A DNA stretch of 64,000 nt from an uncultured beta proteobacterium (GTDB taxonomy: Bacteria; Pseudomonadota; Gammaproteobacteria; Burkholderiales; SG8-39). This document shows, piece after piece, positions 1-64,000 of the stretch; the stretch's first letter is position 1, and each line of letters opens with the position of its first letter. Position numbers and translations under genes: made by a program. A model generated the notes under the pieces. That model searched no databases, was not told the origin of the DNA, and saw only the letters and a list, made by a program, of their open reading frames with translations. The DNA lies in the NCBI GenBank assembly GCA_963719995.1, contig CAVRDW010000005.1, forward strand, positions 576,100-640,099. The letters are read 5' to 3'.

Positions 1-1
1 A

Positions 2-892
2 GGTACGCGCGTCGACGGATTCCTCGAGTTCAGCCTCGGCTACGACAGCAACGTCGCCAGCGCCACCGCCAGCTCGCAGATCGCGATCCCGGGGCTCGGC
101 GGAGCGGCCTTCACCCTGGACCCCACGCTGGTCGAGCGCGGCGACCAGTTCTTCAATATCGCCGGCGGCGTGAATTTCACGCGCAAGCTCAGCCAGCCGT
201 GGTCGCTGATCGGCGGGATCGCCGCGACCCTGCGCCGGAATACCGACATTACGGTCTTCAACACGGACACCGTGGACGCCAGCCTCGGGGTCCGCTACAC
301 GCGCGGGCTGGACGCCTTCACGGTCGGCCTCCAGGCCCAGTATTTCGGCGTCGACTCGGCACGCTACCGCGACGCGGTCGGCGGCATTGCGCAGTGGCAG
401 CACGCCTTCGACGAGCAGACCCAGATATCGTTGTTCGGCCAGTACGCGCAGTTGCGCTACGAGGCGCAGCCGGTGCGCGACGCCGACCGCGCCGTTGTCG
501 GCGTGGCGTTCGCGCATGCCTTCAGCGGCGCGTATTCGCCGACGGTTTTCGCCAGCGTCTACGGCGGCCAGGAGGAGGCGCTGGATCCCGCCTTCGAAAA
601 TCTGAGCCACACGCCGATCGGCGTGCGCGCGGGCGGCCAGCTGCGGCTGGGCGGCGGCTGGTCGACGTTCCTTTCGGCGTCCTACGAGCAGCGCGAGTAC
701 GGCGCACCCGAGCCGCTGTTCGCGGTCGTGCGCAAGGACGAGCAGGTCGACGTGATCGCGGGCGTGAGTTACCTGTGGCGGCCCAGCACCACGGTGCTGG
801 CGCAGGTCGCCTACACCGACAACCGCTCCACCATTCCCCTGAACGACTTCGACCGCACGGTCTCGAGCGTGGCCCTGCGCTTCAATTTTTAA
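2..892 (+). CDS. outer-membrane beta-barrel protein, C-terminal part (5' end outside window); Slam/DUF560-like
   Basis: Frame 2 is open from the window edge (GTRVDGFLEFSLGYDSNV...) into the 170..892 ORF. It shows alternating hydrophobic beta-strand periodicity and ends ...SSVALRFNF, with the terminal Phe typical of OM barrels. GC3 is high. Confidence 0.6.
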   Translation, partial: GTRVDGFLEFSLGYDSNVASATASSQIAIPGLGGAAFTLDPTLVERGDQFFNIAGGVNFTRKLSQPWSLIGGIAATLRRNTDITVFNTDTVDASLGVRYTRGLDAFTVGLQAQYFGVDSARYRDAVGGIAQWQHAFDEQTQISLFGQYAQLRYEAQPVRDADRAVVGVAFAHAFSGAYSPTVFASVYGGQEEALDPAFENLSHTPIGVRAGGQLRLGGGWSTFLSASYEQREYGAPEPLFAVVRKDEQVDVIAGVSYLWRPSTTVLAQVAYTDNRSTIPLNDFDRTVSSVALRFNF

Positions 893-996
893 TCGAAGGC
901 CGCTGTGCGTGACGAAATGCCTGTCTGGAAACCCACTGCGAATTGACAATCGCAGATGATTCTCTCGTTGCAACCGCGAAGTCCATGGAGAGCGCC

Positions 997-2427
997 ATGA
1001 AGGCAGCCACGCCGCATCGATTGAACCGCAGCCAGGTACTCCTGGCACTGATTTCGGCCGCGTTCGCCGTAGAGGCCGGCGCCGCCGCGGGGCGCGTGGA
1101 GTTCGCCTTCGGTGGCGCGAGCGTGACGGGGGCCGATGGCCGCACGCGGCCCGCGATGCGCGGCAGCGATCTGGACACGGGCGACGTCGTACGCACCACC
1201 GACGGACGCGTGCAAATCCGGATGACGGACGGCGCCTACATCTCGCTGCAACCCAATAGCGAATGGGGCATCAAGAGCTACCGCTTCGAAGGCAGGACGG
1301 ATGGCACGGAGAGCGCGATCTACTCGCTGGTCAAGGGTGCGATGCGCACCGTGACCGGGCTGGTCGGGCGCGTCAACCGCAACCGCTACCAGGTCGGCAC
1401 CCCGACGGCAACGGTCGGCATCCGGGGCACCGGCGGCCTGATCCAGGTCCTGCAGGACGGCTCCACGCTGGTGCAGGGCACCAGCGGCATCTGGTTCCTC
1501 GCCAATCCTTCGGGCTCGATCGACATCCGGGCCGGCGTCTCCGGACTTGCGCCCGCCGATCCCAAGCAGCCGCCGCGGGAAACCGCGGCTGTGCCTTTCG
1601 CAGGACCGACGCCGCCGACCGTGGAGAAGAAGGCGGAGTACGTGCAGGGAGACCAAAGAACCGAATCCGGAGATCCCGTCCTCACGGTAGATCCCCTTCT
1701 CGCACCACCGAGCGGGCCGATGCTGCCAAGCGGCTCAGGATACCTGGGGACAGTTGCCTACGGCTGGTCCGGCAGCCCCCAGATGACCTTCACGCAAGGC
1801 GCAACGGCAACGTTCGATGCGGCCGGTCGATTGACGTCCATTTCCGACTCGTTCGGCCAGATTCTTTCCTCCGACGGTAGGTCGATCATCGACTACGGCA
1901 ACGACGGCATCATCGCCTGGGGGCGCTGGACCGGCAATGTGACCGGCCTGGCAAACATTGATGGTCTGCTCGTCGTCAATGAGAACTACAGTGCGAACCA
2001 AGGATTGCATTACGTCGTCGGCATGCCGACTGCGCAGATGCCCACGGTGGGGTCCGCGACCTACACCTTGCTTGGCGCGACTTCGCCGACCTACATCGAT
2101 GGCAGCACTGCGCCAGGAACGTTGACGGGGAATCTCAACGTGAATTTCGGACAGATGACCGTCGGAGTGAACCTCAACGTCGCCATGCCGGACGGCAAGG
2201 GATACGGTGTGGGCGGCGCTGCGCAGATTTCCAGCAACTTCATCTTCGGCTCCACCGGCAACGGCCTCACGACCACCGGCACTGGCGGCGCCTGCAGCAG
2301 CGGCTGCAGTGCGCTGGTCAACGGCTTCTTCGCCGGTACGAGCGCTGAACGTGTGGGGCTCGGGTACCACATCAACGACATCGCCTCCAGCAAGGACCTG
2401 ATCGGGGCGGCGGCGTTCAAGAAGTAG
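997..2427 (+). CDS. secreted FecR-domain protein with C-terminal TbpB-like (Slam-substrate-type) beta-barrel domain
   Basis: From ORF 943..2427. A start at Met 997 (alternative 985) gives the Sec-type signal MKAATPHRLNRSQVLLALISAAFAVEA with no lipobox Cys. FecR-like segment: GDVVRTTDGRVQIRMTDGAYISLQPNS. The C-terminus GSATYTLLG...LNVNFGQMTVG...VNGFFAGTSAERVGLGYHI...LIGAAAFKK matches the TbpB/fHbp-type barrel pattern. Confidence 0.65.
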   Translation: MKAATPHRLNRSQVLLALISAAFAVEAGAAAGRVEFAFGGASVTGADGRTRPAMRGSDLDTGDVVRTTDGRVQIRMTDGAYISLQPNSEWGIKSYRFEGRTDGTESAIYSLVKGAMRTVTGLVGRVNRNRYQVGTPTATVGIRGTGGLIQVLQDGSTLVQGTSGIWFLANPSGSIDIRAGVSGLAPADPKQPPRETAAVPFAGPTPPTVEKKAEYVQGDQRTESGDPVLTVDPLLAPPSGPMLPSGSGYLGTVAYGWSGSPQMTFTQGATATFDAAGRLTSISDSFGQILSSDGRSIIDYGNDGIIAWGRWTGNVTGLANIDGLLVVNENYSANQGLHYVVGMPTAQMPTVGSATYTLLGATSPTYIDGSTAPGTLTGNLNVNFGQMTVGVNLNVAMPDGKGYGVGGAAQISSNFIFGSTGNGLTTTGTGGACSSGCSALVNGFFAGTSAERVGLGYHINDIASSKDLIGAAAFKK

Positions 2428-2464
2428 CCGCGCCTGCCACGCGCTGGCGCTGGACGCCAGCCGG

Positions 2465-3118
2465 CTAATCGCGCAGGTCGTCGAGCGCGGCGTCGAGGTG
2501 GCCGGTCTCGGCCCAGGCCTGCACGCGCCAGCCCTCGCCCGACACCTCGATCCAGTTGATTGCCGCGTTCGGGATCTCGAAGTCCCGCGGCGCAGCGAGG
2601 CCGATGCCGAGCGCGTGGCGGCGCACCATTTCGAGCACGCCCCCGTGCGTGAACACCAGCACCTGCTCGCCGGCGTGGCGCCGCGCGATGGCGGCCACGC
2701 AGGCGAGCGCGCGCTCGTTGAAGCGCGCCAGGCTCTCGCCGCCTTCGAAATCGTAGTCGAGCTCCTTCGCCTTGAAGCGCGCGAAGTCGCGGGGGAAGCG
2801 CTCGCGCGCCTCGGCGTAGGTGAGCGTCTCGAACTTGCCGTAGTGCCGCTCGCGCAGCGCCGCCTCCAGCCGTGGCGCGAGGCCGAGCGCTCGCGCTGCG
2901 GGCGCGGCGGTCTGGCGCACGCGCTCGAGGTCGCTCGCGTAGAGCGCGGCAAAGCGCTCGCCGGCGAGCGTCCCCGCCAGCGCCAGCGCCTGCGCCTCGC
3001 CGAGTGCCGAGAGCGGCACGTCGGTCTGCCCCTGCACGCGGCCCTCGGCGTTCCACGCGGTCTCGCCGTGACGGATGACGCAAAGCCGGGCCGGGAGCAC
3101 TCTGCTCTTTCCGTCCAT
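2465..3118 (-). CDS. histidine phosphatase family protein (phosphoglycerate mutase-like)
   Basis: Catalytic RHGET motif near the N-terminus (CVIRHGETAWN) and a distal His in VFTHGGVL; 217 aa. Confidence 0.85.
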   Translation of the reverse strand: MDGKSRVLPARLCVIRHGETAWNAEGRVQGQTDVPLSALGEAQALALAGTLAGERFAALYASDLERVRQTAAPAARALGLAPRLEAALRERHYGKFETLTYAEARERFPRDFARFKAKELDYDFEGGESLARFNERALACVAAIARRHAGEQVLVFTHGGVLEMVRRHALGIGLAAPRDFEIPNAAINWIEVSGEGWRVQAWAETGHLDAALDDLRD

Positions 3119-3138
3119 CCCGGTATCATAGCCGCGCC

Positions 3139-4224
3139 ATGGCCGAGCACCCCGCCCACGCGCAGCGCGTCACCATCCCCAGCATCGAGCAGGAGGAGCT
3201 GCGCGGCATCTCGCGCACCGTGGCCGAGATCGAGTGGCTGCTGCTGATCCTGGTGCTGGTCTACCTGGTGTTCGGCTGGCCGCAGCCCGACACCGAGCCG
3301 GCCCTGTCGATGGCGATGTTCTTCTACGCCGCCTTCATCATGAGCTTCCGCTACGCGAACTTCTACAAAGACGAGTCGCGCGGGAAGATCGCGATCGAAA
3401 CCGTGTCGATGATCGTGTTCATCACCTGGGCGCTGTGGATCACCGGCGGCCTGGCGAGCCCGCTGCTCAACGCCTACCTGCTGGTGGTGATCACCAGCGC
3501 GCTGACGCTGGGCAAGGCCGTGACGCTCGCCGAGGTGGCGCTGATCGGGCTGTGCTGCCTGTTCCTCGACTGGCAGGTCGGCGGCAAGGACATGGGAAGG
3601 CTCGCCTACTGGGGCGGCTTCCTGGCGCAACTCACGCCGATCGTGCTGGTGGCCTACATCACCACCATGTTCTCGGCCGACATCCGCTACGGCCTGCACC
3701 GCGCCAAGCTCCTTTCGGAGACCGACGAGCTCACCGGCATCTACAACATGCGCGGATTCGCGGTGATCGCCACGCGCCTGTTCGCGCAGGCGCAGCGCTA
3801 CGACCGCCCGGCAAGCCTGCTGATGGTGGACTCGGACAACCTCAAGCAGGTGAACGACACGCACGGCCACGAGGCCGGCAATCGCCTGCTGCGGCACGTG
3901 GTGAAATCGATGCAGGCGCAGCTGCGCTTTACCGACGTGGCGGCGCGCTACGGCGGCGACGAGTTCGTGGTCTTGCTGCCGGACACGCCCATCCGCGGCG
4001 CGCTTGAAGTCGCCGAGCGCATGCGGCGCGCGATCGAGGAGGCGCCCTTCGCCACAGACCACGACCGCGTGCCCTGCACGGTGAGCATCGGCGCCGCGAG
4101 CTTTCCGGAGCACGGCCGCAGCCTGGACGCCCTCATGTCGCGCGCCGACCGGGCGCTCTACCAGGCGAAATCGGGCGGCCGCAACCGCATCGTGCAGGCC
4201 GCCGCAAGCCCTGCCGCCGCCTAG
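3139..4224 (+). CDS. membrane-anchored diguanylate cyclase (GGDEF domain)
   Basis: The N-terminal half has about 5-6 hydrophobic helices. The C-terminal GGDEF domain has an intact ARYGGDEFVVLL motif and an RxxD I-site (RFTD) five residues upstream. Confidence 0.9.
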   Translation: MAEHPAHAQRVTIPSIEQEELRGISRTVAEIEWLLLILVLVYLVFGWPQPDTEPALSMAMFFYAAFIMSFRYANFYKDESRGKIAIETVSMIVFITWALWITGGLASPLLNAYLLVVITSALTLGKAVTLAEVALIGLCCLFLDWQVGGKDMGRLAYWGGFLAQLTPIVLVAYITTMFSADIRYGLHRAKLLSETDELTGIYNMRGFAVIATRLFAQAQRYDRPASLLMVDSDNLKQVNDTHGHEAGNRLLRHVVKSMQAQLRFTDVAARYGGDEFVVLLPDTPIRGALEVAERMRRAIEEAPFATDHDRVPCTVSIGAASFPEHGRSLDALMSRADRALYQAKSGGRNRIVQAAASPAAA

Positions 4225-4288
4225 CAGCGCCCCCTGCTCCCCGGGGGGTGCGGGGGGCGCAAGTGGCGCCGCAGCGCCCCCTGCTCCC
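4224..4288. repeat. intergenic 17-18 nt direct repeat (GCAGCGCCCCCTGCTCC) flanking GC-rich hairpins; possible bidirectional terminator between convergent genes
   Basis: The same 17-18-mer occurs at 4224..4241 and 4271..4288. GCGCCCCC (4227..4234) is complementary to GGGGGCGC (4253..4260). The region lies between the stops of the GGDEF gene and a TctC gene. Confidence 0.4.
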
Positions 4289-5260
4289 TTAGTCAGCGCG
4301 GATGTTGTTGTCCTTGACGACCTTGCCCCAGCGCTGCATCTCGGCGGTCAGCCACTGCTGCAGCTGATCGGGGCTCGAGACGACGAGGTCCATCCCCAGC
4401 GTCTCGGTCAGCGTCTTTCTCACGTCGGGCAGGTTGAAGACCTTCACCAGCTCGGCGTTGAACTTGTCGATGATCGGCTTGGGTGTCCCGGCCGGGGCGA
4501 AGATGCCCCACCAGGCGTACGCCGTGAGCCCGGGGAAACCCTGCTCGATCAGCGTCGGCACGTCCGGCAGCGCCGCCGAGCGCTTGTCCCCCGCCACCGC
4601 GACGGCGCGCATGCGGCCGCCGCGCACGTGAGGCGTGAGCAGCGCCACCGAGCCGATGCCCAGCTCGATCTGCCCGCCGAGCATGTCCTGCGTCATCGGG
4701 CCGCCGCCGCGGTAGGGCGCGTGCGTCAGCTTGATCCCCGCCTGCTGCTGCGCCATCACCAGCAACAGGTGGCCGAGCGTGCCGTTGCCGATCGAGCCGA
4801 CGCTTACCGATTCCGGCTTCGCCTTGGAAGCGGCCACGACGTCCGCGAAGCTGCGCCAGGACTTGGCCGACGCCGTCGCGATCGCATACGGCGCGGTGCC
4901 GACCAGCATCACCGGCGCGAAATCCTTCGCCGTGTCGAAAGGCAGGTTCGGGATCAGCGCGCCGTTGACCGCGTGCGAGTCGAAGACGAAGACGAAGGTG
5001 TAGCCGTCCGGCGGAGACTTCGCCACATACGCGGTGCCGACCGTGCCGCCGGCGCCCGAGCGGTTCTCCACGATGAACTGCTGCTTGAGCGCATCGCCGA
5101 GCTTGGCGCCCGCCAGCCGCGCCAGCGGATCCACCGAGCCGCCGGGCGGAAACGGCACCACGAACTTCACCGGCTTCGCCGGCCACTCCTGCGCCGCCGC
5201 CCCGAGCGGCGCCGCCGCGAGCAGCGACAGCAGCACTCCCATCCACATGCGATGCCTCAT
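4289..5260 (-). CDS. Bug-family tripartite tricarboxylate transporter substrate-binding protein (TctC paralogue)
   Basis: Signal peptide, then PAKPVKFVVPFPPGGSVDPLAR...ENRSGAGG...PDGYT...HAPYRGGGP, the hallmark Bug/TctC pattern; 323 aa. Confidence 0.9.
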   Translation of the reverse strand: MRHRMWMGVLLSLLAAAPLGAAAQEWPAKPVKFVVPFPPGGSVDPLARLAGAKLGDALKQQFIVENRSGAGGTVGTAYVAKSPPDGYTFVFVFDSHAVNGALIPNLPFDTAKDFAPVMLVGTAPYAIATASAKSWRSFADVVAASKAKPESVSVGSIGNGTLGHLLLVMAQQQAGIKLTHAPYRGGGPMTQDMLGGQIELGIGSVALLTPHVRGGRMRAVAVAGDKRSAALPDVPTLIEQGFPGLTAYAWWGIFAPAGTPKPIIDKFNAELVKVFNLPDVRKTLTETLGMDLVVSSPDQLQQWLTAEMQRWGKVVKDNNIRAD

Positions 5261-5273
5261 GGACTTCTCCCGG

Positions 5274-6632
5274 CTAAATGGCGAATTCGAGGTAAGTGTA
5301 TATGTAGTTCGAGCCGCCGTTGACGTTGTTGAGCAGCTGCGAGAAACCGAAGATGCCCGAGCGGTGCGACACCCCGAGCCCGAAGAAGGTGTTGCGCAAG
5401 GTGCGGCTGCCGAACAGGTCGCCGACGCTGAAATCCACGGTCGGGTCGAGGTAAGTGAGCAGCTTGTTCGAATGACGGTTGCGATCCTCCTGCGCCTGGG
5501 CCTCGATGTACGGTACGCGGCCGGCGTAGGAAAGGCCCGTGCCCATGCCGAGCCGCGTCTTCACGCGGTGGTTCCACGGCAGGCCGTACCAGTAGCTCTT
5601 GAAGTACGCATTCAGCTGCCAGGAGTTGGGCTGGCGCCCGTTCTCGTCGTGGTAGAGCAGCCCGAGGTAGCCGGCGATATCCACGTTCCAATCGTTCAGG
5701 CGCTCGATCAGCGTGCGCCCGATCTCGATCGAGCTCACCGTGGTCTCGTCCGCCGTGCTGGTCGAAGTGCAGCGCAGCAGCAGGATCTTGGCGAGGTCGC
5801 AGTCGGTCGCCTTGCCGTAATAGGCCTTCACCCACAGCGGGCGCGTCTCGGGCGCAGGGCGCTGCGGCGAATGATCGTAGAGCACGCCGAGGCTCACCGC
5901 GGGCTGCAGGCTGCCGTCCACGATCGGGCTGTGGCGCACGGTGCTCGACCACTGCGTGGCCGAGATGCCCGCGATCAACTTCCAGCGCGCATCGAGCGCG
6001 TAGCTGGCGTACAGCGCGAGTTCCAGGTTGAGCCCGGCACCCGCCTGGTAGGCCGGGCGCGTCGGGGTGGCTTCGCCGGGCAGCACGCCGTAGTAGTAGT
6101 CGTTGAGCTTCGCGTCGCGCCATGCGAGCGTGACCTGCGGCCAGTAGCGCAGTCCGCCGTTGCCGCGCTCCAGCCGGTAGCCGAGCCGCAGCTCGGTGCC
6201 CCCGGACTCCCCGTCCACGTTGTGCAGCAGCTCGCCGAAGGCCGTGCCTTCGCCGAAGCGCCGGCGGTAGCCCAGGCCGAAGTCCGTGCCGGGCTCGCGG
6301 ATCGCCATGCCATCGAGCACCGGCGGAATGCCGTCCCTCGGCGTGCCCTCGTAGCGGTGCGCGAGAAACAGGTCGACGCGGCTCGCCGCGCCGAAATCGA
6401 ACTTCAGGCCCACGCGATCGGCATGCCAGTAGGCGTGCTCGCCGAAGTACAGGTTGATGGGAAGGTAGTCGGCGCGCGCGCCCTCGTCCTTGTAGATGGA
6501 GCGCGTGAGCCGCAAGGCGACGCCTTCGCCGGCGCCGCCTTCGGGATACGGATCGACCAGCGGGTAGTCGCCCGCCTGCGCGGCGAGCGGCGCCAGGCAC
6601 AGCGACAGCAGGATGACATGCCAGGCGCGCAA
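5274..6632 (-). CDS. outer-membrane protein: MipA/OmpV-like N-terminal barrel fused to a PagL/acyloxyacyl-hydrolase-like C-terminal region
   Basis: Signal peptide MRAWHVILLSLCLAPLAAQA. MipA-type motifs NDYYYGV, RPAYQAG and RHSPIVDG occur in the first ~270 aa. The C-terminal ~180 aa carries GLGVSHRSGIFG (H-x-S) and ends YTYLEFAI. Confidence 0.55.
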   Translation of the reverse strand: MRAWHVILLSLCLAPLAAQAGDYPLVDPYPEGGAGEGVALRLTRSIYKDEGARADYLPINLYFGEHAYWHADRVGLKFDFGAASRVDLFLAHRYEGTPRDGIPPVLDGMAIREPGTDFGLGYRRRFGEGTAFGELLHNVDGESGGTELRLGYRLERGNGGLRYWPQVTLAWRDAKLNDYYYGVLPGEATPTRPAYQAGAGLNLELALYASYALDARWKLIAGISATQWSSTVRHSPIVDGSLQPAVSLGVLYDHSPQRPAPETRPLWVKAYYGKATDCDLAKILLLRCTSTSTADETTVSSIEIGRTLIERLNDWNVDIAGYLGLLYHDENGRQPNSWQLNAYFKSYWYGLPWNHRVKTRLGMGTGLSYAGRVPYIEAQAQEDRNRHSNKLLTYLDPTVDFSVGDLFGSRTLRNTFFGLGVSHRSGIFGFSQLLNNVNGGSNYIYTYLEFAI

Positions 6633-6736
6633 GCCGCGCTCCCTTCTCGTTGCGGACGCGCGAGCTTACATGGAATCGCGAGGGGCCTTCTTGCGCTCGC
6701 CCCTGTCGCCGGGGGAAGCGGCGCGGCCGCGCGGCG

Positions 6737-7603
6737 CTAAGCGGCGGCGGGCACGTCCTCGGTCGAGGTGCGCCGCAGCTCCCGGTGCCGCGAGAGATCG
6801 AAGGGCCTGCCGCGGTGGATCACCGCGCGGTTGTCCCACATGACGCTGTCGCCGGGCAGCCAAAGGTGGCGGTAGACGAACTCGCGCTGCGTCGCGTGCT
6901 CGAGCAATTCCGCGAGCAGCATGCGTCCTTCCGCGAGCGTCAGCTCCGTGACGTGAGTGGCGTGGATGCCCACCCAGAGCAGCTTCCTCTTCGAGCCCGG
7001 GTGCACGCGCACCAGCGGCCACTCCGCCGGCGGGATCGCATCGAGTTCCGCCTGCGAGTACTTCTCGCCCAGCCACTGCCGCGAGTGCAGCGCGAAATGC
7101 GGCGCGTGCAGTCCTTCGAGCCTCGACTGGGTTTCCGCGGGCAGCGCGTCGTAGGCGGCGCGCAGGTCGGCGAACTCCGTCTCGCCGCCCTGCGCCGGTA
7201 CCACCACCGCGTGCAGGATCGAGTAGCGCGCGGCCGGCTTCTGGAACGAGCTGTCGGAGTGCCAGAGCTGGTTGGCAAGGTTGGACACCGTCTTGCGGTG
7301 GCTGCGGTCGTAGACCTTGCCCTGCGCATCCACGTTCGAGATGTCGATGATCTCGTCGTAACCGGTGAGGTTGGCGGCCACGCGCGTCGCTTTCTTGAGG
7401 CCGAGGTCGAGCGGCCCGAAGCTCTTTGCGAACGCGAGTTGCTCCTCCAGCGTGAGCGGCTGGCCGCGGAACACCAGCACCGCGTACCGGTCCATGGCGC
7501 GCTCGATCTCGCGCACCGACTCCGGTACGAGCGGCTTGCGCAAGTCGACGCCGCTCGCCTCGGCGGCGAAGAGTGGGTGCAGCGGCTCTAGTTCCAGCGC
7601 CAT
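6737..7603 (-). CDS. TauD/TfdA-family Fe(II)/2-oxoglutarate-dependent dioxygenase
   Basis: 288 aa with N-terminal LEPLHPLFAAEASGVDL, the WHSDSSF metal-binding motif and a late HRG motif (VIHRGRPF). Confidence 0.85.
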   Translation of the reverse strand: MALELEPLHPLFAAEASGVDLRKPLVPESVREIERAMDRYAVLVFRGQPLTLEEQLAFAKSFGPLDLGLKKATRVAANLTGYDEIIDISNVDAQGKVYDRSHRKTVSNLANQLWHSDSSFQKPAARYSILHAVVVPAQGGETEFADLRAAYDALPAETQSRLEGLHAPHFALHSRQWLGEKYSQAELDAIPPAEWPLVRVHPGSKRKLLWVGIHATHVTELTLAEGRMLLAELLEHATQREFVYRHLWLPGDSVMWDNRAVIHRGRPFDLSRHRELRRTSTEDVPAAA

Positions 7604-7611
7604 GATTCCAG

Positions 7612-7672
7612 GGGCCGAAAATTGGGGTCAGGGCCGAATTAATCTTGCGAGAAATAATTCGGCCCTGACCCC
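7612..7672 (-). terminator. rho-independent terminator candidate after the MlrC-like gene (perfect 18-bp stem)
   Basis: GGGGTCAGGGCCGAATTA (7624..7641) is perfectly complementary to TAATTCGGCCCTGACCCC (7655..7672). The stem begins 4 nt after the stop at 7677..7679 and is followed on the minus strand by AATTTTCGG. Confidence 0.6.
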
Positions 7673-7676
7673 GATT

Positions 7677-9146
7677 TTACGGGTCCAGGGGATACGCCGG
7701 GCGGCGCACCCGGTTGAACTTGAGCTGCGCATAGTCCGACGTGCACACGCCCTCGCCCGCGCATTCCACCACCGCCTTGGCGAGCGGCCCCAGCCCGGCC
7801 CTCCAGTGCACGCGGCTCTTGAGCATGAGGTACTTCTTCTTCGCGGGCTGCAGGCCGAGCGCGCGGAAGCATCCCATATCGTAGGGCTCGGTATGGCGCG
7901 AGATCACCGCGATTTCCACTTTCCCGGTGTCGAGCACGACGGACGGCCCCATGTCCATCAGCTCTCCCTTCGCCATCGGCCCCTCGTTCTTGTACAGGCC
8001 ATCGACGATCTTCTTGACGGTACCAGTAACCGTGAGCGGCCTGCCTTTGAGGCCGAGGGCTGGCATGTCGAGCTTGCCGCCGAGCGGCAGCGTGACGCGT
8101 GCGCCCAACCCCGCCTCCTGCATCTGGCGCACCGCCTGCGGATCGAAGACGGCGAAGGCGCAGACGTCTTCCATCCCCGCTTCGAGGATGCCGCCGAGCA
8201 CCGCCATGGTGTCCATGGTGCCGCCCGAGGCGCAGTTGTCGTAGTGATCGAGCAGCACCACCGGTCCGCCTTGCATCTGGCGCGCGCGAGCGAGCGACTG
8301 CGCGAGCGGCTCGATGCGGTAGACGAACTGCTCGCGGCTGCGCCAGGCCATGTCGAGCAATTCGTCGGCGAGGCGCTTGGCGCGCGCGGCATCGCCCTCG
8401 GTGACGACCACCGCCGACACGCCCGCGTAGGGAATATCGGCATGCGGAAAACCGACGAAAAAAGTCGCGGCGAGTGCGCCCTCCTTCTCCATCGCTTTCG
8501 CGCGCGCCTGGATCTCGCGGTTCGGCGCATCGAGGCTCGACTGGCGCATCACGTGCGGCAGCATCGGCCGCCAGCCCCAGGCCATCGCTGGCCGCGACCG
8601 ACCTTCCAGCATCGCCAGGACCGGGCGGCCCGCACGCATCCCGGTGTCGTACATGTCCACGTGCGGGTAGGTCTGGTAGCCGGCGATGACGGTGGCGTAC
8701 TGCCCCATCGCGGGGAAGAAGTTGGTGTGCATGTCCAGGGCCACGCCCACCGGCACCCCGGGCGCGATCTTGCGGATGCGCGCGAGCAGCTCCCCCTCGC
8801 CGTCCTCGTGCCGCTCGGTGACCATCGCGCCGTGCAGGTCGAGCAGCACCGCGTCGCAGCCCTTCGCGACCGCATCGAGGATGCGCTGCGTCATGTATTC
8901 GTAGGCCGCCGTGTGCACGGGGCCGCTCGGCGCGGCGCTGCCCGCGACCGCCAGCACCATCTCCGCGCCCGCCTTCTCCGCGAGCTCGATGAACGCGCCG
9001 GTGCCGGTGCCGGTGCCCCTGAAGGCAGCGCGGATTTCCTCGCCCTCGAGCGGGGTCGCGCGTCCACGCGCGAAGCGCGCGAGATCCGTCGGCACCGGAG
9101 AGAAGGTGTTGGTCTCGTGCTTCATCTGTGCAATGACAAGGCGCAT
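7677..9146 (-). CDS. M81-family metallopeptidase (MlrC/microcystinase C-like)
   Basis: From ORF 7677..9272. The family-typical N-terminus MRLVIAQMKHETNTFSP begins at Met 9146; 489 aa. Confidence 0.8.
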   Translation of the reverse strand: MRLVIAQMKHETNTFSPVPTDLARFARGRATPLEGEEIRAAFRGTGTGTGAFIELAEKAGAEMVLAVAGSAAPSGPVHTAAYEYMTQRILDAVAKGCDAVLLDLHGAMVTERHEDGEGELLARIRKIAPGVPVGVALDMHTNFFPAMGQYATVIAGYQTYPHVDMYDTGMRAGRPVLAMLEGRSRPAMAWGWRPMLPHVMRQSSLDAPNREIQARAKAMEKEGALAATFFVGFPHADIPYAGVSAVVVTEGDAARAKRLADELLDMAWRSREQFVYRIEPLAQSLARARQMQGGPVVLLDHYDNCASGGTMDTMAVLGGILEAGMEDVCAFAVFDPQAVRQMQEAGLGARVTLPLGGKLDMPALGLKGRPLTVTGTVKKIVDGLYKNEGPMAKGELMDMGPSVVLDTGKVEIAVISRHTEPYDMGCFRALGLQPAKKKYLMLKSRVHWRAGLGPLAKAVVECAGEGVCTSDYAQLKFNRVRRPAYPLDP

Positions 9147-9220
9147 GGCGGTGAGGGCGCTGCGAGGCAAGAATACCAAGTCTCCCATGCTAGGATGCCC
9201 CGCCAAATGGATAAGCCCGC

Positions 9221-10189
9221 ATGAAAGCCGCGTTGTTTCGCTGGGCAGCTGCCGCATGTTGCCTTGCGGCATTCGCCACCGCGCAGGCGCAGACCTTCCC
9301 GTCGAAGCCCGTGCGCATCGTCGTCAATTTCCCGCCGGGCGGCGCGGCCGACCAGATCGCGCGCCCGCTCGGCGCGGCGTTGCAGGAGAAGCTCGGCCAG
9401 CCTTTCATCGTGGAGAACAAGCCAGGCGCCAACGGCCACATCGGGGTCACCGAGGTGGCCAAGCAGCCCGCCGACGGCTACACCCTGCTGATGTCCTCGG
9501 GGGGTGCCATCACGGTGAACGGTCAGCTCAACCCGGCGATCGAACCCAACCCGATGAAGGCGCTCGAGCCCGTCGCGCCGGCCGCGGTGGTGAGCGTGTA
9601 CCTCGTGGTAAAGCCGGCGCTCCCGGCAAACACGATTGCGGAATTCGTCGCGCACGCGCGCGCCAATCCGGGGAAGCTCAACTACGGCTCGCCCGGTACG
9701 GGCAGCTCGCCGCACCTCGCCGGCGAGATGTTCAATAGCGCGGCCAAGGTGAAGACCACGCACGTGCCCTACAAAGGCGCGGCGCCGGTGATCACCGACC
9801 TGCTGGGTGGCCAGATCGACTTCACCTTCGATCCGGGCGTCGGCCTCCAGCACGTGAAGGCCGGCAAGCTCCGGCTCCTCGCCGTGGGCAGCCCGAAACG
9901 CCACCCCGCCTACCCGGATATCCCGACCGTCGGCGAGGCGCTCGGCGCCGAATTCGACGCCGACACGGTGTTCGGGCTCTACGCGCCCACCGGCACGCCG
10001 AAAGAGGTCCTCGCGCTGCTCAACCGCGAGATCAACGCCGCACTGCAGACCGCCGCGCTGCGCGAGCGCATGGCAGCGATCGCGGCACAGGGGCTGAGCC
10101 TCACGCCGGAAGCCTTTGCCGCGCGCAACGCATCCGAGTACCAGCGCATGGGCGCGCTGATCCGCGAGACCAGCCTGAGCGCCAAGTAG
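9221..10189 (+). CDS. Bug-family TctC-like substrate-binding protein
   Basis: Signal peptide, then FPSKPVRIVVNFPPGGAADQIAR...ENKPGANG...ADGYT...HVPYKGAAP. Confidence 0.9.
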   Translation: MKAALFRWAAAACCLAAFATAQAQTFPSKPVRIVVNFPPGGAADQIARPLGAALQEKLGQPFIVENKPGANGHIGVTEVAKQPADGYTLLMSSGGAITVNGQLNPAIEPNPMKALEPVAPAAVVSVYLVVKPALPANTIAEFVAHARANPGKLNYGSPGTGSSPHLAGEMFNSAAKVKTTHVPYKGAAPVITDLLGGQIDFTFDPGVGLQHVKAGKLRLLAVGSPKRHPAYPDIPTVGEALGAEFDADTVFGLYAPTGTPKEVLALLNREINAALQTAALRERMAAIAAQGLSLTPEAFAARNASEYQRMGALIRETSLSAK

Positions 10190-10241
10190 GCTCCCGCGAG
10201 CGTCGCTCCTTGCGCATGACCGGATCGAGAGGCCCCTAGCC

Positions 10242-11201
10242 TTGCGCGCCTGGTATCTCGTTCCCGGCGCGGCCGGGCTTGCCGCCGAACGGCGCGATGT
10301 CCCGGCTCCCGAGCCGGCGCCGGGCCAGATCCTCGTGCGCCTGCGCGCGGCGGGCCTGAACCGCGGCGAGCTCTTCGGCGCGAAGGGGCCTGCCAAGCCC
10401 GGCGGCAACGAGGGCGCAGGCGAAGTCGCAAAGCTCGGCGCCACCGTCACGGGCTTTCGCGTGGGAGAGCGCGTGATGGGGCGTTGCACCGGCGCCTTCG
10501 CCGAGTACGCGCTCATGGACGCGCGCGAAGCGATGCCGGTGCCCGAGCGCCTTTCGTGGGAGGAGGCGGCAGCGATACCGCTCGTGTTCTGCGTGGTGCA
10601 CGACATGCTGATCGGCCAGGGCGCGCTCAAGGCGGGCGAATGGCTGCTGGTGCTCGGCGTCACCTCCGGTGTCGGCGTGGCCGCGCTGCAGGCGGCCAAG
10701 GCACTGCGCGCGCACGTGATCGGCACCTCGGGCTCGGCGGACAAGCTCGCGAGGCTCAAGCCGCTCGGGCTCGACGTGGCGCTCGCGACGCGCAAGCCCG
10801 ACTTCCGCGACGCGGTGATGCAGGCCACGGCCGACCGCGGCGCCGATCTCGCGGTCAACGCGGTAGGCGGCACGATGTTCGCCGAATGCGTGCGCTCCCT
10901 CGCCTTCGAGGGGCGGCTCGCGGTCGTGGGCTACGTGGACGGCGTGCTCAAAGCCGAGATGGACCTGGAAGCCCTGCACGCGAAGCGCCTGCGCCTCTTC
11001 GGCGTGTCCAACAAGCTGCGCAATGCCGAGCAACGCGCCGAGACCGTGCGCGGCTTCGCGCGCGACCTGCTGCCCGCGCTCGCCGACGGCCGCATCAAGC
11101 CGCTCCTCGACCGCGTCTATCCCTTCGACGAATTTCCCGCCGCCAAGGCGCGCATGGAAGCCGACGCGCACGTCGGCAAGATCATCCTCAGTTGGCGGTG
11201 A
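10242..11201 (+). CDS. zinc-type/MDR-family NAD(P)H:quinone oxidoreductase
   Basis: ILVRLRAAGLNRGE, a GVTSGVGVAALQ Rossmann glycine motif and C-terminal HVGKIIL; 319 aa; TTG start. Confidence 0.8.
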   Translation: MRAWYLVPGAAGLAAERRDVPAPEPAPGQILVRLRAAGLNRGELFGAKGPAKPGGNEGAGEVAKLGATVTGFRVGERVMGRCTGAFAEYALMDAREAMPVPERLSWEEAAAIPLVFCVVHDMLIGQGALKAGEWLLVLGVTSGVGVAALQAAKALRAHVIGTSGSADKLARLKPLGLDVALATRKPDFRDAVMQATADRGADLAVNAVGGTMFAECVRSLAFEGRLAVVGYVDGVLKAEMDLEALHAKRLRLFGVSNKLRNAEQRAETVRGFARDLLPALADGRIKPLLDRVYPFDEFPAAKARMEADAHVGKIILSWR

Positions 11202-12151
11202 TGTTGGCCTCTTTCACTACACGCGCCCAGGTGTCGTATTCGCGCTTGATATAGGCGGCAAGCTGCTCGCGCGTGCTCGGCGCGGGCTCCATGCCCTGCG
11301 CCAGCAGCGCCTGGCGCACCGCGGGGTCGTTCAGGATCTTCACCAGTTCCCGGTTCCAGCGATCGACGATCTCGTTCGGCGTCTTTGCCGGCAGCACGTA
11401 GGCGTACCAGTTGGTCGCCTCGAACCCCGGCAGGCCGGACTCGGCAATGGTCGGCACGTCGGGCATGAACTCGGTGCGCTTCGCGCTCGTCACCGCGATG
11501 GCGTGGATCTTCCCCGCCTTGATGTGCGGCCCCGCCGAGATCGGCGTGGCGAAGATCGAGGCGATCTGCTTGCCGAGCAGGTCCTGCATCGCGGGCCCGC
11601 CGCCCTTGTAGGGCACGTGCACGATGTTCGCCTTGGACATCATGCGAAACAGCTCTCCCGAAAGGTGCCCGGCGCCGCCGATGCCGGAGGACCCGTAGGT
11701 GAGTCGCGCCCGGCTTCTCGTTGGCGAGCTTCGTGTACTCGGCGAGCGTGCGCGCGGGCACGCCGTCGTGCACCACCAGCACGTTGGCGAAGGTCACCGC
11801 CATCGTGACCGGCACGAGGTCCTTCAGCGGGTCGTAGGGCAGGTTCTTGATCATGTGCGGCGCCACCGTGAGCGGGCCGACCGAGCCGAGCAGGATGGTG
11901 TGGCCGTCAGGCGCGGCCTTGGCGACCTGCTCGTGGGCGATGTTGCCGCCCGCGCCGGCGCGGTTTTCCACGACCACCGACTGGCCGAGGCTTTCGGTGG
12001 CCGCCTTGGCGATGATGCGCGCTGCCGTATCCGTGCCGCCGCCCGGCGCGAAGCCGACGACCATCGTGACCGGCCGGCTTGGAAAGCCGCCTTGCGCCGC
12101 AGCGCCCGCCGCCGCGAGCGCGCCCAGCAATCCCGCAATGAGCTTCATCAT
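11188..12151 (-). pseudogene. Bug-family TctC-like binding protein, frame disrupted by one extra base near 11704 (pseudogene or assembly indel)
   Basis: The N-terminal half (MMKLIAGLL...FPSRPVTMVVGFAPGGGTDTAAR...LANEKPGA) is in one frame. The C-terminal half (LTYGSSGIGGAGHLSGELFRMMSKANIVHVPYKGGGP...ANITAN) is in another. The span is 964 nt (3n+1). Confidence 0.8.
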
Positions 12152-12153
12152 GG

Positions 12154-13347
12154 TCACACCGCCTTTCTGTCCCGAAGTACTGCGATCTCCGCCGCGCTGT
12201 AGCCCAGCTCCGCCAGCACTTCGCCCGTGTGCTCGCCCAGCTCGGGCGTCGCGCTCGCCATGGTTGCCGGGGTGCGCGACAGGCGCACCGCCTGGTTGAC
12301 GACGCGAAAGTTCCCGAGCTTCGGGTGCCTCACCTCCGCCGCCGCCTGGATGTGCTGCACCTGTGGGTCGGCGAACACCTGGTCCATGGCGTAGATCGGC
12401 CCGCAGGGCACGCCCGCGGCGTTCAGCGCCTCGATCCACTCGGCGCTCTTGTTCTTCGAGAGCGCCGTGTTCAGCTCGGCGTTGAGCGCCACGCGGTTTT
12501 TCGCGCGCGCGGGCTGGTCCTTGAACTCCGGCCGCCCGGTCAGATCCTCGCGGCCGATCGCCCTGCACAGCCGCTGCCACATGCCGTCCCCCGACGCCGC
12601 GACGTTGATGTGGCCATCCGCGGTCCTGTAGGCGCTCGTCGGCATGCTGGTCGGATGGTCGTTGCCCACCTGCGGCGGCACTTCGCCTTCCTTGAGATAG
12701 CGCGCCGCCTGGAAGTCGGCGAGCGCGATGGCGGCGTGCAGGAGCGAGCTCTGCACCCATTGCCCGCGCCCCGAGTGCTCGCGCTCCAGGAGCGCCGTCA
12801 TGACGCCGAGCGCCGCGAACAGGCCCGCGGTCACGTCCGCGATCGCGGCGCCGCTGCGCACCGGCCCCTGGCCCGGCATCCCGGTCACGGACATCAGTCC
12901 GCTCATGCCCTGGGCGATCTGGTCGAAGCCGGGCCGGTCCACGTACGGGCCGTCCTGGCCGAATCCGGAGATGCTGGCGAGGATGATGCGCGGGTTGATC
13001 TTCGCGAGCGATTCATAGTCCACGCCGAGCCGGTATTTCACGTCGGGGCGGTAGTTCTCGACCACCACGTCGGCGGTCTTCGCCAGCCGCGCGAACACTT
13101 CCCGGCCCTCGGCGAGCTTGAGGTTGAGGGTCATCGAGCGCTTGTTGCGGTGCAGGTTCTGGAAGTCCGAGCCGCTGCGCGGGCCGCCCATGCCCTCGTT
13201 CGGGTCTACGCCCGGCGGCGACTCGATCTTGATCACGTCGGCGCCGAAATCCGCGAGCTGGCGCACGCAGGTCGGCCCGGCGCGCACGCGCGACAGGTCG
13301 AGAACGCGAAGCTGCGAGAGGGCGCTTGAGGCGGCGATGCGCGGCAT
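12154..13347 (-). CDS. CaiB/BaiF family III CoA-transferase
   Basis: The internal Met of ORF 12154..14283 gives MPRIAASSALSQLRVLDLSRVRAGPTCVRQLADFGADVIKIE, plus NKRSMTLNLK and GFGQDGPY motifs. The stop lies 2 nt from the downstream TctC start. Confidence 0.9.
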   Translation of the reverse strand: MPRIAASSALSQLRVLDLSRVRAGPTCVRQLADFGADVIKIESPPGVDPNEGMGGPRSGSDFQNLHRNKRSMTLNLKLAEGREVFARLAKTADVVVENYRPDVKYRLGVDYESLAKINPRIILASISGFGQDGPYVDRPGFDQIAQGMSGLMSVTGMPGQGPVRSGAAIADVTAGLFAALGVMTALLEREHSGRGQWVQSSLLHAAIALADFQAARYLKEGEVPPQVGNDHPTSMPTSAYRTADGHINVAASGDGMWQRLCRAIGREDLTGRPEFKDQPARAKNRVALNAELNTALSKNKSAEWIEALNAAGVPCGPIYAMDQVFADPQVQHIQAAAEVRHPKLGNFRVVNQAVRLSRTPATMASATPELGEHTGEVLAELGYSAAEIAVLRDRKAV

Positions 13348-13370
13348 GTCGAATCCTGCTTTGTCGAGGT

Positions 13371-14663
13371 TTACTTGGAGATGATGCGGGTGTTGGCGAG
13401 GACCAGCCGGTCGACGAGGTTGCGCACCAGCGCGCGCGTGAGCTGCAGCTGGGCGCCGCCGCTCATCGCCTGCAGCGCCTCCGGCTGGAACTCGGCCAGC
13501 AGCAGCCGGGTCATCGACTCGACGGTGGCGTGGCGCGGCAGCTCGCCGCCCCAGATGTAGGCCATCTCGCCGAAGCACTCGCTGTGGTTGATGACGTTGA
13601 GCAGGCGCCCGCCCTTGGTGACCTTCACCTCGCCTTCGGCGAGGAAGAAGAAGCTGCGGCCCTTGTCGTTCTCGCGCAGGATGGTGCGGCCCTTGTCCAC
13701 GCGCGACCACTTGCCGGCGTTCACCAGCTCCCAGATCTCGGCGTCGGCGAGATCGGAGAGCATGTCCACGCCCTTGAGCGTCATGTACTTGTCGGTGTCG
13801 GGAATCGCGTTGGCGGGCAGCGTGAGGCCGACGATCTTCGAGAGTGCCTGCGCGAACTCGGCCCAGGTCGGGTAGCGCGCCTCGGGCTTCTTGCGCAGCG
13901 CGCGCAGGATCACCGGGTCGAGCTGCCTGGGCAGGTCGGCTCGCACCGCGCTCGGCGGCAGCGGCTCGAGCTCGGTGATCTTCCTGAGCAGCGCCTGCAG
14001 GTTCTCGGCCCGCAGCGGCCGCTGCCCGGTGAGCAGCTCGTAGAGCACCGCGCCCAGCGAGTACATGTCGCTGTGCAGGGTGAGCTCCGCGCCGGCGATC
14101 TGCTCCGGGGACATGTAATACGGCGAGCCCATCAGCGCCGTCTGCACGGCGTGGCTCTTGCGCAAGTACGCCGCGCCGAAGTCGGCGATCTTCACGTCGC
14201 TGCCCCTGGCGATCATGATGTTGGCCGGCTTGATGTCGCGGTGCACGATGCCTTCCTTGAAGGCGTAGTCGAGCGCGCCGCACACCTTGAAGCCGATCTG
14301 CAGCACGTCGGCCACCGGCAGGAGCTTGTCGGGGCTGGTGTAGGGCGTGAGGTCGCCCCCGGTGACCAGCTCCATCGCGATGTAGCCCGAGTCCTCGCCC
14401 ACCACGGCATCGAGGATGGAAACGATGTGCGGATGCTTGAGCTTGCCCGCGAGCGAGGCCTCGTTGAGAAACTGGCCGCGGAAGGCGGTGCCGAACTCGG
14501 GGTCGCGGAACACCTCCGGCTCGATGGTCTTGAGCGCCACCTCGCGTCCGGAAAAGGTGTCGCGGGCAAGGTACACCGTGCCGGTGGCGCCCTTGCCCAG
14601 CATCTTCTGGACGTCGTACTTCCCGACCTGCAGGCTCAGCCCCAGGTCCGCCACTGCAGTCAA
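13371..14663 (-). CDS. Ser/Thr protein kinase with C-terminal cyclic-nucleotide-binding domain
   Basis: Kinase motifs GKGATGTVY, VALK, HRDIKPANIMI and KIADFG. The C-terminal cNMP-binding pattern is FFFLAEGEVKV...ECFGEMAYI...RHATV. Confidence 0.9.
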   Translation of the reverse strand: MTAVADLGLSLQVGKYDVQKMLGKGATGTVYLARDTFSGREVALKTIEPEVFRDPEFGTAFRGQFLNEASLAGKLKHPHIVSILDAVVGEDSGYIAMELVTGGDLTPYTSPDKLLPVADVLQIGFKVCGALDYAFKEGIVHRDIKPANIMIARGSDVKIADFGAAYLRKSHAVQTALMGSPYYMSPEQIAGAELTLHSDMYSLGAVLYELLTGQRPLRAENLQALLRKITELEPLPPSAVRADLPRQLDPVILRALRKKPEARYPTWAEFAQALSKIVGLTLPANAIPDTDKYMTLKGVDMLSDLADAEIWELVNAGKWSRVDKGRTILRENDKGRSFFFLAEGEVKVTKGGRLLNVINHSECFGEMAYIWGGELPRHATVESMTRLLLAEFQPEALQAMSGGAQLQLTRALVRNLVDRLVLANTRIISK

Positions 14664-14763
14664 CGGTCAGCCTCCCGGAGCGCGATGTTACTGCATCGCG
14701 CCGCTTGCCGAGCGCACGCCCCCGGACGACAATCGGCTACTCCCAGGGTCCGGCCACAGGCAG

Positions 14764-15996
14764 ATGGCGCACAAGGAAGTCCCAGTCGAGTTCCTCGAGT
14801 TCGGCATGTTCGTGGCCAAGCTCGACCGGCCGTGGACGGAGACGCCTTTCGTGTTCCAGGGCTTCGTCCTGAAGACCGAGGAGCAGCTCGAGACGCTCAA
14901 GAAGTACTGCAAGAAGGTCTACGTCGACCCCGAGAAGCGCCAGGAGTCGGTGGCGGTCAAGCATCTCGCCTTGCCGCCCTCCACGCGCCAGGTGATCGCC
15001 GAGCAGTCCAGGGAAGTGGTGCGCGGCACGATTGTGTACAAGGAGCTCGCCACCGTCGAGGACGAGCTGCCGCGCGCGCGCACCGTCTTTGCGCAGACCA
15101 CCAGCATCGTCCAGACCATGTCGCGGGCGGTGGTAAGCGGCAACGCGCTCGACGGCGGCCGCGCCAAGCAGGCGGTGACCGAGATCACCGACTCGGTGAT
15201 CCGCAACCCGGACGCGATGATGCTGCTCGTCACGATGCGCGAAAGGGCGCAGGAAACGCTCAACCGCTCGACCCAGGTCTCGGTGTACATGACCGTGTTC
15301 GGCCGCTTCCTGCAGCTGGAGCGCGAGCGCCTGGAGCTGCTCGGCCTCATTGGCCTCTTGCAGGACGTGGGCATGCTCAAGCTCCCGTCCGGCATGCCCG
15401 CGCGGCGCGCCGACCTGACCTCGGCGGAGGAAGAGGCCTTCCGCACCCACGTCGAGAGCAGCGTGGAGATCCTCAGCCAGACCGCCGGCCTGCCGGCCGA
15501 ACTGCCGGGCTTTGCGTCGCTGCACCACGAGCGCTACGACGGCAGCGGCTACCCGAGGGGCCTCAAGGGCAGCGCGATCTCGCAGATCGGCGCCATTGCC
15601 GGCATCGTCGACACCTTCGACATGCTCACCGCCCCCGCCCCCTACGGCATGCAGATGCCGCCCTCCAACGCGTTGAACGTGCTCTTCCAGAACCGCGGCA
15701 CGCAGTTCCACGCCGCGCTGGTGGAGCAGTTCATCCAGTGCGTGGGCGCCTTCCCGGTGGGCAGCGTGGTGGAGCTCAACACCGGCGAGATCGGCGTGGT
15801 GATCACGCAGAACCTGGTCAAGCGCCTGCAGCCGCGCGTCATGGTAGTGCAGGACGCCAAGGGCACCCCGCTCCACCCCCACAAGATCCTCGACCTGATG
15901 AAGGAGCCGATGGCCGGCCCGGGCGAGCCCTACCGCATCCGGCGCACGCTCGACCAGGCCACGGTCCGCATCGATCCGAAAGAGCTGTTTCTGTGA
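14764..15996 (+). CDS. HD-GYP-type domain protein with DUF3391-like N-terminus; HD dyad degenerate (QD-GYP)
   Basis: The internal Met (residue 117 of ORF 14416..15996) gives MAHKEVPVEFLEFGMFVAKLDRPW. HHERYDGSGYPRGL is present. The usual LLHDIGK reads LLQDVGM, and the upstream conserved His position reads STQVSV. Confidence 0.8.
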   Translation: MAHKEVPVEFLEFGMFVAKLDRPWTETPFVFQGFVLKTEEQLETLKKYCKKVYVDPEKRQESVAVKHLALPPSTRQVIAEQSREVVRGTIVYKELATVEDELPRARTVFAQTTSIVQTMSRAVVSGNALDGGRAKQAVTEITDSVIRNPDAMMLLVTMRERAQETLNRSTQVSVYMTVFGRFLQLERERLELLGLIGLLQDVGMLKLPSGMPARRADLTSAEEEAFRTHVESSVEILSQTAGLPAELPGFASLHHERYDGSGYPRGLKGSAISQIGAIAGIVDTFDMLTAPAPYGMQMPPSNALNVLFQNRGTQFHAALVEQFIQCVGAFPVGSVVELNTGEIGVVITQNLVKRLQPRVMVVQDAKGTPLHPHKILDLMKEPMAGPGEPYRIRRTLDQATVRIDPKELFL

Positions 15997-17744
15997 GCGC
16001 GGCGGACGCCGCCGCCATCGAGCGCTTGATGCAGGACTTCGGCCTCGGCGACGAGGCCATCGCGGCGCTCAACGCACTCGGCGTCGCGCTACGCGCGCAG
16101 GCGCCCGAGTCGCTGATGGCGACGCGCGGCGAGAGCGCGCTCGCCGCCGCTGCGTCGCCGTTCTTCCTGCCGCTGCTGCCGGTCGCCATGTCGGACGCCC
16201 AGCGCGCGCTGGTGGAGGCGCTTTCCCTCGGCACGCTCAGCCACGCTTCGCTGCGCCAGCTGCTCGCCGAATGGGCGGAGAGCCTGAGCCCGGAGGAGAC
16301 CCACGAGCGCGCCCGGCGCGACTGCCTGCCGCTGCAGGACCTGCTGCGCGCGGGCGCGCTGCGGGTCTTCGCGCAAGACCCCGCGCACTGCGAGGCGGCG
16401 CTCGCCGCGTCCGAGCACCTGTGCGCGGCGCAGCTGGCGCGCCTTGCCGCGGCCGCGGTGCGCAGCGCGCCGGAGCGCGGCGACGGCGCTTCCGGCCAGG
16501 CCGCCATCACCGCGCAGCTCGACGCCTGCATTGCCGCGCGGCTCGCGGACGGCCAGCAGCTCGCGCTGCTCTACGTCGACTGCGGCGTCATCGACCGCAT
16601 CGACGGCGTGTGGGGATACCTCGTCGGCGACGCCGTGCGCGAGCGGCTCGGCGCGCGCCTCAGGAGCGAAGTGCTGCGCGAGCACGACCTGCTCGGCGAC
16701 CCTGGGCGCGACGCGTTCGCCTGCGTGCTCGCGACCCTGCAGGGCGCCGGCGTCGCGCTGCTCGCCGCGGAGAAGATCCTGCGCACGCTGGACGCGCCCC
16801 TGTGGGTGGACGTGAACGAGGTCTTCGCGCGGCCGGCGGTCGGCATCGCCCTTTACCCGGAGCACGCCGACAACGCGGTGGCGCTCTTGCAGCGCGCGCG
16901 CACCGCCAGCGGCGCGGCGCGCGACCGGCCGGAGCGCTTCGCGCTGTACTCGGCCGAGCAGGAGCGCGACGAGGCGGAGCTCCTGCTCTACGAGAACCGG
17001 CTGCGCGCGGCGATCGCCCAGGACGCGCTCGACATCGTGTTCCAGCCGCAGCTCGACCTGCGCTCGAACCTGATCGTCGGCGCCGAGAGCCAGCTGCGCT
17101 GGCGCGACGCGAAGCTCGGCGCCGTGCCGGTGGAGAAGGCGATCGCGGTGGCCGAGTCCGCGGGCCTGGTCAACGAGGTGACGTTGTGGCTGGTGAACGG
17201 CGCGCTGCGCAACTGCCGGCACTTCCGCGACGCGGCGGGCATGGACCTGCGCGTCGGCGTCAAGCTCTCGGCCAAGAGCCTGCGACAGTCCGACCTGCCC
17301 GACTTCGTCGGCAGCGCCTTGAAGACCTGGAACCTGCGCCCCAGCCGCCTGGCGCTCGAGATCACCGAGACGGCGATCCTCGCGAGGAGCCTCGAATCGG
17401 TGGAAACGCTTCAGGGGCTTCGCGCCGCGGGCGTGCGCCTGTGCCTGGACGACGCCGGCGCCGGCTATGCGGCGCTTTCCTGGCTCGCCACGCTGCCGTT
17501 CCACGAGCTGAAGATCGATCTCGCCGCGGTTGGCAACATCGCGGAAGTGCCGCAGAAGCTCGCGCTGGTGCGCTCGCTCATCGCGCTCGCGCACGAGCTC
17601 AAGCTGGAGGTGGTGGTGGCGGGCGTCGAGGACGAGGCCACCACGGCGATCCTGAAGCAGCTGCGCTGCGACTTCGCGCAAGGCCCCGCGATCGGCGCCC
17701 CGCTCGACGCCGCCGCTTTCATCAGGAAGCACCGTGCCGATTGA
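15993..17744 (+). CDS. degenerate GGDEF - EAL domain protein (probable c-di-GMP phosphodiesterase)
   Basis: The GTG start overlaps the upstream TGA (GTGA). The GGDEF position reads GRDAF. EAL-domain motifs present: FQPQLDL, LEITE, DDAGAGYAAL, LKID, VVAGVEDE and QG. The start is uncertain. Confidence 0.75.
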   Translation: MSAADAAAIERLMQDFGLGDEAIAALNALGVALRAQAPESLMATRGESALAAAASPFFLPLLPVAMSDAQRALVEALSLGTLSHASLRQLLAEWAESLSPEETHERARRDCLPLQDLLRAGALRVFAQDPAHCEAALAASEHLCAAQLARLAAAAVRSAPERGDGASGQAAITAQLDACIAARLADGQQLALLYVDCGVIDRIDGVWGYLVGDAVRERLGARLRSEVLREHDLLGDPGRDAFACVLATLQGAGVALLAAEKILRTLDAPLWVDVNEVFARPAVGIALYPEHADNAVALLQRARTASGAARDRPERFALYSAEQERDEAELLLYENRLRAAIAQDALDIVFQPQLDLRSNLIVGAESQLRWRDAKLGAVPVEKAIAVAESAGLVNEVTLWLVNGALRNCRHFRDAAGMDLRVGVKLSAKSLRQSDLPDFVGSALKTWNLRPSRLALEITETAILARSLESVETLQGLRAAGVRLCLDDAGAGYAALSWLATLPFHELKIDLAAVGNIAEVPQKLALVRSLIALAHELKLEVVVAGVEDEATTAILKQLRCDFAQGPAIGAPLDAAAFIRKHRAD

Positions 17745-17802
17745 CGCAGCGCTTGGAATCCCCGTGGAGATCGTGCAGCGTCTCAATGCAGAGGTGAACC
17801 GC

Positions 17803-18783
17803 ATGATCGCAAGGCCCGCGGTGATCGCGCGCTTCGCCGCATTCGTCCTGATCGCCGCGCTCTCCCAGGCGGCGGGGGCGCAGTCGAGCTACCCGCGCAA
17901 GCCGATCCTCATGCTGGTGCCGCTGCAGGCGGCAAGTGCGGTGGACAACGCCGCGCGCATCGTCGCGCAGAAGATGGCCGAGAACATGGGCCAGGCCATC
18001 GTCATCGAGAACCAGCCGGGCGCCGCCGGTCTGATCGGCGCCGAGCGCGTGGCGAAAGCGGCGCCCGATGGCTACGTCATCGGCGGTTTCAACGACAGCA
18101 TCATGACCATGCTGCCGAATGTCCACGCCAAGATGCCGTGGGACATCCTGCGCGATTTCGCGCCGGTGTCGCTCGTGGCAACGATGGAATGGGCGCTGGT
18201 CGCGCCGCCCGCCTCGCCCTACCGAAGCGCCGCGGACCTCATCGCAGCGGCAAAGGCAAGGCCCGGCGCGCTCAACTATTCCTCGGGCGGCAACGGCAGC
18301 CCGCAGCATGTGGCGATGGAGTTGTTCAAGTCGCGCGCCGGCATCTACATGACCCATATCCCTTACCGGGGTGCAGCCGCGGCCGCCGTGGACACCGCCT
18401 CCGGCATGGTGGACGCGAGCTTCTCCGGCATGCCCACGGTGTTCTCCATGATCAAAGGCGGCAAGGTGAAGCTGCTCGGCGTCGCGAGCCCGTCGCGCTC
18501 CGCGCTGTTCCCCGACGCACCCACGGTCGCCGAGGCCCTGCCCGGCTTCGCGTTCAATTCCAATTTCAGTCTGGTGGCGCCCGCGGGAACGCCCAAGGAC
18601 ATCGTGGCGCGGCTGAACGCGGAGGTCGTGCGCGCCACGAATGCGCCGGAGGTGCGCGAAAGGCTCGTCGCCCAGGGGTTCACGGTCAACGCGACCTCTC
18701 CCGAGGAGCTGGCGCGCTTCACGCGCGAGCAGCTTGCACGCTACGCCGAGCTGTTCCGGCAGGCAGGCATCCGCGCGGAATAG
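17803..18783 (+). CDS. Bug-family TctC-like substrate-binding protein
   Basis: Met 24 of ORF 17734..18783 gives the signal peptide MIARPAVIARFAAFVLIAALSQAAGA. This is followed by YPRKPILMLVP, ENQPGAAG, PDGYV and HIPYRGAAA. Confidence 0.85.
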   Translation: MIARPAVIARFAAFVLIAALSQAAGAQSSYPRKPILMLVPLQAASAVDNAARIVAQKMAENMGQAIVIENQPGAAGLIGAERVAKAAPDGYVIGGFNDSIMTMLPNVHAKMPWDILRDFAPVSLVATMEWALVAPPASPYRSAADLIAAAKARPGALNYSSGGNGSPQHVAMELFKSRAGIYMTHIPYRGAAAAAVDTASGMVDASFSGMPTVFSMIKGGKVKLLGVASPSRSALFPDAPTVAEALPGFAFNSNFSLVAPAGTPKDIVARLNAEVVRATNAPEVRERLVAQGFTVNATSPEELARFTREQLARYAELFRQAGIRAE

Positions 18784-18829
18784 GCTCAGTGGATCTTCAG
18801 CGGCGCTCGATCCCTTCGCAGCCCCCGCG

Positions 18830-19336
18830 TCAGGGCGTGCCGATGTAGTCGCGCTTGCCGAGCTCCACGCCGTTGTGCCGCAGGATGTTGTAGGCGGTGA
18901 CGACGTGGAAGTAGAAGTTGGGCAGCGCGGAGCCGAGCAGGTACTGCATCCCCTGGAAGGTCACTTCGCGCGAGCCGAGCTTGAGCACGATGGCCTTCTC
19001 CTCGCTGCCGTCCACCTGCGTCGGCGTGATCGTGCCGATGAACGCCACCGTCTTCGCAACGCGCGCCTTCAGCTCGGGCAGCGTCTTCTCGACGTCCTCG
19101 TGCTTGGGAATCTCGACGCCGGCGAGGCGCGCCACCGCCCCCTTGGCGTGGTCGCAGGCGATGGTGACCTGGCGCGTGAAAGGCAGCATGTCGGGAAACA
19201 GCCGCGATGAACACAGCACCAGCGGTTCGATCTTCTTCGCCTCGCAGTGCGCCTGCGCCTTGTCGAGGATGGCGGCGAGATTGTTGAGCGTGTTCACGAA
19301 GCGCGGCGCGCTCGCCTGGTACATCGAGAGGGTCAT
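18830..19336 (-). CDS. DUF1993 domain-containing protein
   Basis: 168 aa. MTLSMYQASAPRFVNTLNNLAAILDKA...LPNFYFHVVTAYNILRHNGVELGKRDYIG is the pattern I recognise as DUF1993. Confidence 0.75.
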   Translation of the reverse strand: MTLSMYQASAPRFVNTLNNLAAILDKAQAHCEAKKIEPLVLCSSRLFPDMLPFTRQVTIACDHAKGAVARLAGVEIPKHEDVEKTLPELKARVAKTVAFIGTITPTQVDGSEEKAIVLKLGSREVTFQGMQYLLGSALPNFYFHVVTAYNILRHNGVELGKRDYIGTP

Positions 19337-19422
19337 CGTCGGGTCAGTTCAGTCGTATCCATGGCGCCGATTGTGACATAGTGGTTCGCTGCCCGGCCGG
19401 TGCGCGGCCATAATCGCCCGCC

Positions 19423-20244
19423 ATGAAATCCCTCTACGATCCCGCCGCCGCCCTCGCCTTCTTCCGCTCGGCCGGCAAGCCGGAAGGCTTTGCCGCGGGC
19501 GCCACCATCTTCCGCGAGAACACGCGGGCGCACGCGATCCTGATGCAACGCGACAAGATGTACTACGTCTACGAGGGCGAGGTGAACCTCGTGCTCAAGA
19601 AGAAGGTCATCGGCAGCGTCGCCAGGGGCGAGGTGTTCGGCGAGCTGGCGCCGCTCACGCACGCGCCGCGCAGCGCTGGCGCCGTGGCGAAGACGCCCTG
19701 CCGCCTGATCGCGCTGGACGACCGCGCATTCGAGGCGGCGATCGTGAAGAAGCCCGCCTTCGCGCTGATGCTGATGAGCGTCATGGTCGAGCGGCTGCGC
19801 CGCACCATCGCAGCGCTGCGCGCCGAGGGCCAGCTCTCGGTCACGGGGGCCTGGAAGGAAGCCAAGGTGTTCGACCGGCGGCAGCTCGCGGACCTCGTGC
19901 AGGGACTCGCCAACGATCCGACGCTGTACTTCGACCGCGGCGCCCAGATCGTCAAGGAAGGCGCCACCGGCGTGCGCATGTACGCCGTGCTCGAAGGCCG
20001 CGTCGCGGTGACCATCGAGGGCAGCATGGTGGAACGCATCGGCCCGGGCGGCGTGTTCGGCGAAGCCGCCCTGGTGGACCAGTCCACGCGCCTGGCGAGC
20101 GTGCAGGCGGAGACCGACTGCAAGCTGCAGCCGATCGGCCGCAACGCTTTCCTTGCGCTCGTCAAGGTGAGCCCGGCCTTTGCGCAGCGCATGCTCGCCA
20201 GCCTCGCCGAGCGCCTGCGGCTGCTGACGGCGCGGCTCAAGTAG
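19423..20244 (+). CDS. protein with two tandem cyclic-nucleotide-binding domains and no recognisable output domain
   Basis: Two repeats of the cNMP-binding pattern: VFGELAPLTHAPRSAGAVA and VFGEAALVDQSTRLASVQA; 273 aa. Confidence 0.8.
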   Translation: MKSLYDPAAALAFFRSAGKPEGFAAGATIFRENTRAHAILMQRDKMYYVYEGEVNLVLKKKVIGSVARGEVFGELAPLTHAPRSAGAVAKTPCRLIALDDRAFEAAIVKKPAFALMLMSVMVERLRRTIAALRAEGQLSVTGAWKEAKVFDRRQLADLVQGLANDPTLYFDRGAQIVKEGATGVRMYAVLEGRVAVTIEGSMVERIGPGGVFGEAALVDQSTRLASVQAETDCKLQPIGRNAFLALVKVSPAFAQRMLASLAERLRLLTARLK

Positions 20245-20371
20245 CCGCCACCGCGGACGCCTGCCGGGCACCTCCTTCGCCTTCGCTCGGAACGCGGCGC
20301 CTTTCCTGCCGGCGCCGAGCGCACGTGGCCGCGGTAGCATAGGCGGGGCCGATCGCACCCCGAGGACCGCC

Positions 20372-20656
20372 ATGAGCGCACCGACCAAACCCGCCGCCGA
20401 CACTTCGCACGACCCCATCCAGGAACTCGCGGAGAAGCTCTACGTGGCGATCTGCGCGCGCATCTACAGTGGCGGGGGCGAGAAGCCCCAGCCCAAGGCC
20501 GTGGCGCAGATCGCCTTCAAGCTCGCGGAAACCTTCCAGGTGGCCAACTACGAGTTCAACCCGACCGCCATCGCCGCGCGCGAGGCCAAGGCCAAGGCGA
20601 CCGTGAACCTCGACAACGTGCAGATCGATTTCGGCACGCCCGGCAAGGCGAAATAG
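20372..20656 (+). CDS. hypothetical small protein (94 aa)
   Basis: The ORF has high GC3, sits 6 nt upstream of the PPK2 gene on the same strand, and has no recognisable motif. Confidence 0.5.
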   Translation: MSAPTKPAADTSHDPIQELAEKLYVAICARIYSGGGEKPQPKAVAQIAFKLAETFQVANYEFNPTAIAAREAKAKATVNLDNVQIDFGTPGKAK

Positions 20657-20662
20657 CGCCGC

Positions 20663-21532
20663 ATGAAGAACGTTGCCGACCGCTACCGCGTGCGGCCCGG
20701 CGAGCGCCTGCGCCTGAAGGACCGGCCGACACGCGTCAAGCCGTACTACGACTCGAAGGACGACTCCGAGGCGCGCCTCGCGCACCATGTCGAGCAGCTC
20801 GCCGAGCTGCAGAACCTGCTGTACGCGGATGACCGCTACGCCCTGCTCCTCGTCTTCCAGGCGATGGACGCGGCCGGCAAGGACAGCTGCATCAAGCACG
20901 TCATGTCCGGCGTCAACCCGCAGGGCTGCCAGGTATACAGCTTCAAGCACCCCAGCGCCGAGGAGCTGGACCACGACTTCCTCTGGCGCACGCAGCGCGC
21001 GCTGCCCGAGCGCGGCCGCATCGGCATCTTCAACCGCTCCTACTACGAGGAAGTGCTGGTGGTGCGCGTGCACCCGGAGATCCTGCGCGCGCAAAAGGTG
21101 CCGCGCGAGCTGGTGGACGAGGACGATATCTGGGAGGAGCGCTACCGTTCCATCGCGCAGATGGAGGCGCACCTGCACCGCAACGGCACGCGCATCGTGA
21201 AGTTCTTCCTGCACGTGTCCAAGGACGAGCAGCGCGAGCGGTTCCTCGCGCGCATCGACGAGCCGGAGAAGAACTGGAAGTTCAGCAGCCAGGACGTCGA
21301 GGAGCGCAAGTACTGGAAGGACTACATGCGCGCCTACGAAGACTGCCTCGCCGCCACCAGCACCAAGCGCTCGCCCTGGTACGTGGTGCCCGCCGACGAC
21401 AAGGCGAATGCGCGCCTCATCGTCTCGCGCATCGTCGTCGAGACGCTGAAGGGCCTCGACATGGCCTATCCGCGGCCCGATCCCGCGCGGCGCAAGGAGC
21501 TGCTCGCGCTGCGCCGCCTGCTGGCGAAGTAG
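20663..21532 (+). CDS. ppk2: polyphosphate kinase 2 family protein (polyphosphate:nucleotide phosphotransferase)
   Basis: [15 protein letters not shown] (Walker A-like), [34 protein letters not shown] and [14 protein letters not shown]; 289 aa. Confidence 0.9.
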
Positions 21533-21546
21533 CGCCCGCAGGCTCC

Positions 21547-22431
21547 CTAGAAGCAGGAAAACGTCACCGGCACGCCTTCGCCGTCGACGGGGCTGTGGCC
21601 GAAGCCGATCTGGCCGCTGCCGCGCAGCATCAGCTCCTCGCGCCGCAGCACCACCACCTCGGCCTCGCCGGTGAACCGCACCCAGGTGCCATTGGAGCTG
21701 TGGTCGACGAGCACGAACTTGTCGCGCCGCCGCTCCACGCGCGCATGCAGGCGCGAGGCCTTGCGGTCGCCCACCACGACGTCGCAGGCGCCGTCGCGCC
21801 CGAGGGTGAGTTCGCCGGGCCCCTCGAAGCGCCAGCTGCGGCCCTCGTAGGCCAGGGCGAGGCTCGCGGCGCGGCTGTGATCGAGCCGGGTGCTGAGCGC
21901 GGTGAGATCGTCGCTGTCCTGCCAGAGGAATTCGTAGATCATGACCGCGTGGCGCTTGCCCTTCACCGGCACGCCGTCCAGCTTGCGCGCCCGCTCGGCC
22001 AGCGCGGGCGAGAGCCGGGCCACGGTGTCCGCCGTGGTGATGATCTGCCCGTTCTTGGCGAGGCCCGCGACGCGGGCCGCCAGGTTCACGGTGTCGCCGA
22101 ACAGGTCCCCGGCATTCTCCAGCACGGACCCGAAGTGGCAGCCGATGTGGATGCCGAGAGCTGGCGCGTCCGGCTCGAGCTGCTCGGCGGTCTTCTCCTG
22201 CATCAGGCGCGAGGCGCGCAGCGCGGCATCCGCCGTCTCGAACATGCACATCGCGCCGTCGCCCGCGGTCTTGATCACCCGGCCGCCGCACTCGGCGCAC
22301 ACCCGCGAGAGCATCGTCATCGTGCGGCCCACGCGCGCCAGGGCCTCATCGTCGCCGAGGGTCTCGTAGAGGCGTGTGCTGCCGCTGATGTCGACGAACA
22401 GGACGGCGCAGTTCGCGTGACTGGGTGACAT
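21547..22431 (-). CDS. class III adenylate/guanylate cyclase fused to a C-terminal FHA domain
   Basis: Cyclase motifs: VLFVDISGSTRL, KTAGDGAMCMF and GDTVNLAARV. The FHA pattern is LTLGRDGACDVVVGDRKASRLHARVERRRDKFVLVDHSSNGTWV. Confidence 0.9.
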   Translation of the reverse strand: MSPSHANCAVLFVDISGSTRLYETLGDDEALARVGRTMTMLSRVCAECGGRVIKTAGDGAMCMFETADAALRASRLMQEKTAEQLEPDAPALGIHIGCHFGSVLENAGDLFGDTVNLAARVAGLAKNGQIITTADTVARLSPALAERARKLDGVPVKGKRHAVMIYEFLWQDSDDLTALSTRLDHSRAASLALAYEGRSWRFEGPGELTLGRDGACDVVVGDRKASRLHARVERRRDKFVLVDHSSNGTWVRFTGEAEVVVLRREELMLRGSGQIGFGHSPVDGEGVPVTFSCF

Positions 22432-22512
22432 AAGTAACCGGGCCTTGGGTGGCCGCCCCGCAGTCTAAGGGAAACCGCGGCCGTGAATGCCCTGTCGCAG
22501 GCGCGTGCTCGA

Positions 22513-22542
22513 TTGACAGCGTTTCCTCGCGACGCCTAGTAT
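22513..22542 (+). promoter_or_regulatory. sigma70-like promoter candidate for the FecR-like/DUF3365-HAMP/STK operon
   Basis: A perfect TTGACA (22513..22518), an 18-nt spacer and TAGTAT (22537..22542), about 85 nt upstream of the 22627 ATG. Confidence 0.4.
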
Positions 22543-22626
22543 CCAAGCGCTCGAAGCCCTTGATCTTGCGGGGCGCTCGGGCACTGGGCGGTGCCGCCGG
22601 ACTGGGGGAAGGGGAACCGCGTGCGA

Positions 22627-23517
22627 ATGGTGCAACAGGGGCGCTGGGCGCTGGCGCTGCTCGCCTGGCCGTGGGCCGCCGCCGCGGCGGACCCGATGGT
22701 GACCGTCACTCTGCTCGAGGGGCCCACGACGCTCGTTCGCGGCGTGCTGCGCTACGCGCTCGCCGAGGGCGTGCGCCTGCAGCCCGGCGACATCCTCGAG
22801 GTGAGCGACAAGGGCCTCGCAGAGCTGGAGTTCACCGATGGCGTCGCCCTGGCCCTGGGCCCGAAGACCCGCGTGCTGGCGCTGTCGGTGCCCCGCGGCA
22901 AGCCGGCGCCGGGCGATTTCTATGTGACGCAGGGTGCGCTCAAGCTCGCCGGCGTGAAGCAGGGCGCGCGCCTGCGCGTCGCGACGCCCTTGCTCACGCT
23001 GCAAGCCGCGGAAGGCACCGTGGTGATGGCGCTCGGCGGCGCGGACGCATCGGTCTTCGTGGAGGCTGGCGAAGCGCGCGTGGCCGGGTCGGGCGCCGCG
23101 GGCACGGCGCCGGTGCGCCTCAAGAGCGGTGACTTTTATACTGGCGACGACAAGAAGGGCAGCGTGGCCGCGCGCCCCTCGTCGGCATTCATCGACGCGC
23201 TGCCCAAGGCGTTCCTCGACCCGCTGCCCTCGCGCATCGCGCGCTACGGCGACCGCCAGGTGCAGCCGCGGCGGCTGGAGCCCGTCAAGTACGCGGAGGT
23301 CGAGACCTGGCTCAAGGCGCCGCCCGAGATCCGCCGGCGCATGCCCGCGCGCTTCCAGTCGCGCGCGGCCGACCCGGCGTTCCGCGCCGCCCTGATCGAG
23401 AACCTCAAGTTCCATCCGGAGTGGGATCCGATCCTGTTTCCGGAGAAGTACCTGCCGAAGGAAACCGAAGCCGCGCCCGGCACTGCCGCGCCGCCACGGC
23501 CGGCGGACAAGCGCTGA
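22627..23517 (+). CDS. secreted FecR-like domain protein
   Basis: Met 13 of ORF 22591..23517 follows a GGGGAAGGGGAA purine tract. The signal is MVQQGRWALALLAWPWAAAAA. The FecR-like segment is LLEGPTTLVRG...GVRLQPGDILEVSDKGLAELEFTDGVALALGPKTRV. Confidence 0.65.
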   Translation: MVQQGRWALALLAWPWAAAAADPMVTVTLLEGPTTLVRGVLRYALAEGVRLQPGDILEVSDKGLAELEFTDGVALALGPKTRVLALSVPRGKPAPGDFYVTQGALKLAGVKQGARLRVATPLLTLQAAEGTVVMALGGADASVFVEAGEARVAGSGAAGTAPVRLKSGDFYTGDDKKGSVAARPSSAFIDALPKAFLDPLPSRIARYGDRQVQPRRLEPVKYAEVETWLKAPPEIRRRMPARFQSRAADPAFRAALIENLKFHPEWDPILFPEKYLPKETEAAPGTAAPPRPADKR

Positions 23518-23539
23518 CGGCAACGTAAGGAGCCTCGCC

Positions 23540-24415
23540 ATGAGACTGGTCGTCAAGTTCAACTTGGTGTTCCTGTTCGTGTTCCTCATCGGCCTCGCCG
23601 CGGCGGGCTACGTCTCCGACCAGCTGCTGCAGAAGAACGCGCGCGACGAGATCGTGCTCAACGCGCGCCTGGTCATGGAGTCGGCGCTCGCCACCCGCGC
23701 CTACACCTCGACGCAGGTGGGGCCGCTGCTGCAGACGCAGATGAAATACAAGTTCCTGCCGCAGTCGGTGCCCGCCTACTCCGCGACCGAGGTCTTCAAC
23801 GGCCTGCGCAAGTCATTTCCCGATTACGCCTACAAGGAAGCCACGCTCAACCCCACCAACCCGAGCAACCGCGCCAACGACTGGGAGGCCGACATCGTCC
23901 ACCAGTTCCGCAACGCCGCCGACAAGCCTGAGGTGGTGGGCGAGCGCGACACCCCGAACGGCAGGTCGTTCTTCATCGCCCGGCCGATCCAGATCAAGCA
24001 GGAGTCCTGCCTGTATTGCCACTCGACGGTCGACGCGGCGCCCAAGACGCTGGTGGAGCGCTACGGGCCGGCCAACGGCTTCGGCTGGAAGCTGAACGAG
24101 GTGATCGGCGCGCAGATCGTCTCCGTGCCGACCGAAGTGCCGATCGCGCGCGCCAACGCGGCGTTCAAGACCTTCATGGTGTCGCTCACCGTGGTGTTCG
24201 GCTTCATCTTCGTCGCGCTCAACCTGATGCTGTGGTTCATGGTCATCCGCCCGGTCACGCGGCTGTCGAAGTTCGCCGACGCGGTGAGCCAGGGCGAGAA
24301 CCTGGATGCGTCCGACTTCCCGGTCGCCAGCCGGGACGAGATCGGCGTGCTCACGCAGTCCTTCAACCGCATGAAGAAGAGCCTGGTGCAGGCGATGAAG
24401 ATGCTCGAGGGCTGA
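23540..24415 (+). CDS. DUF3365 (haem c-binding, CxxCH) periplasmic sensor domain - TM - HAMP protein with no output domain
   Basis: N-terminal TM helix, periplasmic domain with CLYCH, second TM (FMVSLTVVFGFIFVALNLMLWFMVI) and a HAMP segment (RPVTRLSKFADAVSQG...EIGVLTQSFNRMKKSL). The protein ends 10 aa later. Confidence 0.75.
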   Translation: MRLVVKFNLVFLFVFLIGLAAAGYVSDQLLQKNARDEIVLNARLVMESALATRAYTSTQVGPLLQTQMKYKFLPQSVPAYSATEVFNGLRKSFPDYAYKEATLNPTNPSNRANDWEADIVHQFRNAADKPEVVGERDTPNGRSFFIARPIQIKQESCLYCHSTVDAAPKTLVERYGPANGFGWKLNEVIGAQIVSVPTEVPIARANAAFKTFMVSLTVVFGFIFVALNLMLWFMVIRPVTRLSKFADAVSQGENLDASDFPVASRDEIGVLTQSFNRMKKSLVQAMKMLEG

Positions 24416-24430
24416 GGCGCCCCGACCCGG

Positions 24431-25948
24431 ATGACGAAGCGCAAACCGCCCGCAGTTCCCGCGCAGCTCGGCAAGTACACCATCTCGGAGGTCCTCGGCA
24501 AAGGGGCCATGGGGGTCGTCTACAAGGGTTTCGATCCCCACATCCGGCGCACCGTCGCACTCAAGACCATCCGCAAGGACCTGGTGGACGACGAGCAGGA
24601 GGCGACGCTCCTCGCCCGCTTCCACAACGAGGCCCAGGCCGCCGGCCGGCTGTCGCATCCGGGCATCGTCGGCGTGTACGAGTGGGGCGAGGAAGGCGAC
24701 GTCGCCTTTCTCGCCATGGAGTACGTCGAAGGCAACAGCCTGCGCGAGTACTTCGTGCGCGGCACGCGCTTCGACGGGCGGGACATGGTGAGCGTCATGG
24801 TGCAGGTGCTCGACGCCCTGCAGCACGCGCACGAGCAGGGGGTGTGGCACCGCGACATCAAGCCGGCCAACATCATCGTGATGAAGAACGGCAAGCTGAA
24901 GATCGCGGATTTCGGCATCGCGCGCATCGACTCCTCCAACCTCACGCAGATCGGCGCGATCATGGGCACCCCCGGCTACATGTCGCCCGAGCAGTACAGC
25001 GGGGCGAGCGTGGACTGGCGCGCCGACCTCTTTTCGGCGGGCGTCGTCATGTACCAGTTGCTGACGGGCGAGCGCCCGTTTACCGGCAGCGCCGAGTCCA
25101 TCGCCTACAAGGTCTGCCACGAGAAGCCCCGGCTGCCCTCCGAAGTGGTTCCCGCGCGCTGCAGCGAGCAGTTCGACGCGGTGGTGATGGCGGCGCTCGC
25201 CAAGAAGCCGGAGGACCGCTTCCAGGATGCGCGCGCGTTCCGCGACGCGGTGCTCGACGCGCACGCGGCCCCGGCGAACCCGACGCTGTCGGAGGAGACG
25301 ATCCTCAACGTGCCGGTGCGCTCAACGGCCCAGCTCGAGCCTTCGCTGCCCTCGCAGCCGTCGCGGCCCTCGCAGCCTCCACAGGCTTCGCAGCCATCAC
25401 AGCCGTCGCAGCCGTCGCAGCCGTCCCAATCGTCGCAGCCCCCGGGCTCCACGCCCGGCTCGCAGGCGCCCGCCGCGAAGACCGTGCCGCCCGCCGGCTG
25501 GGAGGCCGCGCCGCTCAAGCAGATCGAGCAGCAGCTGGCGCGCTACGTCGGCCCGGTCGCCAGGGTCCTGGTGCGCCGCGGCGCCAGTCAGACGACGGAT
25601 GTCGACCAGCTGTACCGCATGCTCGCGGAGAACCTGGCGAACCCCGATGAGCGCACGGCGTTTCTCGCCGGGCGGAAACCATCCGCCGCTGCGGGGGATC
25701 CAGGCGAAGCAGGCGCAACCGCAGGGGCGCGTGCGCCCGCGACCGGCCTCGCCGGGCAACTGACGCCCGAGGCCGTCGAACAGGCGACCAAGCGGCTCGC
25801 CGCCTATCTCGGCCCCATCGCGAAGGTCGTTGCAAAGAAGGCGGCGACGCAGGCAAGCGGCCGCCGCCACTTCTACCTGCTGCTCGCCGACAACCTCGCC
25901 AGTCCCAACGACCGGGCCCAGTTCCTGCACGACGTCGGCGTCGAATAG
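24431..25948 (+). CDS. Ser/Thr protein kinase with a PSQ-repeat linker and two repeated C-terminal ~60-aa modules
   Basis: GKGAMGVVY, VALK, HRDIKPANIIV and KIADFG. The linker is PSLPSQPSRPSQPPQASQPSQPSQPSQPSQSSQPP. The repeated modules are LKQIEQQLARYVGPVARVLV...LAENLANPDERTAF and VEQATKRLAAYLGPIAKVVA...LADNLASPNDRAQF. Confidence 0.9.
   Translation: MTKRKPPAVPAQLGKYTISEVLGKGAMGVVYKGFDPHIRRTVALKTIRKDLVDDEQEATLLARFHNEAQAAGRLSHPGIVGVYEWGEEGDVAFLAMEYVEGNSLREYFVRGTRFDGRDMVSVMVQVLDALQHAHEQGVWHRDIKPANIIVMKNGKLKIADFGIARIDSSNLTQIGAIMGTPGYMSPEQYSGASVDWRADLFSAGVVMYQLLTGERPFTGSAESIAYKVCHEKPRLPSEVVPARCSEQFDAVVMAALAKKPEDRFQDARAFRDAVLDAHAAPANPTLSEETILNVPVRSTAQLEPSLPSQPSRPSQPPQASQPSQPSQPSQPSQSSQPPGSTPGSQAPAAKTVPPAGWEAAPLKQIEQQLARYVGPVARVLVRRGASQTTDVDQLYRMLAENLANPDERTAFLAGRKPSAAAGDPGEAGATAGARAPATGLAGQLTPEAVEQATKRLAAYLGPIAKVVAKKAATQASGRRHFYLLLADNLASPNDRAQFLHDVGVE
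25341..25443 (+). repeat. imperfect tandem 9-bp (CCGTCGCAG, Pro-Ser-Gln) coding repeat inside the kinase gene
   Basis: About 11 successive CCn-TCG-CAG-like units are visible in the DNA and translate to (PSQ)n. Confidence 0.85.
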
Positions 25949-25978
25949 CCGGCGGCAGCCACCCCTTCGTTTCTCGAC

Positions 25979-27238
25979 ATGAAGCGCGCCTTCCACGGCT
26001 GGAAGATGGTCGCCGCCGGCGGCGGCATCCAGTTCCTGCAGGCGAGCTTGCTGCTGCAGTCCTTCGGCGCCTACGTCGCGGTGCTGCGCGACGCCTTCGG
26101 CTGGTCGAAGACCGAGCTGTCCTTCGCCGCGGCGCTGCACCAGATGGAAGCCGCCGTCATCGGACCGATCCTGGGCTGGATCATCGACCGCTTTGGCGCA
26201 CAGGGCGTGATCCGCATGGGAGTCACCGTGCTCGGCATCGGCTTCATGCTGCTGTCGCAGATCGAGAGCCTGATCGCGTTCTACGGCGCGTTCATCGTCA
26301 TCGCGCTGGGCTCGAGCATGTGCGGCTTCATGCCGCTCAACGTCTCGCTCATCTACTGGTTCGAGAAGAAGCGCGCGCGCGCCCTCTCGACGCTGGGCCT
26401 CGGGCTCGCGCTCGGCGGCATCGCGGTGCCACTGGTCGCCTGGTGCATGACCCAGTACGGCTGGCGCGCGACCGCCTTCGGCTCGGGCGTGCTCATCCTG
26501 CTCGCCGGCCTGCCGCTTTCCTTCGTCATCCGCGGCCGGCCGCACCTCTACGGGGAGTTCGTCGACGGCGAGCCGCTGCCCGCGACGCCGAGCAAGATGC
26601 AGGCGATGCACAAGACAGACGCCACGCGCGACTTCACCGCGCGCGAGGCGCTGCGCACGCCCGCGTTCTGGCTGCTCTCTCTCGGGCACGGCTTCGCCCT
26701 GCTCGTGGTGAGCGCGGTCAACGTGCACGCCATCACGCACCTCAAGGAGGGCCTCGGCTACTCCGTGGAGGCGGCGGCGCTCTACATCATGCTGATGACG
26801 ATCGCGCAGATCGGCGGCATCGCCATCGGCGCGGCCACCGGCGACCGCTTCGACAAGCGCCTGATCTGCGCCGGGTGCATGGTGATGCACATGGCGGGAT
26901 TGCTCTGCCTCACCTACGCGACGAGCGTGACGATGATCGTCGGTTTCGCGCTGCTCCACGGCGTGGCCTGGGGCCTCAGGGGGCCGTTCATGCAGGCGAT
27001 CCGCGCCGACTACTTCGGCGTCAGCGCGATCGCATTGATCCTGGGGCTATCCTTCACGATCGTGGTGCTCGGCCAGATCGGCGGGCCGATGATCGCCGGC
27101 TTCCTTGCGGACGTGACAGGCAACTACCGCAGCGGCTTCACGGTGCTCGCGCTGCTGGCCGGGCTGGGATCGGCGTTCTTCCTGCTGGCGAAGAAGCCGC
27201 CGCGGCCGGCGCTGGCAGCCGGCAACAAGGGGCAGTGA
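25979..27238 (+). CDS. MFS transporter
   Basis: 419 aa with about 12 hydrophobic helices and an MFS-type loop motif (GWIIDRFGAQG). Confidence 0.8.
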   Translation: MKRAFHGWKMVAAGGGIQFLQASLLLQSFGAYVAVLRDAFGWSKTELSFAAALHQMEAAVIGPILGWIIDRFGAQGVIRMGVTVLGIGFMLLSQIESLIAFYGAFIVIALGSSMCGFMPLNVSLIYWFEKKRARALSTLGLGLALGGIAVPLVAWCMTQYGWRATAFGSGVLILLAGLPLSFVIRGRPHLYGEFVDGEPLPATPSKMQAMHKTDATRDFTAREALRTPAFWLLSLGHGFALLVVSAVNVHAITHLKEGLGYSVEAAALYIMLMTIAQIGGIAIGAATGDRFDKRLICAGCMVMHMAGLLCLTYATSVTMIVGFALLHGVAWGLRGPFMQAIRADYFGVSAIALILGLSFTIVVLGQIGGPMIAGFLADVTGNYRSGFTVLALLAGLGSAFFLLAKKPPRPALAAGNKGQ

Positions 27239-27326
27239 CGCCCGGGCTGCGGTTTGTGCGGTGCGTCTTTGCACTGCCGGTCAATCCGTATAAGGTTTGC
27301 GCTCCGCGAATGAGGAGGACTTCAAG

Positions 27327-27779
27327 ATGATCCGCCTGTCCATCAACGGCAAGACCCACAACGTCGACGTCGATCCGAACACGCCCCTGCTCTGGGCGAT
27401 TCGCGAACAGGTCGGACTGACCGGCACGAAGTACGGCTGCGGTGTCGCGCAGTGCGGCGCCTGCACCGTGCACGTGGACGGCGCGCCGGTGCGCGCGTGC
27501 GCGCTGCCGGTCAGCGCCGCCGCAGGCAAGAAGATCACCACCATCGAGGGGCTCGCCGCGGGCGGCAAGCTGCACAAGGTGCAGCAGGCCTGGATCGAGC
27601 ACGAGGTTCCGCAATGCGGCTACTGCCAGTCCGGCATGATCATGGCCGCCGTGGCGCTGCTGAAGAGCAATCCCAAGCCCACCGACGCGGATATCGACGC
27701 CGCGATGACCAACATCTGCCGCTGCGGCACGTTCCAGGAAGTGCGCCAAGCGATTCACGCTGCCGCCGCCAAGGCGTAA
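27327..27779 (+). CDS. iorA: (2Fe-2S)-binding small subunit of an IorAB/aldehyde-oxidase-type molybdenum hydroxylase
   Basis: MIRLSINGK..., with Cys clusters [12 protein letters not shown] and CGYCQSG...CRCGT. A GAGGAGG RBS lies upstream of ATG 27327. Confidence 0.9.
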
Positions 27780-27791
27780 GGGGGAACGACC

Positions 27792-29981
27792 ATGTCCGCC
27801 ATTCCGAACATCAGCCGCCGTTCCTTCATCGTCGGTTCCGCCGCCGCCGCGGGTGGCCTCGCCATCGGCCTGCGCCTGCCGCCCTTCGGCCCCGCCGTCG
27901 TGCGTGCGGCCGACGGCGCACCGGAGATCAATGCCTGGGTCGTGATCCGGCCCGACGACACCGTCGTCATCCGCATGGCCCGCTCCGAAATGGGCCAGGG
28001 CACGATCACCGGCCTCGCGCAGCTCGTCGCCGAGGAGCTGGAGTGCAACTGGTCGAAGATCGTCTACGAGTACCCGACCCCGGGCGAGAGCGTGAAGCGC
28101 AAGCGGGTCTGGGGCGACTTCTCCACCGGCGGCAGCCGCGGCATCCGCATGTCGCACGAGTACGTGAGGAAGGGAGGCGCTGCCGCGCGCATGATGCTCG
28201 TGCAGGCGGCCGCCAACCAGTGGAAGGTGCCCGTGTCCGAGTGCACGGCGTCCAACAGCATCATCACGCACGGGCCTTCCAAACGCCGCATCTCCTACGG
28301 CAAGGTGGCGGAGGCCGCCGCGAAGCTCGAAGCGCCGAAGGACGTGAAACTGAAGGACCCGAAGGAGTGGAAGGTCATCGGCAAGCCGGTCAAGCGCCTG
28401 GACACCACCAACAAGGTGAACGGCAAGCAGGTCTACGGCTTCGACTTCAAGCTCCCGGGCATGCTCAACGCCGCGATCACGGAATGCCCAGTGTTTGGCG
28501 GCAAGGTGAAGAGCTTCGACGCCGCGCGCGTGGCGAACCTCAAGGGCGTGAAAAAGGTGCTGCAGGTCGGGGATTCGGCGGTCGCGGTGGTCGCCGATCA
28601 TTGGTGGAACGCGAAGAGGGCGCTCGACCAGCTGCCGGTGGTGTGGGACGAGGGCCCCAACGCCAAGGTCTCCAGCGCCACCATCGCCGAGCAGCTGAAG
28701 GCGGGGCTCGACGCCGAGCAGGCGTTCGTCGGCCAGACGGAGGGTGACGCGAAGGCGGCGCTCGCCGCCGCGGCGAAGAAGATCGAGGCGGTCTACTCAT
28801 ATCCCTTCCAGAACCACGCCTGCATGGAGCCGATGAACGCGACGGCGCGCTACACGCCCGACAAGTGCGAGGTGTGGGTGCCGACGCAGGACGGCGAACG
28901 ATCATTCGCGGCCGTGCTGTCGGCCTCGGGGCTGCCGGCGGACAAGTGCGAGGTCTACAAGATCAACCTCGGCGGCGGCTTCGGCCGGCGCGGCGCCTTC
29001 CAGGACTACGTGACGCAGGCAGTGCGCATCGCGAAGGAGATGCCGGGCACACCGGTGAAGCTGCTCTGGTCGCGCGAGGAAGACATGGTGCAGGGCCGCT
29101 ACCACCCGGTGATGCAGTGCAAGCTGGTCGGCGGCTTCGACAGCGGCAACAACCTCACCGGCCTGCACATGCGCCTCTCGGGCCAGTCGATCCTTTCCGT
29201 GGTCTTCCCGGCGGTCGTAGAGCAGCAGAAGGGGCGCGACCCGCTCGTCTTCCAGGGCGTGTTCGAGTCCGGCGAGCACGCAATCAGCTACAACTTCCCG
29301 AACACGCTGATCGACCATGCCATGCGCAACACGCACGTGCCGCCGGGCTTCTGGCGCGGCGTCAACATCAACCAGAACGCCATCTTCATCGAGTGCTTCA
29401 TGGACGAGCTGGCGGAAGCCGCCGGCCAGGATCCGGTCGAGTTCCGCCGCAAGTTCATGGGCAGGCACCCGCGCAACCTCGCCGTGCTGAACGCGGTGGC
29501 CGAGCGCATCGGCTGGACCAAGCCCGCGCCGGCCGGCATGTTCCGCGGCGTCGCGCAGATGAAAGCCTTCAACAGCTTCGTCGCGGCAGCCTGCGAGATC
29601 TCGGTCAAGGACGGCAACAAAGTGAAGGTGCACCGCATCGTTGCCGCCACCGACTGCGGCTACGCCGTCAACCCGGCGCAGATCGAGCGCCAGGTGTCGG
29701 GCTCCTTCGTCTACGGCCTGTCGGCCCTCTTCATGCAGGAGTGCACGGTGAAGGACGGCGCCATCGAGCAGAAGAACTTCGACACCTACCAGTCGATGCG
29801 CATCGCGCAGATGCCGAAGGTGGAGACGATCATCCTGCAGGGCGGCGGCGACACCTGGGGCGGCATCGGCGAGCCGACCATCTGCGTCGCGGCGCCGGCG
29901 GTGCTGAACGCCTTCTACCGGGCCACGGGCAAGCGCATCCGCAGCGCGCCGCTGAAGAACCACGGCATCGAGCTGGTGTGA
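27792..29981 (+). CDS. iorB: molybdopterin-binding large subunit (isoquinoline 1-oxidoreductase beta / aldehyde dehydrogenase type), Tat-exported
   Basis: Twin-arginine signal SRRSFIVGSAAAAGGLAIG. 729 aa with EMGQGT, the IorB-typical layout and a C-terminal GIGEP motif. Confidence 0.85.
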   Translation: MSAIPNISRRSFIVGSAAAAGGLAIGLRLPPFGPAVVRAADGAPEINAWVVIRPDDTVVIRMARSEMGQGTITGLAQLVAEELECNWSKIVYEYPTPGESVKRKRVWGDFSTGGSRGIRMSHEYVRKGGAAARMMLVQAAANQWKVPVSECTASNSIITHGPSKRRISYGKVAEAAAKLEAPKDVKLKDPKEWKVIGKPVKRLDTTNKVNGKQVYGFDFKLPGMLNAAITECPVFGGKVKSFDAARVANLKGVKKVLQVGDSAVAVVADHWWNAKRALDQLPVVWDEGPNAKVSSATIAEQLKAGLDAEQAFVGQTEGDAKAALAAAAKKIEAVYSYPFQNHACMEPMNATARYTPDKCEVWVPTQDGERSFAAVLSASGLPADKCEVYKINLGGGFGRRGAFQDYVTQAVRIAKEMPGTPVKLLWSREEDMVQGRYHPVMQCKLVGGFDSGNNLTGLHMRLSGQSILSVVFPAVVEQQKGRDPLVFQGVFESGEHAISYNFPNTLIDHAMRNTHVPPGFWRGVNINQNAIFIECFMDELAEAAGQDPVEFRRKFMGRHPRNLAVLNAVAERIGWTKPAPAGMFRGVAQMKAFNSFVAAACEISVKDGNKVKVHRIVAATDCGYAVNPAQIERQVSGSFVYGLSALFMQECTVKDGAIEQKNFDTYQSMRIAQMPKVETIILQGGGDTWGGIGEPTICVAAPAVLNAFYRATGKRIRSAPLKNHGIELV

Positions 29982-30382
29982 GGGGATTGGCGCTCGCCCT
30001 GGTCACGGCTGCCGCGACCAGCGCTTTCGCCAGCGACGAAATGCCCGCTTCGCTGACCGGCGCCAAGGGCGATCCGGTCCGCGGACGGGCGATCGTCGCC
30101 AGCCGCCAGGCGGGGCTTTGCCTGCTTTGCCACAGCGGCCCGTTTCCCGAGGAGCGCTTCCAGGGCGAGCTCGCCCCCGACCTGAGGAGCGCAGCGCGCT
30201 TCACCGAGGGCCAGATCCGCATGCGCATCGTGGATCCGCGCAAGGCCAATCCCGAGAGCATCATGCCGGCGTATTTCCGGACCGAGGGACTGACTCGCGT
30301 CGCGCCCGCGTATCGCGGCAAGACGATTTTCAGCGCCGAGCAAGTGGAGGATGTGGTGGCCTACCTGATGACGCTGCGATGA
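29978..30382 (+). CDS. soxX: SoxX-like monohaem c-type cytochrome
   Basis: The GTG start overlaps the iorB stop (GTGTGA). The signal peptide is VRGLALALVTAAATSAFA. The rest is GDPVRGRAIVASRQAGLCLLCHSGPFPEERFQGELAPDL...IMPAYFR...VEDVVAYLMTLR (CxxCH). Confidence 0.75.
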   Translation: MRGLALALVTAAATSAFASDEMPASLTGAKGDPVRGRAIVASRQAGLCLLCHSGPFPEERFQGELAPDLRSAARFTEGQIRMRIVDPRKANPESIMPAYFRTEGLTRVAPAYRGKTIFSAEQVEDVVAYLMTLR

Positions 30383-30849
30383 CCACGCGTCGACAGTTCC
30401 TGGTGCTCGCCGGGGGCGCGCTCGCCGGCGGCGCGGCGCAGGCGCAGCTGCCGCCCAACATCGAGGCGCTGCGCAAGGCGGCGCTCGCGGAAGCCGTGCG
30501 CAAAGTGACGGGCGGCGCCCAGGTGCGCGCCGGCAGGGTGAAGCTCGACGTGCCGCCGCTCATCGACAACGGCAACACGGTGCCGGTCTCGGTCGAGGTC
30601 GAGAGCCCGATGACCGCGATCGACCACGTCAAGGCGATCCACGTCTTCACCGAGAAGAACCCGCAGCCCTATGTCATCAGCGCGCATCTCGGGCCGCGCG
30701 CCGGCCGCGCGCGGATCACCACGCGCGCGCGCATCGCCGACACGGGGACGGTGCTGGCGATCGCGCAAATGAGCGACGGCTCGTTCTGGTCCGACAGCGT
30801 CAACGTGGTGGTGACGCTCTCTGCCTGCCTGGAAGACGGGTTGATCTAG
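30379..30849 (+). CDS. soxY: SoxY-like sulfur/thiol carrier protein with a non-canonical C-terminal arm (…TLSACLEDGLI instead of …GGCGG)
   Basis: ATGA overlap with soxX. The Tat signal is MTTRRQFLVLAGGALAGGAAQA. The SoxY core is VKLDVPPLIDNGNTVPVSVEV...AIHVFTEKNPQP. A single Cys lies 7 residues from the end. Confidence 0.75.
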   Translation: MTTRRQFLVLAGGALAGGAAQAQLPPNIEALRKAALAEAVRKVTGGAQVRAGRVKLDVPPLIDNGNTVPVSVEVESPMTAIDHVKAIHVFTEKNPQPYVISAHLGPRAGRARITTRARIADTGTVLAIAQMSDGSFWSDSVNVVVTLSACLEDGLI

Positions 30850-31170
30850 ATGACCCGCGTCGTCGTCAACCTGCCGCAGCGCGCGCGGCGCGGCGAGATC
30901 ATCGAGATCCGCACGCTTGCCGGGCACAGCATGGAGACCGGCTTTCGCCGCACGCAGCTCGGCGAGCTGATCCCGCGCAACATCATCACGCGCTTCACCT
31001 GCAGCTACAACGGCGTGGAGGTCTTCAGCGCCGACCTGCACCCGGCGGTTGCGGCCAATCCGCTGATCGCCTTTAGCACCGTCGCCACTGAGAGCGGCAC
31101 GCTGGAGTTCCGCTGGAGCGGCGACAACGGCTTCAGCGCCACGCACACCGCTTCGATCACCGTAGAGTGA
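30850..31170 (+). CDS. soxZ: SoxZ-like carrier complex partner
   Basis: The ATG directly abuts the soxY TAG. It has RARRGEIIEIRTLAGHSMETG...ITRFTCSYNGVEVFSADL; 106 aa. Confidence 0.8.
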   Translation: MTRVVVNLPQRARRGEIIEIRTLAGHSMETGFRRTQLGELIPRNIITRFTCSYNGVEVFSADLHPAVAANPLIAFSTVATESGTLEFRWSGDNGFSATHTASITVE

Positions 31171-31940
31171 GCGTCCGCGTCCATTGGCTGCTCCTCGTCT
31201 GCGCGCTCGCCTCGGCCGCCCGGGCAGAGATCCCGCTCGCCGAGCGGCGTTCGGGCTACACGGACATGAGCCCCCAGACACGCGCCATGCAGGACGACGA
31301 CGCCACCAACCCGGCGACGCTCTGGGTTCTGGACGGCGAAGCGCTATGGGCGAAGAAGGCCGGTGCCGCGGCGCTTGCCTGCGCCGACTGCCACCGCGAC
31401 GCGCGCGAGAGCATGAAGGGCGCGGCGGCGCGCCATCCTGCCTACGACGCGGTGACGGGGACGCTCGTCAATCTCGAGGGGCGCATCAACCGCTGCCGTG
31501 CCGAGCGCCAGAAGGCAACGCCGCTCGCCTACGAGAGCCGCGAGCTGCTTGCGCTCACCGCGTTCGTCGCGCGGCAGTCGCGCGGGCTGCCGATCGCAGT
31601 CGAGTCGAGCGCGCGCACGCAGGCGTTTCTCGAGGCGGGCCGCGCCGCGTTCCGGCGCCGCCAGGGCCAGCTCGATCTCGCCTGCGTGCACTGCCACGAC
31701 GAGCGCGCGGGCAAGCGGCTCGCCGGCACGCTGATTCCGCAGGGCCATCCCACCGCCTACCCCGTCTATCGCCTCGAGTGGCAGGCCGTGGGGTCGCTGC
31801 ACCGTCGCCTGCGCAATTGCCTGGTGGGCATCCGCGCCGAACCCTATGCGCTCGGCGCGCGCGAGTACGTCGAGCTCGAGATGTACCTGATGTGGCGCGC
31901 GCGCGGCATGCCGCTCGAGGCGCCTGGCGTGCGGCCCTGA
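31167..31940 (+). CDS. soxA: SoxA-like dihaem c-type cytochrome
   Basis: GTGA overlap with soxZ and a signal peptide. Two CxxCH motifs (CADCH, CVHCH) plus a distal RLRNC Cys candidate for the haem ligand. Confidence 0.8.
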   Translation: MSVRVHWLLLVCALASAARAEIPLAERRSGYTDMSPQTRAMQDDDATNPATLWVLDGEALWAKKAGAAALACADCHRDARESMKGAAARHPAYDAVTGTLVNLEGRINRCRAERQKATPLAYESRELLALTAFVARQSRGLPIAVESSARTQAFLEAGRAAFRRRQGQLDLACVHCHDERAGKRLAGTLIPQGHPTAYPVYRLEWQAVGSLHRRLRNCLVGIRAEPYALGAREYVELEMYLMWRARGMPLEAPGVRP

Positions 31941-32021
31941 TCCGGCGGCGCGGTTCCCGCAGCGCACAGTACAGCTAACTACCCGGTTACAATTTCCCCA
32001 CCAATCCAGGGAGGCAAATCC

Positions 32022-32973
32022 ATGAAGAGGATTCTCGCAGCACTGCTGTTGACCGCGGCCGCGGCCGCGCAGGCCCAGTACCCGCAGCGTCCCGTGCAGG
32101 TGATCGTGCCCTGGGGCGCGGGCGGCGGTACGGACGCCACGGCGCGCATCATCGCCACGCTGCTGGAGAAGGAACTCAAGCAGCCGTTCAACGTCGTCAA
32201 CCGCACCGGCGGCTCCGGCGTGGTCGGCCACGACGCCATCGCCAAGGCGGCGCCCGACGGCTACACCATCGGCATGATCACGGTGGAGATCACGATGATG
32301 CATCACGTGGGCCTCACGCCGCTCAAGCACACCGACTACACGCCGATCGGCCTGGTGAACGCCGATCCCGCGGGCGTGCACGTGCGCGTGGACTCGCCCT
32401 ACAAGTCGGTGAAGGACCTGCTCGCCGCGATCAAGGCGAACCCCGGCAAGATGAAGGCCTCGGGCACCGGCCAGGGCGGCATCTGGCACCTCGCCATCGC
32501 CGGCCTCCTGAAAGACCAGGGCATCGATCCGAACGCGCTGCCCTGGGTGCCTTCCAACGGCGCCGCACCGGGACTGCAGGACATGGTGGCGGGCGGCGTG
32601 GAAGTGGTGCCCTGCTCGGTGCCCGAAGCGCGCTCGATGATCGACGCGGGCAAGGTGCGCGCGCTTGCCATCATGGACGCCAACCCGCCGGCGCTCTACC
32701 CGAACGTGCCGACGCTGAAGAAGGAACTGGGCACCGACTGGGCGATCGCCGCCTGGCGCGTGATCGCGGCGCCCAAGGGCATTCCGGCTGAAGCGCAGCG
32801 CACGCTCACCGCGGCCCTGAAGAAGGTGTACGACTCCAAGGAGTACAAGGATTTCATGGCGAGCCGCGGCTTCGGCGTGATCTGGGCCGACCCGGAGGGC
32901 ACGGCGAAGTTCATGGCGGCATCGGACGCCGAACCTCGGCGCCGCGCTGAAAGCCGTAGGCCTCGCGAAGTAA
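32022..32973 (+). pseudogene. tctC: TctC substrate-binding protein of the tctCBA operon, 3' end frame-shifted by one extra base at ~32934 (pseudogene or assembly indel)
   Basis: A clean TctC sequence runs up to ...AKFMAASDAE. The family-typical ending LGAALKAVGLAK-stop (TAA 32971..32973) is in the +1 frame. The annotated ORF instead runs on through tctB as Arg-rich nonsense. The span is 952 nt (3n+1). Confidence 0.8.
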
Positions 32974-32982
32974 TCCCGCGGG

Positions 32983-33444
32983 GTGAAGGTCCACGACGCG
33001 CTGACCGGCGCGGGCCTCGCCGCGCTCGGCGGCGTGGTCCTCTGGCACATCCAGGGGTTTCCGGCCATGCCGGGCCAGAAGTTCGGCCCGGCGTGGTTTC
33101 CTGGTGCGATTGCGATCGGGCTACTCGTGTGCGGCGTGATGCTGATGCTGCGCGCCGGGCGCGGCCCCTGGCTCGCGCGGCCGGAGTGGACCCGGCGCGC
33201 ACGGCCGCTCGCCGGCGTCGCCTCGGTGGTCGGCGGCCTGTTGTTCTACGTGCTCGCCGCCGACCGGCTCGGCTTCCACCTGACCGGCTTCCTGCTGCTC
33301 CTGCTGTGGACGCGCGTGCTGGGAGCCGGTTGGCGCATGGCAATCGCGGTGTCGGTGATTGCGACGCTGGCCATCCACCTGTCTTTCTACAAGCTGCTGC
33401 GCATTCCCCTGCCCTGGGGCGTGCTCGAGCGCTTCGCGTTCTGA
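32983..33444 (+). CDS. tctB: tripartite tricarboxylate transporter small membrane subunit TctB
   Basis: 153 aa, four hydrophobic helices, located between tctC and tctA, GTG start. Confidence 0.8.
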   Translation: MKVHDALTGAGLAALGGVVLWHIQGFPAMPGQKFGPAWFPGAIAIGLLVCGVMLMLRAGRGPWLARPEWTRRARPLAGVASVVGGLLFYVLAADRLGFHLTGFLLLLLWTRVLGAGWRMAIAVSVIATLAIHLSFYKLLRIPLPWGVLERFAF

Positions 33445-33445
33445 G

Positions 33446-34936
33446 ATGACCACTGCGATCTTCGCCCAGGCGCTGGCGCAGGTGTTCGATCCCTACGTGC
33501 TGTGGGTGATCCTCGGCTCGGCAGTCTTTGGCCTGTTCGTCGGAGCGGTGCCGGGACTCACCGCGACCATGGCCACGGCGCTGCTGGTGCCGGTCACCTT
33601 CTTCATGCCGCCGGTGCCGGCGATCGCCTCGATCGTCACCGCCACCGCGATGGCGATCTTCGCTGGCGACATTCCCAGCTGCTTCCTGCGCATGCCCGGC
33701 ACGCCGGCCTCCGCCGCCTACACCGACGAGGCCTACGCCATGACCAAGAAGGGCCAGGGCGAGCTGGCGCTGGGCGCCGGGCTGGTGTTCTCGGTGATCG
33801 GCGGCCTCTTTGGCACCGCGGTGCTGATCCTCGCCGCGCCGGCGCTGGCGGAAGTGGCGCTCAAGTTCTCTTCCTTCGAATACTTCTGGCTGGTGGTGCT
33901 GGGCCTCGCCAGCGCGGTGTTCCTCGCGCTCGCCAACCCGCTGAAAGGCGTCGTGTCGCTGCTGCTGGGTCTGCTGGTCGCGTCAGTCGGCCTGGACAAC
34001 CCGGCGGGCTTCCCGCGCTTCACCTTCGGCAACGCGGAGCTCGCCGGCGGCTTGACCCTCATTCCGATCATGATCGGCATGTTCGCGGTGTCGGAGATCC
34101 TGCGCAACGTCGCGGCCATCGACAAGCCCTGGGAGATGGCGCAGGCGAAGATCGGCAACGTGTTCCAGGGCATGTGGGGGTTGATGCGGCGCTACCCGTT
34201 GCAGACGCTGCGCGGCAGCGTGCTCGGCACCGCGATCGGAGCGCTGCCCGGCGCGGGCGCGGACATCGCGGCGTGGATGTCTTACGCCGTATCGAAGAAA
34301 TTCTCCAGGGAGCGAGAGAAGTTCGGCACCGGCCACGTCGAGGGCATCATCGAGGCGGGCGCCTCCAACAACAGCGCGATCGCCGGCGCCTGGATCCCGG
34401 CGCTGGTGTTCGGCATCCCGGGCGACTCGATCACCGCCATCGTCATCGGCGTGCTTTACATCAAGGGCCTGAACCCCGGGCCGACGATTTTCATGACCAA
34501 TGCGGTGGCGATCTACGCCATCTTCATGGTGTTCATCCTCGCCAACCTGATCATGCTGCCGCTCGGCATCGCCGCCATCAAGGGCGCCAAGCAGATGCTG
34601 CGCGCGCCGCGCGAGCTCCTGCTGCCGGTGATCCTCCTTTTCTGCATCGTGGGGTCGTTTGCCATCAACAACTCGGCCTTCGGCGTGCTGCTGATGCTCG
34701 GCTTCGGCGTCATCGCGTACCTGATGGAGGAGAACGGCTTCCCGGTGGCCCCCGCGATCCTCGGCATGGTGCTCGGCGCGATGCTGGAGGAAAACTTCAT
34801 CAGCTCGATGATCAAGGCCGACGGGCGTTTCCTCGCCTTCTTCGAGCGGCCGATCGCCGGGGGGCTCGGGGCGTTGACGATCGCGGTGCTGCTGGTGCCG
34901 CTTCTGCGCTACGCCGCGCAGATGCGCCGCCGCTGA
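33446..34936 (+). CDS. tctA: tripartite tricarboxylate transporter large permease TctA
   Basis: Met 30 of ORF 33359..34936, 1 nt after the tctB stop. 496 aa and polytopic, with GAVPGLTATMATALLVP and GALPGAGADIAAW motifs. Confidence 0.9.
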   Translation: MTTAIFAQALAQVFDPYVLWVILGSAVFGLFVGAVPGLTATMATALLVPVTFFMPPVPAIASIVTATAMAIFAGDIPSCFLRMPGTPASAAYTDEAYAMTKKGQGELALGAGLVFSVIGGLFGTAVLILAAPALAEVALKFSSFEYFWLVVLGLASAVFLALANPLKGVVSLLLGLLVASVGLDNPAGFPRFTFGNAELAGGLTLIPIMIGMFAVSEILRNVAAIDKPWEMAQAKIGNVFQGMWGLMRRYPLQTLRGSVLGTAIGALPGAGADIAAWMSYAVSKKFSREREKFGTGHVEGIIEAGASNNSAIAGAWIPALVFGIPGDSITAIVIGVLYIKGLNPGPTIFMTNAVAIYAIFMVFILANLIMLPLGIAAIKGAKQMLRAPRELLLPVILLFCIVGSFAINNSAFGVLLMLGFGVIAYLMEENGFPVAPAILGMVLGAMLEENFISSMIKADGRFLAFFERPIAGGLGALTIAVLLVPLLRYAAQMRRR

Positions 34937-34937
34937 C

Positions 34938-35297
34938 CTAGGGCGCCTCTGATTTATTCCCGCGTGCGCGACGGTGGTGATTTTCGTGCAGGGCGAGACA
35001 GCAGACGCCGCCGTGTACTTGACGTCCACAAGGCGGCTGATGGCGATGCCATGCGCGAAAATCACCCGCGTCCCTCCAGGCGGCGAGGCCGCGATGTGGG
35101 GTTCAACGCAAAGGCCTCGCCGCCTTCGGGTTGCGGCCGGAAGCCCGCGTTGGATCGCTTACGATAGCGCGATGACACGGGCGCCGGCGTTGTTGCTCGG
35201 CCTTACGATATCGACATATCGCTGCGGCCGCGCGCCTAGCCGGCGCCGCGTTCCCGCCGCAACGCGCCACCGCGCGAATAGATCAGAGGCTCCCTAG
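34938..35297 (+). mobile_element. 360-bp MITE-like non-autonomous element, copy A (~27-nt imperfect terminal inverted repeats, CTAG at both ends)
   Basis: The left end CTAGGGCGCCTCTGATTTATTCCCGCG matches the reverse complement of the right end, CTAGGGAGCCTCTGATCTATTCGCGCG. The copy aligns along its full length with the inverted copy at 51123..51482. The core is highly self-complementary and has no transposase ORF. Confidence 0.8.
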
Positions 35298-35377
35298 AAT
35301 CCCGCGCACGACCCAAGGAGGACGCCATGTCGCGCGGCCAACACGCGCGCCGCGCCCGCGGCGCCCGGGGCCGCCGC

Positions 35378-36253
35378 TCAGGTCGGCATCGCCACCTTGA
35401 TGCGCTTCACCTGGTCGCGCGCAAGCGCGCCCGACTGGTAGTCGGCGATCGCCTGCTCGATTTCCTCGCGCGTGTTCATGACGAACGGCCCGTACTGCAC
35501 CACCGGCTCGCGGATGGGCTTGCCGGCGAGGACGAGCACGCGCGCGCCCGTCGCGCCGGCGGTGACGCGAACCGCATCGCCGTCCGAGAGCAGGCCCGCC
35601 GCGCGATGCGGCAATGCCTTGGCATCTTCGCCGATCGACGCTTCGCCTTCGTAGGCATAGAGGAAGGCGTTGTGGCCCGCGGGCAGGCTCGCCTCGAACA
35701 CGGCGCCCGGCGCCAGATGCACGTCCCAGTAGTGCGGTTCGGTCGAGCCGCCGTGCACCGCGCCCTGCGTCTCGGCGAAGCGGCCAGCGATGACCTTGAC
35801 CTCGCCGCCCTGCACGCGCACCACGGGAATGTCCCCGGCAGGGATGTCGCGGTAGGCCGGCGCCTTCATCTTCTCCTTCGCCGGCAGGTTCAGCCAGAGC
35901 TGGAATCCGCGCATGCGGCCCTCGCTCTGCTGCGGCATCTCGGAGTGAATCAAGCCGCGCGCCGCGGTCATCCACTGCACGTCGCCGGGCCCGAGGTCGC
36001 CGGTGTTGCCGCCGCTGTCCTTGTGCTGCATGTGGCCATCGAGCATGTAGGTCACGGTCTCGAAGCCGCGGTGCGGATGCGAGGGAAACCCGGCGAGATA
36101 ATCCTCCGGATCGTCCGAGTAGAACTCATCCAGCATCAGGAACGGGTCGTGCCGCGCGAGCTGGCTCGCGCCGAGCGAGCGGCGCAGCTTCACCCCTGCC
36201 CCATCCGAAGCCGGGATGGAGGGAATGACCCTTTGCAATGTACGGGTAGTCAT
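35378..36253 (-). CDS. pirin family protein
   Basis: Met 97 of ORF 35378..36541. Cupin metal motif HPHRGFETVTYMLDG...H and C-terminal YGPFVMNTREEIEQA. Confidence 0.9.
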   Translation of the reverse strand: MTTRTLQRVIPSIPASDGAGVKLRRSLGASQLARHDPFLMLDEFYSDDPEDYLAGFPSHPHRGFETVTYMLDGHMQHKDSGGNTGDLGPGDVQWMTAARGLIHSEMPQQSEGRMRGFQLWLNLPAKEKMKAPAYRDIPAGDIPVVRVQGGEVKVIAGRFAETQGAVHGGSTEPHYWDVHLAPGAVFEASLPAGHNAFLYAYEGEASIGEDAKALPHRAAGLLSDGDAVRVTAGATGARVLVLAGKPIREPVVQYGPFVMNTREEIEQAIADYQSGALARDQVKRIKVAMPT

Positions 36254-36266
36254 GGCTTGTCCTTTC

Positions 36267-36875
36267 CTAAGCTGCGATTCTTTCCGGCTGCACGAGGTTC
36301 CGCAATACGCGCTGCGCGCTCGCGAGCGCTTCGGTCCTGGACGCCTCGCTGATCGCCAGGCCTTCGGCGAAGACGAACTGCACGTCCGCGATACCCACGA
36401 ACGCCAGGAAGTCGCGTACGTAGGCGGTCTGGGTGTCGCGCGGCGTGCCCTGGTAGAGGCCGCCACGCGCGGCGAAGACGTAGGCCTTCTTGCCAGTGAG
36501 GAGGCCCACCGCGCCCTTCTCCGTGTACTTGAAGGTGACACCCGCGCGTGCCACGTGGTCGAAATACGCCTTGAGCTGCGAAGGAATGCCGAAGTTGTAC
36601 ATCGGCAGGCCGATCACGATGGTGTCGGCCTCGCGCAACTCCGCGACCAGCGCGTCGGATTCCTGGAGCACCCGCTGCTGCGCGGGCGAGCGGTTCTCCG
36701 GCTTGGAGAGAAAGGCGCCGAAGCGCTCCGCGTCCAGGTGCGGCAGCGGGCTCTTCGAGAGGTCGCGCCGCAGGACGCGGGCCGCCGGAAACTGGGCGAC
36801 AAACTGCTCCGCGAGCCGGCTCGACTGGCCGCCCTCGCCGAAGATGCTGGAGTTGAGGTGCAGGATGGTGTTCAT
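36267..36875 (-). CDS. azoR: FMN-dependent NADH-azoreductase
   Basis: Met 13 of ORF 36267..36911 gives MNTILHLNSSIFGEGGQSSRLAEQFV, plus IVIGLPMYNFGIPSQLKAYFDHV. Confidence 0.9.
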   Translation of the reverse strand: MNTILHLNSSIFGEGGQSSRLAEQFVAQFPAARVLRRDLSKSPLPHLDAERFGAFLSKPENRSPAQQRVLQESDALVAELREADTIVIGLPMYNFGIPSQLKAYFDHVARAGVTFKYTEKGAVGLLTGKKAYVFAARGGLYQGTPRDTQTAYVRDFLAFVGIADVQFVFAEGLAISEASRTEALASAQRVLRNLVQPERIAA

Positions 36876-36979
36876 GTAGGGGCTCCTAGGTGCAGGTTGG
36901 TGTGGAGCCATTCTTGTATTGATAGGTTAGATTGAAAAGCGCAAAATATCGCTATTATTAATCTAATTAGTGGATAAAA
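36876..36979. promoter_or_regulatory. AT-rich divergent azoR/LysR intergenic region with an ATTA-N3-TAAT dyad (candidate LysR operator and promoters)
   Basis: A strikingly AT-rich ~100 bp stretch in a GC-rich genome, with the dyad ATTAATCTAAT at 36957..36967. Confidence 0.45.
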
Positions 36980-37885
36980 TTGCCTAACCCAAAGATCACG
37001 CTGGACCAGTGGAACGTCCTCGTTTCAGTAGTCGATTCAGGCGGTTACGCGAAGGCGGCGGAGCGTATTCACAAGAGTCAGTCCACGCTCACATACGCCA
37101 TCAAGAAACTGGAGTTCCTGCTTGGGGTCAAGGTGTTCGAGCTGCGCGGCAGGAAGGCCGTGCTCACATCCACCGGCGAGATCCTCTACCGGCGCGGCAA
37201 GGCGATGCTCGAGGAGGCCGCGCGCCTGGAGCACGCGGCGGGAGAGCTCGCCAAGGGCTGGGAGCCCGAGATCCGCGTCGCGGTCGACATCATGTTTCCG
37301 ACCTGGTTGCTCCTGAAGTGCTTCGGCGAGTTCTGTGCCGAGCGCCCCGGGACGCACATCGAGCTCTACGAGACGGTGCTCGGCGGCACCGAGGAGGCGC
37401 TTGCCGCGCGGCGCGTCGAGTTCGCCATCGGCACGAGCGTGCCGCAGGGCTTCGTCGGCGACGTGCTCATGCCGGTGCGCACGGTCTGCATGGCGGCGCC
37501 CACCCATCCTTTGCACCAGCTTGGACGCGAGCTGACGCTCGAGGACCTGCGCAAGCACCGGCACATCGTCATCCGCGACTCGGGGGAGCAGCGTGCGCGC
37601 GCGGCCGGGTGGCTGAATGAACTGCGCCTGACGGTCTCCAACAAGGCGACTTCGATCCACGCCGCGGCCACCGGCATGGGCTACGCGTGGTATCCGGAGG
37701 ACAGCGTGCGCGGGGAACTGGAACGCGGGGCACTCAAGCCCCTGCCCTTGCGTGAAGGCGCGGAGAAATCGGGGACCCTCTACCTGATCTTCGCCGACCG
37801 CGAGGCGGCGGGGCCCGGCACGCTGCGCCTCGCGCAACTCATCCGCGAGGGCGTGGCGCGGGAATGCAAGGCGCGCAACGCCTGA
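36980..37885 (+). CDS. LysR-family transcriptional regulator
   Basis: N-terminal wHTH LDQWNVLVSVVDSGGYAKAAERIHKSQSTLTYAIKKLE, 301 aa, TTG start, divergent from azoR-pirin. Confidence 0.9.
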   Translation: MPNPKITLDQWNVLVSVVDSGGYAKAAERIHKSQSTLTYAIKKLEFLLGVKVFELRGRKAVLTSTGEILYRRGKAMLEEAARLEHAAGELAKGWEPEIRVAVDIMFPTWLLLKCFGEFCAERPGTHIELYETVLGGTEEALAARRVEFAIGTSVPQGFVGDVLMPVRTVCMAAPTHPLHQLGRELTLEDLRKHRHIVIRDSGEQRARAAGWLNELRLTVSNKATSIHAAATGMGYAWYPEDSVRGELERGALKPLPLREGAEKSGTLYLIFADREAAGPGTLRLAQLIREGVARECKARNA

Positions 37886-37937
37886 TCGCGCCAGAGGGCC
37901 CATGGCCCGCCCTGCCCGCGTGGGGGCCTGTGCGGGC

Positions 37938-37991
37938 CTAGGGTGCCTCTGATGTATTCCCGCGTGCGCGAATAGATCAGAGGCTCCCTAG
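37938..37991. mobile_element. 54-bp mini-copy of the MITE (both terminal inverted repeats, core deleted); forms a near-perfect hairpin
   Basis: CTAGGGTGCCTCTGATGTATTCCCGCGTGCGCG is joined directly to CGCGAATAGATCAGAGGCTCCCTAG. The same CCCGCGTGCGCGA junction text appears at the left end of copy A. Confidence 0.75.
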
Positions 37992-38875
37992 CGCCGGCAG
38001 AACTGCTCGGCGCTGCGCACGCTCTCGGCGCCCTTCTCGAAGTGGTCTTCCCACCAGAGGATGTCCTGCGTCACGACGTGCTCGCCCTCCAGGCGGTGCA
38101 CGCGCAGCAGGCGGCTGTCGTCGCGGTACTCGAGCGGCTCGACATTGCAGGGGAGGTTGCGGTGCACGGGCTGCAGCTCCTTCTCGTCCACCCAGGTGAT
38201 GCGCCCGGTCGGCAGGTCGACGAGCGCCCAGCGCTCGCAGCTCCTGCCGCACTCCCAGCGCGCCACGACCGCGCGGCCGGCGAAGTTCGGCCCGCGCGTC
38301 ACCGCGCGCTCGATGAGTCCCCGGGCGCGCCGCACCGCCGCGTCGGCGCCGCTGAAATTCGGCGGCCGCGTCGCCGGCAGCGGGCTGGTGTCCGCGGGGT
38401 AGGCCTCGAAACCTGCGCCCTGCACGCGCGGCGCCTCGCGGACCGCGAGATTGAGCGTCGCCATCAACGCATCCGGCATGTGCCAGTCGTCGATGTCGAT
38501 GTGTTCGAGCCGGTCGGCCTCATCGACGCGGACTTGCGCGAGCGGTCCCGTGCGGCATCTGCCGGCCTGCAGCTTTGCCTGGTCGCGGCCGCAAACCGAG
38601 TAGGCGGTGTGAGCGCCGCGCAACGCCTCCTTCCCCGGTGGCGCCGCGATGCCGATCGGGATGGCGAAGACCACGTAGCGGCCGGCGGGCACCTCCAGGC
38701 GGTAGCGCGCCTCCCCGGGCTTTGTCTCCGCGTGGATCGTGCCCCCTGCACTGTTGCGCGCGACGACGATCATGGCGGGCAGCGTCTCGCCCGGATAGCT
38801 GAGGCGCCCGCCGATGGTGGCTGCGGGCAGCGCGCCGCTGCAAAGCAGCGCGGCTGCCGCCAACAGCGCGCGCAT
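37988..38875 (-). CDS. hypothetical secreted protein
   Basis: Signal peptide MRALLAAAALLCSGALPAA, 295 aa, high GC3, no motif recognised. The TAG stop lies inside the terminal CTAG of the mini-MITE. Confidence 0.6.
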   Translation of the reverse strand: MRALLAAAALLCSGALPAATIGGRLSYPGETLPAMIVVARNSAGGTIHAETKPGEARYRLEVPAGRYVVFAIPIGIAAPPGKEALRGAHTAYSVCGRDQAKLQAGRCRTGPLAQVRVDEADRLEHIDIDDWHMPDALMATLNLAVREAPRVQGAGFEAYPADTSPLPATRPPNFSGADAAVRRARGLIERAVTRGPNFAGRAVVARWECGRSCERWALVDLPTGRITWVDEKELQPVHRNLPCNVEPLEYRDDSRLLRVHRLEGEHVVTQDILWWEDHFEKGAESVRSAEQFCRR

Positions 38876-38887
38876 TACACTGCCCCC

Positions 38888-39982
38888 ATGGATGCCTCAC
38901 CGCGCAAGATCATTCACCTCGACATGGATGCATTCTACGCATCGGTCGAGCAGCGCGACGACCCCTCCCTCAGGGGCAAGCCGGTGGCGGTGGGCGGCTC
39001 GCCGCAGGGCCGCGGCGTGGTCGCCGCGTGCAGCTACGAGGCACGCAAGTTCGGCGTGCGCTCGGCGATGCCGATGGCGCGCGCGCTGCGCCAGTGCCCG
39101 GAGCTGGCCATCGTGCGCCCGGACTTCGCCAAGTACCGCGAGGTCTCGCAGCAGGTGATGGCCATCCTGCGCTCGGTCACGCCGCTCGTGGAGCCGCTCT
39201 CGCTCGACGAGGCCTACCTGGATGTCACCGAGAATTCGCTGCGCGAGCCGCTCGCGATGGAGGTGGCGAAGTACCTGAAGCGCCGCATCCTCGAGAAGAC
39301 TTCGCTCACCGCCTCCGCCGGCGTCGCGCCGAACAAGTTCCTCGCCAAGATCGCCTCGGGCTGGAAGAAGCCCGATGGGCTCACCGTGATCGCGCCCGAG
39401 CGCGTGGAAGCCTTCCTGCAGAAGCTGCCGGTGGAGGCGCTCTGGGGCGTGGGGCCGGTGACGGCGAAGAAGCTGCGCGCGATCGGCATCGAGAAGCTCG
39501 TGGACGTGCGCGCGGCGGACGAGGAAAAGCTGCGGCGCGCGGTGGGCAGCCTCGCCGAGTGGCTGCAGCGTCTCTCGCGCGGCGACGATCCACGCAAGGT
39601 CACGCCCGACCGGCCGTGGAAATCGATCTCGGCGGAGGACACTTATCCCGAGGACCTCACCGACGTGAAGGAGATGCGAGCGGAAATCGAGCGGTTGGCC
39701 AAGCGCGTCGCCGGCTCGGTCACGAAGAAGGGCCTCGTCGCGCGCACCGTCACCATCAAGGTGCGCTACGCCAATTTCACCACCGTGACGCGCAGCCACA
39801 CCGACGATGCGCCCACCGCAGATGCGAAGCGCATCGCCGAACGCGCGCTCGCGCTGCTTGCGCGCACCGATGCCGGAAAGCGCCCCGTGCGCCTGCTCGG
39901 GGTCGGCGTGCACGGCCTGGCAGCCGTGGGCGGCCGGCCGCTGCCGTCCGTGGCCGCGTTGCCGTTCGACGGCGTGGCCTAG
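38888..39982 (+). CDS. dinB: DNA polymerase IV (Y-family)
   Basis: KIIHLDMDAFYASVEQRDDPSLRGKPVAVGG, SYEARKFGVRSAMP and SLDEAYLDVT motifs; 364 aa. Confidence 0.95.
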   Translation: MDASPRKIIHLDMDAFYASVEQRDDPSLRGKPVAVGGSPQGRGVVAACSYEARKFGVRSAMPMARALRQCPELAIVRPDFAKYREVSQQVMAILRSVTPLVEPLSLDEAYLDVTENSLREPLAMEVAKYLKRRILEKTSLTASAGVAPNKFLAKIASGWKKPDGLTVIAPERVEAFLQKLPVEALWGVGPVTAKKLRAIGIEKLVDVRAADEEKLRRAVGSLAEWLQRLSRGDDPRKVTPDRPWKSISAEDTYPEDLTDVKEMRAEIERLAKRVAGSVTKKGLVARTVTIKVRYANFTTVTRSHTDDAPTADAKRIAERALALLARTDAGKRPVRLLGVGVHGLAAVGGRPLPSVAALPFDGVA

Positions 39983-40031
39983 ACGTTTGTTTTGCAGCGC
40001 GGCATTTCTCCAATGTCAGCGCCGCGCAAAC

Positions 40032-40045
40032 TTGATTTGCGTCAA
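40032..40045 (+). promoter_or_regulatory. Crp/Fnr-family-like box TTGAT-N4-GTCAA upstream of coxM
   Basis: A 9/10 match to TTGAT-N4-ATCAA, centred ~64 nt upstream of the coxM ATG. It is embedded in the dyad CGCAAACTTGATTTGCG. TGATTTGCG is repeated at 40067..40075. Confidence 0.35.
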
Positions 40046-40101
40046 CGAGGCGGACTCTTTGTGCGATGATTTGCGCGCAACTAGAGGAGGAGAGACTCGC
40101 A

Positions 40102-40968
40102 ATGATTCCAGCCGCATTTGATTACCATGCGCCCCGTTCGGTCGCCGATGCGATCAAGCTGCTCGGCCAGCTCGGCCCCGATGCCAAGCTGCTCGCCGGC
40201 GGCCACAGCCTGCTGCCGATGATGAAGCTGCGCTTTGCGCAGCCCGCCCACCTCATCGACCTCGGCCGCATCGCCGAGCTGCGCGGCATCTCGCAGGCGG
40301 GCAACGAAATCCGCATCGGCGCCATGACCACCGAGCACGACCTGCTCAACTCGAAGCTGCTGGCCGAGAAGGCGCCGCTGCTGGTCGAGGGCGCCGCCTG
40401 GATCGCCGATCCGCAGGTGCGCTACAAGGGAACCATCGGCGGCGACATCTCGCACGGCGATCCGGGCAACGACCACCCGGCGCTGATGATCGCCCTGGAT
40501 GCGTCCTTCGTGCTGACGGGCCCGAAGGGCGAGCGCGTCGTCAGGGCCGACGGCTATTTCCTCGGCCTGTATTCGACGCAGCTGGCGGCCGACGAGGTCC
40601 TCACGCAGATCCGCATCCCGGTTCCGCCCGCGGGCAGCGGCTGGTCCTACCAGAAGCTCAAGCGCAAGACCGGCGATTTCGCCACCGCCGCGACCGCGGT
40701 GATGCTGCAGATGAAGGGCAGGAGCGTCGCCAAGGCGGCGATTGCCCTCACCAACGCCGGGCCGACCGTACTCAAGGTGCGCGACGCCGAAGCGTATCTC
40801 GCCGGCAAGGAACTCAACGACGCCAGCCTGAACGAGGCGGCGCGCCTGGCGATGAAGATCTGCAATCCGACACCGGACCAGCGCGGCGATGCCGACTACA
40901 AGCGGGCGATGTGCGGCGAGATGACGCGGCGCGCCCTGCAGGCCGCGCACGCGCGCGCCAAGGGCTGA
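40102..40968 (+). CDS. coxM: CO dehydrogenase-type FAD-binding medium subunit
   Basis: [33 protein letters not shown]...[15 protein letters not shown]; 288 aa; first gene in M-S-L order. Confidence 0.85.
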
Positions 40969-40993
40969 GAGAGGAATCGGGGGAGCGACGAAC

Positions 40994-41476
40994 ATGGCGA
41001 CTACACACAAGGTGTCATTCAAGCTCAACGGCAAGCCGGTGGAGGCGACGGTCGAGGCCCGCGAGCTGCTGATCTACACGCTGCGCGAGAAGCTCGCGCA
41101 TACCGGGCCTCACATCGGCTGCGAGACCTCGCATTGCGGCGCCTGCACGGTGGATCTCAACGGCATGTCGGTCAAGTCCTGCACCGTCCTGACGGTGCAA
41201 TGCGAGGGCGCCGAGATGACCACCATCGAAGGCATGGAACAGGGCGGCGCGCTGCATGCGCTGCAGCAGGCATTTCACGAGGAGCACGGCCTGCAGTGCG
41301 GCTACTGCACGCCCGGCATGATCACGCGCGCCTACCGCCTGCTGAAGGAGAACCCGAATCCGAGCGAGCAGGACATCCGCAAGGGCATCGCCGGCAACCT
41401 GTGCCGCTGCACGGGTTACCAGAACATCGTCAAGGCGGTGCAATCCGCGGCGAAGAAGCTCGCGGCCGCGCGCTAA
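40994..41476 (+). CDS. coxS: CO dehydrogenase-type [2Fe-2S] small subunit
   Basis: [11 protein letters not shown] and CGYCTPGM...CRCTGY cluster motifs; 160 aa. Confidence 0.9.
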
Positions 41477-41502
41477 CTCACAAGACCCACCGGAGAATCC
41501 TC

Positions 41503-43917
<2,415 letters not shown>

Positions 43918-43941
43918 GCCAGGGAGAATGACGGCGCGGCG

Positions 43942-44526
43942 ATGAAGGTCCAGCTCAACCGGACATTTCCGCTGCCCGGCTCGGCCGATGCGGCCTGGGC
44001 GCAGCTGCAGGACATCGCCGCCGTCGCCGCTTGCATGCCCGGGGCGAAGATCACCGAGCGCGTGGACGAGACGCACTACAAGGGCACGGTCAGCGTGAAG
44101 GTCGGACCCGCGAGCCTCTCGTTCCGCGGCGACATCGAAGTCAAGAGCGTCGATGCGTCCGCGCGCACGCTGCGCCTGTTCTCCAAGGGCACCGACACGA
44201 CCGGCGGCTCGGCCGCGTCCATGGACCTGACGGCGCGCATCGATCCGGCCGGCGCGAACGCGTGCACCCTGGTCGGCGAAAGCGAGGTGTCCATGAGCGG
44301 CAAGGCCGCGGCCTTCGGCTCGCGCCTGATGGGACCGGTGTCCGACCAGGTGATCAGCCAGTTTGCGGCCAACTTCGCCGCGCGCCTGCAGGCGATGCCC
44401 GCGCAGGGCGCCCCGGCGCAGGCGCAAGCCGCCGCCGCGCCGGCGCCCGAGGCAAGGCCGCTGAACGCGCTGAGCCTGATGTGGGCCGTCGTCAAGGGCT
44501 GGTTCCGCTCGGTGTTCGCAAAGTGA
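43942..44526 (+). CDS. coxG: CoxG-like SRPBCC-family protein
   Basis: MKVQLNRTFPLPGSADAAWAQLQDIAAVAACMPGAKI...YKGTVSVKVGPASLSFRG, located after coxL. Confidence 0.8.
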   Translation: MKVQLNRTFPLPGSADAAWAQLQDIAAVAACMPGAKITERVDETHYKGTVSVKVGPASLSFRGDIEVKSVDASARTLRLFSKGTDTTGGSAASMDLTARIDPAGANACTLVGESEVSMSGKAAAFGSRLMGPVSDQVISQFAANFAARLQAMPAQGAPAQAQAAAAPAPEARPLNALSLMWAVVKGWFRSVFAK

Positions 44527-44539
44527 TGAGCGCGAAGAC

Positions 44540-45445
44540 ATGAGCTCGCAGCGCGCACTCGATATCGCCGGCTTGCAGCGGGAACTGGCGCGCGCCGGCT
44601 ACATCGCCGAGCCCAGCCTCGCGGCGGCGCTGCTGCTCATGCGCGATCTGGCCCGCCCGCTGCTGCTCGAGGGCGACGCCGGCGTGGGCAAGACGGAGGT
44701 CGCCAAGGTGCTCGCCGAGATCAACCGCACGCGGCTGATCCGGCTGCAGTGCTACGAAGGCCTCGACGCGCATGCCGCGATGTACGAGTGGAACTACCAG
44801 CGCCAGCTGCTGGCGATCAAGCTGCTCGAGCACGACGAGCACGCAGGCGCGAAGGACCTCGCGCAGCGCGAGCAGGACATCTTCTCGGAGCGCTACCTGC
44901 TCAAGCGCCCGCTGCTCGAGGCGATCTCGGGCGAGCGTCCGCCGGTGCTGTTGATCGACGAGATCGACCGCGCCGACGCGGCCTTCGAGGCGTACCTGCT
45001 CGAGCTGCTGTCGGACTTCCAGATCACGATTCCCGAGTTGGGCACCGTGCGCGCCACCAGCCGTCCGCTGGTGGTGATCACCTCCAACGGCACGCGCGAG
45101 CTGTCCGACGCGCTGCGGCGGCGCTGCCTGTACCAGTACATCGACTATCCCGATTACGAGAAGGAGCTCGCCATCGTGCGCCAGAAGGCGCCGGAGGCCG
45201 AGGCGAAGCTGGCGCAGCAGATCGTCGCCTTCGTGCAGGGCGTGCGGCGCATGGAACTGCAGAAGAAGCCCGGCGTCGCGGAGACGCTGGACTGGACCGC
45301 CGCGCTGCTGCGCCTGGGATTCACGACCATCGACATCAACGGCGCCGAGCGCATCATGGACACGCTGAGCGCCCTGATCAAGACGCGCGACGACCGCGTG
45401 GCCTTCCCCCGCGAAGTGGTCGCGCGCCTCGCGGCGGCCAGTTGA
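44540..45445 (+). CDS. coxD: CoxD-like MoxR-family AAA+ ATPase
   Basis: Walker A LLEGDAGVGKTE and Walker B VLLIDEIDRA; 301 aa; located after coxG. Confidence 0.85.
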   Translation: MSSQRALDIAGLQRELARAGYIAEPSLAAALLLMRDLARPLLLEGDAGVGKTEVAKVLAEINRTRLIRLQCYEGLDAHAAMYEWNYQRQLLAIKLLEHDEHAGAKDLAQREQDIFSERYLLKRPLLEAISGERPPVLLIDEIDRADAAFEAYLLELLSDFQITIPELGTVRATSRPLVVITSNGTRELSDALRRRCLYQYIDYPDYEKELAIVRQKAPEAEAKLAQQIVAFVQGVRRMELQKKPGVAETLDWTAALLRLGFTTIDINGAERIMDTLSALIKTRDDRVAFPREVVARLAAAS

Positions 45446-45447
45446 GC

Positions 45448-46575
45448 ATGGGCGCGGCGCCGCAACTCCGGGCGGCGGACCGCCTCGGAAGGTTTCCAGG
45501 GTTCCTGCGCGCCAACGGCTTCGGCATCGCCGGGGGCGACGCCGTGCAGGCGCTGCGCGCGGCGGAGCGCACCGGCGTGCTCGACCAGGCGGTGCTGCGC
45601 TGGAGCCTCAAGGCGCTGCTGTGCCGCCGCGGCGACGAATGGCGGCGTTTCGACGAATTGTTCGACGCCTGGTTCCTGCCCGCCAATCGCTGGCAGCGGC
45701 CCGAGCGGCGCGAGGCTGCGGACGGCGCGCAAAGCGATGCGCATCCGGGAGGCTCCCGCGAAGGCGAAAGAACCGACGACGAGGACCTGCGCCCGCGCCG
45801 CGCGGCGAGCCGGGAGGAGGTGCTGTCCTCGGCGGACTTCAGCGCGCTCGCGGAGCGCGAGCACGCCCTCGAGATCGAGGCGCTGATGCGGCGCCTCGCG
45901 CGGCAACTGAAGCACATCCGCCTGCGCCGCGAGGCGCGCGCGCGCCGCGGGCGGCGGCTCGACCTTCCGGGAACGATCCGGCGCAGCGTGGCGAGCGGCG
46001 GCACGCCGATTCACCTGCTGTGGCGCAACCAGCGCTCCGAGCGCCCGCGGCTGGTGCTGCTGATCGACGTCAGCCGCTCGATGGTGCTGTACAGCTTCTT
46101 CTACCTGCGGCTGGCGCGCGCCCTCGCCAACGAGCTCGACGACGTGCACAGCTTCATCTTCCACACGCGCGTGACCGCGGTGTCGCAGGCGCTGCACGAT
46201 TCCGACCCCTGGCGCGCGCAGGAGCGGCTGCATCTCATCGCGCAGGGCTGGGCGGGCGGCACGCGCATCGGCGAGAGCCTGGCGCAATTCAACCGCGAGC
46301 ACGCGCCGCGCGTGGTGCATGGGCGCACCGCGGTGCTGATACTCAGCGACGGCTACGATACCGGCGAGCCGCGGGAGCTCTCCGACGCGCTGGCGCAACT
46401 GCGGCGCCGCGCGCGTCGCCTCGTATGGATCAACCCGCTCAGCAATCGCCCGGGCTATGCGCCGACCTGCCAGGGCATGCAGGCCGCCATGCCGCACCTG
46501 GACCTGCTCGCGCCGGGCGGCGACCTGGCGAGCCTGCGCGCGGTGCTGCCGAACCTGATCGAAACCCTGCATTGA
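45448..46575 (+). CDS. coxE: CoxE-like von Willebrand factor A domain protein
   Basis: The internal Met of ORF 44749..46575 lies 3 nt after the coxD stop. LVLLIDVSRSM (MIDAS DxSxS) and VLILSDGYDTGE. Confidence 0.8.
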   Translation: MGAAPQLRAADRLGRFPGFLRANGFGIAGGDAVQALRAAERTGVLDQAVLRWSLKALLCRRGDEWRRFDELFDAWFLPANRWQRPERREAADGAQSDAHPGGSREGERTDDEDLRPRRAASREEVLSSADFSALAEREHALEIEALMRRLARQLKHIRLRREARARRGRRLDLPGTIRRSVASGGTPIHLLWRNQRSERPRLVLLIDVSRSMVLYSFFYLRLARALANELDDVHSFIFHTRVTAVSQALHDSDPWRAQERLHLIAQGWAGGTRIGESLAQFNREHAPRVVHGRTAVLILSDGYDTGEPRELSDALAQLRRRARRLVWINPLSNRPGYAPTCQGMQAAMPHLDLLAPGGDLASLRAVLPNLIETLH

Positions 46576-46588
46576 ACGGAGACTGACC

Positions 46589-47284
46589 ATGGGATGCATG
46601 TACAAGGCGAACGGCCTCTATAGCCGCATGACGGTGGGCGCGGTGCTGCTCGCCGCGGGCGGCGGCTCGCGCATGGGCGGACGTCCGAAGGCGCTGCTGG
46701 AGCTTGGCGGCGTGCCGCTGGTGCTGCGCCAGCTCATCGCGCTCTCGGGTGCGGGGGTCGATGAAGTCGCCGTGGTGCTCGGCCATCATGGCGAGGCCAT
46801 CGAGGCCGCGGTGCGGCCGTTCCCGATCACGCTGGTAAGGAACCCGTCGCCCGACGACGGGCAGGTTTCGTCGGTGCGCCTCGGGCTGGGCGCGCTGTCG
46901 CCGAGGCTCGACGCGGTGATCGTCGCGCTCGCCGATCAGCCGCTGATCGATGCGCAGGACATCGTCGCGCTGATCAGCGCCTACCGGAAGCGCGGCGCGG
47001 CGTCCATGGTGGTGCCGCGGGTGCAGCGCGCCGGCGGCGAGACCGTGCCGGGCAACCCGGTGATGTTCGACGCCGCGCTGCGCGAGGAGTGGCTCGCCGC
47101 CAGCGCGGACCTCGCCTGCCGCAAGTGGCGCGAGAAGAATCCCGCGCGCGTGCACTGGTTCGACACCGACAACCAGCGCTATAGCGTGGACGTCGACACG
47201 CCCGAAGACCTGGAGCGGTTCGCGGCCAGCACCGGGCATCGCCTCGTCTGGCCGGCGGCTTACGCACAAGAAGCGGTTGCATGA
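46589..47284 (+). CDS. MobA/MocA-like nucleotidyltransferase (molybdenum cofactor cytidylyltransferase-type)
   Basis: GAVLLAAGGGSRMGGRPKALLEL and VALADQPLI motifs, with a GGAG RBS before ATG 46589. An alternative start is at 46628. Confidence 0.75.
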   Translation: MGCMYKANGLYSRMTVGAVLLAAGGGSRMGGRPKALLELGGVPLVLRQLIALSGAGVDEVAVVLGHHGEAIEAAVRPFPITLVRNPSPDDGQVSSVRLGLGALSPRLDAVIVALADQPLIDAQDIVALISAYRKRGAASMVVPRVQRAGGETVPGNPVMFDAALREEWLAASADLACRKWREKNPARVHWFDTDNQRYSVDVDTPEDLERFAASTGHRLVWPAAYAQEAVA

Positions 47285-48477
47285 TCGACGCCGCTGCCGC
47301 GATCCGGTTCCGCCTGATGCTGGCGCGCGCCTGCGCATGGGCGCTGCTGGTCGCGGGCTGGATCGGCGTCGGCAGCTTCGCGCTGCTCGTCGCGCCGTCG
47401 GTGAGCAGCGGCTTTGCGCTGGTCGCGCTGTGGCTTTTCGCGCTCGGCGCCGCCGCCGCGGTGGCGACGCGGGGCAGCTTAGGGCAGGCGGTACAGCGGG
47501 CTGCGCTCTGTGCAGGCGCGGCTGCGACGGCCGGCGGGCTCTGGTGGACGGTCCATGGCGGAGGATTGAGCGCGCTGCTGCTCACGCTTGTCGGCTGGGC
47601 CGCATTGACGGCCTTGGCGTCAGGCGTGGTGCGCGGCTTGCGCATCACGCAGGCCGTGGCGCCGAACCCGCCCATCGTTCCCGCAAGCCTGGGTGCGTTG
47701 GTCGCCGCATTGTTCCTGGGTGACATCGGCGACCTGCCGGCGCTCGCGATTCGTCTGATGGCATTCGTCGCGACCATGAGCATCGCCCTGTTCCTGTTGC
47801 AGGCCCGCATCAGCACGGGCGCCGCCAGACAAGGTTGTCGGGCGGGCCTGTTCGATTGTTCCCTGCCGTCATGGCCAGCAGGTGCCTGGCGAGACGTCAT
47901 GCAGTGGCCCACCTTGATTGCGGGGCTGGTCATGCTGCCCACCATGGCGGCGCTGCCGCTGATGGCGGAGTGGTGCCGGGCAGAATCCGTGGCGCCGCAG
48001 ACGATGGTGCTATGGCACCTGTCGGCGATGTTCGGGCCCGCGCTGCTGCTGCGGCGGTGGGTCGCGCAGTGGTCGGCGCGAACCCTCGCGTCCGCGTGCG
48101 CGGCGCTCCTCGCGCTTGGCGCGGCGGCGGCCTTGTGGGCAGCCTCGCCGCTCAATCTTCTGGGGGTGTCGGTTGCGCAGGGCGCCGCCTGGGGACTCGC
48201 CTGGTGCGGCCAATTGTGGGCGCCGGAGCGGCGCGGCCGGCAGGGGGCGTCGCCGCTGGTTGCCGCCGTCGGGTATGCCGCGCTGACGCTCGCGTTCGGC
48301 GTGCTCGTCGATCACGCCGGGGCGCGCGGTGTCCTCCTCATGCACGCTTTCTTCGGCGTTGCGGCGGCGCTGGCTTGGCTGGCGGCAGATGTGGCGCGCC
48401 TCTGGTCCCGGCGACGGAATCCGGCCTCGGCCAGCGTCCATGCGGCGCCCACCAAGGGAGCCCGACCGATTTCGTAG
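47281..48477 (+). CDS. polytopic membrane protein of unknown function (~10-12 TM, MFS-like topology)
   Basis: ATGA overlap with the upstream gene. 398 aa, almost entirely hydrophobic helices, no family motif recognised. Confidence 0.55.
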   Translation: MIDAAAAIRFRLMLARACAWALLVAGWIGVGSFALLVAPSVSSGFALVALWLFALGAAAAVATRGSLGQAVQRAALCAGAAATAGGLWWTVHGGGLSALLLTLVGWAALTALASGVVRGLRITQAVAPNPPIVPASLGALVAALFLGDIGDLPALAIRLMAFVATMSIALFLLQARISTGAARQGCRAGLFDCSLPSWPAGAWRDVMQWPTLIAGLVMLPTMAALPLMAEWCRAESVAPQTMVLWHLSAMFGPALLLRRWVAQWSARTLASACAALLALGAAAALWAASPLNLLGVSVAQGAAWGLAWCGQLWAPERRGRQGASPLVAAVGYAALTLAFGVLVDHAGARGVLLMHAFFGVAAALAWLAADVARLWSRRRNPASASVHAAPTKGARPIS

Positions 48478-48597
48478 CGCGACCGCGCGGGCCGGGCCGC
48501 AGGCTGCCCGATTCCGGCAGCGCGTTGCCACGATTAATCCACGCTGGCGGCAGGTTCGCCGTGCAGGCTCCCTCCACCACCTTTGCACGGGGGAGCC

Positions 48598-49968
48598 ATG
48601 GATCGCGCCCAACTTCTGAAGACCCTTGTCCTCGCCGGCCTTGCGTTCGCGTTGCTCGTGCCGGTGGCCATGATCCGCGACCTGATCGGCGAGCGGCAGG
48701 CGCGGCGCAACGAGGCGGTGCACGGCATCGCCGAGGGCTGGGGCCGCCGCCAGGCGCTCGTCGGCCCGTACCTCGCCGTGCCCTACGAGCGCAGCTGGAC
48801 CGAGATCCAGCGCGACACGGTGGACGGCAAGGAGCGCGTGCGGCGCATCGAGCGCAGCGAGTCGCTGGTGGCGCGCATCCCGGTGGAAACGCTCGACTGG
48901 CAGGTGGAGGCCGTCACGAGCGAGAAGTCCCGCGGCATCTACAGGGCGCGCCTGTATGTCGCGCGCATCCACGCGCAGGGCACGCTCGCGATCCCCGCCA
49001 ACCTCGGCGTCGCCGAGCTGGACGTGCGCCTCCGATGGGGCAAGCCGCGCTTCGCGCTCGGCGTGGCGGACCCGCGCGGCTTGCGCAGCGTGTCCGCGCT
49101 CACGCTGGACGGCGCGACGCACGAGTTCCTGCCCGGCGCGGGCGATCGCATGCTCGCTGCGGGGGTGCATGCGCCGCTCGACCTTCCCGTGCCGGCGCAG
49201 GCGCGCAGCCTCGCGTTCCGCTTCTCGCTCGAGCTCGCCGGCTCGGAAGCCTTCGCCATCGCGCCGCTCGGCCGCCAGACCACGGTCGCGATGCGCGCCG
49301 ACTGGGCGCACCCCTCGTTCCAGGGCGTGTTCCTGCCCGCGCGCCACGAGCTGCGCGCCGACGGCTTCAGCGCGCAGTGGCAGGTCTCCTGGTACGCGGC
49401 GCAGGGCGTGGAGCGCCTCACCGCATGCCGGCGCGAGCCCTGCCCGCTACTCGCGGCGCCCGAGCTCGCCGTCTCCTTCATCGAGCCGGTGAGCCTCTAC
49501 CAGCGGCTCGAGCGCGCCTCCAAGTACGGGTTCCTGTTCATCGGCCTCACGTTCACGGCGTTCGTGCTCATCGAGCTCCTGCGCCGCCTCGCCATCCATC
49601 CGATCCAGTACGCGCTGGTAGGTCTCGCGCTCGCGATCTTCTTCCTGCTGCTCACGGCGCTTGCCGAGCACCTTGCTTTCGGCCTTGCCTACGCGATCGC
49701 GACGCTCGCCTGCACGGGGCTGCTCGCGATCTACCTCGCTCGCGTCCTGCAAGACCGGACGCACGGGCTCGCCTTCGGTGCGGCGCTTGGCGGGTTGTTC
49801 GGGGCCTTGTATCTCCTCGTCCAAGCCGAGGACTACGCCCTGCTCGGAGGCGCGCTCCTGCTCTTCGCGCTGCTTGCGGCCACGATGCTCGCCACGCGAC
49901 GCCTCGACTGGTACCGCCTGACGCGCCGGCAAAACGCCATCGACGCCTCCGCGCAGCCCACGGCGTGA
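48598..49968 (+). CDS. creD: CreD-family inner-membrane (cell envelope integrity) protein
   Basis: MDRAQLLKTLVLAGLAFALLVPVAMIRDLIGERQARRNEAV...GWGRRQALVGPYLAVPY, with a C-terminal cluster of TM helices. Confidence 0.8.
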   Translation: MDRAQLLKTLVLAGLAFALLVPVAMIRDLIGERQARRNEAVHGIAEGWGRRQALVGPYLAVPYERSWTEIQRDTVDGKERVRRIERSESLVARIPVETLDWQVEAVTSEKSRGIYRARLYVARIHAQGTLAIPANLGVAELDVRLRWGKPRFALGVADPRGLRSVSALTLDGATHEFLPGAGDRMLAAGVHAPLDLPVPAQARSLAFRFSLELAGSEAFAIAPLGRQTTVAMRADWAHPSFQGVFLPARHELRADGFSAQWQVSWYAAQGVERLTACRREPCPLLAAPELAVSFIEPVSLYQRLERASKYGFLFIGLTFTAFVLIELLRRLAIHPIQYALVGLALAIFFLLLTALAEHLAFGLAYAIATLACTGLLAIYLARVLQDRTHGLAFGAALGGLFGALYLLVQAEDYALLGGALLLFALLAATMLATRRLDWYRLTRRQNAIDASAQPTA

Positions 49969-50065
49969 CGGATTGCGCGAACGCCCACGATCAGCCAGCC
50001 CGCGCGCTTGCCAAGGCCCGCGGCGGCGGACTACTCTGTGCGCCCCTCTCAGCGGTTCGGCTCGG

Positions 50066-50830
50066 ATGGCGCGCATCGCGGTGTTCAACCAGAAAGGCGG
50101 CGTCGGCAAGACCACGACGACGCTGAACCTTGCCGCGCTCCTTGCGAAGAAGGGCGCCGACCCGCTCGTCATCGACCTCGACCCGCAGGCGCACCTCACC
50201 GGCATCTGCCAGGCGGTGGTCGAGGCCTCCGAGCGCAGCCTCTACGGCTTCTACAGCCGCGGCGCCACGCTCGCGGGGCTCATCAAGTTCACGCCCGGCA
50301 ACCTCAAGATCATCCCGTCGCACCTCGACCTCTCCAAGGTGGACGCACAGTTGGGCAAGGGGCCGCAGGCGCTCAACCGGCTCGCGGCCGGCATCGCCAA
50401 GGAGAACCTCAACACCGACCGGCCGATCCTGTTCGACGCCTGCCCGATGCTTGGCGTCCTCTCGCTCAACGGGGTGTTCGCGGCCGACCGCGTGCTGATC
50501 CCGATCTCGACCGACTACCTCGCGGTGAACGGCGCGGGGCAGATGGACCGCACGCTGCGCGCCCTGGAGCATGTGCTCAAGAAGCGCCTCGAGCGCCGCT
50601 ACGTGCTCACCCGCTTCGACGCGCGGCGCAAGATGTCCTTCGACGTGGAAAGGAAGCTGCGCGAGCGCTTCGGCGCGGACGTGTGCGAGACGCGCATCGC
50701 CGAGAACGTCGCCATCGCCGAAAGCCCCGCGCACCAGAAGGACGTCTTCGCGCACGCCCCCGAGAGCCGCGGCGCGTCCGACTACGCGACGCTGCTCGAC
50801 GAGCTCACCGCCTGCGGCTTCATGCGCTAG
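50066..50830 (+). CDS. ParA/MinD-like P-loop ATPase (orphan)
   Basis: Deviant Walker A MARIAVFNQKGGVGKTTTTLNLA, LVIDLDPQAHLT and LIPISTDYLAV; 254 aa. No parB-like gene is adjacent. Confidence 0.85.
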   Translation: MARIAVFNQKGGVGKTTTTLNLAALLAKKGADPLVIDLDPQAHLTGICQAVVEASERSLYGFYSRGATLAGLIKFTPGNLKIIPSHLDLSKVDAQLGKGPQALNRLAAGIAKENLNTDRPILFDACPMLGVLSLNGVFAADRVLIPISTDYLAVNGAGQMDRTLRALEHVLKKRLERRYVLTRFDARRKMSFDVERKLRERFGADVCETRIAENVAIAESPAHQKDVFAHAPESRGASDYATLLDELTACGFMR

Positions 50831-50879
50831 CGCGCAGGCGGCTGCATGGGCCGGGCGGCGCGCCGGCCCGGGGCGCCGG

Positions 50880-51095
50880 CTACTTCGCCTGCTTGTTGAT
50901 CGCCGAGAGCACGCTCTCGAAGTCCAGGCCCTCGGTCGCCGCCGGCGCCGCCACCTCGCGGCACTCGAGAAACTCGCAGTCGCGATAGATCTGCGCGAGC
51001 TTCTTCTCGGCTTCCAGGCGGTCGCGCGCGTGCACCGTGAGGTTCTCCACGATGATGCCGGTGCGCGCGCGGATCTTGAAGGTGTACTTGTACAT
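50880..51095 (-). CDS. hypothetical small protein (71 aa)
   Basis: An ORF with normal composition (MYKYTFKIRARTGIIVENLTVHARDRLEAEKKLAQIYRDCEFLECREV...), convergent with the ParA-like gene. No motif recognised. Confidence 0.5.
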   Translation of the reverse strand: MYKYTFKIRARTGIIVENLTVHARDRLEAEKKLAQIYRDCEFLECREVAAPAATEGLDFESVLSAINKQAK

Positions 51096-51122
51096 GTCCT
51101 CGCAGGCCGGGCGCCCGGGCGC

Positions 51123-51482
51123 CTAGGGAGACTCTGGTCTATTCGCGCGGTGGCGCGTTGCGGCCGGAACGCGGCGCCGGCTAGGCGCAAGGCCGCAGCG
51201 ATATGTCGATATCGCAAGGCCGAGCAACAACGCCGGCGCCCGTGTCATCGCGCTATCGTAAGCCAACCGTCGAGGACTTCCGGCCGCAACCCGAAGGCGG
51301 CGAGGCCTTTGCCGTGAACCCCCGCCTCGCGGCCTCGCCGCCTGGAGGGACGGGGTGATTTTCGCGCATGGCTTCGCCATCGGCCGCCTTGTGGACGTCA
51401 AGTACACGGCGGCGTCCGCTGTCTCGCCCTGCACGAAAATCGCCACCGTCGCGCACGCGGGAATAGATCAGAGTCTCCCTAG
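51123..51482 (-). mobile_element. 360-bp MITE-like element, copy B (inverted relative to copy A)
   Basis: Same length and the same termini (CTAGGGAGACTCTGGTCTATTCGCGCG ... CGCGGGAATAGATCAGAGTCTCCCTAG). The internal sequence is the reverse complement of 34938..35297 with scattered substitutions. Confidence 0.8.
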
Positions 51483-51865
51483 CTCAGCTGCCAGGCGATC
51501 ATCAGCACGCCCGCGATCGACACGAGCCAGCTCCCCGTGCGCAGCCAGGGCAGGCCGCCGATGTAGCACACCGCGTAGGCGACGCGCGCCCAGAAGAAGA
51601 GCTTCGCGCCGAGCAGCGTCGTGGGGTTCGTCGTGCCGGTCACCACCACCGCGAGCACCACGGCGGCGAACAGCACCAGGTTCTGCGCCATGTTGTCGTT
51701 CGCGCGCACCGCGCGGCCGCCCCAGCCGGGCAGCTCGGGCAGGTTGGCGCGGTTGCCGACCGTCGCCATCAGGCCGGAGTGGCTGTACAGCGCCACGACG
51801 GTGATGAGCATGTGCACGATCGCGAGCAGGACGGACCAGGTGAGATACATGATTTCCGGCTTCAT
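51479..51865 (-). CDS. MAPEG-family membrane protein
   Basis: Met 7 of ORF 51479..51883; 128 aa; four helices; RAVRANDNMAQNLVLF and FFWARVAYAVCY motifs. The TAG stop lies inside the terminal CTAG of MITE copy B. Confidence 0.7.
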   Translation of the reverse strand: MKPEIMYLTWSVLLAIVHMLITVVALYSHSGLMATVGNRANLPELPGWGGRAVRANDNMAQNLVLFAAVVLAVVVTGTTNPTTLLGAKLFFWARVAYAVCYIGGLPWLRTGSWLVSIAGVLMIAWQLS

Positions 51866-51924
51866 GAAGGCCTCCCTTCCCAAGAGTCGATGGGGTGCGG
51901 CTTGCTACGGCGGCTACAGTATCA

Positions 51925-54033
51925 CTACCCGCGTTGCCGCAGGCGCTCGAGACTGCCGCGGTTGTCGAAGAACACCCGGGGCCGCGCGCCGCCCGAATCG
52001 CAGCGCTCCCCGGCGAGCTGCGCGTTCATGTTGCGTCGCGTGCTGCTGGAGAGCACCCAGCCGAGCGGCACGTTGGTGGACTCGCGGCAAAGCCCGAAGT
52101 GAAAGAAGTTGTCCCCGCCGACGTGCGCGGCGAGCGTCTCGCGCGCGTAGGTACCGCGCGCCTCGCGCGTGCTGAGCAGCGTCTGCAGGGGCGAGCCGAT
52201 CTCCGGCATCCAGCGCGCCGGGCTGATCTTCGGGTGGCCGGCCCCCTGCGCCAGAGTCTCGGGCGGGTAGCTGCGGTTCACCGGCTCGTTGCTGATGTGG
52301 ATGACGATCGGCTCGACCCTGCGCCAACGCGGATCTTCCTTGCGATCGGCCGCCATCAGGTTGATGGTCTTCGCAACCTCGAGCGTGGCGGTGGCACCAG
52401 AGTTCTCGAAGTAGCCGCCGTCCACCACGCGGCCGTACGCCGCGCCGCTCTTCGCCAGCGTGCCGGCAGGGCTTACATAGGTGAAACGCGCGCTCATGTG
52501 CATGGCGGTGGAAAGGCGCAATCCCTGCGGGGCGAAAAAGGCGTGCGCGTCCTCGGCGTCCACGAAGTCCTGCGCGCCGATCTCCGCCTGGCTTGCGATG
52601 ATGCGCTTGCCCGTCTCCACCCAGGTCGCGTTCAGAAACAGCACCGGTGCCCAGCCCTGCGCCTCTCGCAGGCGCGCCATCGGCTCGGCCAGGCGATCGC
52701 TCCCCTGCACCTCGCGGCGCCAGGCGCGCTCCCAGGCCTGCTCCAGCGCCAACGCGCGGTCGAAATGCGCCACGGGAAATGGCAGCAGCCGCTGCAAGAG
52801 GTCCGGGTAGAGCAGCGCCGCCACCACCGGCGAAAGAAAGTCCGCGCCCAGGATCTTTTGTGCCGATTGCTTCGCGATCAGCGCGTTGCCCGCACGCTGC
52901 TCGGCGAGGAGCGCTGCGAAGACGCCCGCGCCCAGGCTGCCGCCCGATACCCCCGAGAGCGAAAAGAGCTGCGAGCCGAACCGGGGCATGGCGCCCTGGA
53001 TCTCGCCCAGCACGCTCGCCGTCCAGTACGCCGCGCGGATGCCGCCGCCCTCGGCGTTGACGAGGAACAGCGGATAGGCTTTCGCCTTGGGCGGCTGGTG
53101 CTTCAGCCATTCGCGCAGCAGCGCACGCACATCGGGCCGGGTCCCGGCCTCCGGTTGCTGCGCGGGGAGCGTGCGCACCGCGTGGTTGTCGTTCAAGGGA
53201 CTGAAGAGCACCGCCAGCGCGAACAGGCCGAGGAACACCGGCACGCGCAGCTTCATGCCGAGGCTGTCGAGCGCGCTACCCGCCGCGATCCACCCGGTCG
53301 CGGCGAAAAGCATGATCGCAGCCGTGCCGACGGCCGGCGCCACGTCCTGCAAGCGCAGGACGAAGACGAGCAGCAGCGTCACCGCGGCGAGCACCGCCGC
53401 GGCGAGAAAGCCGAGCGTTGGCCCGCCGAGCGAGCGCAGGCCCGCGGTGCCGTACGCCTCCTCCGCGGGCATCTTCACGTTGAGCATTTCCACCGCGCGC
53501 CCCGGCCGGATGCGCGAGAACTGGCGGTGCAGGAATCTCAGCAAGCGCCGGCGGTACGTGACGGTGACAAAGAACGCCACGCTGCCAGCCAGGCACCCCA
53601 GCGCATAGCGCTCGAGGAGCTCGCGTACTCGTGCGTGCTCAGCCTCGGAGTAGCCCTGCGCCGCAAGCCAGAGCGCGGCCGCCACGCCCGCCGCGGCGAG
53701 CGTGCCGAGCCAGCGCGGCATCCAGGTGCGATAGCGACGCAACCCCTCCACATTGCCGGGCACGCCGGGAAACGCCAGCCGCAGCATCACGCGCGCCCAG
53801 TACCACGCGTACAGCGACCATGCGAGCACGCCGCCGAAGAAGAGGACCCACTGCGCCGTCTCCCGCTCGCTCGATTGGCGCTCGGCGAGCGCGCGCACCA
53901 CGTCCTGGCCCTGCTCGGCAAAGACGAGAAACACGAGTACCGCGGCGACCATGACCACCGCGAAGCGGGCCGGCTTCGTCGCCACGAGCCGGTCGAGGAA
54001 GCACAGCCAGAGGCCGTGCAGGCGCTTGAGCAT
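51925..54033 (-). CDS. patatin-like phospholipase with a long N-terminal polytopic membrane domain
   Basis: About 330 aa containing 7-8 hydrophobic helices. The patatin motifs follow: FLVNAEGGGIRAAY (oxyanion GGxR), GVSGGS (GxSxG) and VVDGGYFENSG (catalytic DGG). Confidence 0.8.
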   Translation of the reverse strand: MLKRLHGLWLCFLDRLVATKPARFAVVMVAAVLVFLVFAEQGQDVVRALAERQSSERETAQWVLFFGGVLAWSLYAWYWARVMLRLAFPGVPGNVEGLRRYRTWMPRWLGTLAAAGVAAALWLAAQGYSEAEHARVRELLERYALGCLAGSVAFFVTVTYRRRLLRFLHRQFSRIRPGRAVEMLNVKMPAEEAYGTAGLRSLGGPTLGFLAAAVLAAVTLLLVFVLRLQDVAPAVGTAAIMLFAATGWIAAGSALDSLGMKLRVPVFLGLFALAVLFSPLNDNHAVRTLPAQQPEAGTRPDVRALLREWLKHQPPKAKAYPLFLVNAEGGGIRAAYWTASVLGEIQGAMPRFGSQLFSLSGVSGGSLGAGVFAALLAEQRAGNALIAKQSAQKILGADFLSPVVAALLYPDLLQRLLPFPVAHFDRALALEQAWERAWRREVQGSDRLAEPMARLREAQGWAPVLFLNATWVETGKRIIASQAEIGAQDFVDAEDAHAFFAPQGLRLSTAMHMSARFTYVSPAGTLAKSGAAYGRVVDGGYFENSGATATLEVAKTINLMAADRKEDPRWRRVEPIVIHISNEPVNRSYPPETLAQGAGHPKISPARWMPEIGSPLQTLLSTREARGTYARETLAAHVGGDNFFHFGLCRESTNVPLGWVLSSSTRRNMNAQLAGERCDSGGARPRVFFDNRGSLERLRQRG

Positions 54034-54117
54034 GCGGGTTGCCTCCGGGCGCGATACTGAACCTGTCGTGTGGCCCGCGCACGATCTAATTTTCAGATAT
54101 CTGGCGTTTGGCGCACT

Positions 54118-54561
54118 TCAGCGCTCGAGCGCCTTCGGCCAGTTGCCATCGGCCTTGCGGATGTAGCCGGGCACGTCCTTCAGCCAGTCCGCGCGCACGC
54201 CCAGGCTGTAGTTGAGATAGAGCTTGCCGCCCACCACGCTCCAGGCCTCCGGAACCGTGGAAACGGTGTAGCCGTTCGCGACGCCATAAGCGCAGTAGCC
54301 GCCGTATTGCGGCGCGAACTTGTCGGGTGCGACGGCGAAGGCGTCGCGATTCTGCGCGCTCGCGAAACGCCAGGTCGCGCCCTTCCACTGGTGGGTGAAC
54401 TGCCGCGACCCTTCGACCGGCTTGCCTTCGGTGAAGAAGGCGACCGGGTCGTAGCCGCGGATGGCCGCGCCGACCCAGGAGGAGTAGACCTCGGACTTCT
54501 GCGCCAGCACGGGCACAGCGAATGCGAGCACGGCGGCGAGGAACAGGATTCGGGCAGTCAT
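54118..54561 (-). CDS. YHS-domain-containing periplasmic protein
   Basis: Signal peptide, then AIRGYDPVAFFTEGKPVEG...WKGATWRFASAQNRDAF...APQYGGYCAYG...GGKLYLNY. Confidence 0.75.
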   Translation of the reverse strand: MTARILFLAAVLAFAVPVLAQKSEVYSSWVGAAIRGYDPVAFFTEGKPVEGSRQFTHQWKGATWRFASAQNRDAFAVAPDKFAPQYGGYCAYGVANGYTVSTVPEAWSVVGGKLYLNYSLGVRADWLKDVPGYIRKADGNWPKALER

Positions 54562-54654
54562 GGCTCGGTCTCCGGCGGGCGTTTCCCGTTCGTCGCAGGA
54601 CGGGACGCGGCCTTACTGCGCGAACCGCGCACCGGCCGCAGTTGCCGCCCTGGC

Positions 54655-56037
54655 TCAAACCACGCGCCCCGGGTTGAGGATGCCCTTCGGGTCAAGCGCC
54701 TGCTTCAGCGTGCGCATCAGCGCGATCTCGGCCGGGCTGCGCGAGACTGGCAGCCAGTGCTTCTTCTCCAGCCCGATGCCGTGCTCGGCGGAGATCGACC
54801 CGCCCATCTGCTGCAGCGGCGCGTAGACGATGCGCTCGACCGCGGGGCGCGCATCCGCCGGCAGGCCGTCGGGGCTGATGACCAGGTGCAGGTTGCCGTC
54901 GCCCATGTGCCCGAAGACAAAGGCGCGCACGCTCGGCCAGCACGCGCTCAGGCCGGCCTTCACGCCCGCGACGTAGGCCTGCATCCCGGCAACCGGCACC
55001 GACACGTCGAAGGCGAACGGCAGGCCCCAGCGCGCCGTTTGCAGGACGTCGTCGCGCAGCGCCCAGATCGCAGCGACTTCAGCCTGCGACTGCGCGAGCA
55101 CGGCGTCGGCGACCAGCCCCTGCTCCACCGCCTTCTCGAACGCCGACTGGAACCGAGCGGCATCTCCCGCCGCATCGCCGCCCAGCGACTCGATCAGCAC
55201 GTAGAAGGGCGCTCCGTGCGGCAGCGGGGCGCGCCCCTTGGCCGGCGGCATGGTGACCAGCTCGTAGAACTCCGGCCACATCACCTCGAAGGCCGACAGC
55301 CCGCCCCCCAGCGCGCGATCCATGTGCTTGAGCAGCGCTACCAGCGCATCGAACCCGGGCACCGCGACGAAGGCCACGTCCTGCCGCGCGGGCTTCTCCC
55401 GCAGCCGCAGCACGAGCCGGGTGATCACCCCCAGCGTGCCCTCGGAGCCAATGAACAGGTGCTTCAGGTCGTAGCCCGAGTTGTTCTTGATCAGCCGGTT
55501 CATCGCCGGGATCACGGTGCCGTCGGCCAGGACGGCCTCCAGGCCGAGCACCATCTCGCGCGTCATGCCGAAGCGCAGCACGCGGTTGCCGCCGGCGTTG
55601 GTGGACGCGTTGCCGCCCAGCGTGGCGCTGCCGCGCGCCCCGAGGTCGAGCGGGAACGCCAGGCCCTGCTCGTCGGCAGCCTCCTGCAGCTGCTGCAGCG
55701 TCACGCCGGCCTCGACCACCGCTACGCGCTGCACCGGATCGATCGAGTCGATCGCGCGCATGCGCTCCAGCGACAGCACCACGTCGCCGGGTGTAGTGTC
55801 GGCGCCGTGCACGAGCCCGGTGAGGCCCCCGTGCGTGATCACCGGCTGGCCGGCGGCGTGGCAAAGCGCGAGCGCAGTGGAGACCTCGCCCGTGCTTGCC
55901 GGTCGAATGAGCAGCCGCGCGCGCACCGGCTGCCGGTGCATCCAGTCCTCGGTGCGCCCCGCGAGGCCTTCCCCCGCGAGCAGCGCCTCGGCGGGCAGCG
56001 CCGCCTTCAGTCGGGCGAGCAGGCTCGGGTCGATCAT
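54655..56037 (-). CDS. FAD-binding oxidoreductase (GlcD/D-lactate dehydrogenase-like, FAD_binding_4)
   Basis: Met 208 of ORF 54655..56658. PVITHGGLTGLVHGA, C-terminal GGSISAEHGIGLEKK and LDPKGILNPG. Confidence 0.85.
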   Translation of the reverse strand: MIDPSLLARLKAALPAEALLAGEGLAGRTEDWMHRQPVRARLLIRPASTGEVSTALALCHAAGQPVITHGGLTGLVHGADTTPGDVVLSLERMRAIDSIDPVQRVAVVEAGVTLQQLQEAADEQGLAFPLDLGARGSATLGGNASTNAGGNRVLRFGMTREMVLGLEAVLADGTVIPAMNRLIKNNSGYDLKHLFIGSEGTLGVITRLVLRLREKPARQDVAFVAVPGFDALVALLKHMDRALGGGLSAFEVMWPEFYELVTMPPAKGRAPLPHGAPFYVLIESLGGDAAGDAARFQSAFEKAVEQGLVADAVLAQSQAEVAAIWALRDDVLQTARWGLPFAFDVSVPVAGMQAYVAGVKAGLSACWPSVRAFVFGHMGDGNLHLVISPDGLPADARPAVERIVYAPLQQMGGSISAEHGIGLEKKHWLPVSRSPAEIALMRTLKQALDPKGILNPGRVV

Positions 56038-56658
56038 CGCGGTTCCCTCTGGGCCAACTGCTCGCGCAGCATGAACACCATGCGGTCCGCCTCCGTGCCG
56101 GGCGGGAACAGGATCACGAACCGTCCCTCGCGGTCGAGCAGGAACGTATAGGCGGTGTGGTCGATGGCGTAGGTGCCGGTGTTGGGCAGCGGCACTTTCT
56201 CGAAGAACACCTTGTAATCGGTGGCCACCCGCCGGACTTCCTCCTCGGTGCCGGTGAGCGCGACGAAGCGGGGATGGAACACCGACGCGTACTCGCGCAG
56301 CACCGCAGGCGTATCGCGCTGCGGATCGAGCGTGATGAAGATCGGTTGCACTGCGTCGGCGGCGGCGCCCAGCTCGCGCAACGCCAGGCCGATCGTCGCC
56401 AGGTCGGTCGGGCAGACGTCCGGGCACGTGGCGTAGCCGAAATACAGCAGGACCAGCTTGCCCTTGAAGTCGGCGAGCGCGACGCGCCGCCCGATCCGGA
56501 TCGCTGAGCGCGAACGGGCCGCCCACCGGGTACTTGCCCGACATCAGCTCGTTCATCAGGCGCGCCGCATCTGCGCGCCGCTCCTGCGGCGGCGGCTGCG
56601 CGCAAGCTGCAAGCAACGCGGCCGCCGCGATGACCGCGGCCGCGGCCCCGCCCCTCAC
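56034..56658 (-). pseudogene. SCO1/SenC-family copper chaperone, frame disrupted by one extra base at ~56493 (pseudogene or assembly indel)
   Basis: The N-terminal part (signal, then GKYPVGGPFALSDPD) is in one frame. GRRVALADFKGKLVLLYFGYATCPDVCPTDL...IFITLDPQRDTP...AIDHTAYTFLLDREG is in another. The CxxxC thioredoxin motif is intact. The span is 625 nt (3n+1). Confidence 0.8.
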
Positions 56659-57778
56659 CTACGCCCCGAAGACGTACTCGGTGCCGGTGGAGGAAGTGAT
56701 CATGCGGTCGGCGAGCTCGGTGCGCAGCATCGCGACGATGGTCGGCCCCGAGCAGTGCATGGGGATGATCACCTCCGGGTCGAGCGCCTTGAACTCGGCG
56801 ACGGTCTTCGCGACGTAGTCGTCGGGCGCCGGGAAGAGGTGGAAGCCGCCGAGCGCCGCGTGCAGCTTCTTCACGCCGGAGACTTCCATCGCCTGGCGCG
56901 CGGTGTTGATGATGCCGGCGTGGCCGCAGGAGGAGATCACCACCAGGCCCCTGCCCTTCACGTTGAACGCAGGTGCCATGCTCGTGGAGGTGCAGGTCCT
57001 GCACGGGCTTGCCGCCCGCCTTCGCGTCCTCCGCCGGCATGTCGCAGCCGACGCCATCGCTGCGCCTGGAATACTGGACCATCGTGTTCGGCAGCACCTT
57101 CTCGAAGCTGGTGCGCGCGATCCTCCCCGTGGTGAAGGCGTGGCCGAGGATCACCGTGGGCTGCTCGCAGGTCACCACCTTCACGCGGTACTTCTCCAGG
57201 TCGCGGCGGTCGAGCACGCCCCAGTCGGTGAAGTGCCCGGGCGTGGCGGTGGCATTCTTGCGCACGCAGAACAGGTCCTCGCCGCCGATATACAACGTCA
57301 GGTCGGCGGGCAGCTTGTCGCGGTATTTCTCCAGGTAGCCGATCAGGCCGCCGAAGTGGTCGAAATGCCCGTGGCTCGCGATCAGCGCCTGCGCCTTCGC
57401 GCCGTCCACGCCGAGGACCTCCAGGTTGTTCAGGTAGGCGTTCTTCGTGTAGCCGAAGTCGAGCATGATCTGGCGCGTATCGCTGCCGATGCGCGACTCG
57501 AGCGCGAGCGCGAGGCCCCACTCGTTGTGCAGCGTCTTGAGGGGATCCTTGGGCGAAACCAGGCCCGCGCGCCGCGTCTTCACCCACTTCGATTGCCCGA
57601 CGCGCGGCGTGTCGTAGCTCGAGTCGGTGATCACGCGGATGGTGAGGCTGTCCACCTCTGGCACGCTCGCGAGCTTCGCCGACTGCGCGGCGGCGCGGGG
57701 CGCGAGGCCCAATTGCGCGAGCGCGACGGCGGTGGCGGAACCGAGAACGACGTTGCGGCGGCGCAGATCGATGCCCAT
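56659..57778 (-). pseudogene. Tat-exported MBL-fold metallo-hydrolase, frame disrupted by one extra base at ~56971 (pseudogene or assembly indel)
   Basis: The N part has the Tat signal MGIDLRRRNVVLGSATAVALAQ and the motif HGHFDHFGG, running up to ...LHLHEHGT. The C part, AFNVKGRGLVVISSCGHAGIINT...GGFHL...MHCSG, is in another frame. The span is 1120 nt (3n+1). Confidence 0.8.
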
Positions 57779-57921
57779 GGAACTCTCCCCGTAAGTTGGC
57801 GACGTGAGCGACGCGCTATTCTGCGCATGCGAGATCGCCGGCAGCAAGACGTTCCGGCGAAACGTCGCCGCCCCGTTTGCGTCGCAGCAATCCGGGTGCG
57901 CGCTTCAGCTGCGCGCGGGGC

Positions 57922-59302
57922 TCAGGTCAGGAATCCCAGGTAGCGCGAAGCGCCGAAGTTGCCGATGTTCGGCAGCACGTCCGGCATGCGGTTATCGGCG
58001 ACGCCCAGCCAGCGCCCCAGCGTCGCCGCATACTGGTCGACCGACGTCGTCGGCAGGAGGTTTCCCTGCCCGACATCCTCGCTGGTATCGAACGTCACTT
58101 GCGGGAACGTGCCGTAGATGGTGCCGCCCTGCACCGCGCCGCCGAGCACGAAGTGGTGCGCGCCCCAGCCGTGGTCCGAGCCGTCGCCGTTGCTGGTCAG
58201 CGTGCGCCCGAAGTCGGACGCGGTGAACAGCGTCACGTTGTTCTCCATCTGCAGCTGCTGCAGCCATTGGTAGAAGGCATTGACCGCGCGCGTTCACCGA
58301 CTGCATGCGTGCGTTGTGGTCGTTGAGCAGGAAGTCGTGGTTGTCGAACCCGCCCGTGCTCACGAAGAATACCTGCCGATTGGCGGCGAGGCCGCCGCGG
58401 GCCGCGATGATGCGCGCCACCACGTTGAGCTGGTTGGCGAGGCCGTTGTTGGCGGGGACAGGGACCGTGAACGTGTTGGCCGCCGGAAGGCTCGCCGACA
58501 GCGTGGCGTTGGCGCCAATCGAGCGCGACACCACCTGCCCCAGCTGGCTCTCGAAAAGGTGCGCGCTGCTGCGCGTGATCAGGCGACGATAGGCGTTGCC
58601 CGCAGTCGGGGAGCTGTAGAGATTGCCCGAGAGCGCGGCGATGCCGGTGGAACCGTTCGTACCGACCTGGTACTGGATGACTTCCTGGCCGGACATGAAC
58701 ACCGCGTTGCCGGAGGCGGAGATGCAGGTAAAGATGGTCTGGCCGTTCTGCGACGCGAGCAGGTCGCCCATGCGGCCGCCCCAGCCCAGCCGCGCGCCTT
58801 CGCCGACGGGCTGGTTGGCCTGCCATACGGACTGCTGGTCGTTGTGCGAGAAGAGCTTCGGCGGCAGCGGCACCGAGCGGCCGCGGTACTGCGCGAGCGT
58901 GGTCGGCACCACCAGCGGCCCTACATTGGCCACCACGGCGAGCTTGCCCAGGTCGTAGTACTGCTTGAATGCGGTAAGGGCGGGATGGAAGGCGAAGGGC
59001 CGGTTGTTCTGGGAGGCGACCGGCGCCGTCGCGGTCGGCGTCAGGGCATCGTAGGCGAACGCGATGGATTGCCGAGCGTTGACGTACGCGGCGTGCTCGG
59101 TCGGATCGTAGGGCATGATCGTATTCGTGTGATCGTTGCCGCCGAAAAGAAACAGGCACACGATCGCCCGGTAGTCGGTCACCGTCTGCGCCGAGGCGGC
59201 GCCGATGGTGGCGAGATTGAGCGCGAAGGGCGCGCCGGCGCCCATGAAGGACAGGGCCGAAGCCCGCTTGACGAATTCGCGTCGCGAAAGCCTGCTGCTC
59301 AT
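57922..59302 (-). pseudogene. DUF1501-family (sulfatase-like, Tat-exported) protein, frame disrupted by one extra base at ~58288 (pseudogene or assembly indel)
   Basis: The N part has the Tat signal MSSRLSRREFVKRASALSFMGAGAP and runs through ...FVSTGGFDNHDFLLNDHNARMQSVNA. The C part, AVNAFYQWLQQLQMENNVTLFTASDFGRTLTSNGDGSDHGWG, is in another frame. The shift lies within a GCGCGCG run. The span is 1381 nt (3n+1). Confidence 0.8.
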
Positions 59303-59312
59303 GGGGGCGCTC

Positions 59313-61055
59313 CTATTTCTGTACCAGGAACTCGGGCGCCGACAGGGCGAAGAGCGCCGCAAGGTAGACGCGGTTCTGGCGTCCGGTGTTGGGGTTGGCT
59401 GCGTTGATCGGCACCGAGTTCACCGCCTCCAGCATGGCGCTGCGCGCCTCGGCGCTCAGCGTGCCGTAGGTGAGCAGCAGGTCGATGCGGTCGATGAGCC
59501 TGGCGGGGTCGTTCGCGAGCGCGAGCTCCGCGGCATAGTTCGCCTGGATGTCGCGCGGGGTGTTCGAGCCGACGCCGGATTGCACCACGCCGCGCATGAA
59601 GTTCGCGTAGCCCGCCACGGAAACCTCGTGGATGATCTGGAACTCCGGCGCCACCAGGTTCGCCGCGGCGATCGCCGTGTTGGGCGGCACGTAGCCCGGC
59701 CGGTAGAAGTTGAACACCGAGGACGCGCGCATCGCCGACTGGCCGAGCGAGCTCGCCGCGTCGTCGGTCGTGCCGAGCAGGAAGTTGCCGCTCGTGGAGC
59801 GGACGTTGAAGGCGCGCATCCAGGCGGCAAGGCGCAGCACCGGCTCGCGCACCTTGCCGAAGGTCGGATCGGCGGTCTTCGCCATGTCGCGCGCTTCGTC
59901 ATCCAGCAGCACCGCCGCGATCGTCGCGCGCAGGTCGCCGCGCCGGCCTGTGCCGATGGTCCAGTCCTTGCGCGTGAAGCGCCCGGCACTGAACGCCTGC
60001 GACACGCGGCCAACATAGGCGGGGCTCGGGTTGCTGGTCACCAGCCGCTGGATCAGCTGGCGGCCGAAGAACGGCGCGATGTTCGGATGGTTGAAGATGG
60101 TATCGAGCGCGATGCGCAGGTCGGTCCTCGGGTCGGCCGTGCCCTGCGCCGGGATGGTGGTGCCGAGGAAGCTCTTGACCGAGGTCGAGTGATACTGCGG
60201 ATAGGCCTGCATCGGCAGCACGTCGCGATTCGGGTCGGGGGCCGGATTGCTCGAGCCGAAGAAGCGCCCGTTCTGCGTGTCCGGACCAGCCCAGCTGAAA
60301 CCGGTGAACACGCGCGACAGGCCGACGATGTCGTCCTGGTCGTAGGTCTCCACTGGCTGGCCGTTCGCGAGCATCACGGTGCCGTCCGGGTTGAGCTGGT
60401 GCAGCCCGATGGAAAAGAGCTGCATCACTTCGCGCGCGTAGTTCTGGTCCGGCACGCGATTGCCGGACTCCTTCTGGTTGCGCAGGTGCGAGAGGAACAG
60501 CCCCATCATCGGGTGCAGCGTCACCGCCTCGAGCAGGTCGCGGTAATTGCCGAACGCCTCCCGGCCGAGCATGTCGAGGTAGGACGCGACGCCGCGCCGG
60601 TAGCCAGACACCGCGTCGTTGGTCAGCGAGATCACGAAGATCTGCGACAGCGCGAACGCCACGCGGTGGCGCAGCTGGTCGGGCGCGGTGGCCGCTTGCC
60701 TCCAGAACGTGTTCATTACGTGCGAGTCCTGCGGCGACTGGTCGGCCGGCAGACTCGCGATAACGCTCACCAGGTAGTTCTGGTGGGGCGAGCCCGCGGG
60801 CATCGCGAACTGCTGGTCCAGCCAGCGCGCGTAGCCGTTGGCGCCCACGTCGTCGATGGCGCTCATGTTGGCGCCGAAGCTCGCCTGCGCGAGGAAGCGC
60901 GAGGCCTCGACCTGGCTGGTGGGATCCGCGGCGGGTCCGCCTGACACGGCCGGCGCCGATTCGTCGCCACCTGCGCCGCAACCGCCAAGCAGCAGTGCCG
61001 CCAGTCCGAACAGCGCCAACAGAATTCTGGCGCGGCAATAGTTCACAGCGTCCAT
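59313..61055 (-). CDS. DUF1800-family protein (lipoprotein-like signal), usual partner of DUF1501
   Basis: Met 45 of ORF 59313..61187 gives MDAVNYCRARILLALFGLAALLLGGCG (lipobox). It has RVAFALSQIFVIS, HPMMGLFLSHLRN and NYAREVMQLFSIGL motifs. Confidence 0.8.
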   Translation of the reverse strand: MDAVNYCRARILLALFGLAALLLGGCGAGGDESAPAVSGGPAADPTSQVEASRFLAQASFGANMSAIDDVGANGYARWLDQQFAMPAGSPHQNYLVSVIASLPADQSPQDSHVMNTFWRQAATAPDQLRHRVAFALSQIFVISLTNDAVSGYRRGVASYLDMLGREAFGNYRDLLEAVTLHPMMGLFLSHLRNQKESGNRVPDQNYAREVMQLFSIGLHQLNPDGTVMLANGQPVETYDQDDIVGLSRVFTGFSWAGPDTQNGRFFGSSNPAPDPNRDVLPMQAYPQYHSTSVKSFLGTTIPAQGTADPRTDLRIALDTIFNHPNIAPFFGRQLIQRLVTSNPSPAYVGRVSQAFSAGRFTRKDWTIGTGRRGDLRATIAAVLLDDEARDMAKTADPTFGKVREPVLRLAAWMRAFNVRSTSGNFLLGTTDDAASSLGQSAMRASSVFNFYRPGYVPPNTAIAAANLVAPEFQIIHEVSVAGYANFMRGVVQSGVGSNTPRDIQANYAAELALANDPARLIDRIDLLLTYGTLSAEARSAMLEAVNSVPINAANPNTGRQNRVYLAALFALSAPEFLVQK

Positions 61056-61390
61056 CGATCGCTCCCCCTTTGCGCCCAAGACGAAACGACGAACTGGCGC
61101 GGCTGAACCCACTGCAGACGCAACTGCCGTACCGGGAAGCCGCAAGCCGAAAAAACAATGCGTTAGGATTAGGCGCGGCGAGCGCACTGTCGTGCGCGCA
61201 CAACCAAACTTCGCACAGGCGTGCTACGCGCGCGAATCGTCAAGATTATTCATGTCGCATGGGGACGACGCAGGTGGACGAAACGCGGCGTGAGATTCAT
61301 CACGCGCTCGTCACGCGCACGCGCGCGCGCACGCGACCAAATTATTGTGGAACTACGGGTGCAGGCCGGCTGCCCGCAACTCGAGAAACG

Positions 61391-61865
61391 CTAGTAGCGC
61401 TTGCCGGTCAGGAACTCGCGCTTCAGTCGGGCGACCTGGCGCCTCAGGGTTTCGAGCTCGGCGCTTGCCGATTTGGCTTTCTCCAGGAGCGCGTCGTCGG
61501 GCGCGCCTGCGCCCTGCGCGCGGGCTGCGAGCTCCGCATGCGCTTCGCGATGGCGCTCCGTCGCCGCGCGCCAGCGCTCTACGAGTTGCTGCTCCTGCTG
61601 CCGCCACGCTGCGGGATTCGCCACCTCAGGCGGGCCTGCGCAGGCCGGGCACGGCGGCCGCCTTCGCCTTCGCCTTCGCCGGACGTGCCGGCGCGGCCTT
61701 GCGCCCGCGCCGCGAGCCCAGCACCACGTCGCACAGCTCCGCGATCTCGGGCTCGCCGAGGCGCAGCGCATTGGCGTGCAGCTGGCGCACTTCGATGGTG
61801 GTCAGGGAATCGATCCTTTCGCGCGTCCACAGCGCGACCTTGGGTCGCTGCAATCGTTGCTGCAT
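61391..61865 (-). pseudogene. hypothetical protein, probably one gene split by one extra base near 61631
   Basis: The N part (MQQRLQRPKVALWTRERIDSLTTIEVRQLHANALRLGEPEIAELCD...AKAKAKAAAVPGLRRP) stops at 61626. A high-GC3 coiled-coil-like continuation (PEVANPAAWRQQEQQLVERW...RLKREFLTGKRY) has no start of its own and lies in the next frame. The span is 475 nt (3n+1). Confidence 0.45.
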
Positions 61866-61892
61866 AGTGGCCAACCTCGTTGATCGTTGAAA

Positions 61893-61916
61893 CAAAAAAG
61901 CCCGGTTTCCCGGGCT
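61893..61916 (-). terminator. rho-independent terminator downstream of cspA
   Basis: On the minus strand, the hairpin AGCCCGG-GAAA-CCGGGCT (61899..61916) is followed by TTTTTTGTT, 22 nt after the cspA stop. Confidence 0.75.
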
Positions 61917-61938
61917 CGTTTGGCACTCGACCGCGGGA

Positions 61939-62145
61939 TTACCCCACCAGCCGGATGTTGGTCGCCTGAGGGCCTTTCGGGCCGTCGGCGGCGTCGTACT
62001 GCACCTTCTGGTTCTCGGTCAGCGTCTTGAAGCCGCTGCCCTGGATGGCGGAGAAGTGAACGAAGAGGTCCTTGCCGCCCTCATCCGGCGTGATGAAGCC
62101 GAAACCCTTGGCGTCGTTGAACCATTTCACGGTACCTGTGCTCAT
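61939..62145 (-). CDS. cspA: cold-shock protein (CspA family)
   Basis: [34 protein letters not shown] (RNP1/RNP2 motifs); 68 aa. Confidence 0.95.
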
Positions 62146-62278
62146 TTGCATTTCCTTGATGGTTGGTAGAAAGCCTGTACTGGCCTGCGGGAACTTCAAG
62201 GAAGGGAACTATCTGATGAGCTCGGCGCAAGCGCCTTGACGTACCAGCTACTTCACTACTTGAGAATCCTGCAGTGCC

Positions 62279-62307
62279 CTTATACAGGGCCGGGCGCTTC
62301 CGGTCAA
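62279..62307 (-). promoter_or_regulatory. sigma70 promoter candidate for cspA with a ~125-nt leader
   Basis: On the minus strand: TTGACC (62307..62302), a 17-nt spacer, then TATAAG (62284..62279). This leaves a long 5' UTR, as is typical of cspA-type genes. Confidence 0.5.
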
Positions 62308-62380
62308 TCAATATAGTTGGCCCCTTGTTCGCCGCACGGGGATGTGTCACCGTCCCCGGTGTCCGCTTCCGTGGGAGCGC

Positions 62381-63408
<1,028 letters not shown>

Positions 63409-63409
<1 letters not shown>

Positions 63410-64000
63410 TGCGCGCGGGCGCGGCCGGCCTGCGCGCCGGGCTGCCGCGGCACCTGCCGCGCGGCGTGCGCCCCGTGCTGGACGAGCTGCTCGGCCTGCG
63501 GCGCTACGGCGCGGCGATGCGGCGCCTGCTCGCGCTCGACGACGAGCAGCGCGCGGGACGCCGTGCGCCACCGACTCGCAGCCAGGGCATGGATTATTCG
63601 GAGTCCCGGCCCTATACGCCGGCGACGACGTGCGCCGCATCGACTGGCGCGTCACGGCGCGCACCGGGCGCGCGCACACCAAGATCTTCCGCCCCGAGCC
63701 CGGCGGCGACCTCTATTGCCTGGTGGACCAGCGCGCGCCGATGCATTTCGGCACGCGTGCCGCGTTCAAGTCGGTGCTCGCCGCGCAGCTCGCCGCGCTC
63801 GCCGGCTGGGCGGCCGCCGCGGGCGGCGAGCGCTTCGGCGCGCTCGTCGCCGGCGCGCAGGACGCGAGCATCCCGATCGGCGCCGCGGAGGCCTCGGCGG
63901 CTGCGCTTTGCGCCGCGCTGGCCGCCGACGCAACGCACGCGGCAGAGCCCGCAGCCGATGCAACTCGCGGCGCGGCATCGGCCGCCGATGCTTCGCCCGC
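63409..64000 (+). pseudogene. DUF58-family protein (MoxR partner), 3' end outside window; apparent missing base at ~63620
   Basis: ATG overlaps the moxR TGA. The sequence reads ...SQGMDYSESRPYTP in the start frame. The DUF58 hallmark GDDVRRIDWRVTARTGRAHTKIFRPE continues in the -1 frame and stays open to the window end. Confidence 0.7.

What the first reader, a model, noticed from the sequence alone, without database searches (positions are those of the whole stretch)
34938..35297. Previously unnamed structured 360-bp MITE-like repeat family (copies at 34938..35297, 51123..51482 and a 54-bp derivative at 37938..37991)
Seen:
- Two copies of exactly 360 bp align end to end in opposite orientation. 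I estimate roughly nine-tenths identity by eye; this was not computed.
- The termini are ~27-nt imperfect inverted repeats, CTAGGGnGCCTCTGATnTATTCnCGCG.
- The core has several long-range complementary pairs: GGTGATTTTCG/CGAAAATCACC, GGCGGCGAGGCC/GGCCTCGCCGCC (a perfect 12-mer), GGCGCCGGC/GCCGGCGCC and CGATAT/ATATCG.
- There is no transposase-sized ORF. The 107-aa internal ORFs are Arg/Ala-rich and look like read-through of structured GC-rich DNA.

Inference: this is a non-autonomous element mobilised in trans. The extensive secondary structure means transcripts that run into it could be stabilised, terminated or processed.
Basis: partly seen in the sequence, partly recalled or inferred. Interest (0 to 1): 0.6.

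Follow-up and report, generated by a model that had tools for sequence, protein, structure and literature searches.

The report
Structured IS5-type MITE family
The 360-bp repeat is a real, recently active, gene-less jumping element with ends like insertion sequence IS5; it is ordinary in kind, but its folded core is conserved across many betaproteobacterial genera and matches no catalogued RNA family.

Summary
Copies A (34938-35297, +) and B (51123-51482, -) align end to end at 93% identity, and 37938-37991 is an internal-deletion derivative.

The host genome is an uncultured Burkholderiales MAG. It carries about 60 copies. Three sister species carry 3-10 copies and 21 other species of the genus carry none. 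Sister species show empty sites with a single CTAG.

The termini match E. coli IS5 (17 of 20 bases) and MITEPsy1, and the target is CTAG, as for IS5. This makes it an IS5-family MITE. No IS5-type transposase is present in the assembly.

Three features are unusual:
- The two ends co-vary perfectly within each copy but are unlinked to the sites between them.
- The core (diversity 0.02-0.03) is far more conserved than the ends (0.35).
- A 113-nt arm of the core is a covariation-supported, strand-specific fold. It occurs in roughly 278-bp MITEs of 72 of 401 sampled Burkholderiales genomes (40 genera) and matches nothing in Rfam.

In this genome, copies lie in the sense orientation of the neighbouring genes (24:4) and often sit on their TAG stop codon.

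Verdict: a new member of a known kind, with a core that may act as RNA.

The parts
34938..35297 (+). Copy A, full 360-bp element including the CTAG at each end. It lies 1 nt after the TGA stop of tctA (33359-34936, +), in sense orientation, and is convergent with a pirin gene (35378-36541, -).
   Evidence: the orthologous site in sister species G017 is empty
34938..34970 (+). Left terminal inverted repeat, the 5' strand of the terminal stem. CTAG is followed by an IS5-like end, GGCGCCTCTGATTTATTCCCGCG.
34960..35074 (+). Arm I, a conserved structured domain of about 113 nt. It matches model R1 at 125 bits, against 28 bits on the opposite strand.
35076..35129 (+). Arm II, a GGCGGCGAGGCC/GGCCTCGCCGCC hairpin with a variable loop. 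It is specific to the 360-bp family and absent from the roughly 278-bp relatives.
35130..35271 (+). 3' domain, closed by GGGTTGCGGCCGGAA / TTCCGGCCGCAACGCG. It contains the GCGATATCGACATATCGC hairpin and the conserved GCGCCTAGC motif.
35272..35297 (+). Right terminal inverted repeat, the 3' strand of the terminal stem.
51123..51482 (-). Copy B, full 360-bp element. The TAG inside its left CTAG (51479-51482) is the stop codon of the upstream MAPEG-family gene (51479-51883, -). The element is in sense orientation.
51347..51460 (-). Arm I of copy B, matching model R1 at 130 bits.
37938..37991 (+). 54-bp internal-deletion derivative: left end 1-33 joined to right end 340-360 across GCGCGA. Its right CTAG supplies the stop codon of the minus-strand ORF 37988-38875.

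Best explanation
The repeat is a non-autonomous DNA transposon, a MITE, of the IS5 family.

**Shown.** It is a mobile insertion that lands on CTAG and leaves CTAG at both ends. Its termini are IS5-like. It has no gene. It expanded to about 60 copies in this lineage.

**Inferred.** An IS5-type DDE transposase supplied in trans moves or moved it. That transposase is now missing from the assembly, either lost or located in the unassembled part.

In this 69% GC genome, 32% of CTAG sites are TAG stop codons preceded by C. About half of the copies sit exactly on a gene's stop codon. They leave the gene intact and become part of its 3' untranslated or intercistronic transcript.

**What propagates is a fold, not just two ends.**
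- The outer 22 bp of the two ends may take many sequences but always match each other.
- The interior is held nearly constant.
- Arm I is a strand-specific structure conserved across the order.

**Most likely reading (inferred).** The terminal repeats are kept alike at the DNA level. The core is selected in its plus-strand single-stranded form. That form is most simply the RNA made when upstream genes read into the element.
For: **Mobility**
- BLAST finds 67 places in the genome.
- End-pattern counts are 119 in G000, 19 in G019, 19 in G020 and 5 in G017. The other 21 genomes of the genus have none.
- Sister species have empty sites with a single CTAG.

**IS5 affinity**
- The subfamily-B end GGAAGCTCTGAACAAGTCCC matches the IS5 end GGAAGGTGCGAACAAGTCCC at 17 of 20 positions.
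- The MITEPsy1 repeat is GGAAGGTCTGAAAAAGCC, with a 4-nt duplication of CTAG.
- IS5 duplicates YTAR, most often CTAG.

**Stop-codon landing**
- 26 of 53 copies sit on a gene's stop codon, against 424 of 1340 free CTAG sites.

**Fold selected**
- z = -9 on folding.
- Stem positions show all four Watson-Crick pair types.
- In the four-gamete test, left-end and right-end sites are fully compatible with each other. Both are incompatible with almost every site between them.
- Diversity is 0.35 in the variable part of the ends, 0.2 in loops and 0.02-0.03 in core blocks.

**Arm I**
- In the 15-sequence alignment, 94% of cells are paired and 14 of 30 pairs show double changes. No shuffle of 500 reached this.
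- The model hits 72 of 401 genomes in 40 of 167 genera.
- Across 58 distinct sequences, 92% of cells are paired against 74% when shuffled. The covariation score is 0.48, against at most 0.10 for slid partners.
- G.T outnumbers A.C by 61 to 8 in the well-supported helices.
- The plus strand scores 125-130 bits against 28 bits for the minus strand.

**Sense orientation**
- Between co-directional genes, 24 copies are sense and 4 antisense.
- The reading-in gene is at the left end only in 18 copies and at the right end only in 4.
- Orientation is unrelated to GC skew.
Against: - **No cognate transposase.** DDE_3, DDE_Tnp_1_2 and DDE_Tnp_1 are absent from G000, G017 and G019. tblastn with IS5-, IS903- and IS1182-type transposases finds nothing in the own genome.
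- **No parent elsewhere.** No IS in 16 other MITE-bearing genomes has matching ends or carries arm I. One complete genome, G372, has at least 9 copies and no IS5-type transposase.
- **Incomplete assembly.** It is only 79% complete.
- **Duplication length unresolved.** CTAG is a palindrome, so a 2-bp TA duplication and a 4-bp CTAG duplication look the same. One site, C1:211494, is one step more parsimonious under TA.
- **Strand asymmetry limited to arm I.** The terminal stem shows 18:23 and the closing stem of the 3' domain about 20:17.
- **Orientation bias not general.** A sample of the wider superfamily gives 12:8.
- **Weak RNA evidence.** It consists of metatranscriptome contigs without strand information.
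Confidence: 0.8

Rival explanations
1. The core is a functional structured RNA in its own right, and the MITE shell only carries it. It could be a 3'-UTR or intercistronic element that stabilises, terminates or processes host transcripts. It could instead be an RNA that the element needs for its own spread. This overlaps with the best explanation rather than excluding it.
For: - Arm I covaries across 40 genera and has conserved unpaired motifs: CAGGGC.AGGC, ACAAG and GCAACGACGCCATGCG.
- G.U outnumbers A.C by 61 to 8.
- The same core occurs with different terminal repeats and different duplications, CTAG or TNA.
- The own genome shows a sense-orientation bias of 24:4.
- Contigs containing the element are present in two metatranscriptomes.
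Against: - No promoter-like or terminator-like site lies in the element.
- Both strands fold equally well.
- The 3' domain and the terminal stem show no strand asymmetry.
- The wider sample shows no orientation bias, 12:8.
- Copies are present or absent between sister species, so no single copy is essential.
Confidence: 0.3
2. The matching of the two ends is a passive by-product and is not selected. The arms of a quasi-palindrome are corrected against each other by template switching or mismatch repair when the DNA folds back during replication. A change in one end is therefore copied into the other.
For: - The mismatch spectrum of the terminal stem is symmetric, G.T 18 against A.C 23, as expected for a DNA-level process.
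- The variable part of the ends is the most diverse segment of the element, 0.35. This suggests that paired changes accumulate at close to the single-mutation rate.
- The ends are perfectly linked to each other and unlinked to the interior.
Against: - The C.C mismatch at position 23 inside the stem is kept in 52 of 53 copies, and an asymmetric internal loop is conserved. A general correcting process should have removed them.
- A U.G wobble at pair 17/352 is shared by four copies in this genome and one in G017, and one at pair 22/347 by five copies. These wobbles therefore survive transposition.
Confidence: 0.25
3. It is a MITE of the IS630/Tc1-mariner family. It would insert into the TA of CTAG and duplicate only TA, with GGG...CCC as the true termini.
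For: - Copies with unequal flanks always differ at the outer base (for example TTAGGG...CCCTAG and CTAGGG...CCCTAA), never at the base next to the element. That base is G or C in all 53 copies.
- The site C1:211494 needs one mutation fewer under a TA duplication.
Against: - None of the four genomes that carry the family has a DDE_3 transposase.
- With a 4-bp duplication, the ends align without a gap to IS5 at 17 of 20 positions and to MITEPsy1.
- A relative in another genus has the same GGAGCC end directly after a TTA duplication.
Confidence: 0.08
4. The element is moved by a structure-specific enzyme that recognises the folded single strand or an extruded cruciform. Candidates are a HUH, RuvC-like or tyrosine recombinase rather than a sequence-specific DDE transposase.
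For: - The ends need only be complementary, while the core is conserved.
- No DDE partner was found in several genomes that carry copies, including one complete genome.
Against: - The outermost bases and the target site are IS5-like.
- Orientation is unrelated to replication direction, unlike single-strand transposons.
- No candidate enzyme was identified.
Confidence: 0.07

Closest known systems
MITEPsy1 of Pseudomonas syringae pv. phaseolicola, attributed to ISPsy2 and listed as 'IS5?' (PMC3189936)
   Same: - The terminal repeat GGAAGGTCTGAAAAAGCC closely resembles GGAAGCTCTGAACAAGTC here, with 15 of 18 positions identical by my count.
- It inserts at CTAG and leaves CTAG on both sides.
- It has no gene.
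- Its movement was shown experimentally.
   Different: - MITEPsy1 is 100 nt long, has six copies and has a candidate parent IS in the same genome.
- The element here is 360 bp, with about 60 copies, a three-armed conserved core and no parent IS in the assembly.
IS5 of E. coli (IS5 family, IS5 group)
   Same: - The end sequence GGAAGGTGCGAACAAGTCCC matches subfamily B at 17 of 20 positions.
- The target is YTAR, most often CTAG, with a 4-bp duplication.
   Different: - IS5 is 1195 bp and encodes the InsH transposase.
- Its two ends are alike over only 16 bp.
- No InsH homologue exists in this genome.
Hairpin-forming bacterial MITEs: Correia/NEMIS (Neisseria), ERIC (enterobacteria), RUP (pneumococcus) and bcr1 (Bacillus cereus)
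   Same: - They are small, gene-less, dispersed, intergenic repeats.
- Their transcripts fold into long stem-loops.
- For bcr1, compensatory base changes that keep an RNA structure are reported (PMC3184786).
- MITE transcripts are generally described as forming stable stem-loops (PMC10969869).
   Different: - Those families are 100-170 bp simple hairpins confined to a genus or family.
- Here a 113-nt multi-helix arm with conserved loops is shared by elements with different ends across 40 genera.
- Here the core is more conserved than the ends.
Tourist-type MITEs of the PIF/Harbinger superfamily (eukaryotic relatives of IS5). This comparison is recalled from memory and was not tested.
   Same: The roughly 278-bp relatives start with GGGCCTGTT... 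or GAGCCTGTT... and are flanked by TTA or TAA. This resembles what I recall of Tourist and PIF ends and their TWA duplication.
   Different: The hosts are bacterial. No PIF-like (DDE_Tnp_4) transposase was searched for.
BRE, the betaproteobacterial repeat element of Bordetella (PMC3110155)
   Same: It is a GC-rich intergenic repeat found in several Betaproteobacteria, and part of it is transcribed.
   Different: BRE is about 90 bp long, often in tandem arrays that vary in number, and has no described inverted termini or target duplication. It is not the same element.

Membership tests
Bacterial MITE (non-autonomous DNA transposon) | Small size and no coding capacity | tested here: met
   The element is 360 bp. 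Its ORFs have no Pfam match, and reading frames are not conserved between copies.
Bacterial MITE (non-autonomous DNA transposon) | Terminal inverted repeats | tested here: met
   There are 22 paired bases, then a C.C mismatch, then 4 more pairs. This holds in all 53 copies examined.
Bacterial MITE (non-autonomous DNA transposon) | Many dispersed copies, present or absent between relatives, with a target-site duplication | tested here: met
   There are 67 places in the genome. Relatives have empty sites with one CTAG, where filled sites have CTAG at both ends.
Bacterial MITE (non-autonomous DNA transposon) | An autonomous IS with the same termini that supplies the transposase | tested here: not met
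   No end pair lies at IS spacing. The genome has no repeat of IS size. No DDE_3, DDE_Tnp_1_2 or DDE_Tnp_1 is present. No IS in other carrier genomes has matching ends or arm I. The assembly is 79% complete.
IS5 family, IS5 group (as source of the ends) | Termini of the GGAAGG... type | tested here: met
   17 of 20 positions are identical to the IS5A end read from E. coli K-12. The ends are also close to MITEPsy1.
IS5 family, IS5 group (as source of the ends) | Insertion at YTAR (mostly CTAG) with a 4-bp duplication | tested here: inconclusive
   The target is CTAG, matching IS5. A duplication length of 4 cannot be told from 2 because CTAG is a palindrome. A relative with TTA|GGAGCC favours GG... 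as the true end. One site favours TA.
IS630/Tc1-mariner-derived MITE | TA duplication and an IS630-type (DDE_3) transposase in the host | tested here: not met
   No DDE_3 is present in any of the four carrier genomes, while the control genomes gave hits. A TA duplication is not excluded.
Any described RNA family (Rfam 15) | Match to a curated covariance model | tested here: not met
   The window has no match at gathering score. At E <= 10 on the element there are only three chance-level hits, the best at 16 bits.
BRE (betaproteobacterial repeat element) | About 90-bp unit, often in tandem arrays of variable number | tested here: not met
   The element is 360 bp, occurs as single dispersed copies, and has inverted termini and a target duplication (against the description). 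The BRE sequence itself was not compared.
Single-strand (IS200/IS605-type) transposon derivatives or REPIN | Orientation tied to the replication strand, with no inverted termini or duplication | tested here: not met
   Orientation is independent of GC skew, 20/17 against 9/7. Inverted termini and a duplication are present.

The most novel reading that the evidence does not exclude
The conserved core is a functional, strand-specific structured RNA module. This applies above all to the 113-nt arm I, with its invariant loop motifs and a conserved U.G pair. The module has been carried for a long time by IS5-type shells with interchangeable ends throughout the Burkholderiales. It would be either an undescribed cis-acting element of 3' UTRs and operon spacers, or an RNA that the element itself needs in order to spread. 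In that case the unit of selection would be the fold rather than the transposase-binding ends.
Probability: 0.3. Interest if true: 0.75.

Novelty: new member of a known kind. Interest (0 to 1): 0.5.

Why it matters
As a MITE it is ordinary, and it explains several oddities of this window. These include the inverted 360-bp copies that bracket a 15.8-kb block and the stop codons supplied by repeat ends.

The wider result is more useful. One structured domain was found in about a fifth of the sampled Burkholderiales genomes. It is supported by strong covariation and matches nothing in Rfam. It gives annotators a model for masking hundreds of 'conserved structured intergenic regions' that could otherwise be taken for riboswitches or sRNAs.

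It also offers a tractable case for an open question: why some bacterial MITEs conserve their interior better than their ends. Two questions follow. Are their ends kept alike by selection or by templated repair? Do hosts tolerate or use them as RNA elements behind genes?

Tried and rejected
**Parent IS**
- I first read the TA flanks as IS630-like. No DDE_3 transposase was found, and gap-free alignment to IS5 changed that reading.
- In the own genome I looked for end pairs at IS spacing, for self-BLAST repeats of at least 450 bp (these were only tandem repeats inside proteins), for three Pfam transposase families and for tblastn hits. Nothing was found.
- The one IS found in sister species G020 (L080) is flanked by CTAG, but its ends, GAGTCTGGGCGGCAGA, are unrelated.
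- ISs of 16 other carrier genomes have no matching ends and no arm I.

**Database and literature searches**
- BLAST of the element against plasmids gave only chance hits.
- Rfam at a permissive threshold gave nothing.
- Full-text literature searches for the end sequences gave nothing relevant.
- BRE of Bordetella turned out to be a different repeat.

**Other tests**
- The coding hypothesis was rejected.
- There is no replication-strand bias.
- The scan found no promoter-like or terminator-like sites.
- The 75-bp insert of the 430-bp variant is not an independent repeat. It occurs only inside this family.
- A tree of the interior does not separate the end types. I therefore used the four-gamete test instead.
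- The RNA evidence from public runs is too weak to use. It consists of contigs only, without strand, and the summed depth over about 60 copies cannot be interpreted.

Full report
**1. The observation**

The sequence is as described. Copy A (34938-35297, +) and copy B (51123-51482, read on the minus strand) are both 360 bp. They align end to end with 336 of 361 columns identical, which is 93.1%.

Both begin CTAGGG and end CCCTAG. They have about 27 nt of terminal inverted repeat, interrupted by one C.C mismatch at position 23.

The 54-bp piece at 37938-37991 is left-end bases 1-33 fused to right-end bases 340-360 across the shared hexamer GCGCGA. It is an internal-deletion derivative.

The fold has a terminal stem closing three arms:
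- plus strand as RNA: -214.5 kcal/mol, against -159.4 +/- 5.8 for shuffles, z = -9.5
- minus strand as RNA: z = -9.0
- plus strand as DNA: z = -9.1

The 107-aa ORFs have no Pfam match. Indels of 1-3 nt shift the frames between copies, so nothing is encoded.

**2. It is a dispersed, recently active insertion**

The window is C5:576100-640099 of a 3.97-Mb, 6-contig, 68.7% GC assembly that is 79% complete. Related records are titled as uncultured Burkholderiales or beta proteobacterium MAGs.

BLAST finds 67 places in the genome: 44 full copies, 9 copies of about 430 bp, and truncated or deleted forms. The 430-bp copies carry a 75-bp three-hairpin insert that occurs nowhere else. Mean pairwise identity of full copies is 90%.

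A pattern for the ends gives these counts:

| Genome | Ends matched |
|---|---|
| G000 (own) | 119 |
| G019 | 19 |
| G020 | 19 |
| G017 (also a long-contig assembly) | 5 |
| 21 other species of the genus | 0 |

I joined the two flanks of copies in silico and searched the genus. Many relatives have the uninterrupted site with one CTAG, or a near variant such as CCAG or CTGA. The sites of both window copies are empty in sister species: copy A in G017, and copy B in G017, G019 and G020.

The family is therefore mobile and expanded in this lineage.

**3. Which transposon family**

I first read C-TA-GGG...CCC-TA-G as an IS630-style TA duplication. None of the four carrier genomes has a DDE_3 transposase.

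A note from an earlier agent suggested IS5, and I tested that directly. The ends of IS5A in E. coli K-12 read GGAAGGTGCGAACAAGTCCC and GGAAGGTGCGAATAAGCGGG. If the duplication is the 4-bp CTAG, the second commonest end type here, GGAAGCTCTGAACAAGTCCC, aligns without a gap at 17 of 20 positions.

Two papers fit this reading:
- IS5 duplicates Py-T-A-Pu, most often CTAG (PMC5493358).
- MITEPsy1 of Pseudomonas syringae is a 100-nt element shown to transpose. Its repeat is GGAAGGTCTGAAAAAGCC, it makes a 4-nt duplication of CTAG, and it is attributed to an IS5-type IS (PMC3189936).

So the ends and the target are IS5-like.

The duplication length stays formally open because CTAG is its own reverse complement:
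- The base next to the element is G or C in all 53 copies, and only the outer base varies.
- One site is one step more parsimonious under TA.
- A relative in another genus has TTA directly followed by GGAGCC, which favours GG... as the true end.

**4. No partner**

- The genome has no repeat of IS size. All self-BLAST repeats of at least 450 bp are tandem repeats inside proteins, or belong to a duplicated region between contigs C5 and C6.
- DDE_Tnp_1_2 and DDE_Tnp_1 are absent from G000, G017 and G019.
- tblastn with IS5-, IS903- and IS1182-type transposases finds nothing.
- G020 has one IS flanked by CTAG, but its ends are unrelated.

The element is an orphan in the assembled 79%.

**5. Unusual feature one: the ends co-vary**

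Among 53 copies, several positions of the terminal stem show three or four different Watson-Crick pairs. Position 16 has T-A 21, A-T 11, C-G 8 and G-C 6. Positions 8, 9, 15, 18 and 20 behave similarly. Only a few mismatches occur.

Shared descent does not explain this. A four-gamete test on 47 informative columns shows that the left-end columns (8, 9, 16, 17, 18, 20) are fully compatible with the right-end columns (352-364). Both sets are incompatible with nearly every column in between. The internal pair 80/88 behaves the same way, even with respect to column 83, which lies between its two partners. A tree of the interior does not separate the end types.

The interior is therefore reshuffled among copies, or mutates recurrently, while paired positions stay locked together.

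Two causes are possible: selection for pairing, or templated correction of one arm by the other.
- Against pure correction: the C.C mismatch at position 23 is kept in 52 of 53 copies, and U.G wobbles at pairs 17/352 and 22/347 are shared by several copies.
- For a DNA-level process: the mismatch spectrum of the terminal stem in the wider superfamily is symmetric, G.T 18 against A.C 23.

**6. Unusual feature two: the core is more conserved than the ends**

Nucleotide diversity across full copies:

| Segment | Diversity |
|---|---|
| Variable half of the ends | 0.35 |
| Loops | about 0.2 |
| Core blocks 24-66 and 237-341 | 0.02-0.03 |

For a passive MITE one expects the opposite pattern.

**7. 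Unusual feature three: a structured domain conserved across the order**

A family-level BLAST found diverged relatives in other genera. Their ends differ (TTA|GAACCTGTT..., CTAG|AAGCCATCTCAA..., TTA|GGAGCC...), but their architecture and several motifs are the same.

I analysed arm I, about 113 nt, at 34960-35074 in copy A:
- Fifteen sequences from six genera give 30 pairs, 94% paired, and 14 pairs with changes on both sides. No shuffle of 500 reached these values, and slid controls give at most 53% paired.
- A covariance model built from them hits 72 of 401 genomes sampled across the order, in 40 of 167 genera. Matches are full length at 50-83 bits, and there are several copies per genome.
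- A motif scan of public genomes names carriers such as Sulfuricellaceae, Gallionellaceae, Thiobacillus and Rhodocyclaceae MAGs.
- On 58 distinct sequences, 92% of cells are paired against 74% when shuffled. 25 of 30 pairs show double changes. The covariation score is 0.48, against 0.15 for shuffles and at most 0.10 for slid partners. That alignment is fitted to the model, which inflates pairing somewhat. The size of the effect and the independent 15-sequence test make the helices secure.

These relatives are about 278-bp MITEs. They have 20-26-bp complementary ends starting G(A/G)(A/G)CC and are flanked by TNA or CTAG, which are the duplications typical of IS5-family groups. The 3' domain is also conserved in shape. 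Its closing stem and a 7-bp hairpin take quite different sequences in different genera.

Rfam has no match, even at E <= 10. Literature searches found no description. The betaproteobacterial repeat element BRE is a different, roughly 90-bp tandem repeat.

**8. DNA or RNA?**

For RNA, or at least one strand:
- In the well-supported helices of arm I, G.T cells outnumber A.C cells 61 to 8, or 29 to 8 without one conserved U.G pair.
- The model scores 125-130 bits on one strand and 28 bits on the other. One strand is therefore the one that matters.
- In the own genome, the common polymorphisms in arm I are also G.U on the plus strand.
- Copies between co-directional genes are sense in 24 cases and antisense in 4.
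- The gene whose stop codon lies in the terminal CTAG is at the left end only in 18 copies and at the right end only in 4.
- Orientation is unrelated to GC skew, which speaks against a lagging-strand single-stranded DNA intermediate.

Against, or neutral:
- The closing stem of the 3' domain (about 20:17) and the terminal stem (18:23) show no strand asymmetry.
- A sample of one copy per genome from the wider superfamily shows no clear orientation bias, 12:8, though gene calls there are cruder.
- No promoter-like or terminator-like site was found.
- Two metatranscriptomes contain contigs that match the element and run into the flanks of other copies. They carry no strand information, and DNA carry-over cannot be excluded.

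I therefore rate an RNA-level role for the core as plausible, about 0.3, and not shown.

**9. Context in the window**

- Copy A follows the TGA stop of tctA by one base and faces a convergent pirin gene.
- Copy B supplies, within its CTAG, the TAG stop of a MAPEG-family gene.
- The 54-bp derivative supplies the stop codon of the minus-strand ORF 37988-38875.
- Genome-wide, 26 of 53 copies sit on a stop codon, against 32% of the 1340 unoccupied CTAG sites.

**10. Verdict**

This is a real, recently expanded, orphan IS5-family MITE. It is a new member of a known kind.

Its interest lies in three things:
- the perfectly co-varying ends
- a core better conserved than the ends
- membership in an order-wide superfamily that shares an uncatalogued, covariation-supported, strand-specific structured domain

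Earlier notes of this scan reached similar conclusions on sister copies. I used them as leads and re-tested the IS5 link, the co-variation of the ends and the orientation bias myself.

Noticed in passing
window 34938-51482: Copies A and B lie in inverted orientation and bracket a 15.8-kb block. The block includes pirin and lysR (Pfam); an earlier first-reader note also lists azoR, dinB, the cox genes, creD and a parA-like gene there. 360-bp repeats at 93% identity could support inversion of the block by homologous recombination.
   Followed up: no
G000 C1:316444-316873, C1:518777-519207, C1:828197-828627, C3:98424-98853 and five more: A 430-bp subfamily carries a 75-bp insert made of three small hairpins. 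The insert replaces 6 nt in the 3' strand of arm I and occurs nowhere else in the genome.
   Followed up: partly
L080 (G020:C416:1-1903): Sister species G020 has an IS encoding a 441-aa DDE_Tnp_1 transposase. Its perfect 16-bp ends read GAGTCTGGGCGGCAGA, and it is flanked by CTAG on both sides. It uses the same target as the MITE, but its ends are unrelated.
   Followed up: partly
G000 whole genome: Apart from this MITE family and short palindromic repeats, the assembly has no multi-copy IS. All self-BLAST repeats of at least 450 bp are tandem repeats inside large proteins. Examples are a multihaem-cytochrome-like CxxCH repeat protein at C5:1937894-1939292 and a fibronectin-type repeat protein at C1:320494-321860.
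   Followed up: partly
G000 C6:654-17791 and C5:675593-699391: Almost all of the 17.9-kb contig C6 repeats a region of contig C5. This looks like an assembly duplicate or a strain variant rather than a biological repeat.
   Followed up: no
G000 C5:796783-797144: One copy sits between two adjacent genes that I take to be prfB and lysS (not checked with a tool). In relatives, the upstream stop and the downstream start are 2 nt apart (TAGGCATG). The downstream gene must now be translated from a start preceded by the element's right end (CAGAGGCTCCCTAGGCATG), which contains a GAGG about 10 nt upstream.
   Followed up: no
L261 (G341) and L268 (G456): Some genomes that carry the roughly 278-bp relatives have IS903-like elements with ends GGCTCTGTTGCACAAATC or GGCTTTGTTGACATCCTC. 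These resemble the MITE ends only loosely, in a shared CTGTT motif.
   Followed up: partly
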